A stretch of DNA of 64,000 nucleotides. Source: Syntrophales bacterium. GTDB lineage: Bacteria; Desulfobacterota; Syntrophia; Syntrophales; UBA4778. Position numbers and translations under genes: made by a program. Below the pieces are notes generated by a model that worked only from the letters and a program-made list of their open reading frames with translations, was not told the origin of the DNA and did no database searches. This document shows positions 1 through 64,000 of this stretch, piece by piece. Within the stretch, counting starts at the first letter, position 1, and each line of letters opens with the position of its first letter. The stretch is from NCBI GenBank assembly GCA_041946925.1, contig JBHGBI010000009.1:719-64718 (forward strand). The letters are read 5' to 3'.

Positions 1-395
1 ATTACAATACAGTGCTTGGCGAACGGGGAGACCGTCTGTCTGCTGGAGAAAAACAGAGAATAGCTATCGCGCGAGCCCTTTTAAAGAACCCGCCCATACT
101 TATCCTCGATGAGGCAACTTCCGCCCTGGATGCCAGGACAGAAGCGCTTGTCCAGGAGGCCCTGCATAATCTTACAGCGGGGCGGACCACTTTCATAATA
201 GCCCACCGATTAAGCACGGTTGTATCGGCCGGCCGCATCCTGGTAATGAAAGACGGACGGATTATTGAGGAAGGAAAACATTCGAAGCTCATGTCCCGCA
301 GAGGTTATTACGCCTCCCTGGTCCAGCAGCAGATCCGCGGTCTGCTTCTTGCTGAGACGGAGTATCTTTCCGCCTCCGACCGGCTGTTACATTAA
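1..395 (+). CDS. ABC transporter ATP-binding/permease protein, C-terminal part (5' end outside window)
   Basis: Signature [14 protein letters not shown], Walker [14 protein letters not shown]-loop IIAHRLST; the frame is open to the window start. Confidence 0.93.
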
Positions 396-609
396 CTGGC
401 ACTCGATGTTGGACATCAGCATTATAGTCTCGCTCAGGTATATTGATCCATCTCTCCCCTCTGACAATTAAGATATCTTTCCCGGGTTTTCATCTCCATC
501 ATCCTTTTCCCGAACCGGTCAGGCATTTCGAACTTTAAAATCAGATTATCCCTGATATCCATGGCAGTGTGGTTTGTTCTATTTAAGTTATGGGCCTTTG
601 GAGGCGTTC

Positions 610-921
610 ATGAAAAGAAGAAAGGGATATTTTCTTGCTCTAGCCTGTATGTTTATTCTCCCGTATATTTCATACCTGCCCTCAGACTGTAACGCGGGGT
701 CGGACCTCAATGCCGCCGGAAGGAGCCCCGTGGCCGTTTTCAGCGCTAGCCTGCAGCTTCACCTTGCCCTGCCGCCCTCCGCTCATGAGGAAAAAGAAAA
801 CAACGAGCCCCAGGAACAAACGGAAACACAGGAAACGCCGCCTGAAGAAGAGTCGCCTCCTCAAATCGAGATCACCCCGGAAAGACAGCAGCTTATAGGC
901 TCAAAGTCCGGCATGACTTGA
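610..921 (+). pseudogene. Truncated N-terminal fragment of a CusB-like heavy-metal RND periplasmic adaptor
   Basis: RBS GGAGG before ATG 610; signal-anchor-like N-terminus and acidic linker, then EEESPPQIEITPERQQLIG, resembling the CusB-type motif (V/I)EI..E(K/R)QQLIGVKT; stop follows 6 codons later. Confidence 0.55.
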
Positions 922-1108
922 TCCGCCGCCTGTCATTTACCTTGTATCAGTGAGCATAAACCGATACAAATATACCGGAAGGTGAACTTGCGTTGCGACT
1001 GAAAGGCGCTTTTTCCACTGTCTGTCAAGCACATTGGCTCCGGCAGCCTCGAAAAAAGTTGAATTCTTTCTATGTTGCTGATAATATCAAATTTGGAGGT
1101 GATCGAAA

Positions 1109-1288
1109 ATGTTTGGAATAGGAATGCCGGAGTTAATCATCATATTGGTTATAGCACTGATCATCTTCGGGCCTGGCAGACTCCCGGAGATGGGTAACGC
1201 CATCGGCAAGGCCATCAAGGGCTTCAAGAAGGCCATTAACGAACCGGAAAATAAAGAGGACGGCAAAGCCGATTCTCGAAAACAATAA
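1109..1288 (+). CDS. tatA: Twin-arginine translocase subunit TatA/E (59 aa, below the ORF-track cutoff)
   Basis: Own translation: [42 protein letters not shown]; RBS GGAGGT. Confidence 0.95.
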
Positions 1289-1313
1289 AAAAATAAACAG
1301 GCATGGACAAGCC

Positions 1314-1356
1314 GGGGCATGTCGCCACTGTTCCATCCAGACATGCCCCTATTTTT
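1314..1356 (+). terminator. Intrinsic terminator after tatA
   Basis: 10-bp stem GGGGCATGTC/GACATGCCCC followed by TATTTTT. Confidence 0.75.
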
Positions 1357-1400
1357 GTGATTTTTCCCCGGGCAGGCGTGTCATAAAACAGGATCTTTCA

Positions 1401-2285
1401 ATGGACAACGAAAAAGGACACAGGAAACCCGATCCCGAAGATATCGCCGGAGGGCAGGCTGTCCTGGAAGGCGTCATGATGCGGCATGGAAATAAAATTG
1501 CCGTGGCTGTCAGAAAGCCCGACAGGGAAATCGTGGTCCGGGAACAGTATCATGTACCGCTGGCCAAACGGAACAGATTTCTCGGCTGGATGTTTATCCG
1601 TGGATTCGTCACGCTGATCGAAATGATGGTCATAGGCGTAAAAAATATCCTGCTCTCATCTGAATTCGCCTTGAACGAGGGCGAGAAAAAACCACAGGGA
1701 TGGGAAATAGCAACATCTCTTATCATGGGATTCGGGGGTGGCTTATTTCTCTTTATTATTATCCCTGCTTACTTCTTTACGGTCTTGAAGGACTCCATAT
1801 CCAACGTATTCCTCCTGAACGTAGTGGAGGGCTGCATCCGCCTGGGTGTCTTCCTCTGTTTTTTAAGTGCGACCCTGCTGATGGAAGACATGCGACGGGT
1901 GTTCATGTATCACGGGGCCGAACATAAGACAGTATTTGCCTGGGAGGAAGGGCAGGAATTGACCCTGGAGAATATCAGGAAATATTCCACCCGTCATCCC
2001 CGCTGCGGTACGAGTTTTATTCTGGTTGTCATGATCGTCTCCATTCTGGTATTCTCATTGCTCGGCAGGCCTGATTTCCTGCACAGAGTATTTTACAAAC
2101 TTTCGCTTCTCCCGGTTGTTTCCGGAATTTCATACGAGGTCATCCGGTTTACCGGAAAACATAGAGACTGGAAATGGGTGCAAATCCTGAGCTGGCCGGG
2201 ATTGCTCCTGCAGCGGATTACGACGAGGGAACCCGCCGACGATCAGATTGAAGTGGCAGTGGCCGCGATGAAGAAAGTAATATGA
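1401..2285 (+). CDS. DUF1385 (YqhQ-like) membrane protein
   Basis: GGQAVLEGVMMR, YHGAEHK, HPRCGTSF, LQRITTREP motifs. Confidence 0.9.
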   Translation: MDNEKGHRKPDPEDIAGGQAVLEGVMMRHGNKIAVAVRKPDREIVVREQYHVPLAKRNRFLGWMFIRGFVTLIEMMVIGVKNILLSSEFALNEGEKKPQGWEIATSLIMGFGGGLFLFIIIPAYFFTVLKDSISNVFLLNVVEGCIRLGVFLCFLSATLLMEDMRRVFMYHGAEHKTVFAWEEGQELTLENIRKYSTRHPRCGTSFILVVMIVSILVFSLLGRPDFLHRVFYKLSLLPVVSGISYEVIRFTGKHRDWKWVQILSWPGLLLQRITTREPADDQIEVAVAAMKKVI

Positions 2286-2337
2286 TCCGCAGCCATGTCG
2301 AGATTGCCGCCGGAATCCGCCCCTATGGGAGAATTCA

Positions 2338-3216
2338 ATGTCGTTTAACAATTCTATCGCCGCCGCCCGAACCGTCAGGTGCAGGCGGATATCAGCCCTT
2401 TTTGTCTTGTGTGCTGTGGCGGGACTTGTACTGTCTTGTTTTTCGATCCCGGCCGGCCATGCCGATGAACAGTGGAGATCGCTGGGTTCCGGCATTGAAT
2501 ACGGCCTCTTGCGGATAACCCCTCCCCCTGAGGCGGGAGAAAGCACGATTCACGTCGTCCGCGTGGACCCTGCAAGAGCCAGATTGAAACTTCTCCTCTC
2601 CTCCGAATACGGCGGAATATCACGAAGCGCGGGCCGGTGGTGCGAGGATTTCAAACTGGTTGCGGCAATCAACGCGGGAATGTACCGGAAGGATATGTCA
2701 ACCAATGTCGGATACCTCAAGAACCGCTCGCATTTACAGAACAAGCACTGGGCCAGCAGGTACAAGTCCGCGCTTGTCTTTGACCCCAAGAGAGCCGGTC
2801 TGCCCCAAGCGGTGGTAGTCGACCTCGACGAGGCGAACGCGATGAAACAAGTCGAGAACTATCATTGCGTGGTTCAGAATCTGCGTCTGATGAAGGGAAA
2901 CGGAGTGAATGTATGGGACGGATCCGAAAGCAAGTGGAGTGAAGCCGCGGTCGGCATGGACGGGGAAGGACGTATTCTCTTTTTATTCTGCCAATCCCCG
3001 TTCAACATGAAACGGTTCAACGCGGCGGTCAAATCTTCCGGTCTGGGAGTGGTTCGGATGATGCACGTGGAAGGCGGGTCAACCGCGAGTCTATCGATCA
3101 GGACAAAGGATATCTCTCTTGACCTTGCCGGAAGTCACGAAGAGAAAGTCCGGGACGACGGCGGAAATAACGGCCAATGGCCGATTCCCAATGTCATCGG
3201 AGTCAAGGAGCGTTAG
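2338..3216 (+). CDS. Exported phosphodiester glycosidase (DUF2233-like) family protein
   Basis: Signal peptide, AAINAGMY, EAAVGMDGEGRILF, MHVEGGSTASL (LDGGGS-like), WPIPNVIGV. Confidence 0.75.
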   Translation: MSFNNSIAAARTVRCRRISALFVLCAVAGLVLSCFSIPAGHADEQWRSLGSGIEYGLLRITPPPEAGESTIHVVRVDPARARLKLLLSSEYGGISRSAGRWCEDFKLVAAINAGMYRKDMSTNVGYLKNRSHLQNKHWASRYKSALVFDPKRAGLPQAVVVDLDEANAMKQVENYHCVVQNLRLMKGNGVNVWDGSESKWSEAAVGMDGEGRILFLFCQSPFNMKRFNAAVKSSGLGVVRMMHVEGGSTASLSIRTKDISLDLAGSHEEKVRDDGGNNGQWPIPNVIGVKER

Positions 3217-3448
3217 AAGATTCCTCGAAAATGCTTATCCGATCAGGTTCGCTGCAAGCGTTTTTCTCCGAACATCTTTTCCCCCATTCGTACTCTATCG
3301 CGTACTTCATGCAGCGCGAGAAGACATTGAAATCGAAATCCGGACATTCCACTATCTCACGTGCCTTTAGGCCCCCCACTCCAGGATATCGCTCCGCATC
3401 CCTCTGATATTTGCCTTTTCCACCGCCCCTCTTTTTAAATAATGGATT

Positions 3449-4366
3449 TTGACCGAAAATCGTGATAGCAGGAGCGGCATAAAAGACATGGATGCGAAAT
3501 TGTTAAAGGACTTCTACACGGCGCTTATCGTCGAAGGGGGCGCACTGCGCGGCATCTTCTCCACGGGGGTACTGGATGCTTTTCTGGAAGCGCGATTCAA
3601 TCCCTTTGATTTTTATATCGGCGTTTCCTCAGGTGCATCCAATCTCGCCGCATACCTGGCCGAAATGAGAGGGCGCAATCACAGGATATATACAGATTAT
3701 TCACTGCGGCCGGAGTTTATCAGTTTCGCCAGGTTCTTCCGCGGGGGGCATCTGCTGGACCTCGACTGGCTATGGGATATAACCATACGGGAAATCCGTC
3801 TCGATCTTTCCGTCATCTATTCGAGGGGAAAACCCTTTATAGTCGTCATGACGGATGTGCAGACAGGGGAGGCGATTTACAGGCCCACCTGCGCTCAGGA
3901 CATCGAGCATGTCCTCAAAGCCTCCAGCGCCGTTCCACTCTTTTACCGGGATTACCCCATAGTTGACGGCCATCCCATGACGGACGGCGGAGTAGCGGAT
4001 GCAATACCCGTGAGCGAGGCGATCCGCCGGGGGGCCCGGCATATCATGGTCATTCGATCACGCCCCCGGGAATACGTTAAACGCCGCGGACCTTCCGATT
4101 TCCTCCTGCAGTGGTACCTGAGACGGACCCCCTTACTTCGAATGGCGATTAGAGGGCGCGTAAATCGCTACAACGAAGCCATTGCGCTCATCCGCAAACC
4201 CCCGGACGGCGTTTCGATAATTGAAATCTGTCCGCCCAAGAATTTCCGTGTCTCACGGCTGAGCCAGAACCTCGCAATCCTTGAAGAAGGTTACGAGCAG
4301 GGGCGCACAGCCGCCGCCGAAGCCATGGCCCGCTGGCAGGCATTGAAGAAGTCGTCTCCTTTCTGA
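3449..4366 (+). CDS. Patatin-like phospholipase (YjjU type)
   Basis: EGGALRG oxyanion loop, GVSSG nucleophile motif, DGG motif; true start may be ATG 3488. Confidence 0.9.
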   Translation: MTENRDSRSGIKDMDAKLLKDFYTALIVEGGALRGIFSTGVLDAFLEARFNPFDFYIGVSSGASNLAAYLAEMRGRNHRIYTDYSLRPEFISFARFFRGGHLLDLDWLWDITIREIRLDLSVIYSRGKPFIVVMTDVQTGEAIYRPTCAQDIEHVLKASSAVPLFYRDYPIVDGHPMTDGGVADAIPVSEAIRRGARHIMVIRSRPREYVKRRGPSDFLLQWYLRRTPLLRMAIRGRVNRYNEAIALIRKPPDGVSIIEICPPKNFRVSRLSQNLAILEEGYEQGRTAAAEAMARWQALKKSSPF

Positions 4367-4401
4367 AATAACCATGCTCGCCGGATTCGCATGTCCCGAA
4401 T

Positions 4402-4441
4402 GTTTAATGATCTTTTAATCGGACTGTAATCATTCTGTAAC
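4402..4441 (+). promoter_or_regulatory. Pho-box-like direct repeats upstream of the phosphate transporter
   Basis: GTTTAAT/TTTTAAT/CTGTAAT/CTGTAAC at 4402, 4413, 4424 and 4435 (exact 11-bp period); PhoB consensus is CTGTCAT-N4 repeats. Confidence 0.7.
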
Positions 4442-4465
4442 ATTTAAATATTAAGTAAATTTCCC

Positions 4466-5533
4466 ATGTACGCGCCGGATGTCCGGCCCTGTACTCAGAT
4501 TATCATGTCGGATCTGCTTTGGACCATGGATAATTATTCTCCAGCCTTCGTCATCCTCATAATATTCACCGCTCTCTCCTTTGATTTCATCAACGGCTTT
4601 CACGATGCAGCCAACTCGATAGCAACAGTCGTTTCGACCCGCGTGCTGAAACCTCACCAGGCGGTCCTCATGGCTGCCTTCTTCAATTGCATCGCCGGAC
4701 TTTTCATCAGCGTTCAAGTGGCGAAGACGATCGGTACAGGCATTATCGACCCCTCGGTCGTCGACAACACTCTGATTCTGTCGACCCTGGGAGGAGCCAT
4801 CATCTGGAATTTGATCACTTGGTGGATGGGCCTGCCCAGCAGTTCTTCGCATGCCCTGATAGGAGGTCTGATCGGAGCGGGCATAATGAAAGGGGGGACC
4901 GAAGTACTCGTCTGGGAAGGGATTATAAAGACGACGTTTTTTATTTTTCTGTCACCGGCTATTGGATTGGCTCTCGGTCTTTTCATGATGATTCTGGTCA
5001 TGAATATAACGCAGCGCAGCGAAAGCCAGGTCAGCCGGACAAATCAAATATTCAAGAGGCTTCAGCTTTTCTCGGCTGCAATTTACAGTACGAGCCACGG
5101 AATGAACGATGCCCAGAAAACCATGGGAATCATAGCCCTCGTCCTCTTCAGCAGCGGATACTTAGGGCCGACATTCTATATACCCTACTGGGTGGAAATT
5201 ATCTGCTATCTGGTCATTGGGGCGGGGACCATGGCCGGCGGCTGGAGAATCGTCAAGACCATGGGCACGAAAATAACGAAACTGGAACCAGTCGGCGGAT
5301 TCTGCGCGGAAACCGCGGCGGCGAGCGCTATTATCGGCGCATCCCTGGCCGGCATACCCGTAAGCACAACGCATACGATTACCGGGGCCATCATGGGAGT
5401 GGGTTCCGCGCGGAGGCTTACGGCTGTGAGATGGTGGATCGCGGGAAACATCGTTTGGGCGTGGGTTTTGACCATACCGGTATCTGCGGCCGTTTCCATG
5501 GCCCTTTATTTTTTATGGACCAGGGTTGTTTAA
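4466..5533 (+). CDS. pit: Inorganic phosphate transporter, PiT family
   Basis: NGFHDAANSIATVVSTR, GLPSSSSHALIG, HGMNDAQK, GIPVSTTH; start may be 4505 or 4526. Confidence 0.95.
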   Translation: MYAPDVRPCTQIIMSDLLWTMDNYSPAFVILIIFTALSFDFINGFHDAANSIATVVSTRVLKPHQAVLMAAFFNCIAGLFISVQVAKTIGTGIIDPSVVDNTLILSTLGGAIIWNLITWWMGLPSSSSHALIGGLIGAGIMKGGTEVLVWEGIIKTTFFIFLSPAIGLALGLFMMILVMNITQRSESQVSRTNQIFKRLQLFSAAIYSTSHGMNDAQKTMGIIALVLFSSGYLGPTFYIPYWVEIICYLVIGAGTMAGGWRIVKTMGTKITKLEPVGGFCAETAAASAIIGASLAGIPVSTTHTITGAIMGVGSARRLTAVRWWIAGNIVWAWVLTIPVSAAVSMALYFLWTRVV

Positions 5534-5575
5534 ATATAGTTACGAACAACTTCATTCGGATGATTAAAAACTCGT

Positions 5576-8500
5576 TTACATATTAAACCAGGGGTCACCC
5601 TTTTCTGATCTTATCATTTGTACGACAGGATGCGCCGTAGCGCCATAATCAACCGGTTTTTGATTAGCCCCCGCTGAATACTTTGAAGTCATATATTTTT
5701 GCATCTCGCCGGCCATATGCCCCGCCGCCGCATTTTTCCCCATCCCCTTTGAACTGTTCCATGTTTCATGGAGCTTCTGGTTTATTTCCGCGGCCATCAA
5801 GTCTGTCGTCCGCTGATCCGACGACCGCCCTGAAACCCCTGTCGAAGCATTCCCCGAAATCACCCCTAATCCGCCCTTCACGGAAACCCCGGCGGAAATC
5901 AAAGAGGAATTTTCGCCTGTCCCCGTTCTCCCTTCGTAAGGCGAAAGATCATGGGCCAGTTTACTCGATATCGCCGCGAACGCCGCCTCGCGTTCCTGGT
6001 CGGTGCGCGCATTCACGATAGGGCTGAAGAGCTCCGGCGTCCCCCTGAGGGCCATCTGGAGGCTGTCTCCCACTTCCAGCGTCCCGTGATCGATCGTGGT
6101 GGTCTTTATCTGTTCAGTCACGTCTTTTACGCCTCTCCAGCTGCGGTAGCCGACCTCGCTGGTGTGGAGAGCATATGCCTGCTCACGATAGCCGCGTAAG
6201 GCCGAAATGAATCCAAACCTGCCGCCGGCAGCATCAAATCCCGCATCGACCATATCACTGCTTCTGGCGTTGAAACCTTTGTAACCCTGGGCCTGCATGT
6301 GTTTATTGAGGTTAGCGGCCATTTTGTCGTTGAGAGAGAACCGAAGCCGCCCATGTGTCTGTTCAGCAAATTTGAGAAATGCGGCATCGGAGGAATCACT
6401 CATTAATACACCCGCCATTTTTCTCACAGCCTGATATTTTGCCACCTGGTCGAGCGATTGGGCCGTAAGAGAACTGCGATAGGCCGGATCTCCAGCGCCC
6501 TTGAGAGAATCCAGTCTTGCAAGCGTGGAAAGGGCATCCATGTGGGCTATGTACTGTCCCGCGCTTTCCGCCGTATAACCATCATTCATCATATCATGGA
6601 GCTTCTGGGCGCCCTGTACATTATGAAAATCCGCTGCCGCCTTATACGCCATCGATATATCGCCGCCAAAGTGATCCTTCGCGAGTCGACCCATTGTCGA
6701 ATCATAAGATTTGAGGTCCTGGTAATTCTTCATCGTACTGATTTTTTCCATAGAGATCATGAAATCGCCGAGGGAGCCTCTGAATCCTGTTGCTTGCATC
6801 GTGTTTCGCATACCATCTATTTGAGCAAATGTCCTCGCCGGACTCAGAGAACCAAGGTCCCGGGCAGCTCTCATTATATTGCTTTGAGTGGCTCCGCCTT
6901 CCATGTGCGCTGCCCGATCGGAAACCGCCTGCAGAAATCCCGCTTCCTGGCCGCCGTAGATCGCCCCGCTCCGGCCCCATTGGTCCACGGACATCTGTCC
7001 GTATTTTTCTGTGCCCGCGATGATTTCAGATGTTTTCTGGTGCGCCATGGCATCCTGCAATTGCTGGGCTCCTCCTGCATGGTCCATAGCCCCAAAGCCG
7101 CCTGCTATATCGGCCCCCTCGCGCGCCGTCATAAGTGAAGCGCGTTTGGAAAAACTGTACTTTCCGGCATTGGCGATCGTGGGTATACTTTTAAGCAACT
7201 TTTGGTATTCATCGGATACATGCTCAGGCTCTATCGACTTCATTGCGGCCTGTCCGGCGGCTGCCTGGAGTGAACCAGTAACATTGCCTGCCATCATCGC
7301 GAGCGCGTGGCCTCCGAATTTTACGACTATGCCCGTGATTACGGTCGCAAGCATAATGCCGGCGGTCTGCAACTGACCAAAGATGGCCAACCCCTTCTCG
7401 GCCGCCCCGGGGGTATTCATGATAGCTGCAAACCCGAGCTTCTGCTGCCTTATGCCTTCAAAAGCCTGCACTGCATAATCGGTTGCGATCCCGTGAATTA
7501 TGGCATCGGTTATCCCCCAGCAAGTCAGCCATACAAAAAAGCCGATCATTACCGAAAGCGCCTTGATACCCACACCCGTAGGCACGAGAAGCGCCATGAA
7601 CGGGATAAGCCCGACAGCTACTGCCGTAAAGACTCCGCGCATAACCGGGAGCCATTCCCGCGCCACAAGCCCCATTGCGATACCCCCGGCCTGGAGGTTC
7701 TGCGCCGCGAACGTCTTAAGAGGCGTATCCGGATTAGCATCAACCAGAGCTTCGTTCAGCTTCTGTGCCATACCGTACTGGCGCAGAACCCATTCCGGCG
7801 CTGCTACGCTTATAGCCCCCTGGTAAATCACATTTGACACATAATCCGTCAGGATTTTCCTGCAGCTCTGAAGCTCATTTGCATTGTAGGGATTATAACC
7901 GGCCCTCGAACAGACGTCGCTCACCGCATCAGTAAAACTGGATTGATCCATCAGCCCGTTTGCCAGATTGATCCATGAATCCGTGCATGATACCGGCTGC
8001 CCGTTCTTGTTTGCAGAATCATACCAGAGGGTGAAGATCGCCGGGCTCGCCGCCTCCTGGAATTGATCGATAAAATTGGTGCTGTTGCTTTTGATATCGT
8101 CCATGCTGAGATTGGTGCCTGGCCTGTTGAACTCAAAGAACAGGCAGTCTTTTATATATCTCTTCAGTGATTGCTCAAAAAATGCGTCCTTGATTTTTAC
8201 GGATCCTGTCGTCGCCTGCAGGATCGACTTGAAACCGATTCCCGAGGCTGAATACTGGTAAGCAGAGGGATCGCTGGATGTGTGTACGATATCCACAATT
8301 CCTCGCTCCACCCTGTTCAGTATACCGGCTACGGCGACCAGGCCGTCAGGGATTCCCGCCACCGCCTGAAACCTGTTCAATGTCGGGTCATAGACAGTCA
8401 GCTGTCCCTTGTGAGAAATGAGCGCGATGTATATCAATATCCCCACCCCGATCGGCGCCATCCAACCAAGGGCGGAGCCTTTGCCTCCTCTGAGGAGGTT

Positions 8501-8725
8501 GAAATATGCCGTCCCGCCCCCCAGCACAATGGCGAGGACTATTACCGAGAAGAAAAGCGCCTGGTATCCGCCATCGCTGAATATGAGAGCTATTTTCTGA
8601 AAGGCCGTGGAAACGGCAAGAAAACCACCGTAAGTGTAGTACTCCATATTGAGGGCGAACGCATCCCGGGCGATGAAAATACTGCCCAGAACAGATAACG
8701 TGAAAACGGTTCTTCGTGTTCGCAT
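5576..8725 (-). CDS. traG: Conjugal transfer mating-pair stabilization protein TraG (TraG_N domain plus long C-terminal region)
   Basis: MEYYTYGGF..AFQKIALIF start, VPDGL-like IPDGLVAV, YQAVSDVC region, multiple TM segments; follows traH. Confidence 0.88.
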   Translation of the reverse strand: MRTRRTVFTLSVLGSIFIARDAFALNMEYYTYGGFLAVSTAFQKIALIFSDGGYQALFFSVIVLAIVLGGGTAYFNLLRGGKGSALGWMAPIGVGILIYIALISHKGQLTVYDPTLNRFQAVAGIPDGLVAVAGILNRVERGIVDIVHTSSDPSAYQYSASGIGFKSILQATTGSVKIKDAFFEQSLKRYIKDCLFFEFNRPGTNLSMDDIKSNSTNFIDQFQEAASPAIFTLWYDSANKNGQPVSCTDSWINLANGLMDQSSFTDAVSDVCSRAGYNPYNANELQSCRKILTDYVSNVIYQGAISVAAPEWVLRQYGMAQKLNEALVDANPDTPLKTFAAQNLQAGGIAMGLVAREWLPVMRGVFTAVAVGLIPFMALLVPTGVGIKALSVMIGFFVWLTCWGITDAIIHGIATDYAVQAFEGIRQQKLGFAAIMNTPGAAEKGLAIFGQLQTAGIMLATVITGIVVKFGGHALAMMAGNVTGSLQAAAGQAAMKSIEPEHVSDEYQKLLKSIPTIANAGKYSFSKRASLMTAREGADIAGGFGAMDHAGGAQQLQDAMAHQKTSEIIAGTEKYGQMSVDQWGRSGAIYGGQEAGFLQAVSDRAAHMEGGATQSNIMRAARDLGSLSPARTFAQIDGMRNTMQATGFRGSLGDFMISMEKISTMKNYQDLKSYDSTMGRLAKDHFGGDISMAYKAAADFHNVQGAQKLHDMMNDGYTAESAGQYIAHMDALSTLARLDSLKGAGDPAYRSSLTAQSLDQVAKYQAVRKMAGVLMSDSSDAAFLKFAEQTHGRLRFSLNDKMAANLNKHMQAQGYKGFNARSSDMVDAGFDAAGGRFGFISALRGYREQAYALHTSEVGYRSWRGVKDVTEQIKTTTIDHGTLEVGDSLQMALRGTPELFSPIVNARTDQEREAAFAAISSKLAHDLSPYEGRTGTGENSSLISAGVSVKGGLGVISGNASTGVSGRSSDQRTTDLMAAEINQKLHETWNSSKGMGKNAAAGHMAGEMQKYMTSKYSAGANQKPVDYGATAHPVVQMIRSEKGDPWFNM

Positions 8726-8743
8726 GATCGCCCTGGAACTGAA

Positions 8744-10210
8744 TTATGATTGCGTTGCTACTACGATCGCCAGACCCGGGTTGAATCGTCGCGACAGGTC
8801 CTGCTCCGCCATCTTCTGAAATTCCTGTATTTTTCCTGCAAAATTGTAATGCTGAAGGAGTTCGTGGATGGAAGCAGTGTACATGGGCCACAGATTTTTC
8901 GACGACTCATCGAGTTTCTTTTTCAGGTCTGAAATGAAGTCCTGAGCATCGGAAAATATGACTGCCTGGCACTGGTGCGGTCCGGCGCCCTCCTTTACCC
9001 CCCTTGACGTGTTCGAAATAGTCTTCTCGGCCGCCTCGACGTAATTTCTTGCCATGCTGTCCATGTCGGCTATCATCCGAATTGCCAGGGCCTTCGCCAT
9101 GAGGTCGGACAATGAGGATAAAAGAGTGCTCTCCTGCCCTGTCAGTACCGCAACTTTGATGATCGGGTGAACTTCTATAGGCAGGGAGGCCATGAAAGCG
9201 GCATCCTCATCAGACAGGAGTGTCCTATCTTTCATGCTCTTCACCACTCGGGTAAGCCGGTCATTTACATACTTGACGAGGTTGGCTTTTTCGTCCGGCT
9301 GCTTAACACATTTTTCCTCCGCTGTTCCCCCCACCGGCCTGACATAAACATTGCCCTTCAGGAAATCTTCCATCGACATGGTGTTATTCTCCGGGCAGGG
9401 CCGCATTCTTCCAATAACAAGGCTGCCATCCGCCTCACTTATGAGCGCATCCCCATATTTGCCCGCGAGCATGTTTATGAAAGCTACGGACGATATCCCC
9501 ATCTTGTTGCTGAGGTTCGTCATCATGGAACCCGGCCGGAAAACGTCCTTGAGGGCGTCCGGACACCCTTCGGTCATTTTAGCCGGTGTCGCATCGGAAG
9601 AGGGTTTTCCTCCGGAGGCGCTGATGAGGCCCGAACTGGCGGCATACAGGTCCTTGATGCCCGATTTGGTCAGAAACTCGTTTTGGGCGTCTCCGAGATC
9701 TTTTTTCAGTTTTTCATTCGTCAACAGCGGCGTCGCCGCGTAAGCTACCAAAGCCTTCCCGGCCTGACATTCATCAAGCTGAAGACTATTAAGGGCGTTC
9801 ACCATTCCCTCCAGGGATTTGAGGGTCTCAGATCCCTCCGGCCAGAGGGCCTTGAGCGCGATATCGAAAGCGAAAGCGGGCGCGACCTGCATGATCCTCT
9901 GCAGCTTGGTCACCAGGTAATCGAAATTCAGGAAGCTCAGTCCCCCCAGAAAAATGTCGATGCCGCCGCAGCCGCCTTTGAGTCTCGGCCTTTCAATGGT
10001 AGTCAAATAATCCGATTGATTCTGCCAGCGGGCGCTGAATCCTCCAGCGGTGATGTAGCCGCGGTCCCTCCCCTTCTCGTATCCGGGCGCTGTGCTCTGG
10101 CGCTGGTCGATCCAGTCGTCCACCCAGCCCGCATATATGGCAACCGGCAAAACCGATGCCAGGACGATAATCAAGACCAGGATGATCAAGCGGTGCTTCC
10201 TGCTTTTCAT
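8744..10210 (-). CDS. traH: Conjugal transfer pilus assembly protein TraH
   Basis: RGYITAGGFSARW, PRLKGGCGGIDIFLGGLSFLN, LNSLQLDECQ. Confidence 0.92.
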   Translation of the reverse strand: MKSRKHRLIILVLIIVLASVLPVAIYAGWVDDWIDQRQSTAPGYEKGRDRGYITAGGFSARWQNQSDYLTTIERPRLKGGCGGIDIFLGGLSFLNFDYLVTKLQRIMQVAPAFAFDIALKALWPEGSETLKSLEGMVNALNSLQLDECQAGKALVAYAATPLLTNEKLKKDLGDAQNEFLTKSGIKDLYAASSGLISASGGKPSSDATPAKMTEGCPDALKDVFRPGSMMTNLSNKMGISSVAFINMLAGKYGDALISEADGSLVIGRMRPCPENNTMSMEDFLKGNVYVRPVGGTAEEKCVKQPDEKANLVKYVNDRLTRVVKSMKDRTLLSDEDAAFMASLPIEVHPIIKVAVLTGQESTLLSSLSDLMAKALAIRMIADMDSMARNYVEAAEKTISNTSRGVKEGAGPHQCQAVIFSDAQDFISDLKKKLDESSKNLWPMYTASIHELLQHYNFAGKIQEFQKMAEQDLSRRFNPGLAIVVATQS

Positions 10211-10246
10211 GTTATTACCTCCCTTTTTCAGACAATCTTCCCGGCG

Positions 10247-11134
10247 TCACCACCGCGGGAGCGCCTTAACGTCCAGGGGTCCTCCCCTCTGGTAATCATA
10301 CACGTTGAAATCCTCGGGCGTGGTCTCCTCTTTCAGGTACCTTATGCCCCGGTACAGGTTGGTCTCGATCTCGCTGACCGAGGCCACGCCCTGGGAAACC
10401 AAGAGATGGCGGTCATCATCCTTGCGGACGAGAAAGATCGCGGGGGTGGTATGGATATCGAGAAATTCCGCCAGACCTGCGTTTTCCCTTATGTTGATTT
10501 TCTTGACCTGCCAGTCGTACTTTTCCACGAAGAACCGCAGTATCTTTTCCTGTTCCAGGCAGAACTCGCATCCCGGCTGGAAGAAATAGAGAAGAGCAAA
10601 ATCCTCTTTCTCACTCGAGATCTTTTCCTTGACCTCCTTCATCTGGGTTCGGATAAGTGCGCCTCCCCCCGGGACCGAGTTCGGGTAGAAATTGGCGATA
10701 TTGAGACCGGGGTTTTTCTGCAAAACTTCGGCTGCAACGGCCGCGAACCGCAGGGCCCTGCGGCGGGAAATATCCTGGACGAGCAGGTATTCCTTCACAC
10801 TCTCCTCGGTCGACTCCATCAATGCCTTGTTGAGAAATTCCGTCTGAAGTTCCTTGAAGTCGTCCGGATGCATCCTCATCAGCTCTTCCGGTCGGTAATC
10901 ACTGATCCTTGGCATTTTCCTCGCCTTCTGCGCAGGATCCTCTTCGCCCCCTTGCGGCGCCTTTTCGGGCTCCTTCTGGTACCACCACCATCCCTTCCTC
11001 GAAGAGTCGTTGTACTGCGGCGCGCTGCCGGACGCGGCGGGGGAATCCTCCCCGGTCGCATATACAGCCGGAGACAGGAGAAGAAGGCAGACAAAAAAAA
11101 CTAGCCGCCTAAAAAAGAGCGTGAACTTTTGCAT
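10247..11134 (-). CDS. traF: Conjugal transfer protein TraF (thioredoxin-like)
   Basis: GWWWYQKEP, LLYFFQPGCEFC (CxxC), TTPAIFLV; start re-called at ATG 11134 with GGAGA RBS. Confidence 0.9.
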   Translation of the reverse strand: MQKFTLFFRRLVFFVCLLLLSPAVYATGEDSPAASGSAPQYNDSSRKGWWWYQKEPEKAPQGGEEDPAQKARKMPRISDYRPEELMRMHPDDFKELQTEFLNKALMESTEESVKEYLLVQDISRRRALRFAAVAAEVLQKNPGLNIANFYPNSVPGGGALIRTQMKEVKEKISSEKEDFALLYFFQPGCEFCLEQEKILRFFVEKYDWQVKKINIRENAGLAEFLDIHTTPAIFLVRKDDDRHLLVSQGVASVSEIETNLYRGIRYLKEETTPEDFNVYDYQRGGPLDVKALPRW

Positions 11135-11648
11135 GGATATCTCCGACACTGACAAACCCGAAATACCTGGAATCGCAGCTGTCGTTGTGGTCGCCCGTGA
11201 CAAAAACATATCCCGCCGGCACCTTGCCGTTATATTCGAACTGCTCCAGGGGATCGCCGGAAGAGCTCCGTTCTCTGGCCGTTCCGATGAAACGGCCGTT
11301 GCAGAAATAGCTTCTGCCGTCCTGCCTGAGGTCCTGTCCCTCGAGACAGGAGACCCGCTTTATGACAAGAGGGACGTCTTCAACGGGGCCGAGCTTTTTT
11401 CTGAAGAGTTCTCTCAGGGTCTGGTTCCTCTCGAGCACCCGGCTCATGCTGAACATCACGTAGTCACCGTTCTCCACGCCGGCCGAGGGATTTCGATCGG
11501 TGATCAGGAAAACCCGTTTCTCGAGCGAAGGCGTCAGCGTCACGGCAAACCTGGACGGAATCATGGCGCCCGCGGCGAGCAGAGCAACCATGAAGATAAC
11601 GACATTGAGGCTGATTTTTTTCGCCAAAGGCTCATGGTCACGGTTCAA
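11109..11648 (-). CDS. trhF: S26 family signal peptidase (pilin-processing TrhF type)
   Basis: TLTPSL (Ser), IKRVSCLEG (Lys), GDHNDSCDSRYFG. Confidence 0.88.
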   Translation of the reverse strand: MNRDHEPLAKKISLNVVIFMVALLAAGAMIPSRFAVTLTPSLEKRVFLITDRNPSAGVENGDYVMFSMSRVLERNQTLRELFRKKLGPVEDVPLVIKRVSCLEGQDLRQDGRSYFCNGRFIGTARERSSSGDPLEQFEYNGKVPAGYVFVTGDHNDSCDSRYFGFVSVGDIHAKVHALF

Positions 11649-12027
11649 TCAGCTTCACCCCTTTAAGGACCGCATCTGCCCGCAGGACGATATTGTTGTC
11701 GCCGAGCGAGTTGAGCTTATTCTCGAATTTATCCATGCTGGCCTTGAACTGTTCCTCTGTAATCTTTCCGTTCAGAAACAACACTTTCTGTGCGGAAACA
11801 TACCCGATGACGTCCATGGCGACGATTTTCGGCGCAAAACAGCAGTGATAGGTAAAGACGGCCGCCGCAGACACGACAAGGCTCACGGCAAGGGCTATAA
11901 GAACTGTGCCGGCCCGGCCACGGGGCCTCTCTTTCACGGCCCCGGTTTGGGGGGCGACTTCCCGGATAGCTTCGGTTTCTTCCGCCTTCCGGGGCGCCTG
12001 ATCCTCTTTTAATTCCTCGTTGTTCAT
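11638..12027 (-). CDS. TrbI F-type-like single-pass membrane protein
   Basis: One N-terminal TM, KIVAMDV motif, helical body, NIVLRADAVL end; position next to trhF. Confidence 0.6.
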   Translation of the reverse strand: MNNEELKEDQAPRKAEETEAIREVAPQTGAVKERPRGRAGTVLIALAVSLVVSAAAVFTYHCCFAPKIVAMDVIGYVSAQKVLFLNGKITEEQFKASMDKFENKLNSLGDNNIVLRADAVLKGVKLIEP

Positions 12028-12120
12028 TATTTGCTCTCCCTTTCAGACCATTTGGCCTTCCTAATACAATATACGTCGGGACATATCATTGCGGGCCTAT
12101 GTTGCTGAAAATATTGTGTT

Positions 12121-12188
12121 AAAAAAGAGGGCGGGACGAAAATAGAGGCGCTCCAACCACCTTGAAAAAGCGCTCCGCCCGTCCCGCC
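12121..12188 (-). terminator. Extended hairpin plus U-tract inside the tra cluster (after trbC)
   Basis: Perfect 9-bp stem GGCGGGACG/CGTCCCGCC with an inner GAGCGCT-type helix, then TCTTTTTT on the minus strand. Confidence 0.6.
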
Positions 12189-12209
12189 GCCCCAAGTTGC
12201 CCTCAATTC

Positions 12210-13250
12210 CTATTGAGAATGCCCGATTTTTTTCAGCAGCCGCTCCAGAAACCCGCTTTTAGCCTCCCTGTTCAGGCTCTCAAGGGCATATTCGACCGAG
12301 ACGTCACCGGAGACGGACACGAAGTCGTCTGCCTTTGCATTGTATTTCGTGCCTTCCCCCATCATCGGGTCGCGGATGGTCAGCCCTCTGGCATATACGA
12401 AAGTCGGGACCTCCCCGATTTTATAACTTCGGAAAAGAAGAGGATCGATCTGGACGTTTACCCTGTACATTTCGCACTGCGTCGACTCGTGGCCGCACGT
12501 CTGGTCTCTTTTCATTATTCCGGTTATGAAATCAATGGTAGGCATCATGTGCGTCATGCCCCCGACAAACCCCCTGAGCACTACCGTGATCCCTGGATCT
12601 CCGAGCTTGTCGAGAGAAGCCATGTAGTTTCTCAGGGTGCTTTCAGGGACCGAGGATGAGATGAAGACGTACACCCTTTCGGATCCCGGCTCCCCCGATG
12701 CAGGCTGGAACCCCCCGGGGGCCGTGGCATTCGGGTAGTAATCTTTCAGCACTTCAGGAAAAACACCGGAAAGCTGCCTTTCCCTTTCTGCATCGATCCT
12801 TTCCTGGAATTCGTTGGACCTGCGGTAATCCGCCATGGTTTGGGCTCTCTGCTGCGCTTCGGCCCGGTAAGGATTATCAGGGACCGCAATCTTTTTCGAA
12901 TAAGACTCGGCGGAGCGCCGGGCCCTGTCAACCGCGGCCATATCAAACTCCCTCATCGGCGTTTGCCAGCCGTTGCCGTCGGCGCCCACGACCGTATTGA
13001 CCCAGGGCCTGCCGTCCACATAAACCTGGACCCGTTCCGTGTCGTCCGGAACATCGACGGCGATGTCCGATATGCCCTGGGCGCAATGTTTTTCGGACGA
13101 TTTCACGTATACGCGGTTCCCCTCAACCCTATCGAGTCGGCAACACTGGTTGGGCACTTTCACCTGGACCTTCAAGGCATAAACATGGGGGACGAACAGC
13201 GCCGTCAGAATCATGGAAAACAAGAAAATTGTACGGAACAGATAAACCAT
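12210..13250 (-). CDS. trbC: Type-F pilin assembly protein TrbC with N-terminal extension
   Basis: VYVFISSSVPESTLRNY, VVLRGFVGG, VQIDPLLFRSYKIGEVPTFVY, SVSGDVSVEYALE; start re-called at ATG 13250. Confidence 0.88.
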   Translation of the reverse strand: MVYLFRTIFLFSMILTALFVPHVYALKVQVKVPNQCCRLDRVEGNRVYVKSSEKHCAQGISDIAVDVPDDTERVQVYVDGRPWVNTVVGADGNGWQTPMREFDMAAVDRARRSAESYSKKIAVPDNPYRAEAQQRAQTMADYRRSNEFQERIDAERERQLSGVFPEVLKDYYPNATAPGGFQPASGEPGSERVYVFISSSVPESTLRNYMASLDKLGDPGITVVLRGFVGGMTHMMPTIDFITGIMKRDQTCGHESTQCEMYRVNVQIDPLLFRSYKIGEVPTFVYARGLTIRDPMMGEGTKYNAKADDFVSVSGDVSVEYALESLNREAKSGFLERLLKKIGHSQ

Positions 13251-13261
13251 AGGTATTTCCT

Positions 13262-14380
13262 TTACCAATCCAGTTCGGGACCGGCCGTGCCGCTCGTATC
13301 CCACAGGGCGCTGTTGCCGGCGCTGCTTCCCGAGGCGTTCCCGCCGCTGCCGGATCCCCCCAGGCCGATCGCGAAGGCGCAGCACGATCTCCTCCGGAAC
13401 TGCTGCCAAGCGAAGTTGTCGCCGTAAAACGGGGGATTCTTTCCCGTTGCCCACATCATGTCACTGCGGCCGAAAGGATGGCACCACACGTCCCGGACAG
13501 GTTTTGCGACATGATGCCTGAAATTGTGCTTGATCCAGATGGGGGTGTGCACGCAGCCGCAGACATTGACGGCCGTGTCGCAGGCCAGGCCCTGCCTCGC
13601 CATAAGAAACTGGGTGCGTGCCGCGATGCCCTCGTGCGCCATGAGCATGACGGAGTTATTTTTAAAACCGGTAAGTGGGTAGACATTGCCGGCTGAGGCC
13701 GTGCACCAGAAAAGAGGGCTTATAGAGAATCCAGCATTCGACGAGACCGAGTCCGCGATGCACGCCATCCCGGCGACAGGGTTGGCGAAGAGGAGCGCCT
13801 CCGGCGCAATGACCATGGAGAGCAGCGAGTTCGTCCACCTCGGGTCCACCTCGGTAATATAGGCGAGGTCAAACCCGCTGTGCTCGACGCATGCCACGTC
13901 CGTGGCGATTTCCATTATCGCCCACCAGGGCGCGATCATGTAATGCGAATGCGCAAAAGTCTCGCCCGCCTGGTCGTGCTTTTTGGCGGTGGCCTTGGTC
14001 GCCCCGGACTGGAAACCGGTTGGATTGCCCATACCTATCCCGACCGACGGAAAGCAGTAAGGAGTTGAAACGGTTTCGACGATACGAGCCGGCTCCCAGA
14101 AGCTTATCGGGATCCCGATCTTGAAAAAGGGCGGGTTTATCGCCGGGCAGACGCATATCGGCATCTGGGCCGCGTCGGGATAGTTGTTTTCATACGGCCC
14201 CGGGAAGACCTGGATCCCCGCTATACTGAACGGGAATATACATTGCCAGCAGACATCCGTGACCGGGTTCATCGGCACGCCTTGCGGGCACACGGCAAGA
14301 GCATTATCCGCGGTTCCGGCGCAGAGGAGAGCCAGGACAACCAGGCAAATAGCCCGTCTTTTCCGGTTACCTGACTGCAT
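13262..14380 (-). CDS. traU: Conjugal transfer protein TraU
   Basis: NPVTDVCWQCIFP, ISFWEPARIVE, DLAYITEVDPRW, RRSCCAF; start re-called at ATG 14380 (GGAGG RBS). Confidence 0.93.
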   Translation of the reverse strand: MQSGNRKRRAICLVVLALLCAGTADNALAVCPQGVPMNPVTDVCWQCIFPFSIAGIQVFPGPYENNYPDAAQMPICVCPAINPPFFKIGIPISFWEPARIVETVSTPYCFPSVGIGMGNPTGFQSGATKATAKKHDQAGETFAHSHYMIAPWWAIMEIATDVACVEHSGFDLAYITEVDPRWTNSLLSMVIAPEALLFANPVAGMACIADSVSSNAGFSISPLFWCTASAGNVYPLTGFKNNSVMLMAHEGIAARTQFLMARQGLACDTAVNVCGCVHTPIWIKHNFRHHVAKPVRDVWCHPFGRSDMMWATGKNPPFYGDNFAWQQFRRRSCCAFAIGLGGSGSGGNASGSSAGNSALWDTSGTAGPELDW

Positions 14381-14978
14381 ATTCCGAAACCTCCATGAAC
14401 AGGCCTTTCTGGACAATTACGCATGGAGCCGCCTCGATCTGGAGCCGCGAGGCCGTCTCCTGGTCCAGGTAATAGACCGGCCGGCCAAGCTCCTTTGCGA
14501 GTCCGTAATAAGATCCGTCGGACAGGAGCAGCATCGTGCGGATATCGCCGAGAAGACCCGAATCTTTCAGCCACTTGACCTGGTTACTGTCGCTTTCGTC
14601 GATAACGACCAGTATATCCGGGAAGAAGATGTACTCGAGAGGATTGAAGGTGTATCCCCTGGGGTAAAGGATCCCGCCCTTGCCGTCCGGTATATCGTAG
14701 GGAAGCGTGTACGAAACATCCACATTCCGAACCCTGTCCTTCAGGGCGGCCGGAAGCTTTTTGATGTTCCGGGGACGATAGCCGAGGATCTTCTTCCTCC
14801 ATTTTTCTTTGTCGAAGACCCTGTCCCAATCCACGGATTTGGCCCTGTGCTCAAGCTCGGCGAGCGCATCCGGCTCCGCTATCCTGTAAACCGTCCCGAA
14901 ATTTCCGAGCCTGTGCCCCGCCGCGAAGACGGCGGGCGTGAAAAGGGCAGCGATGAACAGCACCAATACCTTCTTCAT
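14367..14978 (-). CDS. traW: Conjugal transfer pilus assembly protein TraW
   Basis: FGTVYRIAEPDAL, DGKGGILYPRGYTFNPL, RPVYYLDQ..RLQIEAAPCVI. Confidence 0.92.
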   Translation of the reverse strand: MKKVLVLFIAALFTPAVFAAGHRLGNFGTVYRIAEPDALAELEHRAKSVDWDRVFDKEKWRKKILGYRPRNIKKLPAALKDRVRNVDVSYTLPYDIPDGKGGILYPRGYTFNPLEYIFFPDILVVIDESDSNQVKWLKDSGLLGDIRTMLLLSDGSYYGLAKELGRPVYYLDQETASRLQIEAAPCVIVQKGLFMEVSEYAVR

Positions 14979-14985
14979 GGCCCCG

Positions 14986-17900
14986 TTACCTGGTGTTTTG
15001 GTAAAAATTCTGAATGTTCCCGCCCATGTCGGTTATGATGGACTGCTGCGCCCTGGTGACGATATCGCCGAAGTACTCGCTCAGATCAATCTGGCTGAAG
15101 TCGAGCATCTGGAATTCTTCGGCCGTAAAGCCGCGGCAATCCGGGCTTTCCGCGCTGCCGAAACCAGCGGGGAATTTCTTGAGCTGCCCCCTCCCCTGCT
15201 CCTGGATGATGCGACCCAGCTTTGAGTTGAAACAGCAATAAACGTTCGCTTTCTGCACGCAGCCGATAAGGGGCCACTTTTCCTTGCAGTAATCGCCGAG
15301 GTAGTGGCAGACGCCCGCGGCGACCAGCCCCATGGTTTTTTGATCCTGCTCGCCGCATACCTCCTTGATGGGACCGAACGCACCCTCGCTCGTATCGCAG
15401 CAGTTGAAGAAATTGGTACTCCGTCCCCCCGTCCTGCACTCGCTTGCCTGACCGTTGAAAATAAGGACCTGGCCCTCGCACTCTCCGGTGCTCTCGTTGA
15501 TTTTCCCGTCATTGTGGTAACTCGAAAGGTCAATCTGGTTCTGCTGTGTCGGCATTGAAGTCATCATAAAGCACTGAATATCGGTACACTGTTTTATCCC
15601 GGAGACCGGGTTGGTAATGCACGCATATTGCTCGCCATAGGGGCAGTTCTGGACTCCTCCCGTGCATTTGTCCTGGTCGGGATCGTAATTGCCCTCGAAG
15701 CACAGAGGCGCCGCGGCGCACTGCTTTGTGGTCTGGTCGTAAGTGTACGTGTTCGGGCAGTCGTATGCGGCTTCGGATACGCACAGATCGAGCGACGAAG
15801 AGTACGTGCCCGGCTCCGGGCAGGGGGGAGTCGCCTCGCAACGGTCATCCGCCGGCTTGAACGTATAGGATGCGGGGCACAGGTCCTGCCCGGGCACTGA
15901 GCACATGGCGAGGACCGTGTCGTAAGCGCCCTCGTCGCAGACCGGCTCCGGAACCATCCGGCAGAAACCGGAAGCATTATCCCAGCCGTACCCGGCCGGG
16001 CAGTCATTGATGTATGCGAGCTCGCACCTGTCCCTGTCGCCTACGAAGGTTCCGCCCGAATCGCACGCCGGGTCTTTCTCGCAGATGTCAAGGGCGGCGT
16101 TGTAGACAAAACCCGGGGGGCATTTGGAGGTATCTATGTGTATCTCGCAAAGGTTTGTCCCGGCATTCAATATGGCGCCCGAAGGGCACGTCACGACCTG
16201 CTTGCAATAATCGATAATCGCATCATAAATGAAATCCGCGATCGCGCAGCCATGGACCGGCTCGATTTCGCATTTATCCCTGTCCGCGCTATAGGCGAAG
16301 CCGAACGCGCAGAGCGGGCCTTTCTCGCAGATGTCAAGAGCGGCGTTGTAAACGAATCCGGAACCAGGGCATTTTGATGTATCCAGTATGACTTCGCACA
16401 GGTCGGTGACAGGATTGAGAGACGCTCCTGACGGGCAGGAGACGGCCTGGGTGCAGTAGTCTATAGCGGCCTCGTATGCGAATCCCGGAAGATCGCAACT
16501 ATGGAAGGAGGCTTTTTCGCATTTGTCGCGCGCCGCCGAATAACTGAAACCCGCGCTGCAGTCAGGATCCTTCTCACAGATATCCCTTGCCGCGTTATAC
16601 GTGAATCCCCCGGGCGGACACATTGCGCTGACAAACAGAATTTCGCAGAGATCCGCGGCGCCGTTCAGTGATCCGCCCTCCGGGCACGTGACCGCCTGAA
16701 CGCAGAAGTCAAGAGCCGCGCTGTACACGAAGCCGGCCAGAGCGCACGTGTGCGTCGGGTTCTCCACGCAGAGATCCCTGCCGGCGTCATAGGTGTAATG
16801 TGCGGGACAGTTGTTTATGCGGGCGGCGTGGCATTGGTCATTGGCGCCGTTGTATGTGCCGGGCGCCGGGCAGGCAGGCGCCGCCTCGCATCTGTTGCGG
16901 CCCGCAACATAGGAGTATTCGGCGGCGTTGCAGACCGGGAAAGAAGATGCCTGGCACATGTCGCGGGCGCCGCTCAGCGTCCCCCCCGAAGGGCAGCTGA
17001 CGGCCGCCTGGCATACGCCGTTGTCTGCATCCCATGCATACCCTGCAGGACAGTTCGGCGTCCCGGAAGCGACGCAGTAATCATAGCCGCCGTTGAGCGA
17101 TCCTCCCGCGGGGCAACCCGGCGCGTAATCGCAGGTCGAGCCGGAGAGCTGCCAGGGGGCGCCCCAGCAGTAATAGGTGGGTCCCGTACAGGCGACGGTC
17201 CGGCTGCAGTTGGCGGCGCACGTGCCGGAGTCGCCATACTCAGAGCCGGTCAACGAGCAGGTCCAGTAGTAAACATATGTATTATTATAATAAATTCTAT
17301 AATGAGCGGTGGCGCATCCCTCGATCCAATCGATATGGTCCCAGTACCCCCAAAGACCCTCTCCCCCGGCAGGGCAAAAGGTCATTATGGGGCAAGTCAC
17401 AGGAGTGTAGCTCGTATTCCAACAGAAGTTACCTGGCCCACTCCCGCAGCCCGAATCCCCTGTCGCATACTGATAGCAATACGCCGTGGAAGAAACACGC
17501 GAATGCTGGCTGCAAGTTCCGGACTGTACACAGTTTGCGGCGCATGTGCCGTAATCACCGTAATTTCCCCCGAGCGGGCATGAATAGTAATATGATGCCG
17601 AAGCAGTGCAGGCGTCCCAGCTTCCGTTATAGCTCCCGCCCGACGGACACGATGGAGACGCGATGCACAGGGACCACGGCGCATACCAGTTGTAGCCCGC
17701 GGGGCAACCCCAGCTCGATGGCGAGGTTTCGCAGCGGTCGCGGGCGGCATTGTAAGACCCCGGCGCCGGACACGGCGGGGCAATTTCGCAAGTCCCCCTC
17801 GCCGGCACGTAAACATATCCGCCCGGGCAGCCGTTTGTGTACCCAACGTAGCAGACGTCATTAGCCGTATCGAGTGTCCCGCCGGAGCTGCAAGTTGAAG

Positions 17901-20760
17901 CGGCGTAGCAGAGGGACTGCCCCGCGTCATAGCTGTAACCGTCCGCACACGTGTACCAGGCCGCGCCCTCGCACAGGTGGGTACCCGGAACGAACACTCC
18001 GCCGGCATCGCACGAATGCCCCGCCGTTTCCTCGCAGGTATCCGCGGCGACGGAATAGCTGCTTCCTGCGGGGCACAAAGGCGCTTGTTCGCATTTATCC
18101 GTAAGCGGGTTGTATGTATAGGCGCCCGGGCACAATGTAGAGGCCTCGACGCGGCACTTGTCTATAGCGGCGTCGAAAGTTCCGGCAATACAGATCGGGT
18201 CGAGCTGACACTGGTGGACAATGGCGTTGAAATCGCCCCCGTCGGGGCAGGAATGGGTGGGCGGTTCCACACAGGTATCGTTTACGGGCGAATAGTCGCT
18301 GCCCGCAGGGCAGGAAGGGGTTATTTCGCATCGGTCGGTGGGACCGTTGAATGTGAAGCCTGCGAGACAAAGGGTGTATGCCTCTATCCTGCATTTATCG
18401 ATTGCGCCGTCGAAGACGCCGAGGTCGCATCCGGGATCCATCTGGCATTTATGGGGCGCGGGGTTGAAAGCGCCGCCCCGAAGGCAGGAGTGAGTGGGGT
18501 CGGACAGGCACATCGCGATGCCCGCGGAATAGCTGCTTCCCGCGGGGCACGGCGGCTCGATCTGGCAATTGTCGTCGGCCCCGTTCCATGCAAAGCCTGC
18601 GGGACACAATGTTGCCGCCTCGATCCTGCACTTGTCTATGGTCCCGTCAAATGCGCCAAGAGAGCAGACCGGGGAAGCCTGACAGATGAGCCTTACGGGA
18701 TCATAGCTGTAGCCGGCGGCTGAACAGACAGGGGTCGATACTGTCTGGCACGCGAGGGCCCCGCTGTTGTAGATCCCGCCTTCCGGGCATTCCACTCTTT
18801 TCAGGCACGCATCGTAGCCGGCATAATAAACGAATCCCGAGGGGCATGAATCTGTGTCTATCGACTTGACGCATATATGCAGGTCCGTGTCCATCTGGCC
18901 GCCGGCGGGGCATTGGGTGTTCACGATGCAGGTATCGAGGACGCTGTCGTAATTATAGCCGGCAGGGCAGGTTATAACGGGCAGGACCTCGCATACGTCC
19001 CTTACAGGGTTAAGGGTGCCGCCGAACCCGCCCGACGAGCCCGCAGCGCAGATATCGACTGCCCTGTGGTAATTGGCGATACAGCCCATGAGAGGCGTGC
19101 AGGGCAGGTTGCTCGAACATTTGCCGGCCGAGCAGGGATATTCTCCAAGGGGACACACGGCCTGGATACCGTTGAAATATATCGGCGCGCCCGGGTCGTT
19201 TCGGGAGTTGCAGACGGCGCCGTCGCCGGAGCAGCTGTCGCCGGCGTAATGGTAAAGGTAAAGGGCGTTGCCCACGGCGGTCCCGCTGACGATATCGCCA
19301 TGGTTGTTATACGTCGCCACCTGGAGGGTCTCGCCGCCCGAAGCGGCTCCTCCGGAGATCACAATGCGGGTGTCGCCCGCGCACCCCTGCAGGCGGGCGC
19401 AGCCGGAGTTGTCGCAAAAATAGCCCCAGAGCTCCGTCCCCCCATTCGCGGGGACTATGTGGGTAAGCATCTGGTGCGTGCCGTCGCACGGATTGGTCTG
19501 TATCGCCCCCGAAAATGTGAAAGACGTCCCGGAAAAGCAGGTGGACCCGAGCGTAGCTCCCGTCCTGCTTTTAAAAACGAGACAGTTGCCCGATGAAACA
19601 ACCGTGACAAGGGCTGATGCGCCGCTTCCCGCGGCGGTAAAGGAGCCCGTCCCCGCAGTCGCGACGGATTCATTCGAGCAATCGGCGCTCTGCCGGCACG
19701 CCGCATTGCAATCAGTCGCCAGGGCGTAGGTGGTTGCGGTATTCGGGCAGCGGTATGCCGTGGCGACCTGGTTCGTTTCGCATCTCGCCCGGGCTTCCAC
19801 GTACACGCCTCCCGGAGGACAGTCGGTCCCGTCGTTCGGGCAGTATGCCTCGGACTGCCCGCTCAAGCAGTCCTTGGCCCCGAGAGGACAGTACTCCTGC
19901 CCGTCAACATTCGTGCAGTTCACGATCTCACCCGAATTTATATCGACGAAACCGTCCCCGTTCAGGTCCCTGGAGCAGACCCGCTGTCCCGGCTGAATCT
20001 GCCCGCCCATGCTTTCGTCAAAGCAGGAATTCGGCGAGCACCGGTAGGCGTTCCCCACGTTCACGCAGCTGAATTGCCTTCCCAGGGGACACGAGTACTC
20101 GACCCCCTGCATCCTGATCTCGCCGGCGGCAAAGGCCGAGCACCCCGCCGCCCCACATGCGGCTCCCGTGAAGGCGATCGTGTCATTGGCCGCGGAGACC
20201 TCGAGAAAACCATCGGAAGAGCCCGCTGATCCTGAAAAAGCAGCCCCGCTCACCGTGATAGACCCCACGAGAGTCTCGGAACAGTTCAGGAGATCCTTGC
20301 AGCCGTAAATGTCGATGCGGTTCCCGCTGCCGATGAACCGGCTTATCTTTTCCGCCTGTGCCGCGCCCGTCACGGTCCCCAGGGAGAAGGAGATTCTTCC
20401 CGCCGTGTCCTCGCCGCAGGAGGTCGCCGTGCACTTCCAGCCCGAAAAGGAGACCGTGTTCGTGGCCGAGGAGGCTGTAACCCGTGTGAATCCGCTTTTC
20501 CCCAGGATGGAACCGGGGGGAAGTGTCGCGCTCCCATTAACAACATAGACCCCGGCGTTGCAGTCGATCGCATCGAGAGGGCAAAGGGGCGGAGTGGTGT
20601 TCGAGCATTCAAAGTGTTCCGTGATTTGATCTATAACCCCGTCGTGGTTGAGGTCCTTGACGCATACTGCTGATTGTGCCGGCAACAGGAAAAACGCGGG
20701 TAGAACCAGGGCGATTGAGGCTCTGAGCGCCAGCCCTAGTATTTTTGACCCGTTGTGCAT
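14986..20760 (-). CDS. traN: Giant Cys-repeat TraN adhesin (carries the TraN C-terminal domain)
   Basis: Signal peptide; C-terminal YCCFNSKLGRIIQEQGRGQL...PDCRGFTAEEFQMLDFSQIDLSEY (TraN hallmark); about 48 CPxGxxYN...C modules. Confidence 0.92.
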   Translation of the reverse strand: MHNGSKILGLALRASIALVLPAFFLLPAQSAVCVKDLNHDGVIDQITEHFECSNTTPPLCPLDAIDCNAGVYVVNGSATLPPGSILGKSGFTRVTASSATNTVSFSGWKCTATSCGEDTAGRISFSLGTVTGAAQAEKISRFIGSGNRIDIYGCKDLLNCSETLVGSITVSGAAFSGSAGSSDGFLEVSAANDTIAFTGAACGAAGCSAFAAGEIRMQGVEYSCPLGRQFSCVNVGNAYRCSPNSCFDESMGGQIQPGQRVCSRDLNGDGFVDINSGEIVNCTNVDGQEYCPLGAKDCLSGQSEAYCPNDGTDCPPGGVYVEARARCETNQVATAYRCPNTATTYALATDCNAACRQSADCSNESVATAGTGSFTAAGSGASALVTVVSSGNCLVFKSRTGATLGSTCFSGTSFTFSGAIQTNPCDGTHQMLTHIVPANGGTELWGYFCDNSGCARLQGCAGDTRIVISGGAASGGETLQVATYNNHGDIVSGTAVGNALYLYHYAGDSCSGDGAVCNSRNDPGAPIYFNGIQAVCPLGEYPCSAGKCSSNLPCTPLMGCIANYHRAVDICAAGSSGGFGGTLNPVRDVCEVLPVITCPAGYNYDSVLDTCIVNTQCPAGGQMDTDLHICVKSIDTDSCPSGFVYYAGYDACLKRVECPEGGIYNSGALACQTVSTPVCSAAGYSYDPVRLICQASPVCSLGAFDGTIDKCRIEAATLCPAGFAWNGADDNCQIEPPCPAGSSYSAGIAMCLSDPTHSCLRGGAFNPAPHKCQMDPGCDLGVFDGAIDKCRIEAYTLCLAGFTFNGPTDRCEITPSCPAGSDYSPVNDTCVEPPTHSCPDGGDFNAIVHQCQLDPICIAGTFDAAIDKCRVEASTLCPGAYTYNPLTDKCEQAPLCPAGSSYSVAADTCEETAGHSCDAGGVFVPGTHLCEGAAWYTCADGYSYDAGQSLCYAASTCSSGGTLDTANDVCYVGYTNGCPGGYVYVPARGTCEIAPPCPAPGSYNAARDRCETSPSSWGCPAGYNWYAPWSLCIASPSCPSGGSYNGSWDACTASASYYYSCPLGGNYGDYGTCAANCVQSGTCSQHSRVSSTAYCYQYATGDSGCGSGPGNFCWNTSYTPVTCPIMTFCPAGGEGLWGYWDHIDWIEGCATAHYRIYYNNTYVYYWTCSLTGSEYGDSGTCAANCSRTVACTGPTYYCWGAPWQLSGSTCDYAPGCPAGGSLNGGYDYCVASGTPNCPAGYAWDADNGVCQAAVSCPSGGTLSGARDMCQASSFPVCNAAEYSYVAGRNRCEAAPACPAPGTYNGANDQCHAARINNCPAHYTYDAGRDLCVENPTHTCALAGFVYSAALDFCVQAVTCPEGGSLNGAADLCEILFVSAMCPPGGFTYNAARDICEKDPDCSAGFSYSAARDKCEKASFHSCDLPGFAYEAAIDYCTQAVSCPSGASLNPVTDLCEVILDTSKCPGSGFVYNAALDICEKGPLCAFGFAYSADRDKCEIEPVHGCAIADFIYDAIIDYCKQVVTCPSGAILNAGTNLCEIHIDTSKCPPGFVYNAALDICEKDPACDSGGTFVGDRDRCELAYINDCPAGYGWDNASGFCRMVPEPVCDEGAYDTVLAMCSVPGQDLCPASYTFKPADDRCEATPPCPEPGTYSSSLDLCVSEAAYDCPNTYTYDQTTKQCAAAPLCFEGNYDPDQDKCTGGVQNCPYGEQYACITNPVSGIKQCTDIQCFMMTSMPTQQNQIDLSSYHNDGKINESTGECEGQVLIFNGQASECRTGGRSTNFFNCCDTSEGAFGPIKEVCGEQDQKTMGLVAAGVCHYLGDYCKEKWPLIGCVQKANVYCCFNSKLGRIIQEQGRGQLKKFPAGFGSAESPDCRGFTAEEFQMLDFSQIDLSEYFGDIVTRAQQSIITDMGGNIQNFYQNTR

Positions 20761-22715
20761 ATAATATCCTTTCCCGCGTCATCTACAACGGACATGACTG
20801 TTGCCGCCTCGGCAAAGTCGTTCATGCACTGGCAGTCTTTCAGTATTTCTTCCCCCGGCCCGGCAGGACAGACGCCGTTTTCGCACCGGTGATAAAGAAA
20901 CTCGTGGGATACGTTATCTTTCTGGTAGTTGGTCCTCACCCCTGAGACTCCCGCCTGGGTATCGAGTTTTCTCCTTCGCGTGCGGCAGGCGTCCTCGCAG
21001 GGCTTCGGGGCCATTGCGCTTTTCATGGACAGATCCAGGCTCATATCCATGGTGGACCAGGCACCCGTATCCGATTTGGTGATATCTCTGAAACGATACT
21101 GCCCCGTTGAAGGGCTCCCGGCGATCGAGCCCACTACGGCGTCCGCTCTCGCCTTCGCATCAGTAAAATCGTATCGTTTGGCTGATTTACAGTAATACGT
21201 CCGCTCCTTCACCCACCAGTCCCGGCAGACATTGTGGTCGAAATTGCCCGTGAAAGTCTTGCAGGTGGCGACGGGCAGCACTCTGGTGGGGGAATAATTT
21301 CGGTAGGTATAGACGTCGTCGACACGCTCCTCCCGGATCTTACAGGACGCATCGGCTTCCATCGCGGAGCATCCGTCGGCGACGCTTTCCTGGACCTCGT
21401 CTTTTTTATCGGGCGGTTTGGAGCAGGCCTCGCCCGCGATCGGCGTTGCGCCTTCGTAGTGGCTGCAGTCTATCGAGCCTGCCGGGGTCGTGTAATAGAG
21501 CCCCTGGACAAATCTCGCATCTCTGCTCGGGCAGGGCGGAAATGTTACGGCCTGATACTCCGCCGTGTATATAATGTGTTGCACGCCGCCGCAGGTGTAA
21601 ATGATTCGCGCGTTCTTAACGATGCCGCCCTGGGGATCGCCGCACAAACCGTTTCCTATCCCGTACGTGTCCCCGCCCTCAGGCGAGATAGGCAATCCGA
21701 AATAGCAATAACCGCCTCCACCGCCGGTGGAAAACGTTCTGGGCGTATAATCATTGGCCGGTATGATGCAGAGTTGCGTGCCGCTGTCGTAGCTGCCGTC
21801 GTCAGGGCAGGTGAAGCTCTTCAGAATATTTATGGAGCGGGTGATCCTGCACGATCGCAAGTCTCCCGCGGTTTCGCTCATCGCGGGGGAGTTGATCATG
21901 AGGCTGTAGAGGCTTCCGGGATCCCCTGACTGGGATACAACCTCGGATTCAGCGGCGCCGAGAAGAGCCGCATCGCTCTGGGGATCGTAAAATTTAGACG
22001 GCGATGTCCCGGAAGGAGCCGTGCCGCTCCTGGCGCACTTTTTTACGTCCTGCCCGTAATAGGTGATGAGGGTCGAGTCGATCTTCGCGTCCGCTACGGC
22101 GTAACGCCTGGTCCTCGCTTGGATCGCGCCGACGATTCCGCCTCCCAGGTCACGAAGCACGACATCGAGATTCTGCCAGACGAGCCCGCTTCCGCAGGCG
22201 GTATTTATGCAGTAGCAGCCACCAAGCGCCGTAACCCCGACCTCATTTAGAAGCAGCTGACCGGAATCACTCAATCCCCATTTATAATAGCGGCAGTTAT
22301 CCCATGTCCCGGTGTCGCAGGTGATGACGCCGTTTCCACATATGCCGGAAACAGGAAAAGGAAGCTGGGTGACAAAATCCACGTTGCCGTCGAGGTCTAT
22401 ATCCTGGCTGATGCGGACGAGCTGGAGATCACCGCTCCCCCCGGGCTGGACGAATACTTCCAGGAACCTGGAAGACGAGGGGCACGAAAGCTGACCCTTG
22501 AAGGAACTCGCCCCGTCGAGCGTCTTCATAAGGGTGTTTTCCGAGGTGACCGGATCCGATATGTTGCTTTTGAACGAGTCCGTCGAACCGAATTTTTCCA
22601 CCCCCAGGTTGCCCATATCGCTTCCCGCGGACTTCGCATGGTCAATTTCGCTTTGCGCCGGCAGGCAAACGGGCAGAAGCACAAAGAGAAAAACAACAAG
22701 TCCTGTGATTTTCAT
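20736..22715 (-). CDS. TraN N-terminal-like exported Cys-rich protein (first half of a split TraN)
   Basis: Own signal peptide, SGICGNGVITC, GGCYCINTACG, CEDACRTRR, CQCMNDFAEAATVM; lies between traC and traN. Confidence 0.7.
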   Translation of the reverse strand: MKITGLVVFLFVLLPVCLPAQSEIDHAKSAGSDMGNLGVEKFGSTDSFKSNISDPVTSENTLMKTLDGASSFKGQLSCPSSSRFLEVFVQPGGSGDLQLVRISQDIDLDGNVDFVTQLPFPVSGICGNGVITCDTGTWDNCRYYKWGLSDSGQLLLNEVGVTALGGCYCINTACGSGLVWQNLDVVLRDLGGGIVGAIQARTRRYAVADAKIDSTLITYYGQDVKKCARSGTAPSGTSPSKFYDPQSDAALLGAAESEVVSQSGDPGSLYSLMINSPAMSETAGDLRSCRITRSINILKSFTCPDDGSYDSGTQLCIIPANDYTPRTFSTGGGGGYCYFGLPISPEGGDTYGIGNGLCGDPQGGIVKNARIIYTCGGVQHIIYTAEYQAVTFPPCPSRDARFVQGLYYTTPAGSIDCSHYEGATPIAGEACSKPPDKKDEVQESVADGCSAMEADASCKIREERVDDVYTYRNYSPTRVLPVATCKTFTGNFDHNVCRDWWVKERTYYCKSAKRYDFTDAKARADAVVGSIAGSPSTGQYRFRDITKSDTGAWSTMDMSLDLSMKSAMAPKPCEDACRTRRRKLDTQAGVSGVRTNYQKDNVSHEFLYHRCENGVCPAGPGEEILKDCQCMNDFAEAATVMSVVDDAGKDIICTTGQKY

Positions 22716-22719
22716 ATAG

Positions 22720-25311
22720 TCATCCCGGATTTGCGCCGCCGCTCCTGTATTTGCGCATCATTTCCAGGATCGCGCCCTTGTAGTCCAGGCCCTGCTCTTC
22801 GATTATCCTGTCGATTTCGGAAACTTCGCCCGGGTCGGACGTATAGAGGTAATAAGAGAACGGATCAACGATGAGCCTGGCCGGTCCTTGCCCGTAGGGA
22901 GTATCGAGAAATATCTCCGAGTACTTCGGAATAGCCTTGCGTATGGACTTGAGAAGTTCCATCCCGAAGTTCCCGTAATCTATAAGGTTCTCGCTCTTCG
23001 CCCTGTCAAAATCGGACGACTCCAGGTATATCTTGAAAGCGGAGTTGGCCATGATGACACTCCCCACGCTCCCGAACTGTTTCAGATCGTTTATGCTCTG
23101 GGTTATGACAGTGAAGCTCCCGTTGTACTTTCTCGCCCGGCGATAGCCTTCTTCGATGACGTCCTTCTGCGCGCTTCCTTCCTTGATGAATTGCCAGCTC
23201 TCGTCGAAGACCACGAGTTTCATGCGGCTGCGGTCGGAGAGGTACAGGTTTTTCGTGACAGCATCGATTACGAGAAGCATGACCACCTTGAAGAGCTCGG
23301 GCTGCGGTTTCAGAGACTCAAGCTCGAGGACGACGAACTCGTCATCGGCGATATTGAAATTGGATCTGCGGTTGAACCACTTTCCATATGAGTGGCCCGA
23401 CGTGAATTCGGTCAGGTTGAAAGCAAGCGTCTGCGCAGTGTCCCTGAAGAAACTGCTCGTGTTTCCGTTCCCGAATTCTCCGGTGGCGTACTCCGGGAAA
23501 CTCGCGAGATACCTGTACACGGTATCTACAGTTGCATCCGTACCTTCCTGGCTCCACGCCCAGCGCACCGCCGCCTTGATGAGGGACATCGCAGTCTCCG
23601 CTATGTCGGCGGGGATGATGTCCGTCGATGAGAAGCACATCGTGACAATGACCCCGACAACGGCCCGGAGCTGAAAATCCACGTCTTCCATGTCGACGAA
23701 CGTGAAGGGATTGAGGCAGATGTTGGATCTGGCGTGGAAATCGAGGTATTTTGCGTTGAAAAGCCCCGACATTTTCCGATATGAGCCGCCGATATCGATG
23801 ACCCTGATCATTGCATTGGCCGCGTAGTAGTTGTAAATGATGTTATTGATCGTAAAACTCTTTCCGGAGCCGGAAGCGGCGGCGATAAAGGCATTGTAAT
23901 TACCCACTCCCTTGCCGAAAAAATCGATGCCGATCGGCTGACCCTTCCGGCCCACGAAGAGAAGCTGAGGCGGACCGCCGCCGGCGAAATCCGCCTGGAC
24001 GGGCAAGGTCAGCGCCACGGCATCGCCGGGAGCCGTGAAGTCGCGCTCGAGATTATCGATGTTTTCACCGTCCGCAAAGTAAAGGCCGAAAGGCATCGAC
24101 GCAATGAAAAGCGGGGGCAGGATCCCCTTGTCCTCCTGCATGACATAACCCTTCGCCTCCCACATCCTCTTGATCCTTGCTATGCTCTCGGCGGCGAGCT
24201 TCTCGTCTTCGCTCCATACCCACATGGTCGGGATGATCCTTACAAAGGGAACCCCCTTTTCGATGTCGTCGACCGCTCTCATGTACTCGTCTTTCTTGCG
24301 CATGAGCGAAGGGGCGAATGAACCGGCGTACTGCTGCTGAAGAACGAGATTGCATTTCATGTGGAGCTTCATCTTGAGGTTCTGGAAGACTATGTTGAGA
24401 CTGTAGAGAAAAGGCGTCAGGATCTGGTTAGCATCGGATGTTACCCCCCAGACTCCGCCGAAGAGCTCATTGGTCTGGAACGCGTCCACTTCTTTGGGAT
24501 AGTTCTTCACGGTCGTGCAACGGAAATAACGCTTCCCCATCTTTATGTGCGACATGGTTTTGGTAATCACGGTATCCGAGAAGATGACCTGCCGGTTGAT
24601 AGGAATGCCTTCGTTATAATGACCGTTGTTGCCTGACGGCCTGTCGTTGAACACCTTCCGCATCCAGTCCACGAGCCCTTCAGGGATCAGGGCCTCCGGT
24701 TGCAGCCGCGCGCCTTTCAGAATTTCATTCACGTTCGAATAGATGTCGAGGAGGTTGATATCGGAGCCGTTGTCATTTTTCGGGGGCATCTTGAGGCAGA
24801 CGAAGAGTCGAAAATCCCTGATAGGCATCCTCTGCAGGATGTCGAGACCGTTCACTCCGTCGAGGAGGAATCGCGAAAAGCGCTCCGCGGCCTCTTTCAC
24901 GACGGGCAGGTTTCTCGTCTTGCTGTTTTTGTACTGCTCTATACAATCCTCTATGTACTTGTCCGCATAAAGGATGAACTGCATGATGGAGCCGTTCGGG
25001 ATCCCGATCCGGAAGAGCCCTTCGAGTGTCTTTATGGTCTGTTCGCCGGCAAACGCAAGGGGGGAACACTCCCAGATAAATCCGACGGTATCATCTATAT
25101 TGTGATAGGCCCTGGTGTCAGGATCGTATGCGATCCAGGGAAGGCTCGGGGAGAGTTTGTCCCGCCTTGTCATTTCATTGATCTCCAGGCGGGAAATATC
25201 CCGGTCTTTTCCAAAAAGGAGGTTTAAAAGACTTTTCAGCATTCCAGAATTTTCCGCAGCCGGTTTGGACCCCTCTGTCCCGGCCGATACGGTATTCGTT
25301 GTTTCCGTCAT
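22720..25311 (-). CDS. traC: VirB4-family ATPase TraC
   Basis: Walker A AASGSGKS, VIDIGGSY, LNPF, Walker B VVFDESWQF, YRRARKYNGSFTVITQS. Confidence 0.96.
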   Translation of the reverse strand: MTETTNTVSAGTEGSKPAAENSGMLKSLLNLLFGKDRDISRLEINEMTRRDKLSPSLPWIAYDPDTRAYHNIDDTVGFIWECSPLAFAGEQTIKTLEGLFRIGIPNGSIMQFILYADKYIEDCIEQYKNSKTRNLPVVKEAAERFSRFLLDGVNGLDILQRMPIRDFRLFVCLKMPPKNDNGSDINLLDIYSNVNEILKGARLQPEALIPEGLVDWMRKVFNDRPSGNNGHYNEGIPINRQVIFSDTVITKTMSHIKMGKRYFRCTTVKNYPKEVDAFQTNELFGGVWGVTSDANQILTPFLYSLNIVFQNLKMKLHMKCNLVLQQQYAGSFAPSLMRKKDEYMRAVDDIEKGVPFVRIIPTMWVWSEDEKLAAESIARIKRMWEAKGYVMQEDKGILPPLFIASMPFGLYFADGENIDNLERDFTAPGDAVALTLPVQADFAGGGPPQLLFVGRKGQPIGIDFFGKGVGNYNAFIAAASGSGKSFTINNIIYNYYAANAMIRVIDIGGSYRKMSGLFNAKYLDFHARSNICLNPFTFVDMEDVDFQLRAVVGVIVTMCFSSTDIIPADIAETAMSLIKAAVRWAWSQEGTDATVDTVYRYLASFPEYATGEFGNGNTSSFFRDTAQTLAFNLTEFTSGHSYGKWFNRRSNFNIADDEFVVLELESLKPQPELFKVVMLLVIDAVTKNLYLSDRSRMKLVVFDESWQFIKEGSAQKDVIEEGYRRARKYNGSFTVITQSINDLKQFGSVGSVIMANSAFKIYLESSDFDRAKSENLIDYGNFGMELLKSIRKAIPKYSEIFLDTPYGQGPARLIVDPFSYYLYTSDPGEVSEIDRIIEEQGLDYKGAILEMMRKYRSGGANPG

Positions 25312-25314
25312 TAT

Positions 25315-25758
25315 TTATTCCTCCTGCTCGACGAGATAATCCCCGATTACCCACCTGGGTTCATCGGCCATGATGAAAACGTAACGCATCATGTATAGCT
25401 CGTTTAAGTCACCCTTGTACGGAAGCATGAGTACCCGCATGACCCTGGGGGGAGCCAGGAGCGGGGTATTGGGCTTTTTCAGGAGACCCGCAAGTTTCCT
25501 GTTTACTTCCCTCTGGTACATTGTCTCGGAATTTCCCGTATCGGCGGAAGAGCCGTTGCGGCTGAGGGATGACTCTTTCTTTTTGTCCATGGATTGTCTG
25601 TAGGCGCTTTCCACCTGGACGCACTGACCCCTGTCGTAACTGGGACAGGCAAATTCGTCGCCGTACGGATTCATCGCCTTTCCGATCGATCCGCATCCGT
25701 AAATACCGAAAAGGCAGATCGCCAGGGACGCACATACTGTTAAAGGGATCCCTCTCAT
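25315..25758 (-). CDS. traV: Outer-membrane core lipoprotein TraV
   Basis: Lipobox-like IYGC, EFACPSYDRGQC, PRVMRVLMLPY..ELYM..YVF. Confidence 0.9.
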   Translation of the reverse strand: MRGIPLTVCASLAICLFGIYGCGSIGKAMNPYGDEFACPSYDRGQCVQVESAYRQSMDKKKESSLSRNGSSADTGNSETMYQREVNRKLAGLLKKPNTPLLAPPRVMRVLMLPYKGDLNELYMMRYVFIMADEPRWVIGDYLVEQEE

Positions 25759-27035
25759 CTCTGTTTCCCTCCCGTATTGATTTCCTTTATGTTGAGCTCA
25801 GTCCCTTCGGAAACCACGAGCGTGACGTCACGAACAGCCCCGACCTCCACGACCGGCATGGTCTGCCTCGCAAGGTCAAGATAAAACTTCTGAAGTTCCT
25901 TGGATGCCTGGGAAAGTCCCTCTCCAAGACCCGCCTGCGCGGTCTTGCCCGTATCAATGCTCTGTGTCGTGCCGAGCGGGCTTACCGCAACCGTCTGGGA
26001 CTGTGCCTTGAACGCGTCGCCGATGCCGCCGAAGAAACCCGCCAGGAGCGAGCGCGCAATAACCGATCCCATCTTGGATATGACTTCTCCCCGAAGCCCG
26101 ATTTTTCCATCCGTATCGACGACGAAGCCTTTAAGCTCCTGGTCTATTACGGACGTACCTTTTCTCGAGAGGCATGAAAGGTTTTTAATCCGCAGATGCG
26201 CCCTTTCATCGGCAAGGCTCCCGTAGCCATCGCTGATCACAAAACAGCCTTTGAGATTGGCCCGGACTTTATTGGGAAGGAAAGCGAGATCTTTAATACG
26301 CAATAAAACCGGTACAGGGTTTGACTTTCCGCCCTCTACCGTCGGGGCATCGAGCCCCGATAACATAGTCGCCGCCATGAAAGAAGGTGGAAGATATACC
26401 GAGTTCTTTTTGCTTTTTTTTTCCGCGTCGCGGTCTTTCGACTCGAGGATGTTCTTGTTGGTGGCTATTTCAATTCCGCCCACGGTCTCCCTGGTGTCAT
26501 CCTCGATTTTTCCCTTCTGCTCCGAAAAACCCGGCGCACCCGGTGACGAGACAGCCTGGCTCGGAGGAGGGGGGACGGGAATCGGAGGCACCACCGGCCT
26601 TGCGGCGGACACGGTCTTAACAACACTTGCAGGCGTGCCAGCAGCTGCCTGTGCCTGAGGTTTTGTGGGGCCGGTTTTCAGTGTTTCCCGGGCTTGCAAA
26701 GCCGGAGCCCCCGGTGTTGCGGAAGCCCTGGACTGTTCGCCTTCCATCAACTCGAGTCTTTTTTTCACTTCCTCGAAATCCTTTACGTACTTATCGATCT
26801 TCCTCTGTCCTTCAAGGTAAGCGGATTTCTCGAGCTGGTGCTCGTCTATCTTGATTTCTTTTTTCTGGACCTGTTGTTGAGCCGGCTGTGGACCTCCCTG
26901 TCGCGTCTTGGCGACGTAGCCCCCCAACCCGAGGGCAATACCGGCAGCAACCAGCAGGAAGATAACAAGAAATGATTTCCGTTTCGGTGCAAGGTCATTC
27001 CAGAATCCCCCCAACGCACGTTTAAGGAAGCTCAT
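25755..27035 (-). CDS. traB: TraB (VirB10-like) core complex protein
   Basis: TM, coiled coil, Pro-rich linker, YLPPSFMAATMLSGLDAPT, GCFVISDGYGSLADERA, MPVVEVGAVR. Confidence 0.94.
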   Translation of the reverse strand: MSFLKRALGGFWNDLAPKRKSFLVIFLLVAAGIALGLGGYVAKTRQGGPQPAQQQVQKKEIKIDEHQLEKSAYLEGQRKIDKYVKDFEEVKKRLELMEGEQSRASATPGAPALQARETLKTGPTKPQAQAAAGTPASVVKTVSAARPVVPPIPVPPPPSQAVSSPGAPGFSEQKGKIEDDTRETVGGIEIATNKNILESKDRDAEKKSKKNSVYLPPSFMAATMLSGLDAPTVEGGKSNPVPVLLRIKDLAFLPNKVRANLKGCFVISDGYGSLADERAHLRIKNLSCLSRKGTSVIDQELKGFVVDTDGKIGLRGEVISKMGSVIARSLLAGFFGGIGDAFKAQSQTVAVSPLGTTQSIDTGKTAQAGLGEGLSQASKELQKFYLDLARQTMPVVEVGAVRDVTLVVSEGTELNIKEINTGGKQR

Positions 27036-28297
27036 TTTGTCTTTCCTTTCCGCTGTTGCTTCAACATCTCCTTAGCGTCGGCCGAAGCCCCCTTGGAGGA
27101 AACAGGATCGGTCTGCCCGGAAGCGGCCTTGGATGGTGAAGTTGCGCTTTCTGTGCTCTTGAAGTCATGGTCGATCCTGATGGCCGGCTCCGATGCCGCC
27201 GTATTGCGTTCCTTGATCATCTCGCAGATGAAGAGCCGCACATTTTCGCCCTTGTTGAGAATCATCTTATCGAGAGATACAGCCAGAGTGTCTTTAGTAA
27301 GGGGCAATTTAAGAAAATCTTTCTCATCCAGTTCTATCCGGACCACACGGGAACTCTCCCGAATGCCGAGGATGAATTCCTTGAGCTGCAGCCCTTCGCC
27401 ATCGGCAACCACCGTACGGTTAAGATATATGGTTATATCTTTGAAAATGCCCTCAATCGGCACGCGGTTCGTCTGGACATTGAAGCTTTCCGGGATCTCG
27501 CCGGTGTATACAGCCCTGATCATCGCAAGCATCTTTTTCTCTGTGGACATTCCGCTGAAAAAGGACTGGTTCTTCTTGATCCTGTCCCCATCCCCGGATG
27601 ACAGCCGGATGGTCTGTGCCGGAATACGGTCAGGTACCGCAATGATGTTGTAAGTCGCATCGCCGCATACGATGAACATCTCCGACGCTTCGGGTGAGAA
27701 ATAGCTTTTTCTACCCTGCTTCAAATGCTTGAATTTCAGGAATGCATCCTTGCCCGCGAACGATACTGTCATCCCCTTATCCCTGGAGAAGACGACATCC
27801 CGGATATCGCCGCTGCTACAGGTTATCCGGTTTACATCGTTGTCGCTGACGCGGACAGCGGTAGGTGCTTCCGGCATAACTATCGAGGGCTTGCTCGCGC
27901 TCTCGACTACTCGCTGCACGTCCGGAAATTTCTGCCGGCCTCCATCGAAATCAGCCTTCTCCATTTTATAATCATTTATATCACGGGGTTGTTCGAGCCC
28001 GGGCAAAGCCGTGTCCCTGCGTGAGCAGTTTTCTGCATTCGCACCGCATCCGCGTGCTGTAACATGCGGTCTTTCAGCCTCTCCTCTTTTCTTGATGCTC
28101 TCAAGCACCGCCTGCTGTGCTTTGATATCGTCAAGAAACTTACCGGTCTCATTCGTCGGAGACGATTTCCTGGTTTGCGAGGACGGGGAGGAGGCTGCCG
28201 CCGGCGGCTTCTGCTCATCGGCAACCGCGACGGCGGCAGTAAGTAACAGGAGGACGCCTGTCAGAGTTTCAATAAAGACGTGTTTCCTGTCCATCAT
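27032..28297 (-). CDS. traK: TraK secretin-like core protein, extended at both ends
   Basis: VRVSDNDVNRITC, SEMFIVCGDATYNIIAVPDRIPAQTIRL; located between traE and traB. Confidence 0.85.
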   Translation of the reverse strand: MMDRKHVFIETLTGVLLLLTAAVAVADEQKPPAAASSPSSQTRKSSPTNETGKFLDDIKAQQAVLESIKKRGEAERPHVTARGCGANAENCSRRDTALPGLEQPRDINDYKMEKADFDGGRQKFPDVQRVVESASKPSIVMPEAPTAVRVSDNDVNRITCSSGDIRDVVFSRDKGMTVSFAGKDAFLKFKHLKQGRKSYFSPEASEMFIVCGDATYNIIAVPDRIPAQTIRLSSGDGDRIKKNQSFFSGMSTEKKMLAMIRAVYTGEIPESFNVQTNRVPIEGIFKDITIYLNRTVVADGEGLQLKEFILGIRESSRVVRIELDEKDFLKLPLTKDTLAVSLDKMILNKGENVRLFICEMIKERNTAASEPAIRIDHDFKSTESATSPSKAASGQTDPVSSKGASADAKEMLKQQRKGKTK

Positions 28298-28872
28298 CTT
28301 CCTGTGCTCCCGTTCCCATCGCCTGTTTCAGAAACGGAAAGTATGGAGAACTTGCCGTTGTTGATCTTGTATTCTATGAGATAGGTCTTGGCGAGATCCT
28401 CCACCTTGCGGTCGTCTATATAAAGCCTGCGCACACCAAAGACTTCGACCCGCTTTTTTACGGTATCGATAGAGACACGATCTATATAAAAAGACGAATT
28501 CGAACGTGTCTCGATGACATTTTCCGCCAGATTGTAGAAGGTGGTCTTGCCGGCCGCATAAGCCTCGGGAGCGAAAAGCGTGAGGAGTTCCTCGAATTGT
28601 CGTTTCACAGTGGCCGGTGTATAGTTAAATGCCAGCCCTGACACATAGCGGGAAAACGCCATAACATAGTTTTTGTCGAGATAGTCCCCCCGGATCTCCG
28701 CCTTCACATCAAGACCAGGAGGCACAATGATCACTCGCTGGTAGTTAAGGGACCGCTGGATCATCACAGTATTGAAGAGCACGACTATACCGATAACGGT
28801 CACCACGAATCTCAGAAGCCTGTTTTCAGCCTGGACATCGGCTTTTTTGTTGAGAAAGATTTTGAAATTCAT
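28294..28872 (-). CDS. traE: TraE pilus assembly protein
   Basis: ENRLLRF, RVIIVPPGL, LAFNYTPATVKRQF; start re-called at ATG 28872. Confidence 0.9.
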   Translation of the reverse strand: MNFKIFLNKKADVQAENRLLRFVVTVIGIVVLFNTVMIQRSLNYQRVIIVPPGLDVKAEIRGDYLDKNYVMAFSRYVSGLAFNYTPATVKRQFEELLTLFAPEAYAAGKTTFYNLAENVIETRSNSSFYIDRVSIDTVKKRVEVFGVRRLYIDDRKVEDLAKTYLIEYKINNGKFSILSVSETGDGNGSTGR

Positions 28873-28882
28873 TTGCTCGCCT

Positions 28883-29152
28883 TTATTCAATGAAAGTGTC
28901 CTCGAAATAGCTCGGGTAACCCTCAAGCTTGATGAGCCCCGCAAAGTAGAGCACGTGCCGGAAGAAACCGCGGGGGAAGCGTTTCTTCAGCCGTCCGTAG
29001 TACCAAGGCCCCACGATGACCATCATCCACATGTACCAGCCTCCATAGATCAGAGCAAAAGTGAAAGCGGCGATCATGATTCCCATGTCGTCCGGCTCAA
29101 ACCAGAGGACCTGGATAGGCGCAGCGAGGTATTGGGGAAACGGCCTATGCAT
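28883..29152 (-). CDS. traL: TraL pilus assembly protein
   Basis: FPQYLAAPIQVLWFEPDD, KKRFPRGFFRHVLYFAG; GGAGG RBS before ATG 29152. Confidence 0.9.
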   Translation of the reverse strand: MHRPFPQYLAAPIQVLWFEPDDMGIMIAAFTFALIYGGWYMWMMVIVGPWYYGRLKKRFPRGFFRHVLYFAGLIKLEGYPSYFEDTFIE

Positions 29153-29162
29153 ACGCCTCCAT

Positions 29163-29471
29163 CTAAAACAGGAGGCCCAGGCTTGTGACAATCGCATCCG
29201 CCTTGAGCAAGGCTGCGCCTCCGAGGAGTGCGGGAATGGCCCCTCCGATATTCTGCCGGATCGCGAGACTTGCCCCGTACGCTACAGCCCCGAGGCCGGC
29301 AACAAACCCGATGGGACCCTTTAATATAGAATTGACCGACAGGTCATAGATGTCATAGGCAAAGCTGCCGGCGGCAGGGGCGCCGATCGCGAAAGCATCC
29401 CTTGCGGCAAGAAAAATTGTGACAACAGCCGGAATAACAATCAACCAGGGACGAATGCACAAGTCTCTCAT
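29163..29471 (-). CDS. traA: Conjugative pilin TraA (propilin)
   Basis: Leader ending AFA, two hydrophobic segments (ILKGPIGFVAG; PALLGGAALLKADAIVTSLG); directly upstream of traL. Confidence 0.8.
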   Translation of the reverse strand: MRDLCIRPWLIVIPAVVTIFLAARDAFAIGAPAAGSFAYDIYDLSVNSILKGPIGFVAGLGAVAYGASLAIRQNIGGAIPALLGGAALLKADAIVTSLGLLF

Positions 29472-29495
29472 TGCATGATCTCCTCTTGTGATAAA

Positions 29496-30278
29496 TTATT
29501 TCAACAGCTCGTCCATCATCCGGAAATTCGCACCGGCAACATATTTACCATCAATCCAGAATACCGGTGTGCCGTTGATCCCGATTTTATTGGCCGCATT
29601 CGCGTGTGCGACCAGCATGTCCATGGCCCGGGAAGGAATAATTTGTTTACTCATATCCTCCTTGTCCAGTTTGCCCGACATGACGTCGTAATAGGCTTTG
29701 GCCTTGTCGGAAGCCGCCAGTATATACTTGCTCTTTTCTTCCGCCCTGGGATGCAGTGCCGGCATCGGCCTTAGAAAGACGTATTTCGTGACGTCTTTCC
29801 CCTTGAGATACTCAGCGGCTCTACGGCAGTGAGGGCAATCGGGGTCAGTAAACTCGATCACTTTGTGCCTCCCGTTACCGATCACAAGCGCAGACTCGAG
29901 CGGTATCTGGCTGAATTTCGAAGCCTGTATGGAATCCTTTTTCTCCTGAGTGAGAGATTTCATATTCTTGTCAATAAGGTCCCCGAAAAGAATCATGTCG
30001 GCTCCGGGAAAGTAATAGAACACCAGAAACCCGCCCCGTCCCGTCATCTCGTAGACGCCCTCGATGGGAGTCTTTGCGGCGGACTGCGCCCTGATGCCGG
30101 GAAAAGACGCACTGAATTTCTGCAGCACCTCCTTTTCAGCGGATACTGACACTGCCTGGACCGCGGACGCCGGGATCCGGTCTTTTTTCGCTTTGTTCGG
30201 CGGCGCAGGAAAGCCGGACGCAGCAACAATCAACGCGAAAAATACAATAACAGGTGCAATAAAAAATCTTCTTTTCAT
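29496..30278 (-). CDS. dsbC: DsbC-family thiol:disulfide isomerase
   Basis: KTPIEGVYE dimerization domain, FTDPDCPHC, INGTP. Confidence 0.9.
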   Translation of the reverse strand: MKRRFFIAPVIVFFALIVAASGFPAPPNKAKKDRIPASAVQAVSVSAEKEVLQKFSASFPGIRAQSAAKTPIEGVYEMTGRGGFLVFYYFPGADMILFGDLIDKNMKSLTQEKKDSIQASKFSQIPLESALVIGNGRHKVIEFTDPDCPHCRRAAEYLKGKDVTKYVFLRPMPALHPRAEEKSKYILAASDKAKAYYDVMSGKLDKEDMSKQIIPSRAMDMLVAHANAANKIGINGTPVFWIDGKYVAGANFRMMDELLK

Positions 30279-30529
30279 TTAACCGTCTCCTTTTCGTATA
30301 TCTTTGTAAACCGCAGTGGCAGCCGGATCTGCACGACCGGAGTGACCGTGATTTTCTCCGGCGCCTTTCTTCGAGGACAATTTCCGCAAATGATGAATCC
30401 CCTGCCTTCGCCGGCGGATTCCACCACCTGGCCGTATTCGTATAGAATATCAGCCGGCCGGACCTCGGTAGCAAGGCAGGTGGATGCGGCAAGAATCAAA
30501 CCTAGAGGAACACTGATTGCTGATTTCAC
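30275..30529 (-). CDS. Small exported protein with CxxC (84 aa)
   Basis: Signal peptide, FIICGNCP; GTGA overlap with the upstream ORF and ATGA overlap with dsbC. Confidence 0.65.
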   Translation of the reverse strand: MKSAISVPLGLILAASTCLATEVRPADILYEYGQVVESAGEGRGFIICGNCPRRKAPEKITVTPVVQIRLPLRFTKIYEKETVK

Positions 30530-30741
30530 TTGTAGGGCCTCGTATCGAGTAATTTCATTACAGCTTCCCTTCCGTCGTTTAAGGCCTTCTGGATTCTTTC
30601 CTGCAGTAGGCCTTCATTGTAACCGCTCCAGAGTAACCAGAGGCAGAGCAACATAATCAGAATGAATATACTCTTGATGATATGGAAATGGAGAAATCCC
30701 TTTGAACTGTTAAGTCTCGTGTGGAGGCGAGAAGGGTGCAT
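30526..30741 (-). CDS. Small single-TM protein (71 aa), first gene of the tra operon
   Basis: Strong RBS GGAGGAG before ATG; TM IIKSIFILIMLLCLWLLW; stop overlaps the next start. Confidence 0.6.
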   Translation of the reverse strand: MHPSRLHTRLNSSKGFLHFHIIKSIFILIMLLCLWLLWSGYNEGLLQERIQKALNDGREAVMKLLDTRPYK

Positions 30742-30912
30742 GGTCTCCTCCGTTCAATACTTAATATCAGGAGCCGTTAAAAAAATGTTTAATTCGGTGA
30801 TTTATGTGAGGAAAAAGGACAGTCGACGAAAGGTAAACCGGTGGAAATTAAAATGTTCGACTGGAGAGAGCCGCCGGACCCTTGAACATTTCGGGGGCAG
30901 GCTCCCGGCTTT

Positions 30913-31755
30913 TCACTTCGAGAGGAAATCCAGGACCAGCCTGTTGAATTCCTCCGGTTTTTCGAAGTTCGGCATATGACCGCACTCCTCAATGATGTGG
31001 AGCTCGGAGCCGGGGATCTTTTCGAGGGCGGTAAAGGCGTGCTTGAGCGGGAGCACCGCATCCTGCCTTCCCCATATGATCAGAGTGGGGGCTTTTATCC
31101 GGTGGAGATTCGACAGGATATAGGACAGTGCCTGCTTATTCACCCCGAAAATGTTGCACATCGACCTCAAGACCTTCAGCAGGGCCTTCCGGGCGCCGGG
31201 GAGTGAAAAGAGCTCGTAATACAGTTCCGTAAAGGCTCCCTTCAGAATCGCGGGATTCAACACGGCTGGCTTGAAGAAAAGATAGACTTCTCTTTTGCTC
31301 GGTTTTGTCAGGACTTCGCCGACCAGGGGGAGGGACATGATCCTCATGGACAGGGGAAGTTCCCGACCGAGCCCCGCACTGTCCACGAGGACGAGCTTCT
31401 CGATTTTTTCAGGATGGTGGAGCGCATAATGCAGGCAGATCCCGCCCCCCATTGAAAGGCCTACGAGCGTCACCTTTTCAATGTTCACAGCGGCCAGGAA
31501 TCCATCCACAAAACGGGTAAAAAAAGAAGAGTCGTAGGGACCAACCGGCTTATCGGACCGCCCGAAACCCGGCAGGTCCACGGCGTACACGCGATGCCCT
31601 CCCGCGGAGAGTGCCTGTATATTTCGCTCCCATATTTCTACTGACGCGCCGAACCCGTGAATGAGCGCAACCGCCCTTCCCCGGTTTCCCGCCTGCTGAT
31701 AGCGGATCCTGAGCGGACCTACAAGGACGTATCTGTCTTCCGGTCTTTCAGGCAT
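30913..31755 (-). CDS. Alpha/beta fold hydrolase
   Basis: LIHGFGAS, DLPGFGRS, GLSMGG nucleophile, CGHMP. Confidence 0.93.
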   Translation of the reverse strand: MPERPEDRYVLVGPLRIRYQQAGNRGRAVALIHGFGASVEIWERNIQALSAGGHRVYAVDLPGFGRSDKPVGPYDSSFFTRFVDGFLAAVNIEKVTLVGLSMGGGICLHYALHHPEKIEKLVLVDSAGLGRELPLSMRIMSLPLVGEVLTKPSKREVYLFFKPAVLNPAILKGAFTELYYELFSLPGARKALLKVLRSMCNIFGVNKQALSYILSNLHRIKAPTLIIWGRQDAVLPLKHAFTALEKIPGSELHIIEECGHMPNFEKPEEFNRLVLDFLSK

Positions 31756-31773
31756 GAGCTTCCCGAGCCATTG

Positions 31774-33045
31774 TCAGAATTCCGATTTTCCAGTACTCGC
31801 CGGCAGAAAAATGTAAAAAACCGTGCCGACGCCCACTTCGGATTCGACTGTAATCAGGCCGTCATGATTTTTTATAATAGAGGAGGAGATCGCCAGGCCC
31901 AGTCCCATCCCCTTTCCTTTTTCCGCGGTCTTGGTCGTAAAGTACGGGTCAAAAATCCTGGAGAGGTTTTCCCTGGGGATACCGGGTCCCCGGTCCCGTA
32001 TGGAGATCCTTACATAATTTCCTTTCGGCAGGGACAATCCCTCTTTGACGCCAATCGCAATGTTGCAGGCCTCCAGATCAATCTCCCCCCCGCCGGGCAT
32101 GGCCTCTCTCGCATTCACGATTATACTCTGAATGACATGCTTAAGCTGCTTTGTGTCGACATTAACCATCCAGAGGTCGCCGGCAATGGAAAAGCGGCAT
32201 CGGATTTCGGACCCGCTCAGGGCCTCTTCCACAGATTCCCGCAGGAGAGGGGCAATGGATACCACTTTCCGCAACGGGTATCCGCCCTTCGCAAAAGTGA
32301 TAAGGCGGTGAGCCAGCTCCTTGGCCTGCAGACCCGCTTTTTCCGCGATCGCCAGCCCTTCCTCCAGGAGCTTGTCTTCGTCGGTGGCCGACAGTCTTGC
32401 AAGAAAAATATTCCTCAAAATGGCCGACAGCAGGTTGTCGAAATCACGTGCCACACCCCCGGCGAATGTGCCGAGCGACTCGAACTTCCTGATCCTGATG
32501 AGTTCATCCTCGGCACGCACCCGCTCTGTGATGTCTTCAAGTGTCTCGATCGCGCCGACCATTTCCCCGCGTGAATCCCGGATGGCAGCCGCCGTAAAGC
32601 GAAGCCATTTCCCTGCCTCTCCGAGCTCCGGGAAAAAATCGGTCGCCTCGTACGCCTCTTCAATCAAAACCGACTTGCTCCCCTTACCTGAATACCACTC
32701 GCGGACCGTGTCAAACGCCTCATCCACGATGAGATCGGCCATGCAGGGCCTTTCCGACCGGTAGAATGCCCTCCAGTGCTGATTCGTGCCAACTACGTCC
32801 TCGGCTTTAATTTTACTGAGCTCTTCGAGGGCCCTGTTCCAGTAAAGCACCCGATGATCACTGCCGATGACGAACGCCGGTATCGGGGAGCCCTGAATGA
32901 TGCTCTCCAGCCGCCGTTCGCTTTCTTTGAGCGCATCCTCGGCCCGCTTTCTTCCCGCTTCCTGGGCCTCCAGTTCGCGTACCCTGTCCTCAAGGGCCTC
33001 CAGTTCACGGATCAGTTCTGCTTTTGTCCTGTCCTGCCTTTTCAT
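31774..33045 (-). CDS. PAS-domain sensor histidine kinase homolog lacking the phospho-acceptor His
   Basis: PAS, HisKA-like GGVARDFDNLL, HATPase DRGPGI / FDPYFTTK / GMGLGLAI; start re-called at ATG 33045. Confidence 0.85.
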   Translation of the reverse strand: MKRQDRTKAELIRELEALEDRVRELEAQEAGRKRAEDALKESERRLESIIQGSPIPAFVIGSDHRVLYWNRALEELSKIKAEDVVGTNQHWRAFYRSERPCMADLIVDEAFDTVREWYSGKGSKSVLIEEAYEATDFFPELGEAGKWLRFTAAAIRDSRGEMVGAIETLEDITERVRAEDELIRIRKFESLGTFAGGVARDFDNLLSAILRNIFLARLSATDEDKLLEEGLAIAEKAGLQAKELAHRLITFAKGGYPLRKVVSIAPLLRESVEEALSGSEIRCRFSIAGDLWMVNVDTKQLKHVIQSIIVNAREAMPGGGEIDLEACNIAIGVKEGLSLPKGNYVRISIRDRGPGIPRENLSRIFDPYFTTKTAEKGKGMGLGLAISSSIIKNHDGLITVESEVGVGTVFYIFLPASTGKSEF

Positions 33046-33505
33046 CTCCGCCTGCGATCCCAAAAAGCAAAATCCCGTCTCGTTTATTGCAGACGGGATC
33101 TGAAATCGTCCTGGCCATGGCGCCCGACCGAATATTAGCACGTTGCTGGAAAAACGCTCATCGCCCAGATGCAGGCGATGGCTAAAGATTCCGGGCGAAA
33201 GACAAGCAGCTGGTCCGCGCCTCTTTCACCTTTGGTCTTCAGCAATTATACGCGAGTTCATTTAATAATTCAAGCGATTCCCTCTTGAACCCGAGCTATA
33301 TGTCAAGGGAGCGGTGTCAACATAATTGTTTTTCGCATACTTTCGAGGCTCAATATCGTTTGTACTGTCTTGTGCTTTATGATAACTTTTATTTATGTAC
33401 CCGAAAAAGAGCATCCGCCTATGCCCTCATCTTTGCATCTGGAATCGCGTACCAGGCAAGACGGGCTTTGCCGTAAATTGAATGCGGCGACGCTATTGAA
33501 CGGAC

Positions 33506-34387
33506 ATGAATGCCCCTGAAAGCAAATTTGTAACAGTCAACCGTCTGAAACTACACTACCTGGAGTGGAACGAGTGTGAAGAGCCGGCCATGATCCTGCT
33601 TCACGGGATCGGCGATAACGGCTATATCTGGGAGCATTTCGCCCGGATGTCGGCAGATTATTTTCGCATCATCGCGCCGGATCAGCGAGGACACGGCAGA
33701 AGCGAATGGGCCATCCCTCCCGCTTACTGCTGCGACGATTATGTGAGCGACATTTCCGCGCTGATAGACACTCTCAAACTGAACCGCCTGATACTCATGG
33801 GGCATTCCATGGGGGCCCTGCACGCAACGCGTTACGCATCTCTGCATCCCGAAAAAATCGCCGCTCTGATCCATGTCGATATCGAACCCTGCCCGCCGGC
33901 ATGGAATAAAAAGTACCTGGCCAATCTTTACGAATCTCTTCCGGATACTTATGAATCGGTTGAAGAATACATTGAACAGGCCCGGATAAACAGTCCTTTT
34001 GCCGATAGGGAGACGCTGTTGGCCGTCGCCCTGCGCTCTCTTGACAGGGGAGTGGACGGAAAATTCCGGCGTCAGTACGACAGGGAGGTCCTCCGCTGTT
34101 TCGATGCTTATGACCTGCGTCCTGATTTGAGAAATATACGTTGCCCTTCGCTCATCGTGCGCGGGCGGCAGAGCCGGGTCATGAGCAGAGAGAAAGCCAG
34201 AGAAATGAGCCTTGAGATTCCGAACGGGCGATTAGCCGAGATACCGGAAGCAGCGCATCCAGTGCATACGGACAATCCCCGCGGATTTGGGCGGGCCGTT
34301 CTCGATTTCCTCAGCGGGATAAGTCTGATCGCCCGGCGTACTTCTGGCGACGAATTTCAGAAGAACCAGGATCTGTCCAGGAGGTAA
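33506..34387 (+). CDS. Alpha/beta fold hydrolase
   Basis: LLHGIGDN, DQRGHGRS, GHSMG, AAHPVH. Confidence 0.92.
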   Translation: MNAPESKFVTVNRLKLHYLEWNECEEPAMILLHGIGDNGYIWEHFARMSADYFRIIAPDQRGHGRSEWAIPPAYCCDDYVSDISALIDTLKLNRLILMGHSMGALHATRYASLHPEKIAALIHVDIEPCPPAWNKKYLANLYESLPDTYESVEEYIEQARINSPFADRETLLAVALRSLDRGVDGKFRRQYDREVLRCFDAYDLRPDLRNIRCPSLIVRGRQSRVMSREKAREMSLEIPNGRLAEIPEAAHPVHTDNPRGFGRAVLDFLSGISLIARRTSGDEFQKNQDLSRR

Positions 34388-34391
34388 GTCC

Positions 34392-34958
34392 ATGAAAGAC
34401 TCTAATCCGCAGTTGATGTACCGCAGCAGGATCTTCGAAGTCTATGAAGAAGATGTTTCCATGCCGGACGGACGGGTGGTGCGGCAAAGCCGCATAGAAC
34501 ACAAGCCGACCATTGCGGTAGTACCCGTGGATCCCGCGGGCAGGATAATCCTTATCCGGCAGTACCGCTCGGCGGTCAGGCAATACCTGCTCGAGATACC
34601 CGCGGGCACTCTGGACAAGGCGGACGAATCCATCGAACAATGTGTCCAGCGGGAACTGGCGGAAGAAACCGGTTTCAAATCCGGGCGGCTCGTCAAACTC
34701 TACGAAGGATATCTTGTACCCGGGTACTGTGATGAATATATGCACTTCTATCTGGCTCTCGATCTCTTCGAGGAAAAGCTCCCCTCGGATGAGGACGAAT
34801 TCATTGAGACGGTTTTCACGACAGTCGAAGAAGCGCTCTCCATGATCAGGGACGGATCCATCAAGGACAGTAAAACCGCGCTTGGAATCCTTCTGGCATC
34901 AGGGTACCTGAACGGAAAGCAGGCAATCCGACAGACGGAGTCGTCATGGCGGAAGTGA
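34392..34958 (+). CDS. NUDIX hydrolase (ADP-ribose pyrophosphatase-like)
   Basis: Nudix box GTLDKADESIEQCVQRELAEETG; IKDSKT. Confidence 0.93.
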   Translation: MKDSNPQLMYRSRIFEVYEEDVSMPDGRVVRQSRIEHKPTIAVVPVDPAGRIILIRQYRSAVRQYLLEIPAGTLDKADESIEQCVQRELAEETGFKSGRLVKLYEGYLVPGYCDEYMHFYLALDLFEEKLPSDEDEFIETVFTTVEEALSMIRDGSIKDSKTALGILLASGYLNGKQAIRQTESSWRK

Positions 34959-35647
34959 AGCAATTCCGCTACGCCGCGGACAATCTAGGGTATCTTATTT
35001 ACAGCGCCAGCCAGGCTGTCGTCGTCGATGGAGGTGCTTTCCGGGATATTCTTTCTTTTATCCGGTCCCGCAACCTTGATCTCCTGTGGATTTCCAACAC
35101 GCACTCCCATGCAGACCATATGGTCGGCAACCGCGCCCTCCTGGAAAACTCCAATGCCCGCTATCTGAGCTACTTCGACCTGCTTGATATGCGGCTCCTG
35201 GAGCTCAACGGAAGCAGCATCACCGTTTACCGTACCCCGGGTCACACAGTCGATTCCGTCTGCTTTCGCACAGGCCGTTTCCTCCTGACCGGCGACACCC
35301 TTTTCAACGGTACTGTAGGGAATTGTTTTTCAGGCGATCTGAAGATCTTTTTCCATTCCGTCAAAAGGATCATGACCCTGCCCGGGGATACCGTGATTTA
35401 CGCGGGGCACGATTATGTCCGCGATTCCATGAAATTCGCCCGCAGGCTCGATCCGGACAACCCGGATATCGATTCGTTCATGAAGAAATATGAACCCGGC
35501 CACGTGCTTTCGACCCTGGATGATGAGTTCAGGATCAATCCCTATCTGCGCTTCAATGAGGAAAGAATCGTATCCTTGTTGAAAAAAAGGGGACTGCCCG
35601 TGGACACGGAATGGGACCGCTGGAAATCCCTGATGAGTATCGAGTAA
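34946..35647 (+). CDS. gloB: Hydroxyacylglutathione hydrolase-like metallo-beta-lactamase fold protein
   Basis: THSHADH, TPGHT, TGDTLF, YAGHDY, STLDDEFRINPYLR. Confidence 0.85.
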   Translation: MAEVKQFRYAADNLGYLIYSASQAVVVDGGAFRDILSFIRSRNLDLLWISNTHSHADHMVGNRALLENSNARYLSYFDLLDMRLLELNGSSITVYRTPGHTVDSVCFRTGRFLLTGDTLFNGTVGNCFSGDLKIFFHSVKRIMTLPGDTVIYAGHDYVRDSMKFARRLDPDNPDIDSFMKKYEPGHVLSTLDDEFRINPYLRFNEERIVSLLKKRGLPVDTEWDRWKSLMSIE

Positions 35648-35706
35648 TATTGTCACTGGACGCCGGTCGCCGAAAGCATCCGCGGAAATCCGGGGCGAAA
35701 GTTTTT

Positions 35707-36153
35707 TCAACAACCGTCGATGGACATGGGGACTCTCGAGGATATTTCCTTGAACCCGAGCTTACGGTAGAGATCATCCGAATCCTTGACGGCTATCAGG
35801 CCGATCCACGATATCCCGTCTTCCTCGAGGCGTTTCATGATGAGTTTTACGATCCGGGTTGCGATCCCCTTCCTTCTGAAGGATTCCTTCACTATGACGT
35901 CCTGAATGTAGGCGTCACTGGCCCTGTCGCTGATCGCCCTGCCCATCCCGACGATCTCTTCCTCTTTTATGGCGACGACAAAGCAGTGGCTTCCCGAAAC
36001 GATCCGGCGGGCCCTGCCAGGAATACTATCGTCTTCATCCGTCCACCACCCCGCAGCCCGGTAAAGCGTCTCTATCTGCCCGATCTGTCCGGGATCCGGC
36101 CTCACCACAAAAAGGTATTTCACTTTTTCTTCGTGCTCTCTATGCGAGGCCAT
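35707..36153 (-). CDS. GNAT family N-acetyltransferase
   Basis: YIQDVIVKESFRRKGIA, LYRKLGF. Confidence 0.9.
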   Translation of the reverse strand: MASHREHEEKVKYLFVVRPDPGQIGQIETLYRAAGWWTDEDDSIPGRARRIVSGSHCFVVAIKEEEIVGMGRAISDRASDAYIQDVIVKESFRRKGIATRIVKLIMKRLEEDGISWIGLIAVKDSDDLYRKLGFKEISSRVPMSIDGC

Positions 36154-36191
36154 CAGCCTTGCACCTGCCCGGCATGTTTTCTGTTGTTCTG

Positions 36192-36220
36192 ATCATAGGA
36201 TGGAGATACAGGCATGTCAA
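36192..36220 (-). promoter_or_regulatory. Sigma70-type promoter for the GNAT gene
   Basis: TTGACA-N17-TATGAT on the minus strand. Confidence 0.75.
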
Positions 36221-36298
36221 TCCAGAATTCGAAGTCCAGGTCTTTTTGAGCATTGAGATTTTGATATTGGCATTTGTTTCGAATTTAAAGTTTCGTGC

Positions 36299-38002
36299 TC
36301 AAAATTTTGCTATGGCGACGGCTGCCAGCGCGACTGATACGATCAATTTGATCAGTACGCCTGGGAATAACCCGCTGAACATATCTGCGGCGTGTTTTTC
36401 GAAAAGATTCGGTTCATTGCCGGGTTGCCTGACACCAGCCTCCTTTGATCCCGCATGCCACACCAGAAATCCCGTTGCCGCGCCGGCAAGAACCGTCCCG
36501 GCCAGAAAGCCGATGGTAATTCCGGGGCCGGCAAGAAAACCTGCTGCAAACAGGATCAGCAAAATCATGATGAAAGGCAGGTATATCCTTTTCCATGAGG
36601 GGCCGGTTTTAAGAAATGACGAGAACATCAGGTAAGCAGCGGCCATACCTAAGATAAGCCCCGCCATACCCGGAAGAATGTCCGGTGATCCCCGGAAGCC
36701 TTCTTTAAGAGTCGCAGCATAAGCAGCGCATCCCGCCGAAGCGGCAAAGATCGAGGAGGTCAGGACATATCCCCGCCCCGGATCCGGCGACCTGCGACTG
36801 TGTATCATCCCGCGCAGATAGGATTCTCCCTGTCCACCACCACTGCCGGGTTTTCTGAAAAAACGACCTGCAATGTTGAGAGCGGCCGACACAGATAAAG
36901 TTCCGCTGATCCCCAGAGCCGCGAGAGCTACTCCGTAGAGACCTGCAAATATGTGAGACATCCAGATCGCGGTCGCCGTGAAAACAGCCGGCAGTATTAC
37001 TCCCTCCGCTCGTGAAAACAGATACTCAGCCTTACCCACTCTCTCGGGGCTGCTGTAATAATCAATGAGTAATCCCGTCAGAAGAGGAATCACAGCACCC
37101 AGCGAGACTGCCCAGAAGGGTCCCGACCTGTCCAGCATCCCGGCTTCGGCAAGATCATCTGAAGAAAATACCGCCATGTTCTTCCTGACCAGCAGAAATG
37201 CGACTGCAATGAATATCCCGGCTGAGATCCACCTGCTCCAATGCGCCTTTTCTTTTGAGAACAGGATAACGGCGATCCCAGCCAGCGAGGCGAGATAACC
37301 CGCCACAACAAAAAGAACAGGCAACTCCTGCCATTCCGCATAACCGCCTCCGGTAACCGATCCTGCGATCATCGCCGAGGTGAATGACAGAATGAATGAA
37401 ACCAGAAGATCCGTATTTGCTAGGGACACTGCGGTCGCCAGAAGAGCGGGGGTGCTTTTCCCTCGCATTCTCTCTGAACGTCCGGCCGCGATAACACAGA
37501 AAAACAGAACCAGGGCGCCCCCCACGGAGAAGCTTCCCATAGCAGCGGAATTATCCACCGCGGAAAACTGGAAGAGAAGACCGGCCACTGTCAGGACCAA
37601 ACCGGGCGGAAGGAGGCCCGCCGCGGAGCCGGCATAGCGGGCCAGGCCCCATGCCCCGCCGCGGTAATCTCCGCCGGGTAAAACGGAAATGCCTCCGATC
37701 AGCAGGCAGGCAATGCGGAAGGCAAGGTATACGGAAGCGATCGCCGCGGCAACGCCGATTACGAATACAAAGGAGGGGATAAGGGAATCCAGGACAAAAA
37801 AAGGGGTAATGAAAGCGACGGCGGCCGCGAAGAAAAAAGGCAGCTCCCTTTTAGCCGCCCGGACGATTTCTTCCCGGCCCGCTTTCGACTCAGCCGGACC
37901 CCGGCCGATATATGAAAGATGACGAAGAGGAATACTCAGGATAGACGATGCCGTGATTCCGGCGAATCCAATGATGCTCGCATATATGCCCAGGAATTCC
38001 AT
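36299..38002 (-). CDS. Membrane pyrophosphatase (HppA)-like polytopic protein without catalytic motifs
   Basis: TM segments match HppA (FWAV..LIDYYSS, FAGLYGVALAALG, GRGYVLTSS, GVLIKL); acidic catalytic loops absent; TGATG overlap with pth. Confidence 0.75.
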   Translation of the reverse strand: MEFLGIYASIIGFAGITASSILSIPLRHLSYIGRGPAESKAGREEIVRAAKRELPFFFAAAVAFITPFFVLDSLIPSFVFVIGVAAAIASVYLAFRIACLLIGGISVLPGGDYRGGAWGLARYAGSAAGLLPPGLVLTVAGLLFQFSAVDNSAAMGSFSVGGALVLFFCVIAAGRSERMRGKSTPALLATAVSLANTDLLVSFILSFTSAMIAGSVTGGGYAEWQELPVLFVVAGYLASLAGIAVILFSKEKAHWSRWISAGIFIAVAFLLVRKNMAVFSSDDLAEAGMLDRSGPFWAVSLGAVIPLLTGLLIDYYSSPERVGKAEYLFSRAEGVILPAVFTATAIWMSHIFAGLYGVALAALGISGTLSVSAALNIAGRFFRKPGSGGGQGESYLRGMIHSRRSPDPGRGYVLTSSIFAASAGCAAYAATLKEGFRGSPDILPGMAGLILGMAAAYLMFSSFLKTGPSWKRIYLPFIMILLILFAAGFLAGPGITIGFLAGTVLAGAATGFLVWHAGSKEAGVRQPGNEPNLFEKHAADMFSGLFPGVLIKLIVSVALAAVAIAKF

Positions 38003-38598
38003 CAATCCCGATCCGTTTTCCCTTCATGACCGCTGTTTCTCACGTTGAATTTATTCATCGCCTTTTGTATCTGCGAGGAAACGAGCATCCCGACCGCTTC
38101 ACACGCCCGTTCGACCTGCCGCGCGACCAGCGGAATATCTTCCTTCGAAAAACTCTCCAGTACATAGGACTCGACCATTTCTTTCATCAGCGGCTTCCCG
38201 ATGCCCATCCTTACTCGATGAAACTCCCGGGAACCGAGATGCTCCATTATCGAGAGCAGCCCTTTGTGTCCGCCCGCGCCACCTCCGGTCTTGACCCGCA
38301 CTACCCACGGTTCCAGATCGAGATCATCATGCACAATGATCAGATCATGTATGTCCCCTTTATAATAGCTCAGAATGTCCCGTGCAGAGATCCCGCTCAG
38401 ATTCATGAATGTCAGGGGCTTGACAAGCAGGGCGGCAATCCCCTCGATGAATCCCTCTCCGACAAGGGCGTTGAATTTCTTCCGGTTGACGGGAATCCCG
38501 TGAATCCCGGACAGTTCGTCAACGACCATAAAGCCCAGATTATGTCTGGTCAATCTGTATACGGCTCCCGGATTGCCCAGCCCGATGACGATTTTCAT
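38002..38598 (-). CDS. pth: Peptidyl-tRNA hydrolase
   Basis: GLGNPG..TRHNLGF, KPLTFMNLSG, HDDLDL, GGHKG. Confidence 0.97.
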   Translation of the reverse strand: MKIVIGLGNPGAVYRLTRHNLGFMVVDELSGIHGIPVNRKKFNALVGEGFIEGIAALLVKPLTFMNLSGISARDILSYYKGDIHDLIIVHDDLDLEPWVVRVKTGGGAGGHKGLLSIMEHLGSREFHRVRMGIGKPLMKEMVESYVLESFSKEDIPLVARQVERACEAVGMLVSSQIQKAMNKFNVRNSGHEGKTDRD

Positions 38599-38713
38599 GT
38601 CGATCCCAGTCTATAATTTACCTTCGACAAGTTCAGCGACAGCATAGGCTCAATTTCTCACCTTTTTGGCTTCTGGCTCCTTGCCCTTTCTTCCTCGCCC
38701 TTAGCCCTTATAA

Positions 38714-38752
38714 CAAAAAGCCCCGCTTTTCTCGAAGAAGAAACGGGGCTTC
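38714..38752 (-). terminator. Intrinsic terminator after rplY
   Basis: AAGCCCCG/CGGGGCTT stem followed by a U-tract on the minus strand. Confidence 0.75.
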
Positions 38753-38820
38753 TCTGAAATAGAGCATATTCCTTTTTCCATGAGGGCTTGGCTACCCGGC
38801 CTTGTAAATCCAAACGTTGC

Positions 38821-39480
38821 TTAGCTTTCTTCCTCCTTGCCTTTAGCGGTAATCACTTCCGGCTCCTTTTTCTCCTCTTCACCGGCTCCCTCCTCGACCG
38901 CCGGTGCTGCTTCGAGAACTGTCTTGGCGGATACGGCTGCCACGGCGATATCCCCTGCGTCCAGAATTTCAATGCCTTCCGGAAGATGGATATCGCTGAC
39001 CTTGACGGAATCTCCGATATTCAGGCCGCTCACATCCAGTTCTACATATTCCGGAATGGCGGAGGGCAGGCCGGCGATCTTCAATTCCCTTTTCAGATGG
39101 TGCAACTCGCCGCCATCGGCGAGACCGGCGGGAACGCCGGTCAGGTGAATGGGCAATTCCAGAATCAGTTTATGATCCATGCGGATTTCGTAAAAATCCG
39201 CATGGTAAAGACTCCTGCTAACGGGACTCGTCTGGAGTTCCTTTATCATCGCTAATTTCTCTACACTGCTTTTGCCGTCCTCGATCTTAAGTTTGATGAA
39301 AACGCTCTCTTTTCTCTCCCTTAACAGCTTGATCAATTCGGCTGTATTGACCGAAAGTGGAGTAGCTTCCGCACCGGCTCCATAAAATACGGCCGGCGTC
39401 CATCCTTGCACCCGCAGCCTCCTCGACGGCCCTTTCCCTGATTCTCTTCGGACGCGGGCATTCAATTCCATTGCTTCCAT
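38821..39480 (-). CDS. rplY: 50S ribosomal protein L25 / general stress protein Ctc
   Basis: RRLRVQGWTPAVFYG, HADFYEI, KEPEVITAKGKEEE. Confidence 0.96.
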   Translation of the reverse strand: MEAMELNARVRRESGKGPSRRLRVQGWTPAVFYGAGAEATPLSVNTAELIKLLRERKESVFIKLKIEDGKSSVEKLAMIKELQTSPVSRSLYHADFYEIRMDHKLILELPIHLTGVPAGLADGGELHHLKRELKIAGLPSAIPEYVELDVSGLNIGDSVKVSDIHLPEGIEILDAGDIAVAAVSAKTVLEAAPAVEEGAGEEEKKEPEVITAKGKEEES

Positions 39481-39583
39481 TTTATATGTTCCTCCTGAGA
39501 TGATGGGCTCAGGGCTTCTTTTTTGAAGTTAAGCGGTCAGTTTCCTTTCCAGCGCCTGATGCCTTGCCCTTTAGCCTTTAGCC

Positions 39584-40525
39584 TCATATAAACAGCGAGC
39601 TCACCGAATCATTGTAATATATCCTTCTGACCGCCTCGCTTAAATGCCCGGCGACCGAAAGGACCTTGATGCGATCGCATGATTTCGCCTTTTCATGCAG
39701 GGGGATCGTATCGGTCACAATCACTTCCTTGATGTTGGATGCATTGATCCTGTCAATGGCAGGACCGGAAAGGATCGGATGCGTACAGCAGACCGAAATC
39801 TCCGTCGCCCCCGCTTCGGCGAGCGCCTCCGCCCCCTGGACGACCGTACCCGCCGTATCGATCATGTCATCGAGAATGATCACCCTCTTGTCTTTGACGT
39901 TTCCGATGATATTCATGACCTGGGATTCATTGGGACCTTCGCGCCTCTTGTCTATGATTGCAAGGGTCGCACCAAGCCTTTTCCCAAAGGCCCTTGCCCT
40001 TTCCACGCCTCCTGTATCCGGAGAGACAATGACCGTATTTTCCGAATATATCTTCCTCACGTACTCCAGCAATACGGGTGTCGCGAAGAGATTGTCGACC
40101 GGAATGTTGAAAAAACCCTGGATTTGGCCAGCATGGAGGTCGATCGAGAGGACGCGGCTCGCTCCCGCCGCCGTGATAAGGTCGGCCACCAATTTCGCGG
40201 TAATGGGCGCCCTGGGCGCGACTTTTCTATCCTGCCTCGCATAGCCGTAGTAAGGTATGACAGCCGTAATGCGGTCTGCGGACGCCCGCTTCATGGCGTC
40301 CATCATGATCAGCAGTTCCATGCAGTTATTATTCACGGGGGGACACGTGGATTGGATGATGAATACGTCCATGCCGCGCACATTTTCATTGATCTCGACC
40401 CTGGTCTCGCCATCGCTGAAAGTGGCTACATTGGCCTTGCCGAGTGCAATACCGAGTATGCCGCAGATCTTCGCCGCCAGTTCTGTATTCGAGTTTCCTG
40501 AAAAAATCCTCATTCTTTCGAGCAT
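39584..40525 (-). CDS. prs: Ribose-phosphate pyrophosphokinase
   Basis: [47 protein letters not shown]. Confidence 0.98.
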
Positions 40526-40556
40526 GTCGACACCTTCATCAAGATCGGTTTATAAA

Positions 40557-40631
40557 TGGCTGGGGCGGGAGGATTCGAACCTCCGGATGCAAGAACCAAA
40601 ATCTTGTGTCTTACCACTTGACGACGCCCCA
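40557..40631 (-). tRNA. tRNA-Gln(TTG) with encoded CCA
   Basis: TGGGGCG/CGCCCCA acceptor stem, CAAGA-TTTTGGT-TCTTG anticodon arm, GTTCGAAT T-loop; conserved ispE-tRNA-Gln-prs context. Confidence 0.97.
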
Positions 40632-40661
40632 TTATGAGCGGATATCCCGCGTATTGCCGGA

Positions 40662-41501
40662 TTATTCAAGTGAATGTGCGGTAAATACGGATAAGTCTTC
40701 CCGGCGGCTTAATGCCCTGTGTGCCTTTTCCGCGTCTTGCCGCCCGGCGAATACTCCGAAGACAGTCGGCCCGCTGCCCGACATCAGGGAGCCGAGGGCG
40801 CCATTCTCGATCAAAAGCCCCTTCAATTCCTTCAATGCCGGGTGAAGACTAAGGGTGACTCTTTCGAGATCATTCCAGAGTCTCCCGGCAATATCCTCAA
40901 GTGAGAAAAACTTTGGGATGTTAAACTGGATCATCTCTTTTGTCAATCCTAAATTAAGATTTTCATAGACCATTTTTGTGGAGATCTCGAATCCGGGATT
41001 GACCAGGACAAACCACATCGGCGGAATCTTTCCCGCGGGTTCCAGCCGGTCGCCTATTCCGAAAGCCCAGGCTGCGTTGCCGAAAATAAAAAACGGGACA
41101 TCCGCCCCGATAGTCGCGCCGATTTCGATCAAATCATGGGGACTTAGATTAAAGCGAAACAGCTCGTTCAGGCTGACCAGGGTGGTGGCCGCATTCGAGC
41201 TCCCCCCTCCAAGCCCGGCCGCGACCGGTATCCTCTTCTTGATCACAATCTCGATCCCGGGGGATTCCGACACACGGGAGAACAACGCCCGGGCCGCCCG
41301 GTAAACTATATTCCTCTCGTCTTCCGGAAGCGAACTATCCGGGCATGTCACCTTGATCCCGGTGCCTGTGGGAATGAACAAAATCTCGTCATAAAGACTT
41401 ATTTTCTGCATCAGGGTCGCCAGGTCATGGTAACCGTCTTGCCTCTTGCCCAGCACATGAAGCAGGAGATTGACCTTGGCCGGCGACTTCCTCACTATCA
41501 T
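40662..41501 (-). CDS. ispE: 4-diphosphocytidyl-2-C-methyl-D-erythritol kinase
   Basis: PAKVNLLL, KRIPVAAGLGGGSSNAA, GADVPFF, MSGSGPTVF. Confidence 0.97.
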   Translation of the reverse strand: MIVRKSPAKVNLLLHVLGKRQDGYHDLATLMQKISLYDEILFIPTGTGIKVTCPDSSLPEDERNIVYRAARALFSRVSESPGIEIVIKKRIPVAAGLGGGSSNAATTLVSLNELFRFNLSPHDLIEIGATIGADVPFFIFGNAAWAFGIGDRLEPAGKIPPMWFVLVNPGFEISTKMVYENLNLGLTKEMIQFNIPKFFSLEDIAGRLWNDLERVTLSLHPALKELKGLLIENGALGSLMSGSGPTVFGVFAGRQDAEKAHRALSRREDLSVFTAHSLE

Positions 41502-41911
41502 TGCCTGTCTTTTTCCTTTACGTACCTCATCCTCAATTCATAGAGGATCCCGTCCATCAGTTTCTTTTCGTCCTCGTTGAGGTTCCCCCGGGTCTTTTCC
41601 TGGATCATTCCCAGTATGTCGATCGTCTGTTTCGCCGCAGCCAGGTTACGTTCCGCCTTCTTGGAAACCGGGTCCGGGAAGTCCCCGAAATGATACATCG
41701 CCGAGGTGCTCAGCGAAACGACAAAATTAGAGAAATTGACCTCGGGAAAGTACTGCTCTTCTTTCTGCCTCTTTTCGCCTGCGGCCTCTTTCTTTTCTTC
41801 ACGTTTTTCGCCGGCCTCGGCTCCGCGGTCTTCTCTGCGGACTTCGCCCGTCTCGCTGAAAGTACGTTTATCCTTTACGACAAAACCTTTCCCTTTGATT
41901 TCTTCCGCCAT
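41498..41911 (-). CDS. DUF1844 domain protein
   Basis: FSNFVVSLSTSAMYHFG..AKQTIDILGMIQEKTRGNL..LYELRMRYV. Confidence 0.9.
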   Translation of the reverse strand: MAEEIKGKGFVVKDKRTFSETGEVRREDRGAEAGEKREEKKEAAGEKRQKEEQYFPEVNFSNFVVSLSTSAMYHFGDFPDPVSKKAERNLAAAKQTIDILGMIQEKTRGNLNEDEKKLMDGILYELRMRYVKEKDRQ

Positions 41912-41948
41912 GGGGATACTCCTCTGAAAAAAATAGCTTCGGGCTTGT

Positions 41949-42088
41949 GATGATCTCGTAAAAAGTCCGCGTTGTCACTCTGAGCCTGTCAAATAGCCGC
42001 CGGGAATATAACTCATTGATATTACAGCATGCTTCGACAAAATCGGCATGACAACATACACTAATCCTGACGTTTTTACGAGATTATC
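41949..42088. repeat. 140-bp MITE/REP-like element with terminal and nested inverted repeats
   Basis: TIR GATGATCTCGTAAAAA vs GATAATCTCGTAAAAA (15/16); inner arms GTTGTCACTCTGAGCCTGTC and CTTCGACAAAATCGGCATGACAAC. Confidence 0.75.
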
Positions 42089-42126
42089 GTTTGTAGAATT
42101 TTAAAACAGGCCTTTTTCACAACCCG

Positions 42127-42753
42127 CTATTCACTGGAATGCCGACTGTTTGCCGGTTCGTTCTTATATTTCCTGAGATATTGAAGAACACGTTTGACGT
42201 AGTTCCGGGTCTCCTGATAAGGGGGAATCCTGTTATTGTATTTCGCCACCGACGCCTCGCCCGCGTTATAAGCGGCCAGAGCCAGCGGAAGGTCGCCTTT
42301 GAATTGCGCCAGCAGGTATTTAAGATGCCGGACCCCTCCTTCGATATTACTCCAGGGATCGAAGGAATCATCAACTCGGTACGAATAGGCAGTCCCCGGC
42401 ATCAACTGCATAAGTCCCATCGCGCCCTTGCGCGATACGGCCCGGTGGTCGAAATCCGATTCCGCCTTAATCACAGCCTTGATCAGGGCGTAATCCATAT
42501 TGTGCAAATCCGCCGCTTTTATGATGAGGGGATCATAATCCGGATAATTTGCCCGCGACGAACGGGCATGGCCCGGACGGCCCTGCTTTGCCTCCCTCAA
42601 CCACAATTTGAACTTGCGGTCCATCGGTACATTCGTGAGGTGGATAACCCCTTCCTCATCAACATACCTGTAGATATCCGCAGACAAACGGCCGGGCAGT
42701 ACGATGACCGCGGTTGAAAGAAATATGAACAAAATAAGATGAACTCGATTCAT
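42127..42753 (-). CDS. Lytic transglycosylase (DUF4124 + SLT domain)
   Basis: IYRYVDEEGVIHLTN, AVIKAESDF, AVSRKGAMGLMQLMP, AAYNAG, ETRNYV. Confidence 0.94.
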   Translation of the reverse strand: MNRVHLILFIFLSTAVIVLPGRLSADIYRYVDEEGVIHLTNVPMDRKFKLWLREAKQGRPGHARSSRANYPDYDPLIIKAADLHNMDYALIKAVIKAESDFDHRAVSRKGAMGLMQLMPGTAYSYRVDDSFDPWSNIEGGVRHLKYLLAQFKGDLPLALAAYNAGEASVAKYNNRIPPYQETRNYVKRVLQYLRKYKNEPANSRHSSE

Positions 42754-42804
42754 TTATCCGGTTTCAAAGATATTTCTCCGGTATTCAGAAAGATCCTTCG
42801 AGAC

Positions 42805-43659
42805 TCAGGATTGACTGCGGCCGGCCATCTTTCGCAATCTGGCGATCCTCTCCTCAATGGGTGGATGAGTGCTGAAAAGATTGGCCAGGGATCTTGCCGA
42901 CAGGGGATTCACGATGAACATATGCGCAGTCGAAGGATTGGCATCCATGGGGATAGCCTGGGAGGCGCGGGAGAGTTTTTCAAGGGCGCTGGCAAGGCCG
43001 AAAGGCTTGCCCGAGATATGCGCGCCCCCCTCGTCTGCCAGATATTCACGCGACCGGGAAATAGCCATCTGGATAATCATGGCCGCAATGGGCGCCAGAA
43101 TAGCCATCACGATCAGGCCGATTCCGCCCCCCCTGTCTTCCTCATCGCGTCCCCCGAATCCGAATATCGCCGACCACTTGGCCATGTTTGCAAGCATGAC
43201 AACGGCCCCGGCAAGGGTCGCGGCTACTGAGCTGATCAGGATGTCTCTGTCTTTGATGTGGGTCAGTTCGTGGGCGATAACTCCTTCCAGCTCATCGCGG
43301 TTGAGAATACGCATAATGCTGTCTGTTACTGCTACGACCGCATGATTTTCGTCGCGGCCTGTTGCAAAGGCGTTCGGGCTTTCGGACGGTATCACGTATA
43401 CTTTAGGCATGGGCAGGCCGGCTCTTAAAGCCAGGTTCCTTACAATACTGTACAGCTCCGGATAATCGCGCTCCGAAACCTCGCTGGCCTGGTACATTTT
43501 TAGAACAATTTTATCAGAAAACCAATAACTTGCGAAATTCATAACTGCCGCAAAGATAAATGCGATGACGACACCCTGCTTGCCTCCGAAATAACCCCCG
43601 ATCAGCATGAGGAGTCCCGTCAATATACCCAGCAGCAGCCCCGTCTTTATAGTATTCAT
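42805..43659 (-). CDS. htpX: Zinc metalloprotease HtpX
   Basis: [14 protein letters not shown] (HExxH), [18 protein letters not shown]; start re-called at ATG 43659 (GGAGG RBS). Confidence 0.96.
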
Positions 43660-43706
43660 AATCCAGCTTCCTCCATATAATATTATCGAACTCGAAAAGC
43701 CAAAAC

Positions 43707-46313
43707 TCAAATATTATCTCTATTTTCCTTCCGGAATGTCACTTCCCCCTTTTCATTCACATCCACAACAATGTGATCTCCTTCCGTAAACGTCCCTTCC
43801 AGTATCTTCACGGCCAGATTGTCCTGGACGATCTTCTGAAGGGACCTTCTCAGTGGTCTTGCTCCGTAAGTAGGACTATAACCCACTTTAGCAATATACT
43901 GCTTTGCCCTTTCTGTCAATTCCAGTGTCATCCTCCTCTCGGCAAGTCTCTCGGCGAGAAGGCCGATCTGGATGTTGATAATCTTGTCAATATCGCTGAT
44001 GGTCAGCGACCGGAATATGATGATATCGTCAATCCTGTTCAGAAACTCAGGTTTGAACATCGATCTCAGGGCATCAAGCGTTCTGATCCGCCTTTCTTCC
44101 TCGCTCAACGCGAAATCATGGATCCACTCTCCTCCGATATTGGAAGTCATGATCACGATGGTATTTTTAAAATTGACAGTGCGCCCGTGGCCGTCCGTCA
44201 GCCGGCCGTCCTCCAGAATCTGCAAAAGGATATTGAACACATCTGCATGGGCCTTTTCGATCTCGTCGAAGAGCAGAACTGAATACGGCTTTCTCCTCAC
44301 TGCTTCGGTGAGAAAGCCTCCTTCCTCATAACCGACGTATCCGGGAGGCGCTCCGATCAAACGGGCCACAGAATGCTTCTCCATGTACTCCGACATGTCG
44401 ATGCGGATCATGGCCTGTTCATCGTTGAACATGAATTCCGCCAGCGCCCTGGCCAGTTCCGTCTTTCCGACGCCGGTAGGCCCCATAAAGATGAAAGAGC
44501 CTATCGGACGGTTCGGGTCCTGAAGGCCCGACCGGGCTCTTCTGAGCGCGTTGGAAACGGCGTGGATCGCTTCGTCCTGTCCGATGATCCTCTTCTTCAA
44601 TCTCTCTTCCATGTGGATCAGCTTTTCCACGTCGCTTTCCATCATGCGGGACAGGGGGATCCCTGTCCACTTGGAGACTACTTCGGCGACATCCTCCGCC
44701 TCCACTTCTTCTTTGAGCATCTTCTTGTCTTTCTGGATCTCCGCCAGTCTTGCATGTTCATTTTCCAGTTCCCTGTTCAGATCCACCAGTTTTCCATAGC
44801 GGATTTCGGCGGCCTTTGCCAGATTGCCTTCACGCTGGGCATTCAACTCCTCTGTCTTATATTCCTCGATCCTGCTCTTGATCGCCTGTATCTGCTTGAT
44901 CACTTCTTTCTCATTGGTCCAGTGGAGCATCATCCGGTCCTTCGACTCTCTTAACTCGGCAAGCTCCTTGTTTATTTTTTCCAGTCTCTCCCTGGATATT
45001 TTATCGGTATCGTTTTTCAGGGACTGCCGTTCGATTTCAAGCTGGATGATTTTTCTGTCGATGACGTCGATTTCAGCGGGCAGGCTGTCCAGTTCGATCC
45101 TTAGCCGCGAAGCCGACTCGTCGATCAGATCCACTGCCTTGTCCGGCAGAAAACGGTCGCTGATATACCGGTTGGAGAGAGTCGCCGCCGCAATGATCGC
45201 GGAATCCTTTATCCTCACGCCGTGATGGATCTCATAGCGCTCTTTCAATCCTCTCAAAATAGCGATGGTATCTTCGACGCTCGGCTCTCTTACCATGATC
45301 GGCTGAAACCTTCTTTCGAGGGCTGCATCCTTTTCGATGTACTTCCGGTATTCGTTCAGTGTCGTGGCTCCCACGCACCGCAATTCCCCCCTGGCAAGGG
45401 CCGGCTTCAGCATATTGGAAGCGTCGACAGCGCCTTCTGCAGCCCCGGCACCCACCACTGTGTGGATTTCATCAATGAAAAGAATGATCTCACCCTGGGC
45501 ATCCGTGATTTCCTTGAGGACGGCCTTCAGCCTGTCTTCGAATTCGCCGCGGTATTTGGCGCCTGCGATCAACGAGCCCATGTCGAGACCGATCACCCTC
45601 TTGTTTTTTAAACTCTCGGGAACATCACCGTTTACAATCCTCTGTGCGAGGCCCTCAACAATAGCCGTTTTGCCGACCCCCGGCTCGCCGATGAGTACGG
45701 GGTTGTTCTTTGTTCTCCTCGAAAGGACCTGCACGATCCTCCTGATCTCTTCATTGCGGCCGATAACCGGATCAAAAAAACCTTTGCGGGCAAGCTCATT
45801 GAAATCACGCGCATACCGTTTCAATGCCTGGTATTTCTCTTCCGGATTGGGATCAGTCACCCTCTGGCTTCCCCGGATATCCACAAGCACTTTGAAAATA
45901 TTGTCTTTCGTGGCGCCGATCTGCCTCAGGAGTTGTGGCGCAAGGCCCTGTTTTTCATCTGAAATCGCAATCAGAATATGCTCGACACTGACATATTCGT
46001 CTGAAAGACGGGCCGCTTCCGCCGAGGCATTGTCAAGCACCTGTTTCAATCTCTGGGTGATATATATCTGCCCGGGCATGCCGCTTCCCATGACTTTCGG
46101 GGTTCTATTCAGGAAGCTCTCCAGCTCGCGTTCGATATGCCGTTGATCAGCTCCGAGCTTTTGGAGAATCGAGCCCACTATCCCCTCAGGCTGGCGCATA
46201 AGGGCCAAAAGAACATGCTCTACATCTATCCCCTGATGACCGTAAGTTTCGGCCAGCCTCTGAGCGTCGTTCAATGCCTCCTGAACTTTTAAAGTAAATT
46301 TTTCAAATCTCAT
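43707..46313 (-). CDS. clpB: ATP-dependent chaperone ClpB
   Basis: Two Walker A motifs ([16 protein letters not shown]), middle coiled coil, [13 protein letters not shown]; start re-called at ATG 46313. Confidence 0.98.
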
Positions 46314-46323
46314 CCTATCCCCC

Positions 46324-47253
46324 TTATTCAACGGGTTTTTCAATACTAACGATAATTCTACCTTTCTTGAATACCCGTACCGTTCCTGTTGATTCGGAAA
46401 CGACGACGGCGACGGCATCGGTTACAGCCGTAATCCCGGCAGCCGCCAGATGCCTGCTGCCCAGTCCCTTTGGAAAATCTTTGCTTTCCAGGGCCGCACT
46501 GATGTGGCTCCCCGCCGTCATCAAAACGCCGTTACTCTTGATTATAAAAGCGCCGTCCAGCGCGGAAAATTCTTTAATAGTATCTTTCAGCGCGGGATTG
46601 AGTATATTCTTCTCTTCTTCCTGGTATCCCGCAAAAGGATTGATAATGATCTGTCTCGAGTACTGAAGCACCCTTTCGTGATCTCCCAGAATAAATATGG
46701 TCCCGACGGAACGGCCTTCCCTCCCCTGCGAGCCCAGTTCAAGGGCAATATTGAGCACCGCTTCGAATACCTCCGGCTGGAGCCCTTCAAAAATGCTGGT
46801 AATATACTCTGAGGTCAGTATCTCGAACTCCCGGCCGACATCTATGATCATGATGCTGTCCACGTAGCCGAATTTTGGAATACCCGTGAGACAAACGACT
46901 TTATCCCCTTTTTTGAGAAGACCCATGGCAATTCCCTTGGTAATGGCTATCTTTATCTGCCCCACACGGGTCAATTTCAAATTGGGAATCTTGAGGATGG
47001 AACTGCTCTTCACCAGGTCTTCCGGGATTTCCTTATCCCCTCTCGTTACCAGGATCGTCTGGGCGGATGATTTCCCTTCATTCACTATGCCGGGGTTCTG
47101 GTCGACGTCGATCCAGTACATAACGGCTTTGGCCCCGATTTCGTCCCCTATTCTATATGCAAAATCCACAATCAACCGGCTCAGCATTGCCGTCATTTGC
47201 CCCCCAGGAGTTTTTGATCGTACCTTTTTTATTTTATCCGATCCCTCGCTCAT
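46324..47253 (-). CDS. Diadenylate cyclase (DisA_N domain with PK_C-like N-terminus, CdaZ/DacZ type)
   Basis: [20 protein letters not shown] (DGA), [13 protein letters not shown] (RHR-like), VVVSESTG. Confidence 0.88.
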
Positions 47254-47259
47254 TGCCTT

Positions 47260-47288
47260 AAGTTAAGCACAAAGTCCGCTTCTGTCAA
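47260..47288 (-). promoter_or_regulatory. Sigma70-type promoter for the dac-clpB unit
   Basis: TTGACA-N17-TAACTT, ending 6 nt before ATG 47253. Confidence 0.6.
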
Positions 47289-47327
47289 GTAATGCAACCG
47301 CAGGGGATTATTTGTTTTTAAACCGCC

Positions 47328-47356
47328 TTGACGATTCCGGGAAAAGTCGCTAATAT
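47328..47356 (+). promoter_or_regulatory. Sigma70-type promoter for rpoH
   Basis: TTGACG-N17-TAATAT. Confidence 0.7.
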
Positions 47357-47387
47357 GTATTAAATTTGTGGATCACAGGAGAAAGAA

Positions 47388-48266
47388 ATGAAACACGACC
47401 AGCTCATCGCCACCAGCGCCCTGGATTTGTACATGGCGCAAATCAACTCATTCCCGATTCTATCCGCAGAGGAAGAATTCGAGCTGGCGGTCCGCTTTCA
47501 GAAATTCAATTCCATGGAAGCGGCCGAAAAGCTGGTAACCTCAAATCTCCGGTTCGTCGTCAAGATCGCCCACGAATACCGAAACTACGGGGTAAAGCTA
47601 ATTGATCTCATTCAGGAAGGTAACATCGGCCTCATGCATGCCGTCAAGAAGTTCAACCCCTACAAGGGATACCGGCTTATTTCCTATGCAGTCTGGTGGA
47701 TCAGGGCTTATATACAGAATTTTATCATAAAATCCTGGAGCCTTGTCAAGATCGGAACAACTCAGGCGCAGAGGAAGTTGTTTTTCAAACTCAACCAGAC
47801 CCGGAAAAAACTACAGAATCTCTCGTCCAGGAATCCCGAATTCGCCGAGATCGCCGAATCGCTTAATGTCAAGGAATCGGAGATAGAGGAAATGGATATC
47901 CGGATGAGCAACCGCGATCTCTCCCTGGATGCAAGCATTGATGATGAAGGGGAATCCGCTTATATCGATCAGTTGATGTATCAGGGGGAAAACCAGGAGG
48001 ATGCGCTGATCAAGAAAGAGGAAACCTCGCTCGTAAGAATGAATATAGCGGGGGCGCTTTCGAAGCTGAACGAGAGAGAGCGCTATATTGTCATCCACAG
48101 GATCATGGCCGACGAGCCGCAAACTCTTCAGGAGATCGGTGACCGCTTTAAAATCACCCGGGAGCGGGCAAGACAGATAGAAAAGGATGCGATCAAAAAA
48201 ATGCGGGAGGCCATCATCTACCTGGGGAAGGAACCGAAACTGCTGCCTGCGGCATCCTCTTCATAG
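47388..48266 (+). CDS. rpoH: RNA polymerase sigma-32 factor
   Basis: DLIQEGNIGLM, YAVWWIRAYI, RpoH box QRKLFFKL, TRERARQIE. Confidence 0.93.
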   Translation: MKHDQLIATSALDLYMAQINSFPILSAEEEFELAVRFQKFNSMEAAEKLVTSNLRFVVKIAHEYRNYGVKLIDLIQEGNIGLMHAVKKFNPYKGYRLISYAVWWIRAYIQNFIIKSWSLVKIGTTQAQRKLFFKLNQTRKKLQNLSSRNPEFAEIAESLNVKESEIEEMDIRMSNRDLSLDASIDDEGESAYIDQLMYQGENQEDALIKKEETSLVRMNIAGALSKLNERERYIVIHRIMADEPQTLQEIGDRFKITRERARQIEKDAIKKMREAIIYLGKEPKLLPAASSS

Positions 48267-48347
48267 TACACCCGAAAAAAATAAGATATTCTCTTCTGGA
48301 AAGCAATCAACACCCCGATTTCGTCATGACCTGATTTTCTCGGATTC

Positions 48348-49703
48348 CTATCTTCGCTCGGACTGCACCGCGAGATTATCGAACCGGGTGAATTTTTCCT
48401 GAAAGACAACCTTCACGGTTCCAACCGGACCGTTTCTTTGCTTGCCGATTATGATCTCCGCGAATCCCCTTTCCGGATTATCTTCCGACTTGTTATAAAC
48501 CTCATCCCGATATAGAAAGAGGATCACGTCCGCGTCCTGCTCGATCGCACCCGATTCCCTCAAATCGGCCATTTGAGGACGCCGATTTGTCCGGTCCTCC
48601 ACTTTCCGGTTGAGCTGAGAAAGGGCTACGACAGGGATATTCAATTCTTTCGCCAGGGCCTTCAAGGATCGACTGATTTCGGAGATTTCCTGCTCTCTGT
48701 TATCTCTTGGATCCGTCCCCCGCATTAACTGCAAGTAATCGAGAATTATGAGCCCCAATCCGCTTTCGGCTTTCAGCCTCCTCGCTTTGGCTTTCATTTC
48801 AAGGACGGTGATGGCCGGTGTGTCATCGATGAAAATCATGGTCTCGGAGAGGCTTCCTGCGGCTGTCGTCAGTTTCGGCCAGTCTGTTTCTCCCAGAAAG
48901 CCCTTGCGGATCCTCTGGGAATCCACCCTCGCCTCCGATGAAAGCATACGCAGGGCAATCTGTTCTTTCGCCATTTCAAGAGAAAAGATGGCCACCGGTA
49001 TCCCTTCCTGGATGGCGGCATGCTGAGCTATGTTGAGGGCGAACGCCGTCTTTCCCATGCTCGGCCTGCCTGCAATGACAATCAGATCGGAATTCTGGAG
49101 GCCGGAAGTGTATTCATCGAGTTTTTCGAAACCGGTGGGTACGCCGGTGATCAGGTCTTTTTTCTCGTAGAGCCTCTCGATAGTCTTGAAGCTCTCCTTT
49201 ATGATCTCCCGCATGGTGAAGAAAGAGGGCTTGATCTTATTCTGGGATATATCGAAAATGGCTTGCTCAGCCTCATCCAGAACATTGTCGATATCAGCTC
49301 CGGCGCTGTAACTCTTGTTCAATATTTCCGTCGCCGTTCCGATCAGACTGCGCAATATGGATTTCTGTTTGACGATTCTGGAATAAAAGGCGATGTTGGC
49401 GGCGGACGGCACTGCGTCGACAAGGGAAGCCAGGTAGGCCACGCCTCCCACCGCGTCGAGATGATTACGGCTCTTCAGGATATCACTGAGGGTTATAAGA
49501 TCACTCGGCTCGTTTCTTTCCGAAAGCTCCAGGATTGCCGAAAAGATTTTACGGTGCGCCTCGCTGTAGAAATCATTCACGGAGAGGATTTCCAGGACGT
49601 TATTGATGGCGCGATTATCAAGCAGAATGCCGCCCAGCACTGATTGCTCTGCTTCGAGATTCTGCGGCGGCAACTTCAACAGGGAGGGATCGATATCTTT
49701 CAC
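48348..49703 (-). CDS. dnaB: Replicative DNA helicase
   Basis: AGRPSMGKT, DYLQLM, LSQLNR, DLRESGAIEQDAD, KQRNGP; no intein. Confidence 0.98.
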   Translation of the reverse strand: MKDIDPSLLKLPPQNLEAEQSVLGGILLDNRAINNVLEILSVNDFYSEAHRKIFSAILELSERNEPSDLITLSDILKSRNHLDAVGGVAYLASLVDAVPSAANIAFYSRIVKQKSILRSLIGTATEILNKSYSAGADIDNVLDEAEQAIFDISQNKIKPSFFTMREIIKESFKTIERLYEKKDLITGVPTGFEKLDEYTSGLQNSDLIVIAGRPSMGKTAFALNIAQHAAIQEGIPVAIFSLEMAKEQIALRMLSSEARVDSQRIRKGFLGETDWPKLTTAAGSLSETMIFIDDTPAITVLEMKAKARRLKAESGLGLIILDYLQLMRGTDPRDNREQEISEISRSLKALAKELNIPVVALSQLNRKVEDRTNRRPQMADLRESGAIEQDADVILFLYRDEVYNKSEDNPERGFAEIIIGKQRNGPVGTVKVVFQEKFTRFDNLAVQSERR

Positions 49704-49771
49704 TGGGGAAAAACCTGCACTTACTGAAAGAGTTCCCGTGATCTTTCAGGCGAAAACTCACGTGGAAACGT

Positions 49772-50218
49772 CTACTGCTCTTCAGCCACTCTGACAACAA
49801 GACTGGCCGTGATCCCGGGATATAATTTCACTCTGACGGGAAACTCCCCTATACTTTTTATGGGCTCGTCAAGAATAATATTTTTTCTGCTGATTTCCAC
49901 GCCCATCTCCTGCATGGCCTTTTCTATATCCTTCGCCGAAACGGAACCGAAAAGCTTATTCTGTTCCCCAATCTTCCGATATATTGTACAGGTGATGTTC
50001 GCGAATTTCTCCAGCATCGATTCGGCGTTCTTTTTTTCCTTTTCGGCCCGCTTCGCGATAACCTGCTTTTCATGCTCAAGAGCGCGGATGTTCTTGCTGC
50101 TTGCGGGGACGGCCAGATCCCTGGGTATCAAATAATTTCTTGCGTAGCCGTCCGATACTTTAATGACGTCCCCCATCTTGCCGAGGGCTTCGATGTTTTG
50201 TTTCAGGATAACTTCCAT
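49772..50218 (-). CDS. rplI: 50S ribosomal protein L9
   Basis: MEVIL..LGKMGDVIKVSDGYARNYLIP, KLFGSV. Confidence 0.97.
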   Translation of the reverse strand: MEVILKQNIEALGKMGDVIKVSDGYARNYLIPRDLAVPASSKNIRALEHEKQVIAKRAEKEKKNAESMLEKFANITCTIYRKIGEQNKLFGSVSAKDIEKAMQEMGVEISRKNIILDEPIKSIGEFPVRVKLYPGITASLVVRVAEEQ

Positions 50219-50267
50219 ACACATGGCCTCCAGTTAATATGCTGAAAAAAGCAGAGGGTTGCTTTCT

Positions 50268-51278
50268 TCAATGGGGCTCTCTTCCCTGCACGGGCAGCTT
50301 GACCCCCCTGTTCAATTTTCTGAAATCTATCCAGATATCGAAAAAACCCAGACAGATGACGAGCAGAGCCAGAATATGCTGGGCGAAAATCAAAAAATAG
50401 AACATGCCCCTCAATAAGACGGGAACCCCCTTCTTCTTGAAAAAGAAGTTAATGATCGAAAGCCCCTGGAACAGGTAAATAAACAGAAAAACAATCAGCA
50501 TATTCAATCCCGATATCTTGAAACGATCTATCGGGACTAGGATCATCGCTCCGGCAGCGATGACAAACCATACGAACTTATCAGGTATCTTCCACGACGT
50601 CAGGTCTCCGAAATCCGAGAAGGGCAGCTTGCGGAATTCAAACAGGATCTTCGCCGCCATCACGTTCAGCCACGCAAGGAATATCATGGAAACGATCATA
50701 AGAGCAGGAAAAACATGATAAATGAACTTCGAGATCTGCCCCGCGTTATTCTTGATCAGGCTGACCTGCTCCTGGGAAACACCTGCCTGGGAATACGCCT
50801 GGATGAGCCCGTTGACCCCCCCCGATACATACTTCTCTATCAAGGTCCATGGATCCTCGTTCATCCTCAGGCTGTAAGAAGAAAGAAATGCCAGCGCTAT
50901 CAGCGTGAGGACCACAATAGAAAGTAAGATGATCTTGTCGATCGCGTACTTCTTCCTGAACATTTCGGAAAGAACGATCCCGAAAGAGCCCCATACGATC
51001 AGAAAAGCGATATTGAATCCCGAACCGATCACTGCCATGAACGAGATGACCACCAGGAGCGCGAGCGCAAAGACGACCAGGCCCTGCATTCTGCCGGACT
51101 TTGAATAATAAATGACTGGCAGCGGAGCAAACATACCGATCACAAAACCCAGATCAGGGATCAGGGAAGCGGCAAGGAATACGGCAGACGAGACGACGAC
51201 CCCGGCGGCCAATTCCTTATAGAGATGCGGATCTCGATCCTCTCCCCGTATCCAATCACGCAAATCGTCAATCAGCAT
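50268..51278 (-). CDS. DUF2232 (YybS) membrane protein
   Basis: Polytopic, FQGLSII, LGFFDIWIDFRK; conserved position between rpsR and rplI. Confidence 0.88.
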   Translation of the reverse strand: MLIDDLRDWIRGEDRDPHLYKELAAGVVVSSAVFLAASLIPDLGFVIGMFAPLPVIYYSKSGRMQGLVVFALALLVVISFMAVIGSGFNIAFLIVWGSFGIVLSEMFRKKYAIDKIILLSIVVLTLIALAFLSSYSLRMNEDPWTLIEKYVSGGVNGLIQAYSQAGVSQEQVSLIKNNAGQISKFIYHVFPALMIVSMIFLAWLNVMAAKILFEFRKLPFSDFGDLTSWKIPDKFVWFVIAAGAMILVPIDRFKISGLNMLIVFLFIYLFQGLSIINFFFKKKGVPVLLRGMFYFLIFAQHILALLVICLGFFDIWIDFRKLNRGVKLPVQGREPH

Positions 51279-51285
51279 CCTACCA

Positions 51286-51543
51286 TCAACTTTCGGTCAC
51301 TACAAAAGGCAGCAGCGCGATAGCTCTTGCCCGCTTGATCGCAACAGTCAATTCACGCTGGTGATTGGCACAGTTTCCCGTGATTCTCCTGGGAATTATC
51401 TTTCCCTTCTCGGAGACAAAATATCTCAAAGAACCCGGATCCTTATACTCAATCTTCATATTGGAATCCGTACAGAATCTACAGACTTTCCTGCGGTGAA
51501 AAACTCTTCTTTCTTGTCTTGAATCCGTTCTGGTCGCCGCCAT
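51286..51543 (-). CDS. rpsR: 30S ribosomal protein S18 (Zn-binding C+ type)
   Basis: [37 protein letters not shown]. Confidence 0.98.
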
Positions 51544-51544
51544 C

Positions 51545-52048
51545 TTACATTTCCCTCGCTTTTTCTTCTTCAGTCTTTTTTCCTTCCTCTGAAGACTTTC
51601 TTCGAGTCACTCTCTTTTTCGCCGGCTCCTGCTTTTCGGCTGCACCTTCTGCAACCTCCTCCTTCTGCTGCCGGGCGGGCTCGGGCTTGCCCTCTTCCGT
51701 TTTCTCCTCCTTCTCTTCTCTGACTCCCGCCATTTCCTTTTCAAGCTCTTTCATATCCACATGATCTGATTTCTTGATCGTCAGGAATCTCAGGATTTTA
51801 TCATCGAATTTGAATATCCTCTCCAGTTCGTTGACAACGACGGCATCACCCGCAAAATCCAGGAGAACATAAAATCCCTTTAACTGCTTTTTAATTCGAT
51901 AGGCGAGCTTTCTCGTGCCCCATTTTTCGGCCTTGATCGGAATACCTTTTTGATCCACGATAACGGCCTTGTAACGTTCGATCAGGGCATCGATTTCATC
52001 TTTGGGTAAATCGGACAGGGCTATAAATACAACTTCGTATCTTTTCAA
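51545..52048 (-). CDS. rpsF: 30S ribosomal protein S6 with long charged C-terminal tail
   Basis: TTG start with AGGAGG RBS; [29 protein letters not shown]. Confidence 0.95.
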
Positions 52049-52054
52049 GTCAAA

Positions 52055-52100
52055 CCTCCTCTCGGCTCTAAATCCCAGACATTTCGCCTGGATAAGGAGT
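52055..52100 (-). ncRNA. S6:S18-responsive rpsF mRNA leader
   Basis: CUCCU/AGGAG outer stem sequestering the SD, inner ATCCAG/CTGGGAT stem, unpaired CCG just 5' of the SD, as in the known S6S18CBM motif. Confidence 0.7.
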
Positions 52101-52120
52101 CCTTTTATTTGAAAGAGCAT

Positions 52121-52149
52121 TTTATATACCATGCGGAAACGGAAATCAA
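52121..52149 (-). promoter_or_regulatory. Sigma70 promoter of the rpsF operon; -35 lies within an 9-2-9 palindrome (52140-52159)
   Basis: TTGATT-N17-TATAAA; CGGAAATCA-AG-TGATTTCCG. Confidence 0.6.
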
Positions 52150-52228
52150 GTGATTTCCGGTTTCGATGAAGGCATGGGTTCATGGCGAGCCCTTCGACAG
52201 GCGACAAAGTGTAACCCCCTTTAGCCTT

Positions 52229-53749
52229 TTACATCATAAATCCCCCCTCGCCTCCTTTGTCCTGGTAGAACACTCTGTCCTTCCCCTGTGATTTGGCAAT
52301 ATACATACTTTCATCCGCCCTCCTCAGAAAAGACACCAGATCCTCCTTGGGGCAATAGGAGGCAACACCGATGCTGACAGTCAAATGCGTTTTTTCATCC
52401 ATCAGGGGGGAGAAATTTTCCATTTTGAAGCCCTCCCTGATCCGCTCCGCGACATGGACGGCCTCTTCGCTCTCTGTTTCCGGCAGAATAATGGTAAACT
52501 CCTCACCACCGTACCGATAAGCGGAATCCACCTGCCGGATGTATCTGGTTATGACTTCTGCCGCCCGCTTGAGGACCTTGTCCCCTTCATAGTGCCCGTA
52601 TTGGTCATTCAGCGCCTTGAAGTTATCGATATCGAGCATCAGCAGGGAAAGGGGACAATGATACCGGTTTACTCTCTCGATCTCCATCCTCAGCCGATCG
52701 TAGAAATGCCTCAGATTATGAAGCCCGGTCAAGGCGTCCGTGATGCTCAACTCCATGTACCTTTTTTCACTCTCTTCCAGTTTCTTTTCCGCGATTTTCC
52801 GTTCGGTGATATCTCTTACGTAACCGACGATCCCGATGATTTCGCCCTGAGGATTGCGCCACGGCTCGTAAAAGGCGTCGAAATAGCGCTCGCTGCCCTG
52901 GATGCCGAAGTGTGTTTCCACCCGGGCGCGCTCCCCGGTTTGAATGACCTTTCGTTTGATTTGCGCCAGCCGGTCCGCTTCCTGCGGCGGGAAGAAATCG
53001 AAATCCGTCCTGCCCAGAATCTCTTTCCGGCCTCCGGGCATCTGAATATCCGTAAACCAAACATATCTCAGGTCCCGGTCCTGCTGAAAGAACTGATCAG
53101 GGGAGTTTTCGAAGACAAGACGCAGGCGGTTTTCGCTTTCGCGCAGCGCGTCCTCGGCCTTTTTACGATCCGTTATGTCGCGTGCAATCGACAGGGCGGA
53201 TTCAACGGAGCCGTCACTGGCGAATTCGGGAACGATCCGGACATGGTAGTATTTCCTCACACGAAAGACGGGGTACTCGAATTCGGTCGTTTCCTGCCGG
53301 CCCGTTTCAAATACTCTCTCAAGAAACTCCCGCCAGTAGCGGAGCACCCCCGTCGGCCATTTGATCTCATCGAGCTTCTTGCCGATGAATGTCTCGCCGG
53401 AGATCCCGCTTTCCCGTATCAGGGCCGGATTGATATACAAAAACCGCATCTGACGGTCGATCCTGGCGATAAGGTCAGGAGTGTTCTCGGCAAGAGTTCT
53501 GAATTCTTTTTCACGACACACACCCGCAAAGGCGCATTCCTTTATGGAGATACGTTCCTTTTCCAGCAATCGCCTGACCTCGCCAGAGAGACTCTCCGTA
53601 AACATCCTGATTTCATTGATCAGGATGGAGAGCTCCGATATCGACTGTTCAACCGCGGCGGCATGTCCCGGGCTTGCGCCGCTGCATTGCAGTAATTCTT
53701 TCAGACGCTGAAAGACGGCTTCGACTTTGTCAAAAACGCTGCGGTTCAT
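52229..53749 (-). CDS. PAS-PAS-GGDEF diguanylate cyclase
   Basis: Two PAS domains, DALTGLHN, LDIDNFKALND..GH..GD, I-site RQVD, GGEEF. Confidence 0.95.
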   Translation of the reverse strand: MNRSVFDKVEAVFQRLKELLQCSGASPGHAAAVEQSISELSILINEIRMFTESLSGEVRRLLEKERISIKECAFAGVCREKEFRTLAENTPDLIARIDRQMRFLYINPALIRESGISGETFIGKKLDEIKWPTGVLRYWREFLERVFETGRQETTEFEYPVFRVRKYYHVRIVPEFASDGSVESALSIARDITDRKKAEDALRESENRLRLVFENSPDQFFQQDRDLRYVWFTDIQMPGGRKEILGRTDFDFFPPQEADRLAQIKRKVIQTGERARVETHFGIQGSERYFDAFYEPWRNPQGEIIGIVGYVRDITERKIAEKKLEESEKRYMELSITDALTGLHNLRHFYDRLRMEIERVNRYHCPLSLLMLDIDNFKALNDQYGHYEGDKVLKRAAEVITRYIRQVDSAYRYGGEEFTIILPETESEEAVHVAERIREGFKMENFSPLMDEKTHLTVSIGVASYCPKEDLVSFLRRADESMYIAKSQGKDRVFYQDKGGEGGFMM

Positions 53750-53942
53750 TTAGCCTCTCTGTAAAGGCTATTCGTGTCAGGCGAAGAGCCAGGAGCGAAA
53801 AACAAAGAGTCATATTTTTTAGTTTCGCCGCATGGAGAGTAGATGTCCATGCATGAATTCCTCATTTACGGGCGTCCATTCAGCTTAGGAAGGGATCGGG
53901 AAAAGTATGAGACCGAAAGGGAATCAGGAGATTTGTGAAAGA

Positions 53943-54863
53943 TTAGGGTATTCTTCTTCGATCCAGTTTATAGCAGCTTTCCCTGAATTTCTTCGCGAAT
54001 TTTTTCATTTCCGAAGCTGCTTCCGTCAATTCGCCGTAGTGGTTGTAATTTTTCGCGGCCGTATCCGTCACTCCGATGGAGAGTGTCATGAAGGGGAAGA
54101 TCCTCGACGTCCCCTGCCGGTCGTTGGATTCAATATATCCTTTCATCCGGTCCTCGCCGTCATAGAGAGTGGGAATAATCCTGTCGAAAGCCCCGATGAT
54201 TTCCCTGCATGTATCTTCCACCAGATCCACGTCCATGATGAACACGAAATCATCCCCGCCGATATGCCCGATGAAGCTCTTTTGCGGCTGCTTGCTCTTC
54301 ACTATATTCATGATGAGACGCCCGGTGATTTTGATGACATCATCCCCCCGGCTGAAACCATACTTGTCATTGTACGGCTTGAAATAATCGATGTCGGCAT
54401 ACGCGAAAGCGAAGACATCCCCCCGTTCCAGGCGATCCTGAATCTGCCTGAAGATAGAGATATTGCCGGGGAGCCTGGTCAGGGGATTTACCTCAACGTT
54501 TCTTTCCGATCTGAGGATGGCCAGATTGACCCGCGGCAGGATCTCTTTTTCGAGATCCTTCTTCCAGACATAATCCTCGATCAAGAGAGACTCCAGGTCC
54601 GCCGCCGTGAAGCCGTCGGGGATCAAGGCCAGTACCGGCAGCCTGCTGAACATGGGTTCTTCTTTCAGGTACTCCAAAATACTGATCGTACCCGGATCGT
54701 TTTGCGCGATATCCAGAATAATCAAATTCGGAAGGGAGTTGTAGATATAATCCAGGGCCGATTGTAAATTGCTGAAAATGGCGGTCTTGTACGCTCCCTT
54801 CAAAATCCGGTCCGAGATGTCGGACAGAACGATATCGCCGGAAACGAGGATTACCGTTTTCAT
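53943..54863 (-). CDS. REC-like plus GGDEF (GGDDF) diguanylate cyclase
   Basis: PNLIILD receiver-like segment, NPLTRLPGN, DIDYFKPYNDKYGF..GD, GHIGGDDF. Confidence 0.9.
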   Translation of the reverse strand: MKTVILVSGDIVLSDISDRILKGAYKTAIFSNLQSALDYIYNSLPNLIILDIAQNDPGTISILEYLKEEPMFSRLPVLALIPDGFTAADLESLLIEDYVWKKDLEKEILPRVNLAILRSERNVEVNPLTRLPGNISIFRQIQDRLERGDVFAFAYADIDYFKPYNDKYGFSRGDDVIKITGRLIMNIVKSKQPQKSFIGHIGGDDFVFIMDVDLVEDTCREIIGAFDRIIPTLYDGEDRMKGYIESNDRQGTSRIFPFMTLSIGVTDTAAKNYNHYGELTEAASEMKKFAKKFRESCYKLDRRRIP

Positions 54864-55693
54864 GTGTCCAGCCAGGGCTCCTCCGAGGATTCGATGGAAT
54901 CTTCCAGCCCCCTCAGGATTTCTTTGATATCGTCTTGCGAAAACCTTAGAAGTTCGAATGCCGCAGGATCCACGGCCGCAACGGTATCATCGCCCGCAAA
55001 TCCAAGCCCCCGCGCATGCACGAGAACATCGGAAAAATGGACAATCGCGGTCTCCAGGGACGCGCTCTTCGACAGATTCGGGCAATGGTGATATTCGATC
55101 ATGTCGACCAGGCCGCGCGGAAACCGCCATTTCTGCGCCAACCATGCCCCTACCGCTGCATGCGCTTCAGGGAAAGCCGTCTTTTCCGCCTCGACGATCG
55201 GGATTCCCCTGGTCTGCGCGGTATTCATGGCGCTCTCGTATTCCGCAGGAAATTCCAGGGCCAGAATGACTTTTCCGATATCATGAAGAAGCGCCCCTAC
55301 CGATACCTCTTCGGGCTCCTTGAGCCCCTTCTTCTGAGCGATCAATCTCGCCGTCACCGCACAGCCGAGAGAATGCTCGCGCAGGCCGAGCATCGCTTTC
55401 TGCATGACCTCAAAAACCGATATCCCGAGCAGCAATCCCTTGACGACGTTCAATCCCAGGAGCATGATGGCGTGGGTGACCGACGAAATCCTCCCTGGAA
55501 AGCCGTAAACAGCCGAGTTCACCATTTTCAGGACCTTGGTCGTCAAAGAGGGATCATTGGAAACGAAATGGGATATTTCGCTGAGAGATACTTTGGGGTT
55601 TTCGATGATTGCGGACAGATGCTTCAGAACGCCCGGTATAGTAGGAAGCGTGTTGATATTTTCAACCCTGCTGCGGAGAACCTGCACATCCAT
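54860..55693 (-). CDS. HDOD domain protein
   Basis: LPTIP, DPSLTTKVLKMVNSAVYG, HSLGCA, ALLHDIGK, HHCP. Confidence 0.93.
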   Translation of the reverse strand: MDVQVLRSRVENINTLPTIPGVLKHLSAIIENPKVSLSEISHFVSNDPSLTTKVLKMVNSAVYGFPGRISSVTHAIMLLGLNVVKGLLLGISVFEVMQKAMLGLREHSLGCAVTARLIAQKKGLKEPEEVSVGALLHDIGKVILALEFPAEYESAMNTAQTRGIPIVEAEKTAFPEAHAAVGAWLAQKWRFPRGLVDMIEYHHCPNLSKSASLETAIVHFSDVLVHARGLGFAGDDTVAAVDPAAFELLRFSQDDIKEILRGLEDSIESSEEPWLDT

Positions 55694-55695
55694 TC

Positions 55696-55992
55696 TTATC
55701 GGTACATCTCCTCTATATGCTCCTGGACGCTTCTCTTTATCAAGCCCATGTAAGGTTTATTTTCAACATTCCTGAATCGCCTGTCCAGCTGCTCCAGCAT
55801 CTCCTCTTTCGGAACAGCCGGCTCGACCGGCGCGTCAACATGAATGCTTTCGATTTCCATATCCTGTATACGTCTGATCCATGTCTCCGAAAGCTCCGTC
55901 CCTTCCGCGAGCAGCGTCATGCCGCTCTTATTCAGAACCGGTTTCAAGAGCCTCATCCCCGGCTCCAGCTTATCAACGGATATTCTGGCCAT
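55696..55992 (-). CDS. Small protein resembling the N-terminal beta module of HD-GYP proteins
   Basis: ISVDKLEPGMRLLKPVLNKSGMTLLAEGTEL; GAGGGAG RBS; ORF-track start runs into the tRNA so start re-called. Confidence 0.8.
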   Translation of the reverse strand: MARISVDKLEPGMRLLKPVLNKSGMTLLAEGTELSETWIRRIQDMEIESIHVDAPVEPAVPKEEMLEQLDRRFRNVENKPYMGLIKRSVQEHIEEMYR

Positions 55993-56030
55993 AATCACTC
56001 CCTCAGGGCCTTTCGCCCCTGGCCTTGTCA

Positions 56031-56106
56031 TGGAGGGCGATGAGAGATTCGAACTCTCGACCACTGGTTCCGGAGACCAGTGCTCTATCCCCTGAGCTAA
56101 TCGCCC
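56031..56106 (-). tRNA. tRNA-Arg(CCG) with encoded CCA
   Basis: GGGCGAT/ATCGCCC acceptor, CTGGT-CTCCGGA-ACCAG anticodon arm, GAGAG-TTCGAAT-CTCTC T-arm. Confidence 0.96.
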
Positions 56107-56217
56107 CTCTTATTCTGCATTCCATACTATTTATTGAAAGAATCTTCAACATGAATAACAGGATGAAGGAAACACAGTCCTTCGCCTGCTTCTTCCCCCG
56201 TTGCCCGACAGGCTCAT

Positions 56218-57117
56218 CTATGAAGCTTTACGTCTCTTGCCCGTCACCCTCACTGTTTCCAGCGACAGTTGCGATACGATACAGATGACCGGCTGGCTCC
56301 TGTTCATGCTGTAAAGATGGAGGCCGCGTACCTCGTTCCGTATCAGGTCTTCGGCCTGCAGGACGGCATATTCTATGCCGTATTTTTCCATATCATCGGT
56401 CCGTTCTTTTAAGTCCGCCATCTTTTGCCGCAGCTTTTCCGGTATTTTGATTACGCCCAGAGACATAATCCGCGGGATCTGTTTCACATTCAGGACCGGA
56501 AAGACGCCAGGTATGATGGGAGCGCTTATGCCGATGCCCGCGGCCAGGTCTCTGAACCGGTAGAAATCCTGATTATCGAAAAAGAGCTGCGTAATAATGA
56601 AATCAGCGCCGGCATCCACCTTTCTCTTTAGATTTTCAATATCGTGTTTCAGGCTCAGGGCCTCCACATGCCCCTCAGGATATCCGGCGACACCGACACA
56701 GAAATCCCCTCTCGATTTTATGAATTCGACAAGCTCGCTGGCATAACCGAATCCCCCGGGGGTCTTCGTGAACTTATTCTCACCTTTCGGCGGATCGCCC
56801 CTCAATGCAAGAATGTTCTCTATTTTTTCTTTTTTGAAGTCTTCGAGAATCGCTGCAATATCATCTCTCGTTGATCCCACGCAGGTCAGATGGGCGAGGA
56901 CTTCCTCCCCGTAGTGATTCTTTACTTTCGATGCTATTTCCAGGGACATATCGCGCGTTGTCCCTCCCGCGCCGTATGTCACTGAAATGAAATCCGGCTC
57001 GAGTTGCCCCAGTTCCCGGATGGTCTTGTACAGGGCTTCCAGATTCCCGTCCCTGACGGGCGGAAACACCTCGAAAGAAAGCGTAAGTTTTTTTTGTCGT
57101 AAAAGATCGCAAATCAT
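56218..57117 (-). CDS. metF: Methylenetetrahydrofolate reductase [NAD(P)H]
   Basis: SFEVFPP, SVTYGAGG, AHLTC, ALRGDPP, AGYPEGH, ITQLFFDN, LHLYSMN. Confidence 0.97.
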   Translation of the reverse strand: MICDLLRQKKLTLSFEVFPPVRDGNLEALYKTIRELGQLEPDFISVTYGAGGTTRDMSLEIASKVKNHYGEEVLAHLTCVGSTRDDIAAILEDFKKEKIENILALRGDPPKGENKFTKTPGGFGYASELVEFIKSRGDFCVGVAGYPEGHVEALSLKHDIENLKRKVDAGADFIITQLFFDNQDFYRFRDLAAGIGISAPIIPGVFPVLNVKQIPRIMSLGVIKIPEKLRQKMADLKERTDDMEKYGIEYAVLQAEDLIRNEVRGLHLYSMNRSQPVICIVSQLSLETVRVTGKRRKAS

Positions 57118-57232
57118 AATTCCAGAACCCTTTCTATAGCAGTGATGAAAATCTCACGCAATCGCCTTGATTGTCAACTGATTTTATGACGCAGTTGTAT
57201 TATTCTCCCGAATCTGTTAATGAACATCTACT

Positions 57233-59041
57233 TTGCCGTCAGACCGGAGCAAGATGTCCAGACCTTATAAGATCGTCATCCCCGCGATCCTGCTATATCT
57301 TTTTTTCCCGTCCGCCGATGCATTCGGACTCACGGACATTCTGAATATCCGACATTGGGCCGCACCCGATCACACCAGGATCGTTATCGACACCAGCGAG
57401 GACGCGGATATCACTGTATCGAAGATCCCCGGGAAAGTATCCATTCTGTTCAAAAATACCCAGTTCCCTGAAACCGTTCCCTCAGAAAGGATATTGAACA
57501 AGCCTGGAATATCGAAGATCGTCATGTCACCTCACGGCGCTGAGGGCGTGAATATCGATCTCGTGCTTTCCGACAGCGCGGAGGCCTATATTTTCAAGTT
57601 GAAAGAATTCCAGGACAAGCCGTTCAGGGTGGTGATCGATCTCAAGCTGCCGGATATTGAGAAAAAGGAGAGCGAGGAGAGGCGGCGGTTCAAGATATCC
57701 GCAAAAGATAAAATCATCGTCATCGATGCCGGGCACGGCGGAGAAGACCCCGGAGCCATCGGCCTGAAAAGGACGATGGAAAAAGACGTCGTCCTGCGGA
57801 TCGCCAAGAGACTGGAATACATCCTGAACAAGAAAAAGGGATATCGGGCTTTCCTCACCAGAAGGGGCGATTATTACCCGTCTTTCAGAAAAAGGTTGCA
57901 GATAGCGAGGGAATACGGGGCGGACCTCTTCATAAGCATCCATGCCGATGCATCAAGGAACAGGAAGGTCAGGGGAAGCTCCGTATATTGCCTCTCTACG
58001 ACCGGAGCCAGCAGCGAAGCCGCAAGACTTCTGGCCAGGCAGGAAAACCTCGCCGACATTATCGGCGGCTCCGAGAACGAACAGAACAGTGATGAATCCG
58101 ACCCGATCATTCTCCACATGGTCCAGACCGAAACCATGAACATGTCGAAGACCTTCGGCTCCACGATAATAAAGCACATGAAGCAGATCAATCCGATCAA
58201 ATTCAAGAGGATACAGGAAGCCCCTTTCATGGTTCTCAAGCTCCCTCACGTCCCTTCGGTATTGATCGAAACGGCCTACATTTCGAATCCCAGAGAGGAG
58301 ATGCTCCTGCGCTCCCCGGTCTTTCAGAATAAAATCGCCTTGTCCATCTCCGCAGCTATCCAGGAATTCCTGCGCGATCCCGAGCCCGATAACGACCTGA
58401 TCCATATCGTCATGGAGGAGGAAAAAGAAGAGGCGCGCAGCGCCTCCCGGCAGGAGGCGCCCGCCAGAGCCCTGCCGCGCATGATCGTGTATACGGTGAA
58501 AAAGGGTGATACGCTCAAAAAAATCGCCTCCAGGTACAATACCAGAGAAGATATCCTTCTCAGCCTGAACAACATGAAAAAGGGGCAACGCCTGCAGGTC
58601 AATAGAAAACTGAAGATCTATGCGCCCCCCGAAGGTGAGATGCAATCGGCGGAGATATCCCCCCCTGCGCCCGCCGCCGCGGCGCCCCGGCCGGCATTCT
58701 ACATTGTCAAAAAAGGGGACACCCTGGAGAAGATCGCCCGTAAACACCGGGTTGCACTTGCCCGCCTGATCTGCGCCAACGGGATAAAATCGAAAGGGCC
58801 TCTCTACGTCGGACGGAAATTGACGATCCCCGGACCCGCGGAGAAATCGGGAGAATCCGCTCCGGGAGCCCCCGCACCCAGGGCGAAAAAGACCACGCTC
58901 TACACTGTAAAGAAAGGGGATACGCTCGATAAGATCGCCCGGAAACACAACACGACCATCGCCGCCCTGCTGAAGGCGAACAGGATGAAGATGAAAGATC
59001 CTCTTTATGTAAATCGGAAACTGGTGATACCTGAAAAATAG
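57233..59041 (+). CDS. N-acetylmuramoyl-L-alanine amidase (AMIN + Amidase_3 + 3 LysM)
   Basis: HTRIVID, IDAGHGGEDPG, SIHAD, VLIETAY, three Y.VKKGDTL..IA LysM repeats. Confidence 0.95.
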   Translation: MPSDRSKMSRPYKIVIPAILLYLFFPSADAFGLTDILNIRHWAAPDHTRIVIDTSEDADITVSKIPGKVSILFKNTQFPETVPSERILNKPGISKIVMSPHGAEGVNIDLVLSDSAEAYIFKLKEFQDKPFRVVIDLKLPDIEKKESEERRRFKISAKDKIIVIDAGHGGEDPGAIGLKRTMEKDVVLRIAKRLEYILNKKKGYRAFLTRRGDYYPSFRKRLQIAREYGADLFISIHADASRNRKVRGSSVYCLSTTGASSEAARLLARQENLADIIGGSENEQNSDESDPIILHMVQTETMNMSKTFGSTIIKHMKQINPIKFKRIQEAPFMVLKLPHVPSVLIETAYISNPREEMLLRSPVFQNKIALSISAAIQEFLRDPEPDNDLIHIVMEEEKEEARSASRQEAPARALPRMIVYTVKKGDTLKKIASRYNTREDILLSLNNMKKGQRLQVNRKLKIYAPPEGEMQSAEISPPAPAAAAPRPAFYIVKKGDTLEKIARKHRVALARLICANGIKSKGPLYVGRKLTIPGPAEKSGESAPGAPAPRAKKTTLYTVKKGDTLDKIARKHNTTIAALLKANRMKMKDPLYVNRKLVIPEK

Positions 59042-59157
59042 AACCTGGAGCAAGCCGTTCCGTACCTGGATGCCGGGCACTCCTCTCAGGTGTTGCATTT
59101 TGGATCGATTGCCTCTATTTTTTCAAAAAGACGTATGTCTGCGGAAAGGGTTCAGGA

Positions 59158-60198
59158 ATGGACGATAAAGCCTTCAGAGTTATTTTTTACGCCGCCCTGG
59201 TCTCCATCGCGGTTCTTTTTCTCTATGTTTTAAGCCCGTTCTTTTATCCCATTTTCTGGGCGGGGGTGATTGCAAGCATTTTCAGGCCCCTGTTCAACAA
59301 GCTCAACAAAAGAAAGGCGCGCCCCAACCTCAATTCTCTCATAACTCTGGCCGTGGTCGTACTGATCCTTATTCTGCCCCTGGCCGTCACCGGAAGTCTC
59401 CTGCTCAAGGAATCCATTCAGATATACAATAATTTTGCCAGGCAGAAAGCCGGGTACCAGGAGAATATCCAGGGCCTGATCGACAGGATCCAGCACAACC
59501 GCTGGATCCAGAAGCTGAATATCAATGAGCGATCATGGGCGGACAAACTGTCCCAGGCGGCAGAATCCATTGTGACGTACATCCTGGGATCGCTCAAAAA
59601 CTGGACCCAGAATTTCCTCGTTTTCCTGATTATGTTCGTCATCATGCTTTATACATTGTTCTACTTTATCAGAGACGGCGATAAGATTCTCGAAGTGCTC
59701 ATCTCCTCCTCTCCCCTGGGAAAGGACAAGACCAGGTTACTCCTCGACGAATTCGTCTCGACCGCCAAAGCCACACTGAGAGGGACCTTGATTCTTGGGG
59801 GCGTCCAGGGTTTGCTGGGAGGGATTCTCTTCTGGATTGTGGGGATCGAGGCTGCCCTGATCTGGGGCCTCATCATGGTCGTCGCTTCCATTCTGCCCAC
59901 CGGAAGCGGGATCGTCTGGGCGCCGGCCGGCATCCTCATGCTGCTTACGGGCCACGTCTGGGAAGGGGTGACGATCCTGGTCGTCGGCGCGCTGGTTATT
60001 GGAATCGTGGACAATCTCCTCCGTCCTCTGGTTGTCGGCAAAGAAATAGGAATGCATCCTGTATTGATTTTCCTCTCCACAATGGGCGGATTGGTGCTGT
60101 TCGGATTTTCAGGATTCGTCATCGGACCGGTGATTACCTCAATGCTCCTGGCCCTCTGGGATATATACACCGACTTGAACGGCCCAATTACTCCTTGA
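59158..60198 (+). CDS. AI-2E family transporter
   Basis: Polytopic, VDNLLRPLVVG, GLVLFGFSGFVIGP. Confidence 0.93.
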   Translation: MDDKAFRVIFYAALVSIAVLFLYVLSPFFYPIFWAGVIASIFRPLFNKLNKRKARPNLNSLITLAVVVLILILPLAVTGSLLLKESIQIYNNFARQKAGYQENIQGLIDRIQHNRWIQKLNINERSWADKLSQAAESIVTYILGSLKNWTQNFLVFLIMFVIMLYTLFYFIRDGDKILEVLISSSPLGKDKTRLLLDEFVSTAKATLRGTLILGGVQGLLGGILFWIVGIEAALIWGLIMVVASILPTGSGIVWAPAGILMLLTGHVWEGVTILVVGALVIGIVDNLLRPLVVGKEIGMHPVLIFLSTMGGLVLFGFSGFVIGPVITSMLLALWDIYTDLNGPITP

Positions 60199-60276
60199 CT
60201 ATTTCAGGGTTTTCTGGAATTTTTCATTCCCGAATGCTTAATCACTTTATGAAATTCCGGGAAACAAGGATGGACA

Positions 60277-61326
60277 ATGAGTTTTTTTCGCGACAGGGTC
60301 GATTTGATGACGGGCTACGAACCCGGGGAGCAGCCGATTCCGGGGGCAAAGGTCATCAAACTCAACACAAATGAGAACCCCTATCCTCCCTCTCCGCTGG
60401 CAGTCAACGCCCTCCGGAACATGGATATCGAGGCGCTGCGCCTTTACCCGGACCCGTTTTCCGGGGCCGTGCGCAAAGCTGTAAGCGGGATTTTGAATGT
60501 TGCTGAAGACCGGATCATCGTCGGCAACGGCAGCGATGATCTCCTTGCCATGATTATCCGGGCCTGCTGCGGACCGGGCAGACCCGCAGTCTATCCCATG
60601 CCCACGTATGTCCTTTACAGAACCCTTGCCCAGATCCAGGAGGCGGATGTAATAGAAATCCCCTTCGATGACGATTACCGGCTTCCCTTTGAGGAACTCG
60701 TTGAAGCGCAGGGAGCAGTGACTATCATCGCCTCACCCAACAGTCCTTCAGGCACGGTTACGCCCGCCCCGGTCCTCGATGAACTGGCGTCAAAGCTGTC
60801 CGGCGTTCTCGTCATCGATGAAGCCTATACCGATTTTGCAGAGGAAAACGCCCTCGAACTCGCCGCAAAGCACGAGAATGTGATCATCCTGAGGACGCTT
60901 TCCAAAGGATATTCGCTGGCGGGGATACGGGTGGGCTTCGGTGTCGCCTGCCCTGCGCTCATGGAGGGGCTCTTCAAAGTAAAAGACAGCTATAATGTAT
61001 CCGCAATGGGGTGCGCAATCGCGGCCGCGGCCATCAGCGATCAGGATTATAAGAAAGCCAATGCCGAAAAGGTGAAGCGTTCAAGGGAAAAGCTCGCCTC
61101 CGCACTTGTCGGACTCGGCTTTCGGATATGGCCATCGCAGGCTAATTTCCTGCTCGCCCGGCCGCCGGACGGAAACGCCGAATACATCTACAAGTATTTG
61201 AAATCCAAGGGCATTCTCGTCCGCTATTTCAAGCAACCCCGGCTTGAAGACAAGCTGCGCATAAGCATAGGAACTGATGAACAGAATTTCATTCTCGTCA
61301 GGACTATATCCGGATTGCTCGGGTAA
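60277..61326 (+). CDS. hisC: Histidinol-phosphate aminotransferase
   Basis: KLNTNENPY, GNGSDD, SPNSPSG, DEAY, RTLSKGYSLAGIRVG. Confidence 0.96.
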   Translation: MSFFRDRVDLMTGYEPGEQPIPGAKVIKLNTNENPYPPSPLAVNALRNMDIEALRLYPDPFSGAVRKAVSGILNVAEDRIIVGNGSDDLLAMIIRACCGPGRPAVYPMPTYVLYRTLAQIQEADVIEIPFDDDYRLPFEELVEAQGAVTIIASPNSPSGTVTPAPVLDELASKLSGVLVIDEAYTDFAEENALELAAKHENVIILRTLSKGYSLAGIRVGFGVACPALMEGLFKVKDSYNVSAMGCAIAAAAISDQDYKKANAEKVKRSREKLASALVGLGFRIWPSQANFLLARPPDGNAEYIYKYLKSKGILVRYFKQPRLEDKLRISIGTDEQNFILVRTISGLLG

Positions 61327-61420
61327 CCGCTTTGCGGATCAGGATATCAATAGAGAAGAACCGGTATGGTGATTTTATCGGCACATTATGACACGGTCTC
61401 CAGACGAAGGAGGGGATGAA

Positions 61421-61744
61421 ATGGAGCATGAAAGACCTTTAGAAGACTATACCGTCAAGGAACTCCGCACAATGGCGCTGGAAATGGGAGGAATTGTCGG
61501 CGTAAGCGCCATGAAGAAGGAGGAACTGCTCTCCGCCATCAAAAAGGCGCGGGGAATTCCCGAAAAAGAGATCAGGGAAAAACCGATACCAAGCATATTG
61601 GAATTAAAGAAAGAGATCAGGTCGCTCAAGCAGGCAAGAGAGGACCTGAGGCGCCAGGGCGAAGACAGGCAGAAGCTGTGGCGGCTGAGAAAAAGGATCG
61701 GCCGCCTGAAGAAAATGACCCGCCGCTTGGCGGCCAGGAAGTAG
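61421..61744 (+). CDS. Small basic protein with Rho N-terminal-like domain
   Basis: LEDYTVKELRTMA..GVSAMKKEELL..I; AGGAGG RBS before ATG 61421. Confidence 0.75.
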   Translation: MEHERPLEDYTVKELRTMALEMGGIVGVSAMKKEELLSAIKKARGIPEKEIREKPIPSILELKKEIRSLKQAREDLRRQGEDRQKLWRLRKRIGRLKKMTRRLAARK

Positions 61745-61759
61745 ATATGTAATCGCGTG

Positions 61760-63100
61760 TCAATCTATGGCTGTAACGGCGCTTATCCTCTCAAGAAGCG
61801 ATCCCGAGCGGCCCTGCCCGCCGAGAGAGGCATCGGAAACGACCACCTTTCCTATGTAAAACAGGTCCTCTCCGGCCCATGACGATTCGCGGTAAGCCCA
61901 CGTACTGTGGATTATATAGACTCGTCCCTCCACAACTCCGAGGAGGAGCATGATATGCCCCTTCATGTACAGCAGAGCCGGTCTACCCTGGTATTCCCCC
62001 AGGATAGCCGTCTTTCGACTGTCTTCCAGCCCGGCGAGGTCTCTTCTTTTCGCTTCGTTGAAATTTGACTGGCGGAAACTGTTCACGGGCATATTGAAAC
62101 CGAAGCAACGGAATACATCCCTCAGGAACCGCGAGCAATCCCTCCCCCCGAACATCCCTCCCCACCCGTAGGGGCGGTGAAGCAGTTTGAATGCCTGGCT
62201 CAGTACGGCTGCCTGCGTATAAGGCAGGTATCCGACATGGACATCGCTCGAAGCCGGGATGAATCCATCGGCGAAGCGGAGCCTGCCGTCAGCGTCCCGC
62301 CAGGGCATTATCACCTGGTAATATTCCGTATTTTGCGCGATAAAGGGAAGGCTGGCGCCCATCGGCAGGCTGAAGGCGTATTTGCGCAACGACCTGTCGG
62401 CATATACGCAGGATCGATCTCCCGTGACGACCAGGGGATTGGCATGAACGAACCGCAGGACATCCTCTTTTGTACCCTCCGCGACATCCGCCGCCTTGAC
62501 CCACCCCATGGCGAAGGAGGTCCTCAAGAGACACCAGTCTCCTGCGCGTGAATAGTGCAGAATCACGACCGGCGTTCCGCATTCCAGCCTGGCGTATTGA
62601 AACTGGTCGAATTCGGTATCGAATGGCTTTTTCAACGCTGTCTCATCGGTCGGCAATTCTCTCATGTCCGTCTCTCTTGTAATGAGACCCGCAGAAGGAA
62701 CCACGATGGAAGGCATCCGGTCGAGAGCCATACTTTCGAAAATCTCCTCATAGAATGTATGGCTCAGAGGAAAGCTTGAGTGATCGTAATAACGGGCTTT
62801 TTCACAGGATTTCCTGAGTGCGGAAAAAAAGGACTCCATCCGGCCGCGACTCACGGATTGGAGCCTCATAATATCGATGAGACCTGCATCCGCCTTCAGG
62901 GCCGCCTGGTTCATCTCCCTGATCTGATCCGCGGACAGGATGATGCTTCCGGATTGGGGGAAGCGGTCTATCCAGAATTGCGCTTTTTCAAATTCCGGCC
63001 TGACATGAGGTAAGGGAGTAATAGCCGGATATCTCCGGGCCGCGCAGGCCGCCAGGGAGAATACGATTAATATTATGAGGGCCTTCCGAATTTTTGCCAT
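61760..63100 (-). CDS. SH3-containing NlpC/P60 cell-wall peptidase lipoprotein
   Basis: Lipobox SLAAC, PYGWGG..RDCSRF (catalytic Cys), GHIMLLLG. Confidence 0.92.
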   Translation of the reverse strand: MAKIRKALIILIVFSLAACAARRYPAITPLPHVRPEFEKAQFWIDRFPQSGSIILSADQIREMNQAALKADAGLIDIMRLQSVSRGRMESFFSALRKSCEKARYYDHSSFPLSHTFYEEIFESMALDRMPSIVVPSAGLITRETDMRELPTDETALKKPFDTEFDQFQYARLECGTPVVILHYSRAGDWCLLRTSFAMGWVKAADVAEGTKEDVLRFVHANPLVVTGDRSCVYADRSLRKYAFSLPMGASLPFIAQNTEYYQVIMPWRDADGRLRFADGFIPASSDVHVGYLPYTQAAVLSQAFKLLHRPYGWGGMFGGRDCSRFLRDVFRCFGFNMPVNSFRQSNFNEAKRRDLAGLEDSRKTAILGEYQGRPALLYMKGHIMLLLGVVEGRVYIIHSTWAYRESSWAGEDLFYIGKVVVSDASLGGQGRSGSLLERISAVTAID

Positions 63101-63227
63101 CCCGGATATCCTGTCTTGACAGGTTCAACAAGCCTATACCAGTCTCTGCTTCCGATTGGAAGCAATTTATCGCGCTCCGATCCTGGACCCAGGAGTACAC
63201 GCCTGTTTCTTTTCGTGCCCATTTCTC

Positions 63228-63256
63228 TTGACAATTCGTACATACTGCATTATACC
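63228..63256 (+). promoter_or_regulatory. Sigma70-type promoter for the OFA transporter
   Basis: TTGACA-N17-TATACC. Confidence 0.7.
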
Positions 63257-63302
63257 CGGCTGACATTTATACAAAAAATGCTTCTGGTTTCATGGAGGTA
63301 AT

Positions 63303-64000
63303 ATGAGCAACGAGAATTTGGAAAGCAAAAGATGGTTCATCGCTATTGCCGCGATCATTATGCAACTATGCCTGGGTACAGTCTACGCGTGGTCCGTCTT
63401 CAAAAAGCCCCTGATGGGAGCCCATCACTGGGCGGAGACGGAGACGCAGATGGCTTTCATCATCTTTATGTTCGTCGTCGGCATCGCCGCCGCCTTCGGC
63501 GGAACACTGGTGGATAAGAAAGGCCCCCGCTTCGTGGCGACCACCGGCGGCATCCTCTTCGGACTGGGTACCCTCCTGTCGGGATTCGCCGATCAGATCG
63601 GCAGTCTGGCGGTCCTGTATTTGGGATACGGCCTGATCGGAGGACTCGGCAATGGATTCTGTTACGTAACACCCATCGCGACCCTGATCAGGTGGTTTCC
63701 CGACAAACGCGGACTGGTCACCGGGCTTGCAGTCATGGGATTCGGGTTCGGGGCCTTCTTCATGGGTCAAATCGCCCCGAAAATGATTATCGCATACAAA
63801 GGGGGGATGACTGCATCGGGTGTGGCGGCTACCTTCTACATCTGGGGTTTCATCTTTCTGGTGCTCGTTATGGGCGCCGCGCAGTTGTTCAAGAACCCTC
63901 CTACGGGGTGGCTCCCCGCCGGATTTACACCTCCCACAACCACCGTGTCGGCTGCTGAGTCGTTTACTTTCGGCGATGCGGCGAAAACGCCCCAGTGGTG
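63303..64000 (+). CDS. Oxalate/formate antiporter (OFA) family MFS transporter, 3' end outside window (absent from ORF track)
   Basis: Own translation from ATG 63303: MSNENLESKRWFIAIAAIIMQLCLGTVYAWSVF..., YVTPIATLIRWFPDKRGLVTGLAVMGFGFG. Confidence 0.92.
   Translation, partial: MSNENLESKRWFIAIAAIIMQLCLGTVYAWSVFKKPLMGAHHWAETETQMAFIIFMFVVGIAAAFGGTLVDKKGPRFVATTGGILFGLGTLLSGFADQIGSLAVLYLGYGLIGGLGNGFCYVTPIATLIRWFPDKRGLVTGLAVMGFGFGAFFMGQIAPKMIIAYKGGMTASGVAATFYIWGFIFLVLVMGAAQLFKNPPTGWLPAGFTPPTTTVSAAESFTFGDAAKTPQW

Follow-up and report, generated by a model that had tools for sequence, protein, structure and literature searches.

A giant TraN with a putative self-paired two-arm stalk in a chromosomal F-type T4SS locus of a Syntrophales bacterium

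During conjugation, the surface protein TraN keeps the donor attached to the recipient, and the range of species open to a conjugative element is determined by the tip of its TraN. The locus described here encodes a TraN of 1924 aa and raises the question of how such a protein is built and what its extra length would serve. The TraNs studied in published work measure 550-1070 aa and come from plasmids of Enterobacterales and Acinetobacter (PMC9246713, PMC13104618). Characterised TraNs have a conserved base and a variable tip (PMC9246713, PMC13104618), and their published models are monomeric, with the C-terminal part folding back onto an extended N-terminal part (PMC9246713). TraN-short of IncF (F, pKpQIL, R100-1) measures 550-660 aa, with all Cys predicted to be in disulfides (PMC9246713), while TraN-medium of IncA/C and TraN-long of IncH reach 880-950 and 1050-1070 aa, respectively (PMC13104618). 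The V-shaped TraN of Acinetobacter (891 aa) indicates that one TraN can bear more than one tip, and nine 1,882-aa Xanthomonas TraNs are mentioned, not analysed, in the same study (PMC13104618).

Gene context and domain order of the giant TraN

The window, which is the whole 64,000-nucleotide stretch of DNA that was analysed, comes from an uncultured Syntrophales bacterium represented by a MAG in 160 contigs. The traN gene (14986..20760, minus strand) is an open frame of 1924 aa plus stop with an ATG start, identified by a PF06986 match and a partial TIGR02750 match. It shares its operon with traC, traW, traU, trbC, traF, traH, and traG. Downstream are traW (14367-14978), traU, trbC, an S26 peptidase gene, traF, traH, and traG (together 5576..14978, minus strand), and upstream are traC, traB (TrbI family), traK, and traE (22720..28944, minus strand). 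With a 25-nt overlap, the gene immediately upstream of traN (20736..22715, minus strand) encodes P0179, a 659-aa Cys-rich secreted protein. The head of the operon is a gene for a DsbC-like disulfide isomerase (29496..30278, minus strand), which also occurs in the locus of the homolog P0002; together with the thioredoxin-fold TraF, the isomerase makes up the redox helpers of the operon. DsbB was not found in the genome and a VKOR-like match stayed below threshold, which counts against the disulfide-closed stalk proposed below, as 165 Cys would need to be oxidised in a strict anaerobe.

The canonical TraN C terminus that the preliminary description placed at the end of the protein was recovered as a Pfam PF06986 (TraN) match at residues 1665-1879, above the gathering score (E = 1.6e-21, 77.4 bits, cut-off 23). 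Full-length matches to the NCBIfam equivalogs TIGR02750, PRK12355, and PRK14876 were not reached. Because the equivalog models align to the C-terminal 140-250 residues only and score below their cut-offs (98 bits versus 422 for TIGR02750; 82 versus 603), the protein is a TraN by domain and not an equivalog of the characterised TraNs.

Residues 1-31 (20668..20760, minus strand), read from the sequence by eye, form a putative signal peptide whose end (…LLPAQSA, followed by VC) is probably a signal peptidase I site, the lipobox being poor. With this signal-peptide-like N terminus and 165 Cys among 1924 aa, the product belongs among secreted Cys-rich proteins (at least 20 conserved Cys). It continues with an accessory unit (residues 32-250; 20011..20667, minus strand), which was delimited by internal alignments and is without counterpart in homolog P0004. 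The unit holds a first copy of a base motif (CVKDLNHDGVID…CPLDAIDC) and a domain A of ~150 aa that contains three C-x4-5-C units. The closing motif of the unit, CPLGRQFSC…CSPNSCF, is similar to the beginning of the C-terminal TraN domain (219-247 versus 1702-1731, z = 6.8). Residues 261-361 (19678..19980, minus strand), mapped by Cys spacing and alignments, comprise a second copy of the base motif (CSRDLNGDGFVD…CPLGAKDC), one canonical module at residues 314-327, and, at residues 336-361, a third motif of the bracket type (YRCPNTATTYALATDCNAACRQSADC). The two base motif copies (residues 32-67 and 261-298) are 47% identical (z = 10), and P0004 begins, after its signal peptide, at the equivalent of the second copy. 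The DxNxDG of the base motif gave EF-hand, dockerin, and FG-GAP matches that were all insignificant, so calcium binding by this motif is a guess.

Domain B, a tip-type beta domain (residues 362-560; 19081..19677, minus strand) that ends in CPLGEYPCSAGKC, was delimited by alignment with homolog P0003. The region 336-564 is 34% identical to the central tip of P0003 (834-1046; z = 18.8), and by this alignment domain B is homologous to that tip. P0003 itself shows 46% identity between its N-terminal domain and its tip. A search of residues 1-587 against NCBIfam and Pfam found nothing. The N-terminal 590 aa, in which the base motif occurs twice and A and B are additional tip-like domains, stand outside the symmetric design of the rest of the protein.

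That symmetric part consists of an N arm (residues 598-1058; 17587..18969, minus strand), bracket motif 1 (residues 1059-1083, YSCPLGGNYGDYGTCAANCVQSGTC; 17512..17586, minus strand), a tip placed by AF2 and conservation (residues 1084-1165, ~80 aa; 17266..17511, minus strand), bracket motif 2 with a transition, placed by sequence and AF2 (residues 1166-1197, WTCSLTGSEYGDSGTCAANCSRTVAC…; 17170..17265, minus strand), a C arm (residues 1198-1702; 15655..17169, minus strand), and the conserved C-terminal TraN (base) domain, defined by profile matches and conservation (residues 1703-1924; 14989..15654, minus strand). The arms were delimited by Cys spacing and shuffling, a module being defined as a C-x(11-14)-C unit and the linker of 5-9 residues after it. 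Typical modules are C-x12-13-C of ~20 aa each, with linkers alternating between 5 and 7 residues.

The earlier hand counts agree with this definition. For the 23 modules reported at about 17581-18969, Cys spacing gives 23 consecutive modules at residues 598-1051, and for the 24-25 at about 15655-17170 it gives 25 at residues 1198-1699. The paired motifs that were said to bracket the center lie at residues 1067-1077 (YGDYGTCAANC) and 1175-1185 (YGDSGTCAANC), each within a unit that resembles a module and precedes AANC, and the central domain of about 130 aa spans residues 1060-1197 (138 aa). The proposed pattern C-P-x-G-x(2)-[YF]-[ND]-x(4-5)-C fails when taken literally and holds as a consensus: since 5 modules match it strictly and 29/48 start with CP, the strictly regular part is the Cys spacing. 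That regularity is beyond chance. The stalk region has 51 modules with a longest unbroken run of 25, compared to a mean of 11.8 modules and a longest run of 5 in shuffles of the same residues (n = 2000).

Each arm contains a super-repeat of 3 copies of 4 modules, at residues 699-937 in the N arm (17950..18666, minus strand; ~79 aa per copy, copies 49-62% identical) and at residues 1339-1586 in the C arm (16003..16746, minus strand; ~83 aa per copy, copies 55-62% identical). Tandem Repeats Finder detected no tandem repeats in the DNA and the super-repeats are only 49-62% identical, and therefore an assembly artefact of repeat collapse or expansion is unlikely. Recent slippage or misassembly was likewise rejected as the origin of the repeats, which are old and diverged.

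Length coupling of the two arms among relatives

Relatives were taken from protein databases and a genome search. With the C domain (residues 1703-1924) as query, 3127 relatives were retrieved at E ≤ 1e-3, and arm statistics were computed on 42 full-length two-array representatives of 50% identity clusters, retrieved by the C domain only. The module numbers of the N and C arms, which range from 3 to 34, are strongly correlated (r = 0.91, n = 42) and differ by at most 2 in 33/42 proteins; the difference exceeds 2 in 9/42, which counts against exact pairing. The correlation persists in phylogenetically independent contrasts on the C-domain tree (r = 0.925, permutation p ≤ 1e-4), and the changes between sister pairs, given as N/C arm, are 7/6, 18/20, 5/4, 8/7, 7/5, 10/12, 7/6, and 5/4. 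Independent variation of the two arms among homologs, which the preliminary description had named as evidence against its stalk, is thus not what we see (r = 0.91; r = 0.93 on contrasts). For all 68 proteins, split automatically at the largest gap, r is 0.60; because this split fails with three or more arrays, the statistics are limited to the 42 two-array proteins. The restriction is a selection, though not one that favors equal arms.

In the nearest homologs, to which the suggested comparison of arm lengths was applied, the arms co-vary through matched indels. Relative to P0002 and P0004, the N arm of the TraN described here is longer by 159 aa and the C arm by 166 aa, which equals 8 modules each; these stretches (residues 667-835, 159 aa, and 1376-1541, 166 aa) are missing from P0002, P0004, and P0003. 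Relative to P0003, a further 41 aa (N arm) and 40 aa (C arm) adjoin the tip. Among smaller full-length relatives, P0022 has 15 and 14 modules and P0009 has 14 and 14. The super-repeats also occupy mirror positions, 7-18 and 8-19 modules from the center, with similar divergence in both arms. Against exact symmetry, the arms of this TraN are unequal (23 modules plus bracket versus bracket plus 25).

The order of short and long linkers carries the same mirror relation. Read outward from the tip, the two arms agree at 21/22 positions, whereas a direct comparison gives 6 mismatches. Mirror agreement in relatives is 28/29 in P0011, 26/26 in P0008, 17/17 in P0029, and 17/17 in P0032. Under a null that preserves the number of phase slips, p is 0.048 for this protein, 4e-4 for P0011, 5e-5 for P0008, 0.064 for P0029, and 0.045 for P0032. 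For the TraN described here taken alone, the test reaches only p of about 0.05. A direct relation between the arms, as tandem duplication would give, was rejected for long-armed proteins, in which the mirror comparison fits better than the direct one. Conservation is lowest in the tip and highest in the C domain (27-38% versus 58-61% identity to close homologs).

Equal arms recur in the unrelated protein family of the upstream neighbor. The pairing of the P0179 and traN genes is conserved in other loci, and the P0179/P0039 family carries the same cassette of bracket, tip, and two equal arms, inserted at one point, with N and C arms of 2 and 2, 5 and 4, 11 and 11, 11 and 11, 25 and 25, and 27 and 27 modules. 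The base protein of this family differs from TraN and is without a Pfam or NCBIfam model; a search of the 659-aa P0179 against both collections gave no model match. P0179 of this window is without stalk. The cassette is carried by TraN here and in locus L007, and by the P0179-family protein in L012 and L013, where TraN is short and stalk-less.

Structure prediction and the proposed stalk

AlphaFold prediction of fragments, which had been suggested as a check on pairing between the arms, gave a split result: confidence is symmetric for ~4 modules on each side of the tip and low further out. Read out indirectly, through pTM and the symmetry of pLDDT, AF2 places confidence of 80-94 symmetrically and solely at residues 997-1092 and 1162-1252. 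Two long strands flank the tip (1083-1098 and 1154-1168, pLDDT about 94) around a ~55-aa core below 50, and a short helix lies on TCAANCV of bracket motif 1 (pLDDT about 90). The pTM of 0.49 for 261 residues exceeds the 0.40 that a single 104-residue arm could give at most. For a 486-aa fragment, pTM is 0.36, the C arm beyond residue 1260 has pLDDT of 38-67, and confidence drops away from the tip. A Foldseek search of the 486-aa model against PDB had no match with E < 0.1. The models lend partial support to an out-and-back stalk.

We consider it likely that this protein is the TraN of a chromosomal F-type T4SS in which the base-tip-base design has been stretched into a self-paired two-arm stalk with a variable tip. 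The antiparallel out-and-back arrangement with a distal tip and a TraN base, proposed in the preliminary description, draws its support mainly from the homolog comparison. After the signal peptide and the two accessory N-terminal domains, about 24 two-Cys hairpin modules, each presumably a disulfide-closed beta-hairpin, would take the chain outward. A small variable tip would be held between the two bracket motifs and a long two-stranded ribbon, and a return arm of about 25 modules would pair rung by rung with the outward arm, antiparallel and in register. The conserved C-terminal TraN domain would end the chain at the outer membrane and the T4SS. At 24 rungs of about 1-1.5 nm, a geometric guess, the stalk may form a rigid rod some 25-35 nm long. 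It would grow or shrink as blocks of modules are duplicated or lost, such changes being retained only if both arms change together. The tip would be the recipient-binding, specificity-determining part, and the extra reach may serve contact across a thick surface layer such as an S-layer, sheath, or EPS.

Alternatively, the arrays could be independent, flexible tethers, beads on a string around an internal domain, their similar lengths coincidental or due to a shared duplication history. AF2 confidence that is moderate to low over most of the arms, the lack of a structural homolog in the Foldseek search, and arm numbers that are 1-2 apart here and further apart in some relatives fit such tethers. 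They do not fit the phylogenetic-contrast correlation of 0.93 or a linker pattern that is mirror-image and not direct. The matched indels also lie in separate arms that are only 34-47% alike, and a single duplication therefore cannot yield both. In the P0179/P0039 family, moreover, where an inserted cassette must return to its start, the arms are exactly equal (5 and 4 modules in one case aside). We give independent tethers little chance.

Part of a known domain resembles the modules of some homologs. Homologs P0010, P0003, and P0009 repeatedly match positions 29-53 of the CBM_14 (peritrophin-A) profile, over 5-14 stretches (E-values of 2e-21, 3e-9, and 9e-8, respectively), and these positions are the C-terminal CPxG-aromatic-N…C hairpin, as in the homolog modules. 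Because only the last third of CBM_14 is matched, the homologs do not contain the complete 6-Cys chitin-binding domain. The TraN described here (P0001) gave no match to the CBM_14 profile.

Use of the locus and distribution of stalked TraNs

We infer that this TraN acts in conjugation. The same architecture could instead belong to a relaxase-less F-type T4SS with a giant adhesin for cell attachment, in contact with a syntrophic partner or in aggregation, or to a decaying ICE remnant. The TraI_2 (PF07514, MOBH) relaxase model, MOBH being the only relaxase family searched, found no match in the 160-contig MAG, and the coupling-protein model TrwB_AAD_bind (PF10412) found two short, weak P-loop matches elsewhere in it (24-26 bits), none convincing. 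With neither a relaxase nor a convincing coupling protein found in the MAG, use in DNA transfer is an assumption. Housekeeping genes border the tra block on both sides, and the host is a member of the Syntrophales, which are obligate partners of other microbes. Yet mobile DNA often goes unbinned in a MAG of 160 contigs, for which the search covered TraI_2 and one coupling-protein model, and the related element L013, with the same gene pair, has a coupling protein. All tra ORFs of the window are intact, and the locus of the closest homolog, P0002, has the same gene order in another genus, as a mobile element would. We judge either version of this non-conjugative reading to be very improbable.

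A broader reading joins the stalk, the neighbor protein, and the host. The occurrence of the cassette in either TraN or a P0179-family protein suggests one surface complex, in which either partner holds the receptor-binding tip at a set distance. The cassette would be a portable, length-tunable spacer that has shifted between adjacent T4SS genes and grows or shrinks as blocks are duplicated in both arms in concert, over a span of 2 and 2 to at least 34 and 30 modules. Attachment to partner cells, and not DNA transfer, may be what has preserved the apparatus in this relaxase-less Syntrophales locus. Taken as a whole, we regard this joint reading as unlikely. The least probable arrangement, which we rate as remote, is a dimeric or polymeric stalk or lattice in which one TraN's N arm pairs with the C arm of the next: equal arms and mirror patterns are also expected from such an antiparallel zip, but the strands flanking the ~55-aa tip core are confident in a monomer model (pLDDT about 94), which puts the two arm ends side by side in one chain, published TraN models are monomeric fold-backs (PMC9246713), and a cassette inserted at one point in the P0179 family is most simply explained by an intramolecular hairpin.

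If the self-paired stalk is correct, how far out the tip sits would be another evolvable property of TraN, set by a modular stalk whose strands must change together. The reach of a donor could then be read from sequence as a module count and set against the envelope thickness of its probable recipients. The ladder, which would pair with itself and be rich in disulfides, follows simple rules (modules of 20 aa, 5/7 linkers, and mirror symmetry) and may interest protein engineers. The cassette in the neighboring P0179 family is a tangible lead to a partner of TraN that is without any annotation.

Compared with known TraNs, the protein shares with TraN-short (IncF) the C-terminal Pfam domain, the operon role, and probably a design in which the base is conserved, the tip varies, and the C-terminal part folds back. 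In contrast, F TraN has 22 Cys, no repeat stalk, and a ~140-aa tip with about one C-x14-15-C unit to either side, whereas the TraN described here has 165 Cys, 23 and 25 modules, and two extra N-terminal domains, and is about three times oversized. TraN-medium, TraN-long, and V-shaped TraNs are likewise larger TraNs of base and tip design, and the multiple tips of the V-shaped form may bear on domains A and B; by the published description, however, their extra size comes from larger base and tip domains, not from paired arrays. An example of the same architecture is P0020 of Geobacter argillaceus, a 1527-aa "conjugal transfer protein TraN" with an N array, a center, a C array, and a TraN domain (17 and 15 modules). 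Giant TraNs of Geobacter and of metagenomes differ from the TraN described here in tips, N-terminal domains, and arm lengths, and the C domain of some contains a hydrophobic insert.

Our literature search found no paper describing the stalk, the giant TraNs being annotated by name only, and a whole-protein search of GTDB genomes found no relative. A tblastn search of the N arm against 72,556 plasmids detected the module type in 14 only, from Shewanella, Vibrio, Geobacter, Geoalkalibacter, and Trichlorobacter, and in none from Xanthomonas. In metagenomes, stalked TraNs of 1000-3771 aa are common (hundreds), and the TraN described here is not the longest of them.

Anatomy and mirror symmetry of the stalked TraN

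The traN open reading frame (14986-20760, minus strand) encodes a protein of 1924 aa with 165 cysteines. With each module taken as C-x(11-14)-C plus a trailing linker of 5-9 residues, the protein contains an uninterrupted N arm of 23 modules (residues 598-1051) and a C arm of 25 modules (residues 1198-1699). Between the arms lie a module-like bracket 1 (residues 1061-1077, CPLGGNYGDYGTC-AANC), a centre of ~80 residues of unique sequence, and bracket 2 (residues 1168-1185, CSLTGSEYGDSGTC-AANC). This re-count by cysteine spacing agrees with the stalk coordinates, module counts, and bracket motifs of the preliminary description. The module consensus proposed there, C-P-x-G-x(2)-[YF]-[ND]-x(4-5)-C, is too strict: taken literally, it fits only 5 modules, and CP opens 29 of the 48, whereas the cysteine spacing is invariant. 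The stalk residues yield 51 modules with a longest run of 25, while shuffled residues yield a mean of 11.8 modules and no run longer than 5; the pattern is therefore not due to chance. Because no tandem repeats were found at the DNA level, an assembly error is also unlikely.

Each arm includes three copies of a 4-module super-repeat, which are 49-62% identical within the N arm and 55-62% within the C arm, but only 34-47% between arms. Counted from the centre, the copies occupy modules 7-18 of the N arm and 8-19 of the C arm. The identities and the mirrored positions indicate that the arms expanded in separate events of similar age at the same height. The linkers of 5 residues alternate with linkers of 7-8 residues, and the phase slips in places. 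When both arms are followed from the tip outward, this pattern, slips included, agrees between them in 21/22 cases in the stalked TraN, and in 28/29, 26/26, 17/17, and 17/17 cases in its relatives P0011, P0008, P0029, and P0032, respectively. Direct, non-mirrored comparison of the same five proteins gives 6, 6, 2, 5, and 5 mismatches (P = 0.048, 4e−4, 5e−5, 0.064, and 0.045 for the mirror, against a null in which the number of slips is fixed).

Coupled arm lengths and a probable paired stalk

The case for a paired stalk is mainly comparative, built on tests each of which might have come out against it. The TraN C domain alone (residues 1640-1924), used as the query against 1.84 billion representatives, retrieved 3127 relatives, the best 150 of which span 205 to 3771 aa. 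Among the full-length relatives with two arrays (n = 42), the numbers of N and C modules are strongly correlated (r = 0.91; independent contrasts on the C-domain tree, r = 0.925, permutation P ≤ 1e−4), and independent variation of the two arms, which would count against pairing, was not seen. The arms differ by at most 2 modules in 33 of the 42 proteins, over a range of 3 to 34 modules, and sister pairs on the C-domain tree show near-equal change in both arms. Compared to its nearest homologs P0002 (essentially the TraN of another genus of the same family) and P0004, the stalked TraN is longer by 159 residues in its N arm (667-835) and by 166 in its C arm (1376-1541), an excess of two 4-module blocks per arm. 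Comparison with the homolog P0003 adds another 41 and 40 residues, beside the tip, to this excess.

AlphaFold2 models were built from a 9-sequence alignment. For residues 893-1378 (mean pLDDT 64, pTM 0.36), only the stretches 997-1092 and 1162-1252 reach a pLDDT of 80-89, with values under 50 in the tip core. The fragment 995-1255 (mean pLDDT 71.6) has a pTM of 0.49, which exceeds 0.40, the ceiling if one 104-residue arm were the sole rigid body. Strands of 15-16 residues are predicted at 1083-1098 and 1154-1168 (pLDDT ~94), with a short helix inside each bracket; as indirect evidence, the prediction fits a two-stranded ribbon that brings the arm ends together. Foldseek found no solved structure related to the stalk model. 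Modules from some TraN homologs align with the final third of the peritrophin-A (CBM_14) profile; by analogy with the disulfide pattern of that domain, each TraN module would be a disulfide-closed hairpin.

The core of the earlier proposal, a stalk that runs out and back, is supported by the coupled arms, the matched indels, the mirrored super-repeats and linkers, and the cassettes (arms, brackets, and tip) of the P0179 family described below. We consider it probable that the two arms zip rung by rung into a rod, which would keep a putative receptor-binding, variable tip off the donor surface and would evolve in length via concerted block duplication in both arms. The rod may be 25-35 nm long, a guess from geometry, and the hypothetical layers to be reached include an S-layer, a sheath, EPS, or long O-antigen.

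The stalk cassette in the P0179 family

Directly upstream of traN, as also in the P0002 locus, lies the gene for P0179 (20736-22715, minus strand), a 659-aa Cys-rich secreted protein matched by no Pfam or NCBIfam model. Its relative P0039 is homologous to it at the N terminus, middle, and C terminus; the module arrays of P0039 form an insertion that separates the middle from the C-terminal segment. The arms in this family number 2|2 (four proteins), 5|4, 11|11 (two proteins), 25|25, and 27|27, and the bracket and tip elements are the same as in TraN; a tenth member, P0188 (1334 aa, 27|2), is probably incomplete and was left out. The family serves as an independent replicate of the arm pairing: an inserted cassette has to come back to the point where it began, and a hairpin calls for equal arms. 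At loci L012 and L013, the two-arm cassette (25|25 and 11|11) is found in P0179 homologs, of 1887 aa and 1233 aa, and the TraNs next to them, at 718 aa and 695 aa, are short and lack a stalk. Across the four loci examined, these two together with the present one and L007, the stalk is on either TraN or the P0179-family gene. The family is a lead to an unannotated partner protein of TraN.

Genomic setting and relation to known TraNs

The Pfam TraN model (PF06986) matches residues 1665-1879, and NCBIfam equivalog models align only with the C-terminal 140-250 residues, at scores far under their cut-offs. The gene belongs to an F-type T4SS block (5576-30278, minus strand) encoding DsbC-like, TraE, TraK, TraB, TraC, the 659-aa protein, TraN, TraW, TraU, TrbC, an S26 signal peptidase homolog (11109-11648, minus strand, between trbC and traF), TraF, TraH, and TraG. 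The block has housekeeping genes on both sides, among them pth, prs, ispE, clpB, dnaB, and a gene for a PHO4 transporter. The host MAG (2.64 Mb, 160 contigs) has a DnaB 74-79% identical to those of MAGs labelled Syntrophaceae, Syntrophales, and Smithella.

Two features of this MAG do not fit comfortably with the model. Searches of the fragmented MAG with two Pfam models, one for the TraI_2 relaxase and one for the coupling protein, gave no relaxase match and only two weak, unconvincing coupling-protein-like matches; either the T4SS is a stand-alone system, or the missing genes are on unbinned contigs. The 165 cysteines would need oxidising, yet the MAG has no DsbB homolog and its VKOR-like ORF (G000:C35:48272-48523) is sub-threshold (20.4 bits versus a cut-off of 27.5). 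The tra operon's own thioredoxin-fold/redox proteins are DsbC-like and TraF.

Residues 1-590 of TraN stand apart from the symmetric layout and contain two copies of a base motif, C-x-x-D-L-N-x-D-G…C…CP…C, at residues 32-67 (20560-20667) and 261-298 (19867-19980). A unit of ~220 aa, missing from P0004, begins with the first copy and closes with a motif that resembles the start of the TraN C domain. After the second copy come one module, a third bracket motif (336-361), and domain B (362-560; the whole, residues 261-560, at 19081-19980, minus strand). Domain B shares homology with the tip at the centre of P0003 (z ~19), whose own N-terminal domain and tip are 46% identical, and may be a second tip near the stalk base. 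The stalked TraN may therefore present as many as three domains of tip type, of which two would lie near the base. The duplicated DLNxDGxxD motif has weak, non-significant EF-hand, dockerin, and FG-GAP matches in the stalked TraN and its homologs, and may form a calcium-binding loop at the base.

TraN of the F plasmid, in comparison, has 602 aa, 22 cysteines, and about one C-x14-15-C unit on either side of the tip. Known classes are short, medium, long, and V-shaped, the last with two tips, and reach 1070 aa; nine Xanthomonas proteins of 1,882 aa are mentioned without analysis (PMC13104618). Published models have an extended N-terminal part, onto which the C-terminal part folds back, and a variable tip (PMC9246713). 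The stalked TraN keeps this topology and adds a repeat stalk; within a known family it represents a new structural form and bears a clear evolutionary signature. It is not the largest of its relatives. P0080 (3771 aa), the largest among the best 150 of 3127, has three long arrays (34+5, 26+5, and 39 modules) and may form a stalk that branches or has several tips; more than two arrays are likewise present in P0026, P0114, and P0159. The module type is common in metagenomes and rare among sequenced plasmids (14/72,556). In Shewanella plasmid proteins (H1, H2, H6, and H7), the match to the module arrays extends over ~1100 residues; they are annotated as "Ig-like domain-containing protein" or as hypothetical, labels that are probably a misdescription of a stalked protein of TraN or P0179 type.

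Follow-up and report, generated by a model that had tools for sequence, protein, structure and literature searches.

A giant TraN of a Syntrophales bacterium with two module arms that probably form a fold-back stalk lengthened by paired block duplication

We have identified three copies of a four-module super-repeat in each of two arms of a giant TraN protein, encoded in a 64,000-nt stretch of DNA from a Syntrophales bacterium (the window). The units of the two arms are unlike in sequence, and the lengths of the arms vary together among relatives. We consider it likely that the protein is a fold-back stalk, with antiparallel arms in register, that has been lengthened by paired block duplication. 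Arm co-variation suggests that the protein folds back between a base and a distal tip, and the repeats are old.

TraN is an outer-membrane adhesin of the donor cell; it stabilises mating pairs in F-type conjugation and sets which cells a conjugative element mates with efficiently. The TraN proteins of F-like, IncA/C and IncH plasmids occur in short, medium and long forms, such as those of F, pKpQIL, RA1 and R27 (PMC9246713, PMC13104618). In AlphaFold models of ordinary TraN, the N-terminal part is extended, the C-terminal part folds back on it, and the tip lies between the two (PMC9246713). Databases also contain very long TraN proteins that are uncharacterised. Nine TraN proteins of 1,882 aa from Xanthomonas have been mentioned without analysis (PMC13104618), and we found no description of the architecture of very long TraN proteins, such as the two Geobacter proteins discussed below, in the searchable literature.

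All coordinates are positions in the window, and the query is the 1,924-aa TraN ORF. The protein was cut at cysteine pairs, a module being defined as C-x11-13-C plus a linker of 5-9 aa. Arm lengths in relatives were counted with a Cys-pair rule that was fixed ahead of the statistics. This rule replaced HMM-based module counting, which was dropped because matches were patchy in divergent relatives. Among 99 proteins of at least 700 aa, 42 were set aside by rule as 'few' or 'messy' and 57 clean two-arm proteins were kept. Module counts are written below as N:C.

Judged by its sequence and genomic setting, the query is a giant member of the F-type TraN family. Pfam matched F_T4SS_TraN (PF06986) only at aa 1665-1879, scoring 77.4 bits where 23 are required (E = 1.6e-21). 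None of the NCBIfam equivalog models for TraN reached its cut-off; the best, TIGR02750, scored 98.2 bits where 422 are required, and alignment to these models was confined to the C-terminal base of the query. The models represent enterobacterial forms of 570-930 aa. In the translation, a hydrophobic signal peptide that ends in AQSA occupies aa 1-31; together with the 165 Cys, this signal sequence agrees with the criterion by which TraN is a secreted protein with at least 20 Cys (PMC9246713). The gene lies between traC and traW/traU within a full F-type T4SS cluster that comprises traG, traH, traF, trbC, traU, traW, traN, traC, traB, traK and traE, all on the minus strand (Table 1). Pfam identified TraC, TraU, TrbC, TraF, TraH and TraG, and NCBIfam identified TraW, TraB, TraK and TraE. 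A 659-aa ORF without an assigned function, listed between traN and traC, and a DsbC/DsbG-like gene lie in the same cluster. Across the protein library, 3,131 proteins matched aa 1660-1924 of the query (E <= 0.001), and a whole-protein scan of the genome contigs found no relatives.

Table 1. Position of traN in the window, its surrounding cluster and the regions of the encoded protein.
Feature	Position	Strand	Extent or content	Basis
F-type T4SS cluster around traN	5576..30278	-		Pfam + NCBIfam
traN	14986..20760	-	1,924 aa, 165 Cys	ORF list + translation
traN stop codon	14986-14988	-		
N-terminal region	18970..20760	-	aa 1-597; signal peptide, two DxNxDG-containing segments, scattered Cys modules	
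N-arm	17542..18969	-	aa 598-1073, modules N1-N24	Cys-pair module list; AlphaFold2 hairpins
N-arm super-repeat	17956..18666	-	3 x 79 aa, modules N6-N17	pairwise identity; lag-4 z = 4.9
Tip	17170..17541	-	aa 1074-1197	module list; AlphaFold2 of aa 857-1421
C-arm	15664..17169	-	aa 1198-1699, modules C1-C25	module list; AlphaFold2 hairpins
C-arm super-repeat	16003..16746	-	83 + 83 + 82 aa, modules C8-C19	pairwise identity; lag-4 z = 6.6
Conserved TraN base domain	14989..15663	-	aa 1700-1924	Pfam + NCBIfam matches

Cutting at cysteine pairs divided the N-arm into 24 modules and the C-arm into 25. The motif C-x-L-x-G-x2-3-YGD-x-GTCAANC occurs twice at the tip, starting at aa 1061 and aa 1168. A long beta-hairpin is predicted between the two motifs (~aa 1083-1097 / 1154-1168), and its loop (aa 1097-1155), rich in Cys and aromatic residues, was modelled with low confidence.

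The stretch 15990-18700, which corresponds to aa 687-1591 of the single traN ORF, had been noted to hold about three copies of a four-module unit of about 80 aa in the N-arm and about three of a different unit of about 83 aa in the C-arm. Both sets were found, with all the quoted motifs present. The N units span aa 699-777, 778-856 and 857-935, four modules apiece, with pairwise identities of 61, 52 and 47%. The C units, also of four modules apiece, span aa 1339-1421, 1422-1504 and 1505-1586, with pairwise identities of 58, 59 and 52% (51% for the outer pair in a six-sequence alignment). Identity between N and C units is only 32-39%, which is the general module background; the units thus differ in sequence between the arms and agree in copy number (3 vs 3) and length (79 vs 82-83 aa), as had been proposed. 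The two super-repeats are separated by 1,210 nt, in keeping with the expected distance of more than 1 kb.

On self-comparison, both arms showed the anticipated periodicity of four modules. At lag 4, modules had a mean similarity of 0.33 in the N-arm vs 0.21 after shuffling and 0.36 in the C-arm vs 0.20, and none of 5,000 module-order shuffles reached the observed value (z = 4.9 and 6.6, respectively). High lag-4 similarity is limited to N6-N17 and C8-C19. Within the third unit of each arm, the final module only weakly resembles those at the same place in the other units (0.11 in the N-arm, 0.36 in the C-arm). The d-type module has a partial fourth copy (0.38) in C7, which immediately precedes the C units.

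The original prediction of coordinated expansion led to an expected correlation of copy number between the arms of homologs, and this correlation was strong. Across the 57 relatives, in which module counts span 6:10 to 34:33, the Pearson coefficient between arm counts was 0.93, and phylogenetically independent contrasts on the base-domain tree gave r = 0.89. Among contrasts in which the N-arm changed by at least two modules, 31 of 34 had equal sign in the two arms. The mean absolute difference between the arms was 1.35 modules, vs 6.3 when shuffled. Close relatives share a conserved base and differ in repeat number, and sister pairs differ two-fold (18:18 vs 9:10, 18:18 vs 9:9 and 20:21 vs 7:9). 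Differences of 1-3 modules between the arms occur in many relatives, and three outliers have more unequal arms (P0010, 24:13; P0012, 24:18; P0031, 23:17).

Closer comparisons locate the changes along the arms. In the closest relatives, P0002, P0003 and P0004, each arm has its unit exactly once. Counted as base-side, unit and tip-side modules, the query has N 5+12+7 and C 7+12+6, P0002 and P0004 have N 5+4+7 and C 7+4+6, and P0003 has N 5+4+5 and C 5+4+6. As read from these sequences, there were two matched events in the query clade, a gain of eight modules per arm in the block and of two per arm near the tip. On a smaller scale, P0006 is longer than P0005, to which it is 76% identical, by 38 aa in the N-arm and by 40 aa in the C-arm; the extra residues lie ~8.9 and ~9.6 modules from the tip, respectively. 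Equal super-repeat periods in the two arms (z = 3-7) were found in several proteins: a period of four in the query, P0007, P0078, P0127 and P0049, of two in P0005 and P0006, and of seven in P0008, P0011 and P0156. P0007 departs from the strict rules, with 3 vs 4 unit copies and unlike linker patterns in the two arms, even though its modules total 20:21.

The single-copy relatives, the co-varying arm counts and the equal periods in other lineages together bear out the proposal that expansion was coordinated in the two regions. It could be argued that two unrelated triplications happened to share a period and a copy number, given that one protein is one observation and that equal height would arise by chance about once in 13 cases. 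Several lineages show the same rule, at periods of 2, 4 and 7, as do the independent contrasts, which makes such a coincidence barely credible.

The arms also correspond position by position. Read from tip to base, the linkers of the query N-arm run SLSLSLLSLS... and those of the C-arm do the same, with 21 of 23 matching, irregularity included. The linker slip lies two positions closer to the tip in both arms of P0003, and the irregular pattern 'SMSSLSL' occupies identical positions in both arms of P0008. In P0008, mismatches number 2 of 31 in register vs 8-14 at shifts of 2 or 4; in the query, the offset rests on a single linker irregularity, with 2 of 23 mismatches in register vs 3-4 at shifts of 2. 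Because the register shifts with the chosen tip boundary, it is fixed only to within one module either way. When the boundaries are set symmetrically, 123 aa separate the end of the N super-repeat from the first tip motif, and 147 aa lie between the second motif and the start of the C super-repeat. Since a reversed protein pattern is not obtainable by DNA duplication, a structural constraint is indicated.

Under the linker register, module N(24-k) stands opposite C(k), and the type pairs A-c, B-b, C-a and D-d recur in all three blocks. The closest unit pairs, N0-N1 (61%) and C1-C2 (59%), face each other. The unit trees of the two arms were consistent in order, but differences within the C-arm were too small for this mirroring to count, and a test for size compensation between facing modules found no correlation. 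The original prediction that the arms pair in register draws support from the linker pattern and the matched small indels in sister proteins, and the arms of the query would then be in physical contact.

In the structure that we favor, the chain would leave the base as ~24 disulfide-closed beta-hairpin modules, make a receptor-binding tip and return to the base as ~25 modules. The two arms would run antiparallel, side by side, and one N module paired with one C module would make up each 'rung' of a rod-like stalk. Since a rung takes a partner from each arm, such a stalk would lengthen only by an equal gain of modules at equal height in both arms. In the query lineage, a four-rung block would have been copied twice in both arms, from one copy to three, taking a 17-rung stalk as in P0002 and P0004 to 25 rungs. 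At ~1-1.5 nm per module, the stalk may be an estimated ~25-40 nm long, and its purpose may be to hold the tip out far enough to reach its receptor through thick surface layers.

Equal module counts would also be expected, without any contacts, if the arms were two separate rods of which the shared end points force equal length, and the mismatches of 1-3 modules tolerated in many relatives would suit such independent legs. That arrangement leaves unexplained why indels fall at matching height in both arms, why linker irregularities agree position by position and why N types and C types face each other constantly across three blocks, and published models of ordinary TraN have contacts between the halves (PMC9246713). 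We regard it as unlikely.

Structure prediction agreed with the hairpin modules of the proposed stalk. The AlphaFold2 model of aa 857-1421 had a pLDDT of 82.3 (84-94 over most of both arms) and a pTM of 0.43; every module was a two-strand hairpin, and the tip was a long hairpin with strands at model residues 227-241 and 298-312 and a pLDDT below 50 at residues 241-299. A model of the full stalk (aa 536-1730) reached a pLDDT of 68 and a pTM of 0.35 and added secondary structure only, its modules likewise being two-strand hairpins; it was poor exactly where the extra units of the query are missing from relatives. A search of PDB folds with the hairpin model returned no match at E <= 0.001. MAFFT spread an N-arm-only fragment over both arms of relatives, and this alignment was unfit for an AlphaFold2 test of arm dependence.

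All of the co-variation evidence would fit equally well if TraN formed a domain-swapped dimer or oligomer in which the N-arm of one molecule pairs with the C-arm of its neighbour. We consider such intermolecular pairing highly unlikely: local confidence is high in the monomer model, also for the tip hairpin by which the arms are joined, and ordinary TraN, which formed a complex with OmpK36, has been modelled as a monomer with its C-terminal part folded back on the N-terminal part (PMC9246713).

At the DNA level the units are strongly diverged. Tandem Repeats Finder (TRF) found no array in the gene, nucleotide identity between units is 55-63%, and the longest common exact words are 8-19 nt. At identical residues the same codon was used at a frequency of 0.35-0.59, against 0.45-0.47 expected from codon usage, and synonymous sites between units are saturated. 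The query units have diverged from one another to the same extent as from the orthologous P0003 unit. The absence of a TRF array and the codon saturation led us to reject a recent or slippage-prone origin. Slippage or recombination between units would need closer DNA identity than they retain, and copy-number variants in long reads are accordingly unlikely. By these measures the duplications are old and now form a fixed protein architecture. The suggestion that stalk length is tunable therefore holds over evolution and fails for present-day slippage, given the DNA divergence.

Stalks whose reach is set by repeats are known elsewhere. In 'periscope' proteins (SasG/Aap, Rib-domain) and trimeric autotransporter stalks (YadA, BadA), a tandem-repeat rod of variable length sets the reach of the tip. 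These rods are single-pass arrays or homotrimers, and their near-identical DNA repeats recombine readily. The query differs in that it would be a fold-back hairpin in which two distant arrays expand together, and in that its repeats are old and diverged and lack the high DNA identity of the periscope type. The tandem units of both arms and the wide length range among relatives could be read as signs of a periscope-type locus, at which repeat recombination changes copy number often and tunes the stalk in the short term. The low nucleotide identity, the short shared words, the lack of a TRF array, codon sharing no higher than codon usage predicts, and units equally far from one another and from the P0003 unit all speak against this, and we think it extremely unlikely.

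The query shares with plasmid TraN the PF06986 base domain, the operon position, the signal peptide and the many Cys. Its topology, from base through an outward N part and a tip to a returning C part, would be that of plasmid TraN as well, and its tip presumably also binds an outer-membrane receptor of the recipient and stabilises mating pairs. The plasmid proteins, at 550-1,070 aa, have been described in terms of a base and a tip, whereas the query, at 1,924 aa, devotes ~1,100 aa to regular disulfide-hairpin modules of 20 aa in two matched arms. The same module type in matched arms is found in P0020 (Geobacter argillaceus, 1,527 aa, 17:18) and P0021 (Geobacter sp. DSM 9736, 1,438 aa, 17:17), both without the four-module triplication.

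A bolder version of the fold-back stalk, which we put forward only tentatively, is that specific N module types recognise specific C types, such that growth could occur only by co-duplicating multi-rung blocks more than 1 kb apart. The TraN family would then be a natural example of paired-repeat co-expansion, and the stalk a molecular ruler of donor-recipient distance, its 9 to 34 rungs matched to the surface-layer thickness of the partners.

Until now, only the tip of TraN has been regarded as the variable, specificity-determining part (PMC9246713, PMC13104618). Our analysis points to stalk length as a second variable, with an almost four-fold range among relatives, and suggests a rule under which the arms lengthen or shorten jointly, block by block and in register. 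It provides a structural model that can be put to the test for a large group of TraN proteins of environmental bacteria, Geobacter and relatives among them, that has so far gone unstudied, and a clear case of a fold-back repeat protein that grows even though each step takes two separate mutations. As a building block, the module could be used to make rods of defined length.

The gene is traN of an F-type transfer system, because its product matches Pfam family PF06986 (F-type T4SS TraN; 77.4 bits, cut-off 23) and its neighbours are F-type T4SS genes. The curated-family match covers only the last part of the protein, and NCBIfam TraN models matched the same C-terminal part with scores far under their cut-offs. 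Pfam and NCBIfam searches placed traC, a 659-aa ORF, traW, traU, trbC, traF, traH and traG around traN, all on the minus strand, with traB, traK, traE and a DsbC/DsbG-like gene further up on the same strand. TraN begins with a signal sequence, contains 165 cysteines and is roughly three times as large as the TraN of the F plasmid. The DsbC/DsbG-like isomerase would be well suited to assist a protein with so many cysteines. The cysteine-rich 659-aa ORF had no match in Pfam or NCBIfam.

Cutting the protein at its cysteine pairs gave modules of ~20 aa in total, each consisting of C-x11-13-C and a linker of 5-9 residues, arranged in two arms around a non-repetitive centre. Short (5) and long (7-9) linkers alternate, and the structural period is therefore two modules. 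A motif containing ...YGD.GTCAANC frames the centre in two copies, and each copy (within aa 1061-1191) is predicted to form a short helix and then one strand of a long hairpin. Cys, Trp and Tyr are abundant in the tip loop, which is predicted with low confidence.

Features of the giant TraN and of two nearby genes (window positions in nucleotides, aa positions in TraN)
Feature	Position	Strand	Description
traN ORF	window 14986-20760	-	1,924 aa; single ORF enclosing the whole finding
659-aa ORF	window 20736-22715	-	between traC and traN; 25-nt overlap with traN start
DsbC/DsbG-like thiol:disulfide isomerase gene	window 29496-30278	-	among the F-type T4SS genes; score under the NCBIfam cut-off (E = 1e-9)
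N-arm	aa 598-1073		24 modules (N1-N24), cysteine-pair list
N-arm super-repeat	aa 699-935		three 79-aa units, 47-61% identity among units
Centre/tip	aa 1074-1197 (window 17170-17541)	-	between the arms
GTCAANC-motif copies	starts aa 1061 and aa 1168		
Tip loop	aa 1097-1155		
C-arm	aa 1198-1699		25 modules (C1-C25), cysteine-pair list; conserved base after it
C-arm super-repeat	aa 1339-1586		three 82-83-aa units, 52-59% identity among units
PF06986 match	aa 1665-1879		

The observation behind the original prediction is real: each arm carries three copies of a four-module unit, and the N-arm and C-arm units are unlike each other (32-39% identity, the module background). The expected four-module periodicity was present in self-comparison of both arms, with lag-4 module similarity at z = 4.9 (N-arm) and z = 6.6 (C-arm) and none of 5,000 module-order shuffles as high. 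The signal is restricted to N6-N17 and C8-C19, in both arms the final module of the third unit is the most diverged, and C7 is a weak additional copy of the d-type module (modules are typed A-D in the N-arm unit and a-d in the C-arm unit).

Tandem Repeats Finder reported no array in traN. Nucleotide identity between units is 55-63%, their longest common exact word is 8-19 nt, and codons match at 35-59% of identical amino acids, where codon usage alone predicts 45-47%. The duplications are therefore old, and the units are no longer repeats at the DNA level; slippage or recombination is unlikely to change their copy number today. The three copies are 47-61% identical to one another and 48-54% identical to the single orthologous unit of the relative P0003, so that these distances are about equal. 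The nearest functional analogues among stalk adhesins are the variable-length 'periscope' proteins, whose hallmark is high DNA identity between repeats, a defining feature that is absent here.

A whole-protein search retrieved 42 long TraN relatives of 1,058-2,648 aa, among them annotated TraN proteins from Geobacter argillaceus and Geobacter sp. DSM 9736. The three closest relatives (P0002, P0003 and P0004) have each unit exactly once. Counted as base-side, unit and tip-side modules in the N-arm and in the reverse order in the C-arm, our TraN has 5+12+7 and 7+12+6, P0002 and P0004 have 5+4+7 and 7+4+6, and P0003 has 5+4+5 and 5+4+6. The clade therefore shows two matched events, +8/+8 by unit triplication and +2/+2 beside the tip. 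Genes on Shewanella plasmids (NZ_AP026733.1, NZ_CP143634.1 and NZ_CP050314.1), with the annotation 'hypothetical protein' or 'Ig-like domain-containing protein', resemble the stalk modules (aa 595-1703, ~26% identity).

A further search with the base domain alone, which is blind to arm length, added 138 cluster representatives from 3,131 library matches. Modules were counted by a rule set in advance (C-x9-16-C, linker of 3-11 aa, bridging of one degenerate module allowed) in full-length proteins of at least 700 aa whose two largest arrays held at least 75% of arrayed modules. This left 57 clean two-arm proteins, with 42 set aside, whose N/C counts ranged from 6/10 to 34/33. The correlation between arms that the prediction called for was found (Pearson r = 0.93), with a mean absolute difference of 1.35 modules versus 6.3 when C counts were shuffled. 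Independent contrasts on the base-domain tree gave r = 0.89 (56 contrasts), and both arms changed with the same sign in 31 of the 34 contrasts in which N changed by at least 2. Sister pairs had 18/18 versus 9/10 (P0028, P0154), 18/18 versus 9/9 (P0127, P0074 and P0049, P0057), 18/18 versus 9/11 (P0078, P0125) and 20/21 versus 7/9 (P0007, P0103). Three outliers have unequal arms: P0010 (24/13), P0012 (24/18) and P0031 (23/17). Thus, coordinated expansion of both arms, as originally proposed, is supported by the single-copy relatives and by the co-varying counts. N-arm counts bunch near 9, 17-18, 25 and 32-34, in steps of ~8 modules that could be chance or block-wise growth. P0008, P0011 and P0156 (2,305-2,648 aa) are even larger than our protein, with 30-34 modules per arm. 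P0007 (1,279 aa) has two tip-like motifs (aa ~134-203 and ~509-568), three N-arm and four C-arm unit copies, and linker patterns that differ between arms; it may be a TraN with two tips or an intermediate caught in an unbalanced state.

Four lines of sequence evidence suggest that the arms are in register: a paired indel, equal periods, mirrored linkers and constant partner types. Relative to P0005 (76% identity), the N-arm of P0006 is longer by 38 residues, at ~8.9 modules from the tip, and its C-arm by 40 residues, at ~9.6 modules from the tip. Wherever a super-repeat is detectable (z about 3-7), its period is equal in both arms: four modules in our TraN, P0007, P0078, P0127 and P0049, two in P0005 and P0006, and seven in P0008, P0011 and P0156, where it also occupies matching positions in the two arms. 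From the tip towards the base, short and long linkers follow one order in both arms, irregularities included. Our protein reads SLSLSLLSLSLS... in each arm, with agreement at 21 of 23 positions; in P0003 the LL slip lies two positions closer to the tip in both arms, and in P0008 an odd 'SMSSLSL' pattern occupies identical positions, with 2 of 31 linkers mismatched in register versus 8-14 after shifting by 2 or 4. Pooled over 32 proteins, the correlation of facing linkers was 0.94 in register, a value favoured by picking the register per protein (+/-2, fewest mismatches), versus 0.78 and 0.61 when shifted by 2 and by 4, respectively. A mirrored pattern along a protein is not producible by DNA copying, and it must therefore reflect a structural constraint. 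With N(24-k) opposite C(k), a register uncertain by ~1 module depending on the tip boundary chosen and set, in our protein alone, by one linker irregularity, N6-N17 lie opposite C18-C7 and the facing types are constant in all three blocks (A-c, B-b, C-a and D-d). In the module reading of relatives, A-c also pairs at rung 8 in P0003 and rung 10 in P0002.

AlphaFold2 modeling of aa 857-1421 from a well-anchored 33-sequence alignment gave a mean pLDDT of 82.3 (84-94 over most of both arms) and a pTM of 0.43. All modules were two-strand hairpins, long linkers contributed a short third strand, and the tip was a long hairpin whose 57-residue loop had low confidence. Comparison of this model with solved structures in the PDB found none similar (E <= 0.001). 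The full stalk (aa 536-1730) was modeled more poorly (pLDDT 68, pTM 0.35), with low confidence where relatives lack the extra units. In AlphaFold models of ordinary TraN, an extended beta-rich N-terminal part leads to the tip, the C-terminal part folds back to touch it, and all cysteines can pair (PMC9246713). A 2026 survey describes plasmid TraN as base plus tip, in short (550-660 aa), medium (880-950 aa), long (1,050-1,070 aa) and V-shaped classes, and names nine 1,882-aa Xanthomonas proteins without analysis (PMC13104618). The literature searched gave no account of a TraN stalk built from two modular arms of variable length.

A fold-back stalk with two arms and paired rungs is the likeliest mechanism. 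The chain would fold back on itself, every rung combining one N-arm and one C-arm module; because one module would be needed from each arm per rung, evolution would lengthen the stalk by matched block duplications in both arms. In this lineage, a four-rung block would have gone from one copy to three. We infer the contact between arms, the actual length of the stalk and the biological reason for a long one. The suggestion that stalk length may be tunable holds over evolutionary time and fails for active repeat slippage, given the divergence of the units: the length of the TraN stalk is tunable on the time scale of evolution.

Follow-up and report, generated by a model that had tools for sequence, protein, structure and literature searches.

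The window analysed here is a 64,000-nucleotide stretch of a Syntrophales bacterium contig, and its minus strand carries, at 36299..38002, an open reading frame of 567 aa from an ATG start (stop codon at 36299-36301; a TTG at 38005 gives an alternative start, 36299..38005, 568 aa), labelled in databases as a hypothetical protein and described below as a loop-less membrane pyrophosphatase (mPPase) remnant. The earlier note had recorded this frame and its coupling to pth through TGATG, and both proved real, the strand being minus: the remnant ATG shares one base with the stop codon of pth (peptidyl-tRNA hydrolase, 38002..38598, named after the Pfam Pept_tRNA_hydro label of syntenic loci). Upstream, also on the minus strand, lie rplY/ctc (ribosomal protein L25, 38821..39480), which belongs to the same gene string as the remnant, prs (ribose-phosphate pyrophosphokinase, 39584..40525) and ispE (GHMP kinase, 40662..41501). 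A GNAT acetyltransferase gene follows downstream (35707..36153, minus strand), an arrangement that is syntenic in several lineages, not all. Between it and the remnant, a sigma-70-like promoter match on the same strand (TTGACA-17-TATGAT, 11/12, at 36192..36220; a consensus match only) suggests that the ctc-pth unit ends with the remnant. Our search for a gene specifically and universally co-inherited with the remnant found none; a functional module with the GNAT neighbour was considered and rejected, as the two genes are not neighbours in two genera and GNAT has its own promoter-like site.

Recognition of the family depended strongly on the method applied. Used as a single sequence, the remnant retrieved nothing relevant from the PDB (phmmer), did not match the intact mPPase of its own genome (BLASTP) and found only one relative in a word-indexed search, and a search for related loci with the window protein as query found none; a word-indexed search with a profile was swamped by intact mPPases, so that an exhaustive search of representatives was needed to build the remnant family profile. 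The resulting family alignment is without any conserved stretch of 7-10 columns. Curated thresholds are not reached: the single sequence scores 18.3 bits (E 1e-3) against Pfam PF03030 (H_PPase), below the 29.7 cut-off, and its best NCBIfam model, NF001961, gives 40.7 bits (E 9e-11), far below the cut-off of 926. Profile-profile alignment against intact mPPases (HHalign) is nevertheless significant from end to end (probability 100, E 6.4e-53, 526 aligned columns), and the remnant family profile matches the Thermotoga maritima enzyme TmPPase (PDB 4AV3) at E 5e-20; taken together, these scores put the match well outside chance expectation.

Structural comparison led to the same family. The AlphaFold monomer model (pLDDT 79.7, pTM 0.87) has 16 long helices, all of which align with those of mPPases, and in a Foldseek search all 35 of its matches at E <= 0.001 were mPPases, with E 2.8e-16 and a TM-score of 0.79 for TmPPase 4AV3; a second remnant member of 493 aa likewise matches mPPases only. 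HHalign, AlphaFold and Foldseek thus agree on the mPPase fold of 16 transmembrane helices in two concentric rings, and the cytoplasmic loops carry 28 K+R vs. 5 in the periplasmic loops, in keeping with the positive-inside rule. The remnant is predicted to be a 16-helix inner-membrane protein with the mPPase membrane-core fold and the same topology. Each helix correspondence previously read from the letters, in HppA order, recurred when the protein was aligned with 13 intact mPPases by MAFFT: ANTDLLVSF with GADLYESY, GPFWAV...LIDYYSS with GPFWAV...ITEYYTA, FAGLYGVALAALG with CAGLYGIAIAGVG, GRGYVLTSS with GKGFAIGSA, GFLAG with GFLAG and GVLIKL with NILIKL.

The absence of all cytosolic catalytic motifs, which had also been proposed from the letters, is confirmed and extended by a pattern search, in which seven catalytic-motif patterns gave no hit in the window protein and in five full-length family orthologs while being present in intact relatives. 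None of the hydrolytic-centre motifs DxGxDLxGKxE, DNxGDNxGD, DxYGPxxDNAGG, GNTTxAxGKG, GGxWDNAKK and GDTxGDPxKD is found, and the cytoplasmic loops 5-6, 11-12, 13-14 and 15-16, which hold every residue of the hydrolytic centre and coupling funnel, are deleted or replaced. In the window (all on the minus strand), residues 172-187 (37442..37489) stand in place of GGGIYTKAADVGSDLVGKVE...DNVGDNVGD in loop 5-6; residues 378-411 (36770..36871), where the model is of low confidence, in place of DxYGPIADNAGGIAE...LDAVGNTTAAIGKG in loop 11-12; residues 462-472 (36587..36619) represent loop 13-14, with ~40 residues missing relative to intact orthologs; and residues 518-540 (36383..36451) replace GGAWDNAKK...GDTVGDPFKD in loop 15-16. 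The coupling-funnel charges R5.50, D6.43, K12.50, K16.38 and D16.39, invariant in the 13 intact enzymes, are likewise gone from the window protein: R5.50 is Val, K12.50 is Arg (R410, 36773-36775, minus strand, by alignment), and D6.43, K16.38 and D16.39 are deleted. Column counts over 15 remnants and the 13 intact mPPases generalize this loss, since R5.50, D6.43, E6.53, the helix-11 Asp and Asn residues, the GNTT Asn, D15, K15, D16.31, D16.35, K16.38, D16.39 and N16.46, all invariant in the intact set, keep the original residue in at most 5 of the 15 remnants. With residues essential for catalysis lost in this way, the remnant would be unable to bind or hydrolyse PPi or to pump ions.

The mPPase ion gate comprises D6.50, the semi-conserved E6.53/6.57, S6.54, D/N16.46 and K16.50 (PMC5150537), and the proposal that it is retained stands for one half only. 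By alignment, the gate Asp D6.50 (D198, 37409..37411), S6.54 (S202, 37397-37399) and the gate Lys K16.50 (K552 within GVLIKL, 36347..36349) are present in the window protein, whereas E6.53 is V201 (37400-37402; all minus strand) and 16.46 is Gly. Across the 15 remnants, the D6.50 column is acidic in 14 (12 D and 2 E, with N in the other remnant), S6.54 is kept in 10, position 16.50 is K in eight and R in four (K/R in 12/15) and 12.50 is R/K in 10, mostly Arg; Glu at 6.53, invariant in the 13 intact enzymes, occurs in none, being replaced by V/T/A, and D/N16.46 by A/G/M. The helix-6 Asp and helix-16 Lys are thus kept as the earlier note had read them; the substitutions of K12.50 by Arg, E6.53 by V201 and N16.46 by Gly had gone unmentioned there.

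The best-conserved part of the remnant is its periplasm-proximal half, which in mPPases holds the gate and exit channel. The best-conserved block common to remnant and intact mPPases is FAGLYGVALAALG (residues 352-364, 36911..36949, minus strand), covering the turn between helices 10 and 11 and the beginning of the latter; helices 10 and 15 belong to the better-conserved ones, and 13 is average. Seven of the 11 invariant remnant positions are Gly. LDRSGPFWA (residues 290-298, 37109..37135, minus strand) covers periplasmic loop 8-9 and leads into helix 9, and its D291, R292 and P295 are invariant across the family; as the "DR" pair is absent from intact orthologs, D291-R292 is invariant yet non-ancestral and would have arisen after the gutting of the enzyme. 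The periplasmic half may also be conserved simply because of how the inherited fold has to pack, with no new functional surface involved.

Genomic context and phylogeny define the origin of this gene. The slot that follows ctc and pth is occupied by an intact mPPase of 683-697 aa in other Syntrophales families and by the remnant in this one family, and in every metagenome member examined the gene is linked to pth and its start overlaps. Some members form clusters of 9-11 nearly identical sequences. In the tree, the remnants form one clade (SH-aLRT 100), sister to the Syntrophales type B clade (99), with branches 10-20 times longer than those of intact sisters (0.5-2 vs. 0.03-0.12). The remnant is thus a positional and phylogenetic descendant of the pth-linked mPPase of Syntrophales of the K+-dependent type (NF001961 type, "type B"), and the shared deletions together with the single remnant clade imply a single origin in the ancestor of one uncultured Syntrophales family. 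Clade features shared with the pth-linked intact enzymes (e.g., L010, 683 aa), which occupy the same slot and form the closest clade, include a W before helix 7, an amphipathic segment in loop 8-9 and the C-terminal APxIxxLYxxIH tail; these enzymes keep all motifs, with dN/dS of 0.06-0.11, while the remnant has none of the motifs.

The active paralog for which the earlier note had suggested looking was found elsewhere in the source genome, an intact mPPase of 815 aa (588 bits for PF03030 and 1332 bits for NF001950; "type A"). Derivation of the remnant from this paralog was rejected, as the family profile misses type A genes (E <= 0.001) and the remnant groups with type B in the tree. Within the order, the two types almost exclude each other. 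Type A is ~30% identical to the intact type B parent enzymes and is present in all remnant-carrying genomes except G007, an 87%-complete assembly. The remnant itself is kept in 5/6 genera, one of which has a truncated form of 362 aa (G001), and is missing from genus g3; in one metagenome lineage it is split, so that it appears dispensable in some lineages. Elsewhere, ~500 codons have stayed open in at least 12 lineages at 23-30% identity, and complete members are without stop or frameshift; between genera, this remnant identity of 23-30% compares with 52-59% for Pth.

Two independent within-genus pairs gave remnant dN/dS values of 0.31 [0.24-0.41] and 0.37 [0.28-0.49], compared with 0.06-0.11 for intact orthologs and 0.11-0.17 for pth, so that purifying selection is weaker by a factor of 3-6 than in the intact orthologs; the remnant intervals exclude 1. 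By region, the remnant values are fairly uniform (0.26-0.47), with constraint spread over helices and loops, and thus no functional patch is singled out. For a bacterial gene, values of 0.3-0.4 indicate that constraint is weak. A pseudogene is ruled against by open frames and dN/dS below 0.5. The dN/dS comparison proposed in the earlier note therefore agrees with its view that selective loop loss without frameshifts is not random decay, as do the open frames and shared deletions and the upper confidence limits below 0.5. Frames are intact and under purifying selection across the five of six genera and the metagenome lineages, and the starts overlapping the pth stop, conserved in every lineage, are an indirect sign that the protein may be made. 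Judged from these sequence comparisons, the remnant is a selected pseudo-enzyme, and its identity as a pseudo-enzyme descended from an mPPase, as first proposed from the letters, is close to certain given the end-to-end homology, the fold, the sister clade in the same slot, the single-origin deletions and the pattern of selection.

The explanation that we favor, and which taken whole we consider reasonably probable, starts from losses that the comparisons show: in the ancestor of one Syntrophales family the cytoplasmic helix extensions and loops 5-6, 11-12, 13-14 and 15-16 were deleted, and the gate residues E6.53 and N16.46 were replaced by small or hydrophobic residues. PPi energetics would presumably be carried by type A. 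Selection would preserve the folded, putatively still homodimeric membrane bundle itself, its conserved positions being mostly Gly helix-packing sites, a buried D6.50-K/R16.50(-R12.50) charge cluster and the periplasm-proximal motifs W224...P, LDRxGPFWA, AGLYG and GPxxLxGFxAG. The remnant would most likely act as a non-catalytic structural or partner-binding membrane scaffold with its working surface on the periplasmic side, although this mechanism is a weakly supported best guess to which we give somewhat less than an even chance. As the loops were lost while the core was kept under selection, the pump scaffold probably serves some pyrophosphate-independent purpose. A broader reading, that the mPPase core in general has a second, PPi-independent job (e.g., organising membrane lipids or a periplasm-facing partner via LDRxGPFWA and W...P) of which this family would be a natural "minimal construct", is speculative and seems to us rather doubtful.

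Among the alternatives, a gene without function that has been slowly eroding since type A rendered type B superfluous, its open frame and dN/dS below 1 reflecting only selection against toxic misfolded membrane products of a highly expressed operon, is improbable but has several observations in its favor. The remnant evolves 10-20 times faster than its intact sisters with dN/dS raised 3-6 fold; G001 has a truncated copy and one lineage a split one, and both genus g3 and most of the order's other families have lost the gene; and in the sole genome where an intact type B stands in tandem with type A, the type B branch (L018) is ~3 times longer than those of its sisters (0.12 vs. 0.04). Such decay is hard to reconcile, however, with ~500 codons kept open, free of stops and frameshifts in complete members, over at least 12 lineages diverged to 23-30%, with dN/dS intervals excluding 1 in both pairs, and with an invariant D291-R292 that is non-ancestral and arose after gutting; simple deletion was possible and happened elsewhere, yet the gene was kept in 5/6 genera.

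The two functional guesses of the earlier note, a regulatory heterodimer partner of an active HppA and a passive ion channel, found no support. A dead subunit that joins the intact 815-aa type A enzyme in a dimer, modulating the stability or half-of-the-sites catalysis of that enzyme, might be expected from the fact that mPPases are obligate homodimers with inter-subunit coupling via helices 10, 13 and 15 (PMC5150537), of which 10 and 15 are among the better-conserved remnant helices, and type A occurs in every remnant-bearing genome that is at least 88% complete. Yet type A, the only active mPPase of the genome, shares just ~30% identity with the type B parent; around helices 10-11 its sequence (VFAFGLVAFGFLGMGP) is unlike the WIxYxFAGLYG block common to remnant and type B; and ~30 related genomes, as well as genus g3 within the family, have type A without any remnant, so that it does not need one. 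An obligatory heterodimer is therefore unlikely, and we regard the pairing hypothesis overall as quite improbable. Still less credence goes to a PPi-independent passive ion path or ion sensor, in which the retained D6.50, S6.54 and K16.50 would form a leak, channel or cation site with the cytoplasmic funnel gone. Retention of the buried D6.50 and K/R16.50 despite ~25% overall identity and the conservation of the gate and exit half would suit such a role, but two of the four ion-coordinating gate residues (E6.53 and D/N16.46) are replaced by V/T/A and A/G/M, and R5.50 and the funnel charges have given way to small or hydrophobic residues, making the interior less polar. In intact mPPases, moreover, a salt bridge between K16.50 and the gate acids is present in open, substrate-free states and is broken by substrate binding (PMC5150537), while the remnant has no substrate site to open its gate. 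From the residues present, an ion conductor is unlikely, and the data agree better with a folded membrane scaffold than with a channel.

To our knowledge, the mPPases, a family of primary ion pumps, have been regarded as catalytic without exception; in protist parasites they serve as drug targets, and in plants as targets for engineering. In the literature searched, we found no non-catalytic mPPase member or mPPase pseudo-enzyme, and likewise no relevant link between mPPases and Syntrophus. The closest structural reference, the K+-dependent Na+-translocating TmPPase (PDB 4AV3, 5LZQ, 8B21), shares with the remnant the 16-helix fold, helix order and topology, the residues D6.50, S6.54 and K16.50 and the helix motifs GPFWA, AGLYG and GFLAG. 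Relative to TmPPase, the remnant is ~130-170 residues shorter, has none of the four cytoplasmic catalytic loops and none of the PPi- or Mg-binding Asp, Lys and Asn residues, differs at E6.53, 16.46 and K12.50 (Arg) and scores below the Pfam and NCBIfam cut-offs. It represents a natural deletion experiment, in which the 16-helix core appears to persist without all four cytoplasmic loops, and such a loop-less core may help to explain how mPPase pumps fold and dimerise and how their gate and exit half works.

These organisms, which live at the thermodynamic limit, are known to depend on PPi cycling (PMC4992975). Syntrophales provide a clean evolutionary case, with two mPPase types at one locus of which most lineages keep one; that one family has kept the skeleton of the redundant type under selection points to a scaffold function beyond PPi energetics. 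For annotation, the remnant family calls for caution, as counts of "H_PPase-like" matches overstate PPi-pumping capacity.

The open reading frame at window positions 36299..38002 (minus strand; 567 aa from ATG, or up to 38005 from TTG) was shown to encode a non-catalytic, loop-less descendant of a membrane pyrophosphatase (mPPase) with a predicted mPPase fold, held under purifying selection alongside an intact paralog of another type. Taken alone, its sequence would barely be recognised as an mPPase relative; NCBIfam NF001961 matched the single sequence at E 9e-11, and neither a PDB sequence search with it nor BLASTP against the genome's own intact mPPase gave a match. The Pfam PF03030 comparison suggested in the earlier note likewise stayed below threshold for the single sequence (18.3 bits vs. 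a cut-off of 29.7), and the mPPase kinship is borne out instead, on much stronger evidence, by the family profile and model. When 1.84 billion representatives were searched exhaustively with HMMER, 23 matches reached E <= 0.001, mostly relatives of 480–560 aa or shorter pieces thereof, with a few intact mPPases or mPPase fragments. The 13-sequence profile of the remnant family (A1) matched TmPPase (4AV3) at E 5e-20 and the Vigna H+-PPase at about 3e-13, and profile-profile comparison of the family with 12 intact mPPases aligned 526 columns, end to end (probability 100, E 6.4e-53). The AlphaFold model built from A1 (16 long helices, pLDDT 79.7, pTM 0.87) retrieved 35 Foldseek matches at E <= 0.001, every one an mPPase (TM-score 0.79 to 4AV3_A), and the weaker model of a 493-aa family member (pTM 0.70) again matched only mPPases. 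The distribution of Lys and Arg in loops (28 on the predicted cytoplasmic side vs. 5 on the periplasmic side) agrees with mPPase topology.

A MAFFT alignment of 15 remnant-family members with 13 intact mPPases confirms the gutted enzyme described in the earlier note, as all 16 helices align and the catalytic segments are deleted or replaced. Four cytoplasmic segments are affected, namely loop 5-6 (which in intact counterparts carries GGGIYTKAADVGSDLVGKVE...DNVGDNVGD), loop 11-12 (DSYGPIADNAGGIAE...LDAVGNTTAAIGKG), loop 13-14 and loop 15-16 (GGAWDNAKK...GDTVGDPFKD), and part of loop 9-10 is missing too. Positions invariant in 13/13 intact enzymes (R5.50, D6.43, E6.53, the helix-11 Asp and Asn residues, the GNTT Asn, the helix-15 Asp and Lys, D16.31, D16.35, K16.38, D16.39 and N16.46) have lost their conservation, the original residue being left at each in at most 5 of the 15 remnants. 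That note had also described the helix-6 Asp and helix-16 Lys of the ion gate as apparently retained, which needs qualifying for the gate as a whole: position 6.50 is D in 12 remnants, E in two and N in one, S6.54 is kept in 10/15, and 16.50 is K in eight and R in four, whereas the semi-conserved gate Glu (E6.53) and position 16.46 are lost. Position 12.50, Lys in mPPases, is R in eight remnants and K in two; the window protein has D198 (6.50), V201 (in place of E6.53), S202 (6.54), R410 (12.50) and K552 (16.50). Read against the published anatomy of mPPases (PMC5150537), the alignment indicates loss of both the hydrolytic centre and the coupling funnel, with half of the ion gate taken apart.

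The gene order on the minus strand is DUF1844-ispE-prs-rplY(ctc)-pth-ORF, with one base common to the pth TGA and the ORF ATG (TGATG, in ...GAT CGG GAT TGA TGG AAT TC...), followed 145 nt on by a GNAT acetyltransferase gene; a sigma-70-like promoter match (TTGACA-17-TATGAT, 11/12 by consensus; window 36192-36220, minus strand) lies between the remnant stop codon and that gene. Given this gene string, the gap and the promoter match, the ctc-pth unit appears to end with the ORF as its final cistron. Linkage to pth, with start overlaps of 4–13 nt, was found in all metagenome members examined, and the NCBI name given to family members is 'hypothetical protein [Syntrophales bacterium]'. The GNAT gene belongs to a block adjoining the remnant, with NUDIX hydrolase and glyoxalase-II-like hydrolase genes overlapping by 13 nt (window 34392-35647, plus strand, and 35707-36153, minus strand), which recurs in several family members and is missing from genera g4 and g6.

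Other families of the order carry, in the position following ctc-pth, an intact mPPase of 683–697 aa with every motif present (type B; NF001961, 1051 bits, over the cut-off), and the window's family has the remnant (494–568 aa) there. A maximum-likelihood tree groups 17/17 remnants together with an SH-aLRT of 100, their sister group being the Syntrophales type B clade (99); the remnant stem measures 0.84 and the terminal branches 0.5–2.0, vs. 0.03–0.12 for intact enzymes. The gutting thus took place once, and evolution was 10–20-fold faster thereafter. An intact type B gene in tandem with type A (genome G048, C1:2068566-2070419) has a branch about three times that of its closest sisters (0.12 vs. 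0.04), which may reflect an early stage of relaxed constraint.

The active paralog sought in the earlier note is present, its activity being predicted: the genome's one intact mPPase is an 815-aa protein (type A) on a separate contig (C77:1471-3915; locus L001 1345..3792, plus strand), scoring 588 bits with PF03030 and 1332 bits with NF001950. Its catalytic motifs are divergent but recognisable (5/7 loose patterns match), and Lys at 12.46 marks the K+-independent type. A rhomboid-like membrane protein gene precedes it, and its identity to copies from another family (89–90%; G016, G037) vs. its own (84–85%) hints at possible transfer or uneven rates. In 61 related genomes, type A and type B almost exclude each other: type A is missing in 10/12 genomes with intact pth-linked type B, and type B is missing in ~30 genomes with type A. 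The Syntrophales pth locus (L010-L020, L026-L031) is a hot spot for mPPase genes, with type B, type A, a tandem or neither: pth is followed by type A in G012, G013 and G041, by type A and type B in tandem (pth-typeA-typeB) in G048, and by ychF with no mPPase in G016. The tandem recalls the two mPPase genes of S. aciditrophicus, SYN_02772 and SYN_02770 (PMC4992975). The simplest history is that two mPPases at one locus would have become redundant and been differentially lost; in the window's family alone, type B would have been stripped, not deleted.

The family has 11 invariant positions (A1), seven of them Gly and the others D291, R292 and P295 (LDRxGPFWA, in periplasmic loop 8-9 and the start of helix 9) and Y356 (AGLYG). 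The DR pair is missing from the aligned intact orthologs, so it appeared, or reached fixation, only once the enzyme had been gutted. Conserved blocks lie in helices 6-7, 9-11 and 15-16, in the half of each nearer the periplasm, and variation is free at the cytoplasmic ends; helices 9, 10, 11, 7 and 15 are closest to intact enzymes. The dN/dS check proposed earlier indicates purifying selection, with Nei-Gojobori values (bootstrap 95% CI) from just two independent within-genus pairs of 0.31 (0.24–0.41) and 0.37 (0.28–0.49), vs. 0.11–0.17 for the adjacent pth, 0.10 for ctc and 0.06–0.11 for intact type B pairs. By region, with helix boundaries taken from one AlphaFold model, dN/dS is spread evenly (0.26–0.47) over helices, loops and conserved core.

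Between genera, 70–77% of remnant residues differ (Pth proteins are 52–59% identical). No trace of the gene follows pth in genus g3, the G001 copy stops after helix 11 or 12 at 362 aa (L022 1447..2535), and in one metagenome lineage the gene is split into 486 + 66 aa (L035 2077..3745). Such absence, shortening and splitting are signs of dispensability, and the latter two versions suggest that C-terminal helices may be undergoing loss in some lineages. Nevertheless, a slowly dying relic, which the gene may be in some lineages, fits poorly with the ~500-codon frames open in 5/6 genera of the family, the retention of the gene in those genera, the dN/dS intervals and the newly fixed motif. We infer that what selection maintains is a membrane bundle, folded and probably dimeric, with a non-enzymatic function. 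Scaffolding or partner binding is favoured over ion conduction, for which part of the gate persists, because the interior has lost polar and charged residues along with 2/4 ion ligands; it is likewise favoured over obligatory heterodimerization with the type A enzyme, which is present in the genome but distant and mostly found alone. The remnant works like nothing characterised, its structure being that of the mPPase core, and a literature search for non-catalytic mPPases found none described. As it falls under the curated thresholds of the mPPase family and fails on every catalytic criterion, we class it among pseudo-enzymes, with an mPPase as its ancestor, and no longer among the mPPases.

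A 476-aa high-GC metagenome protein (P0020; locus L036 12..1442, plus strand, JGI 3300037878) seems to be an mPPase that degenerated independently, and it is possibly incomplete, as its start lies 12 nt from the contig end. It reaches Pfam H_PPase and retains GADLFGS, FWAV and GLY..AALG, with LAVLAPILDAAAAT replacing DAYGPISDNAGG and with GGAWDNAKK and GDTVGDP missing.
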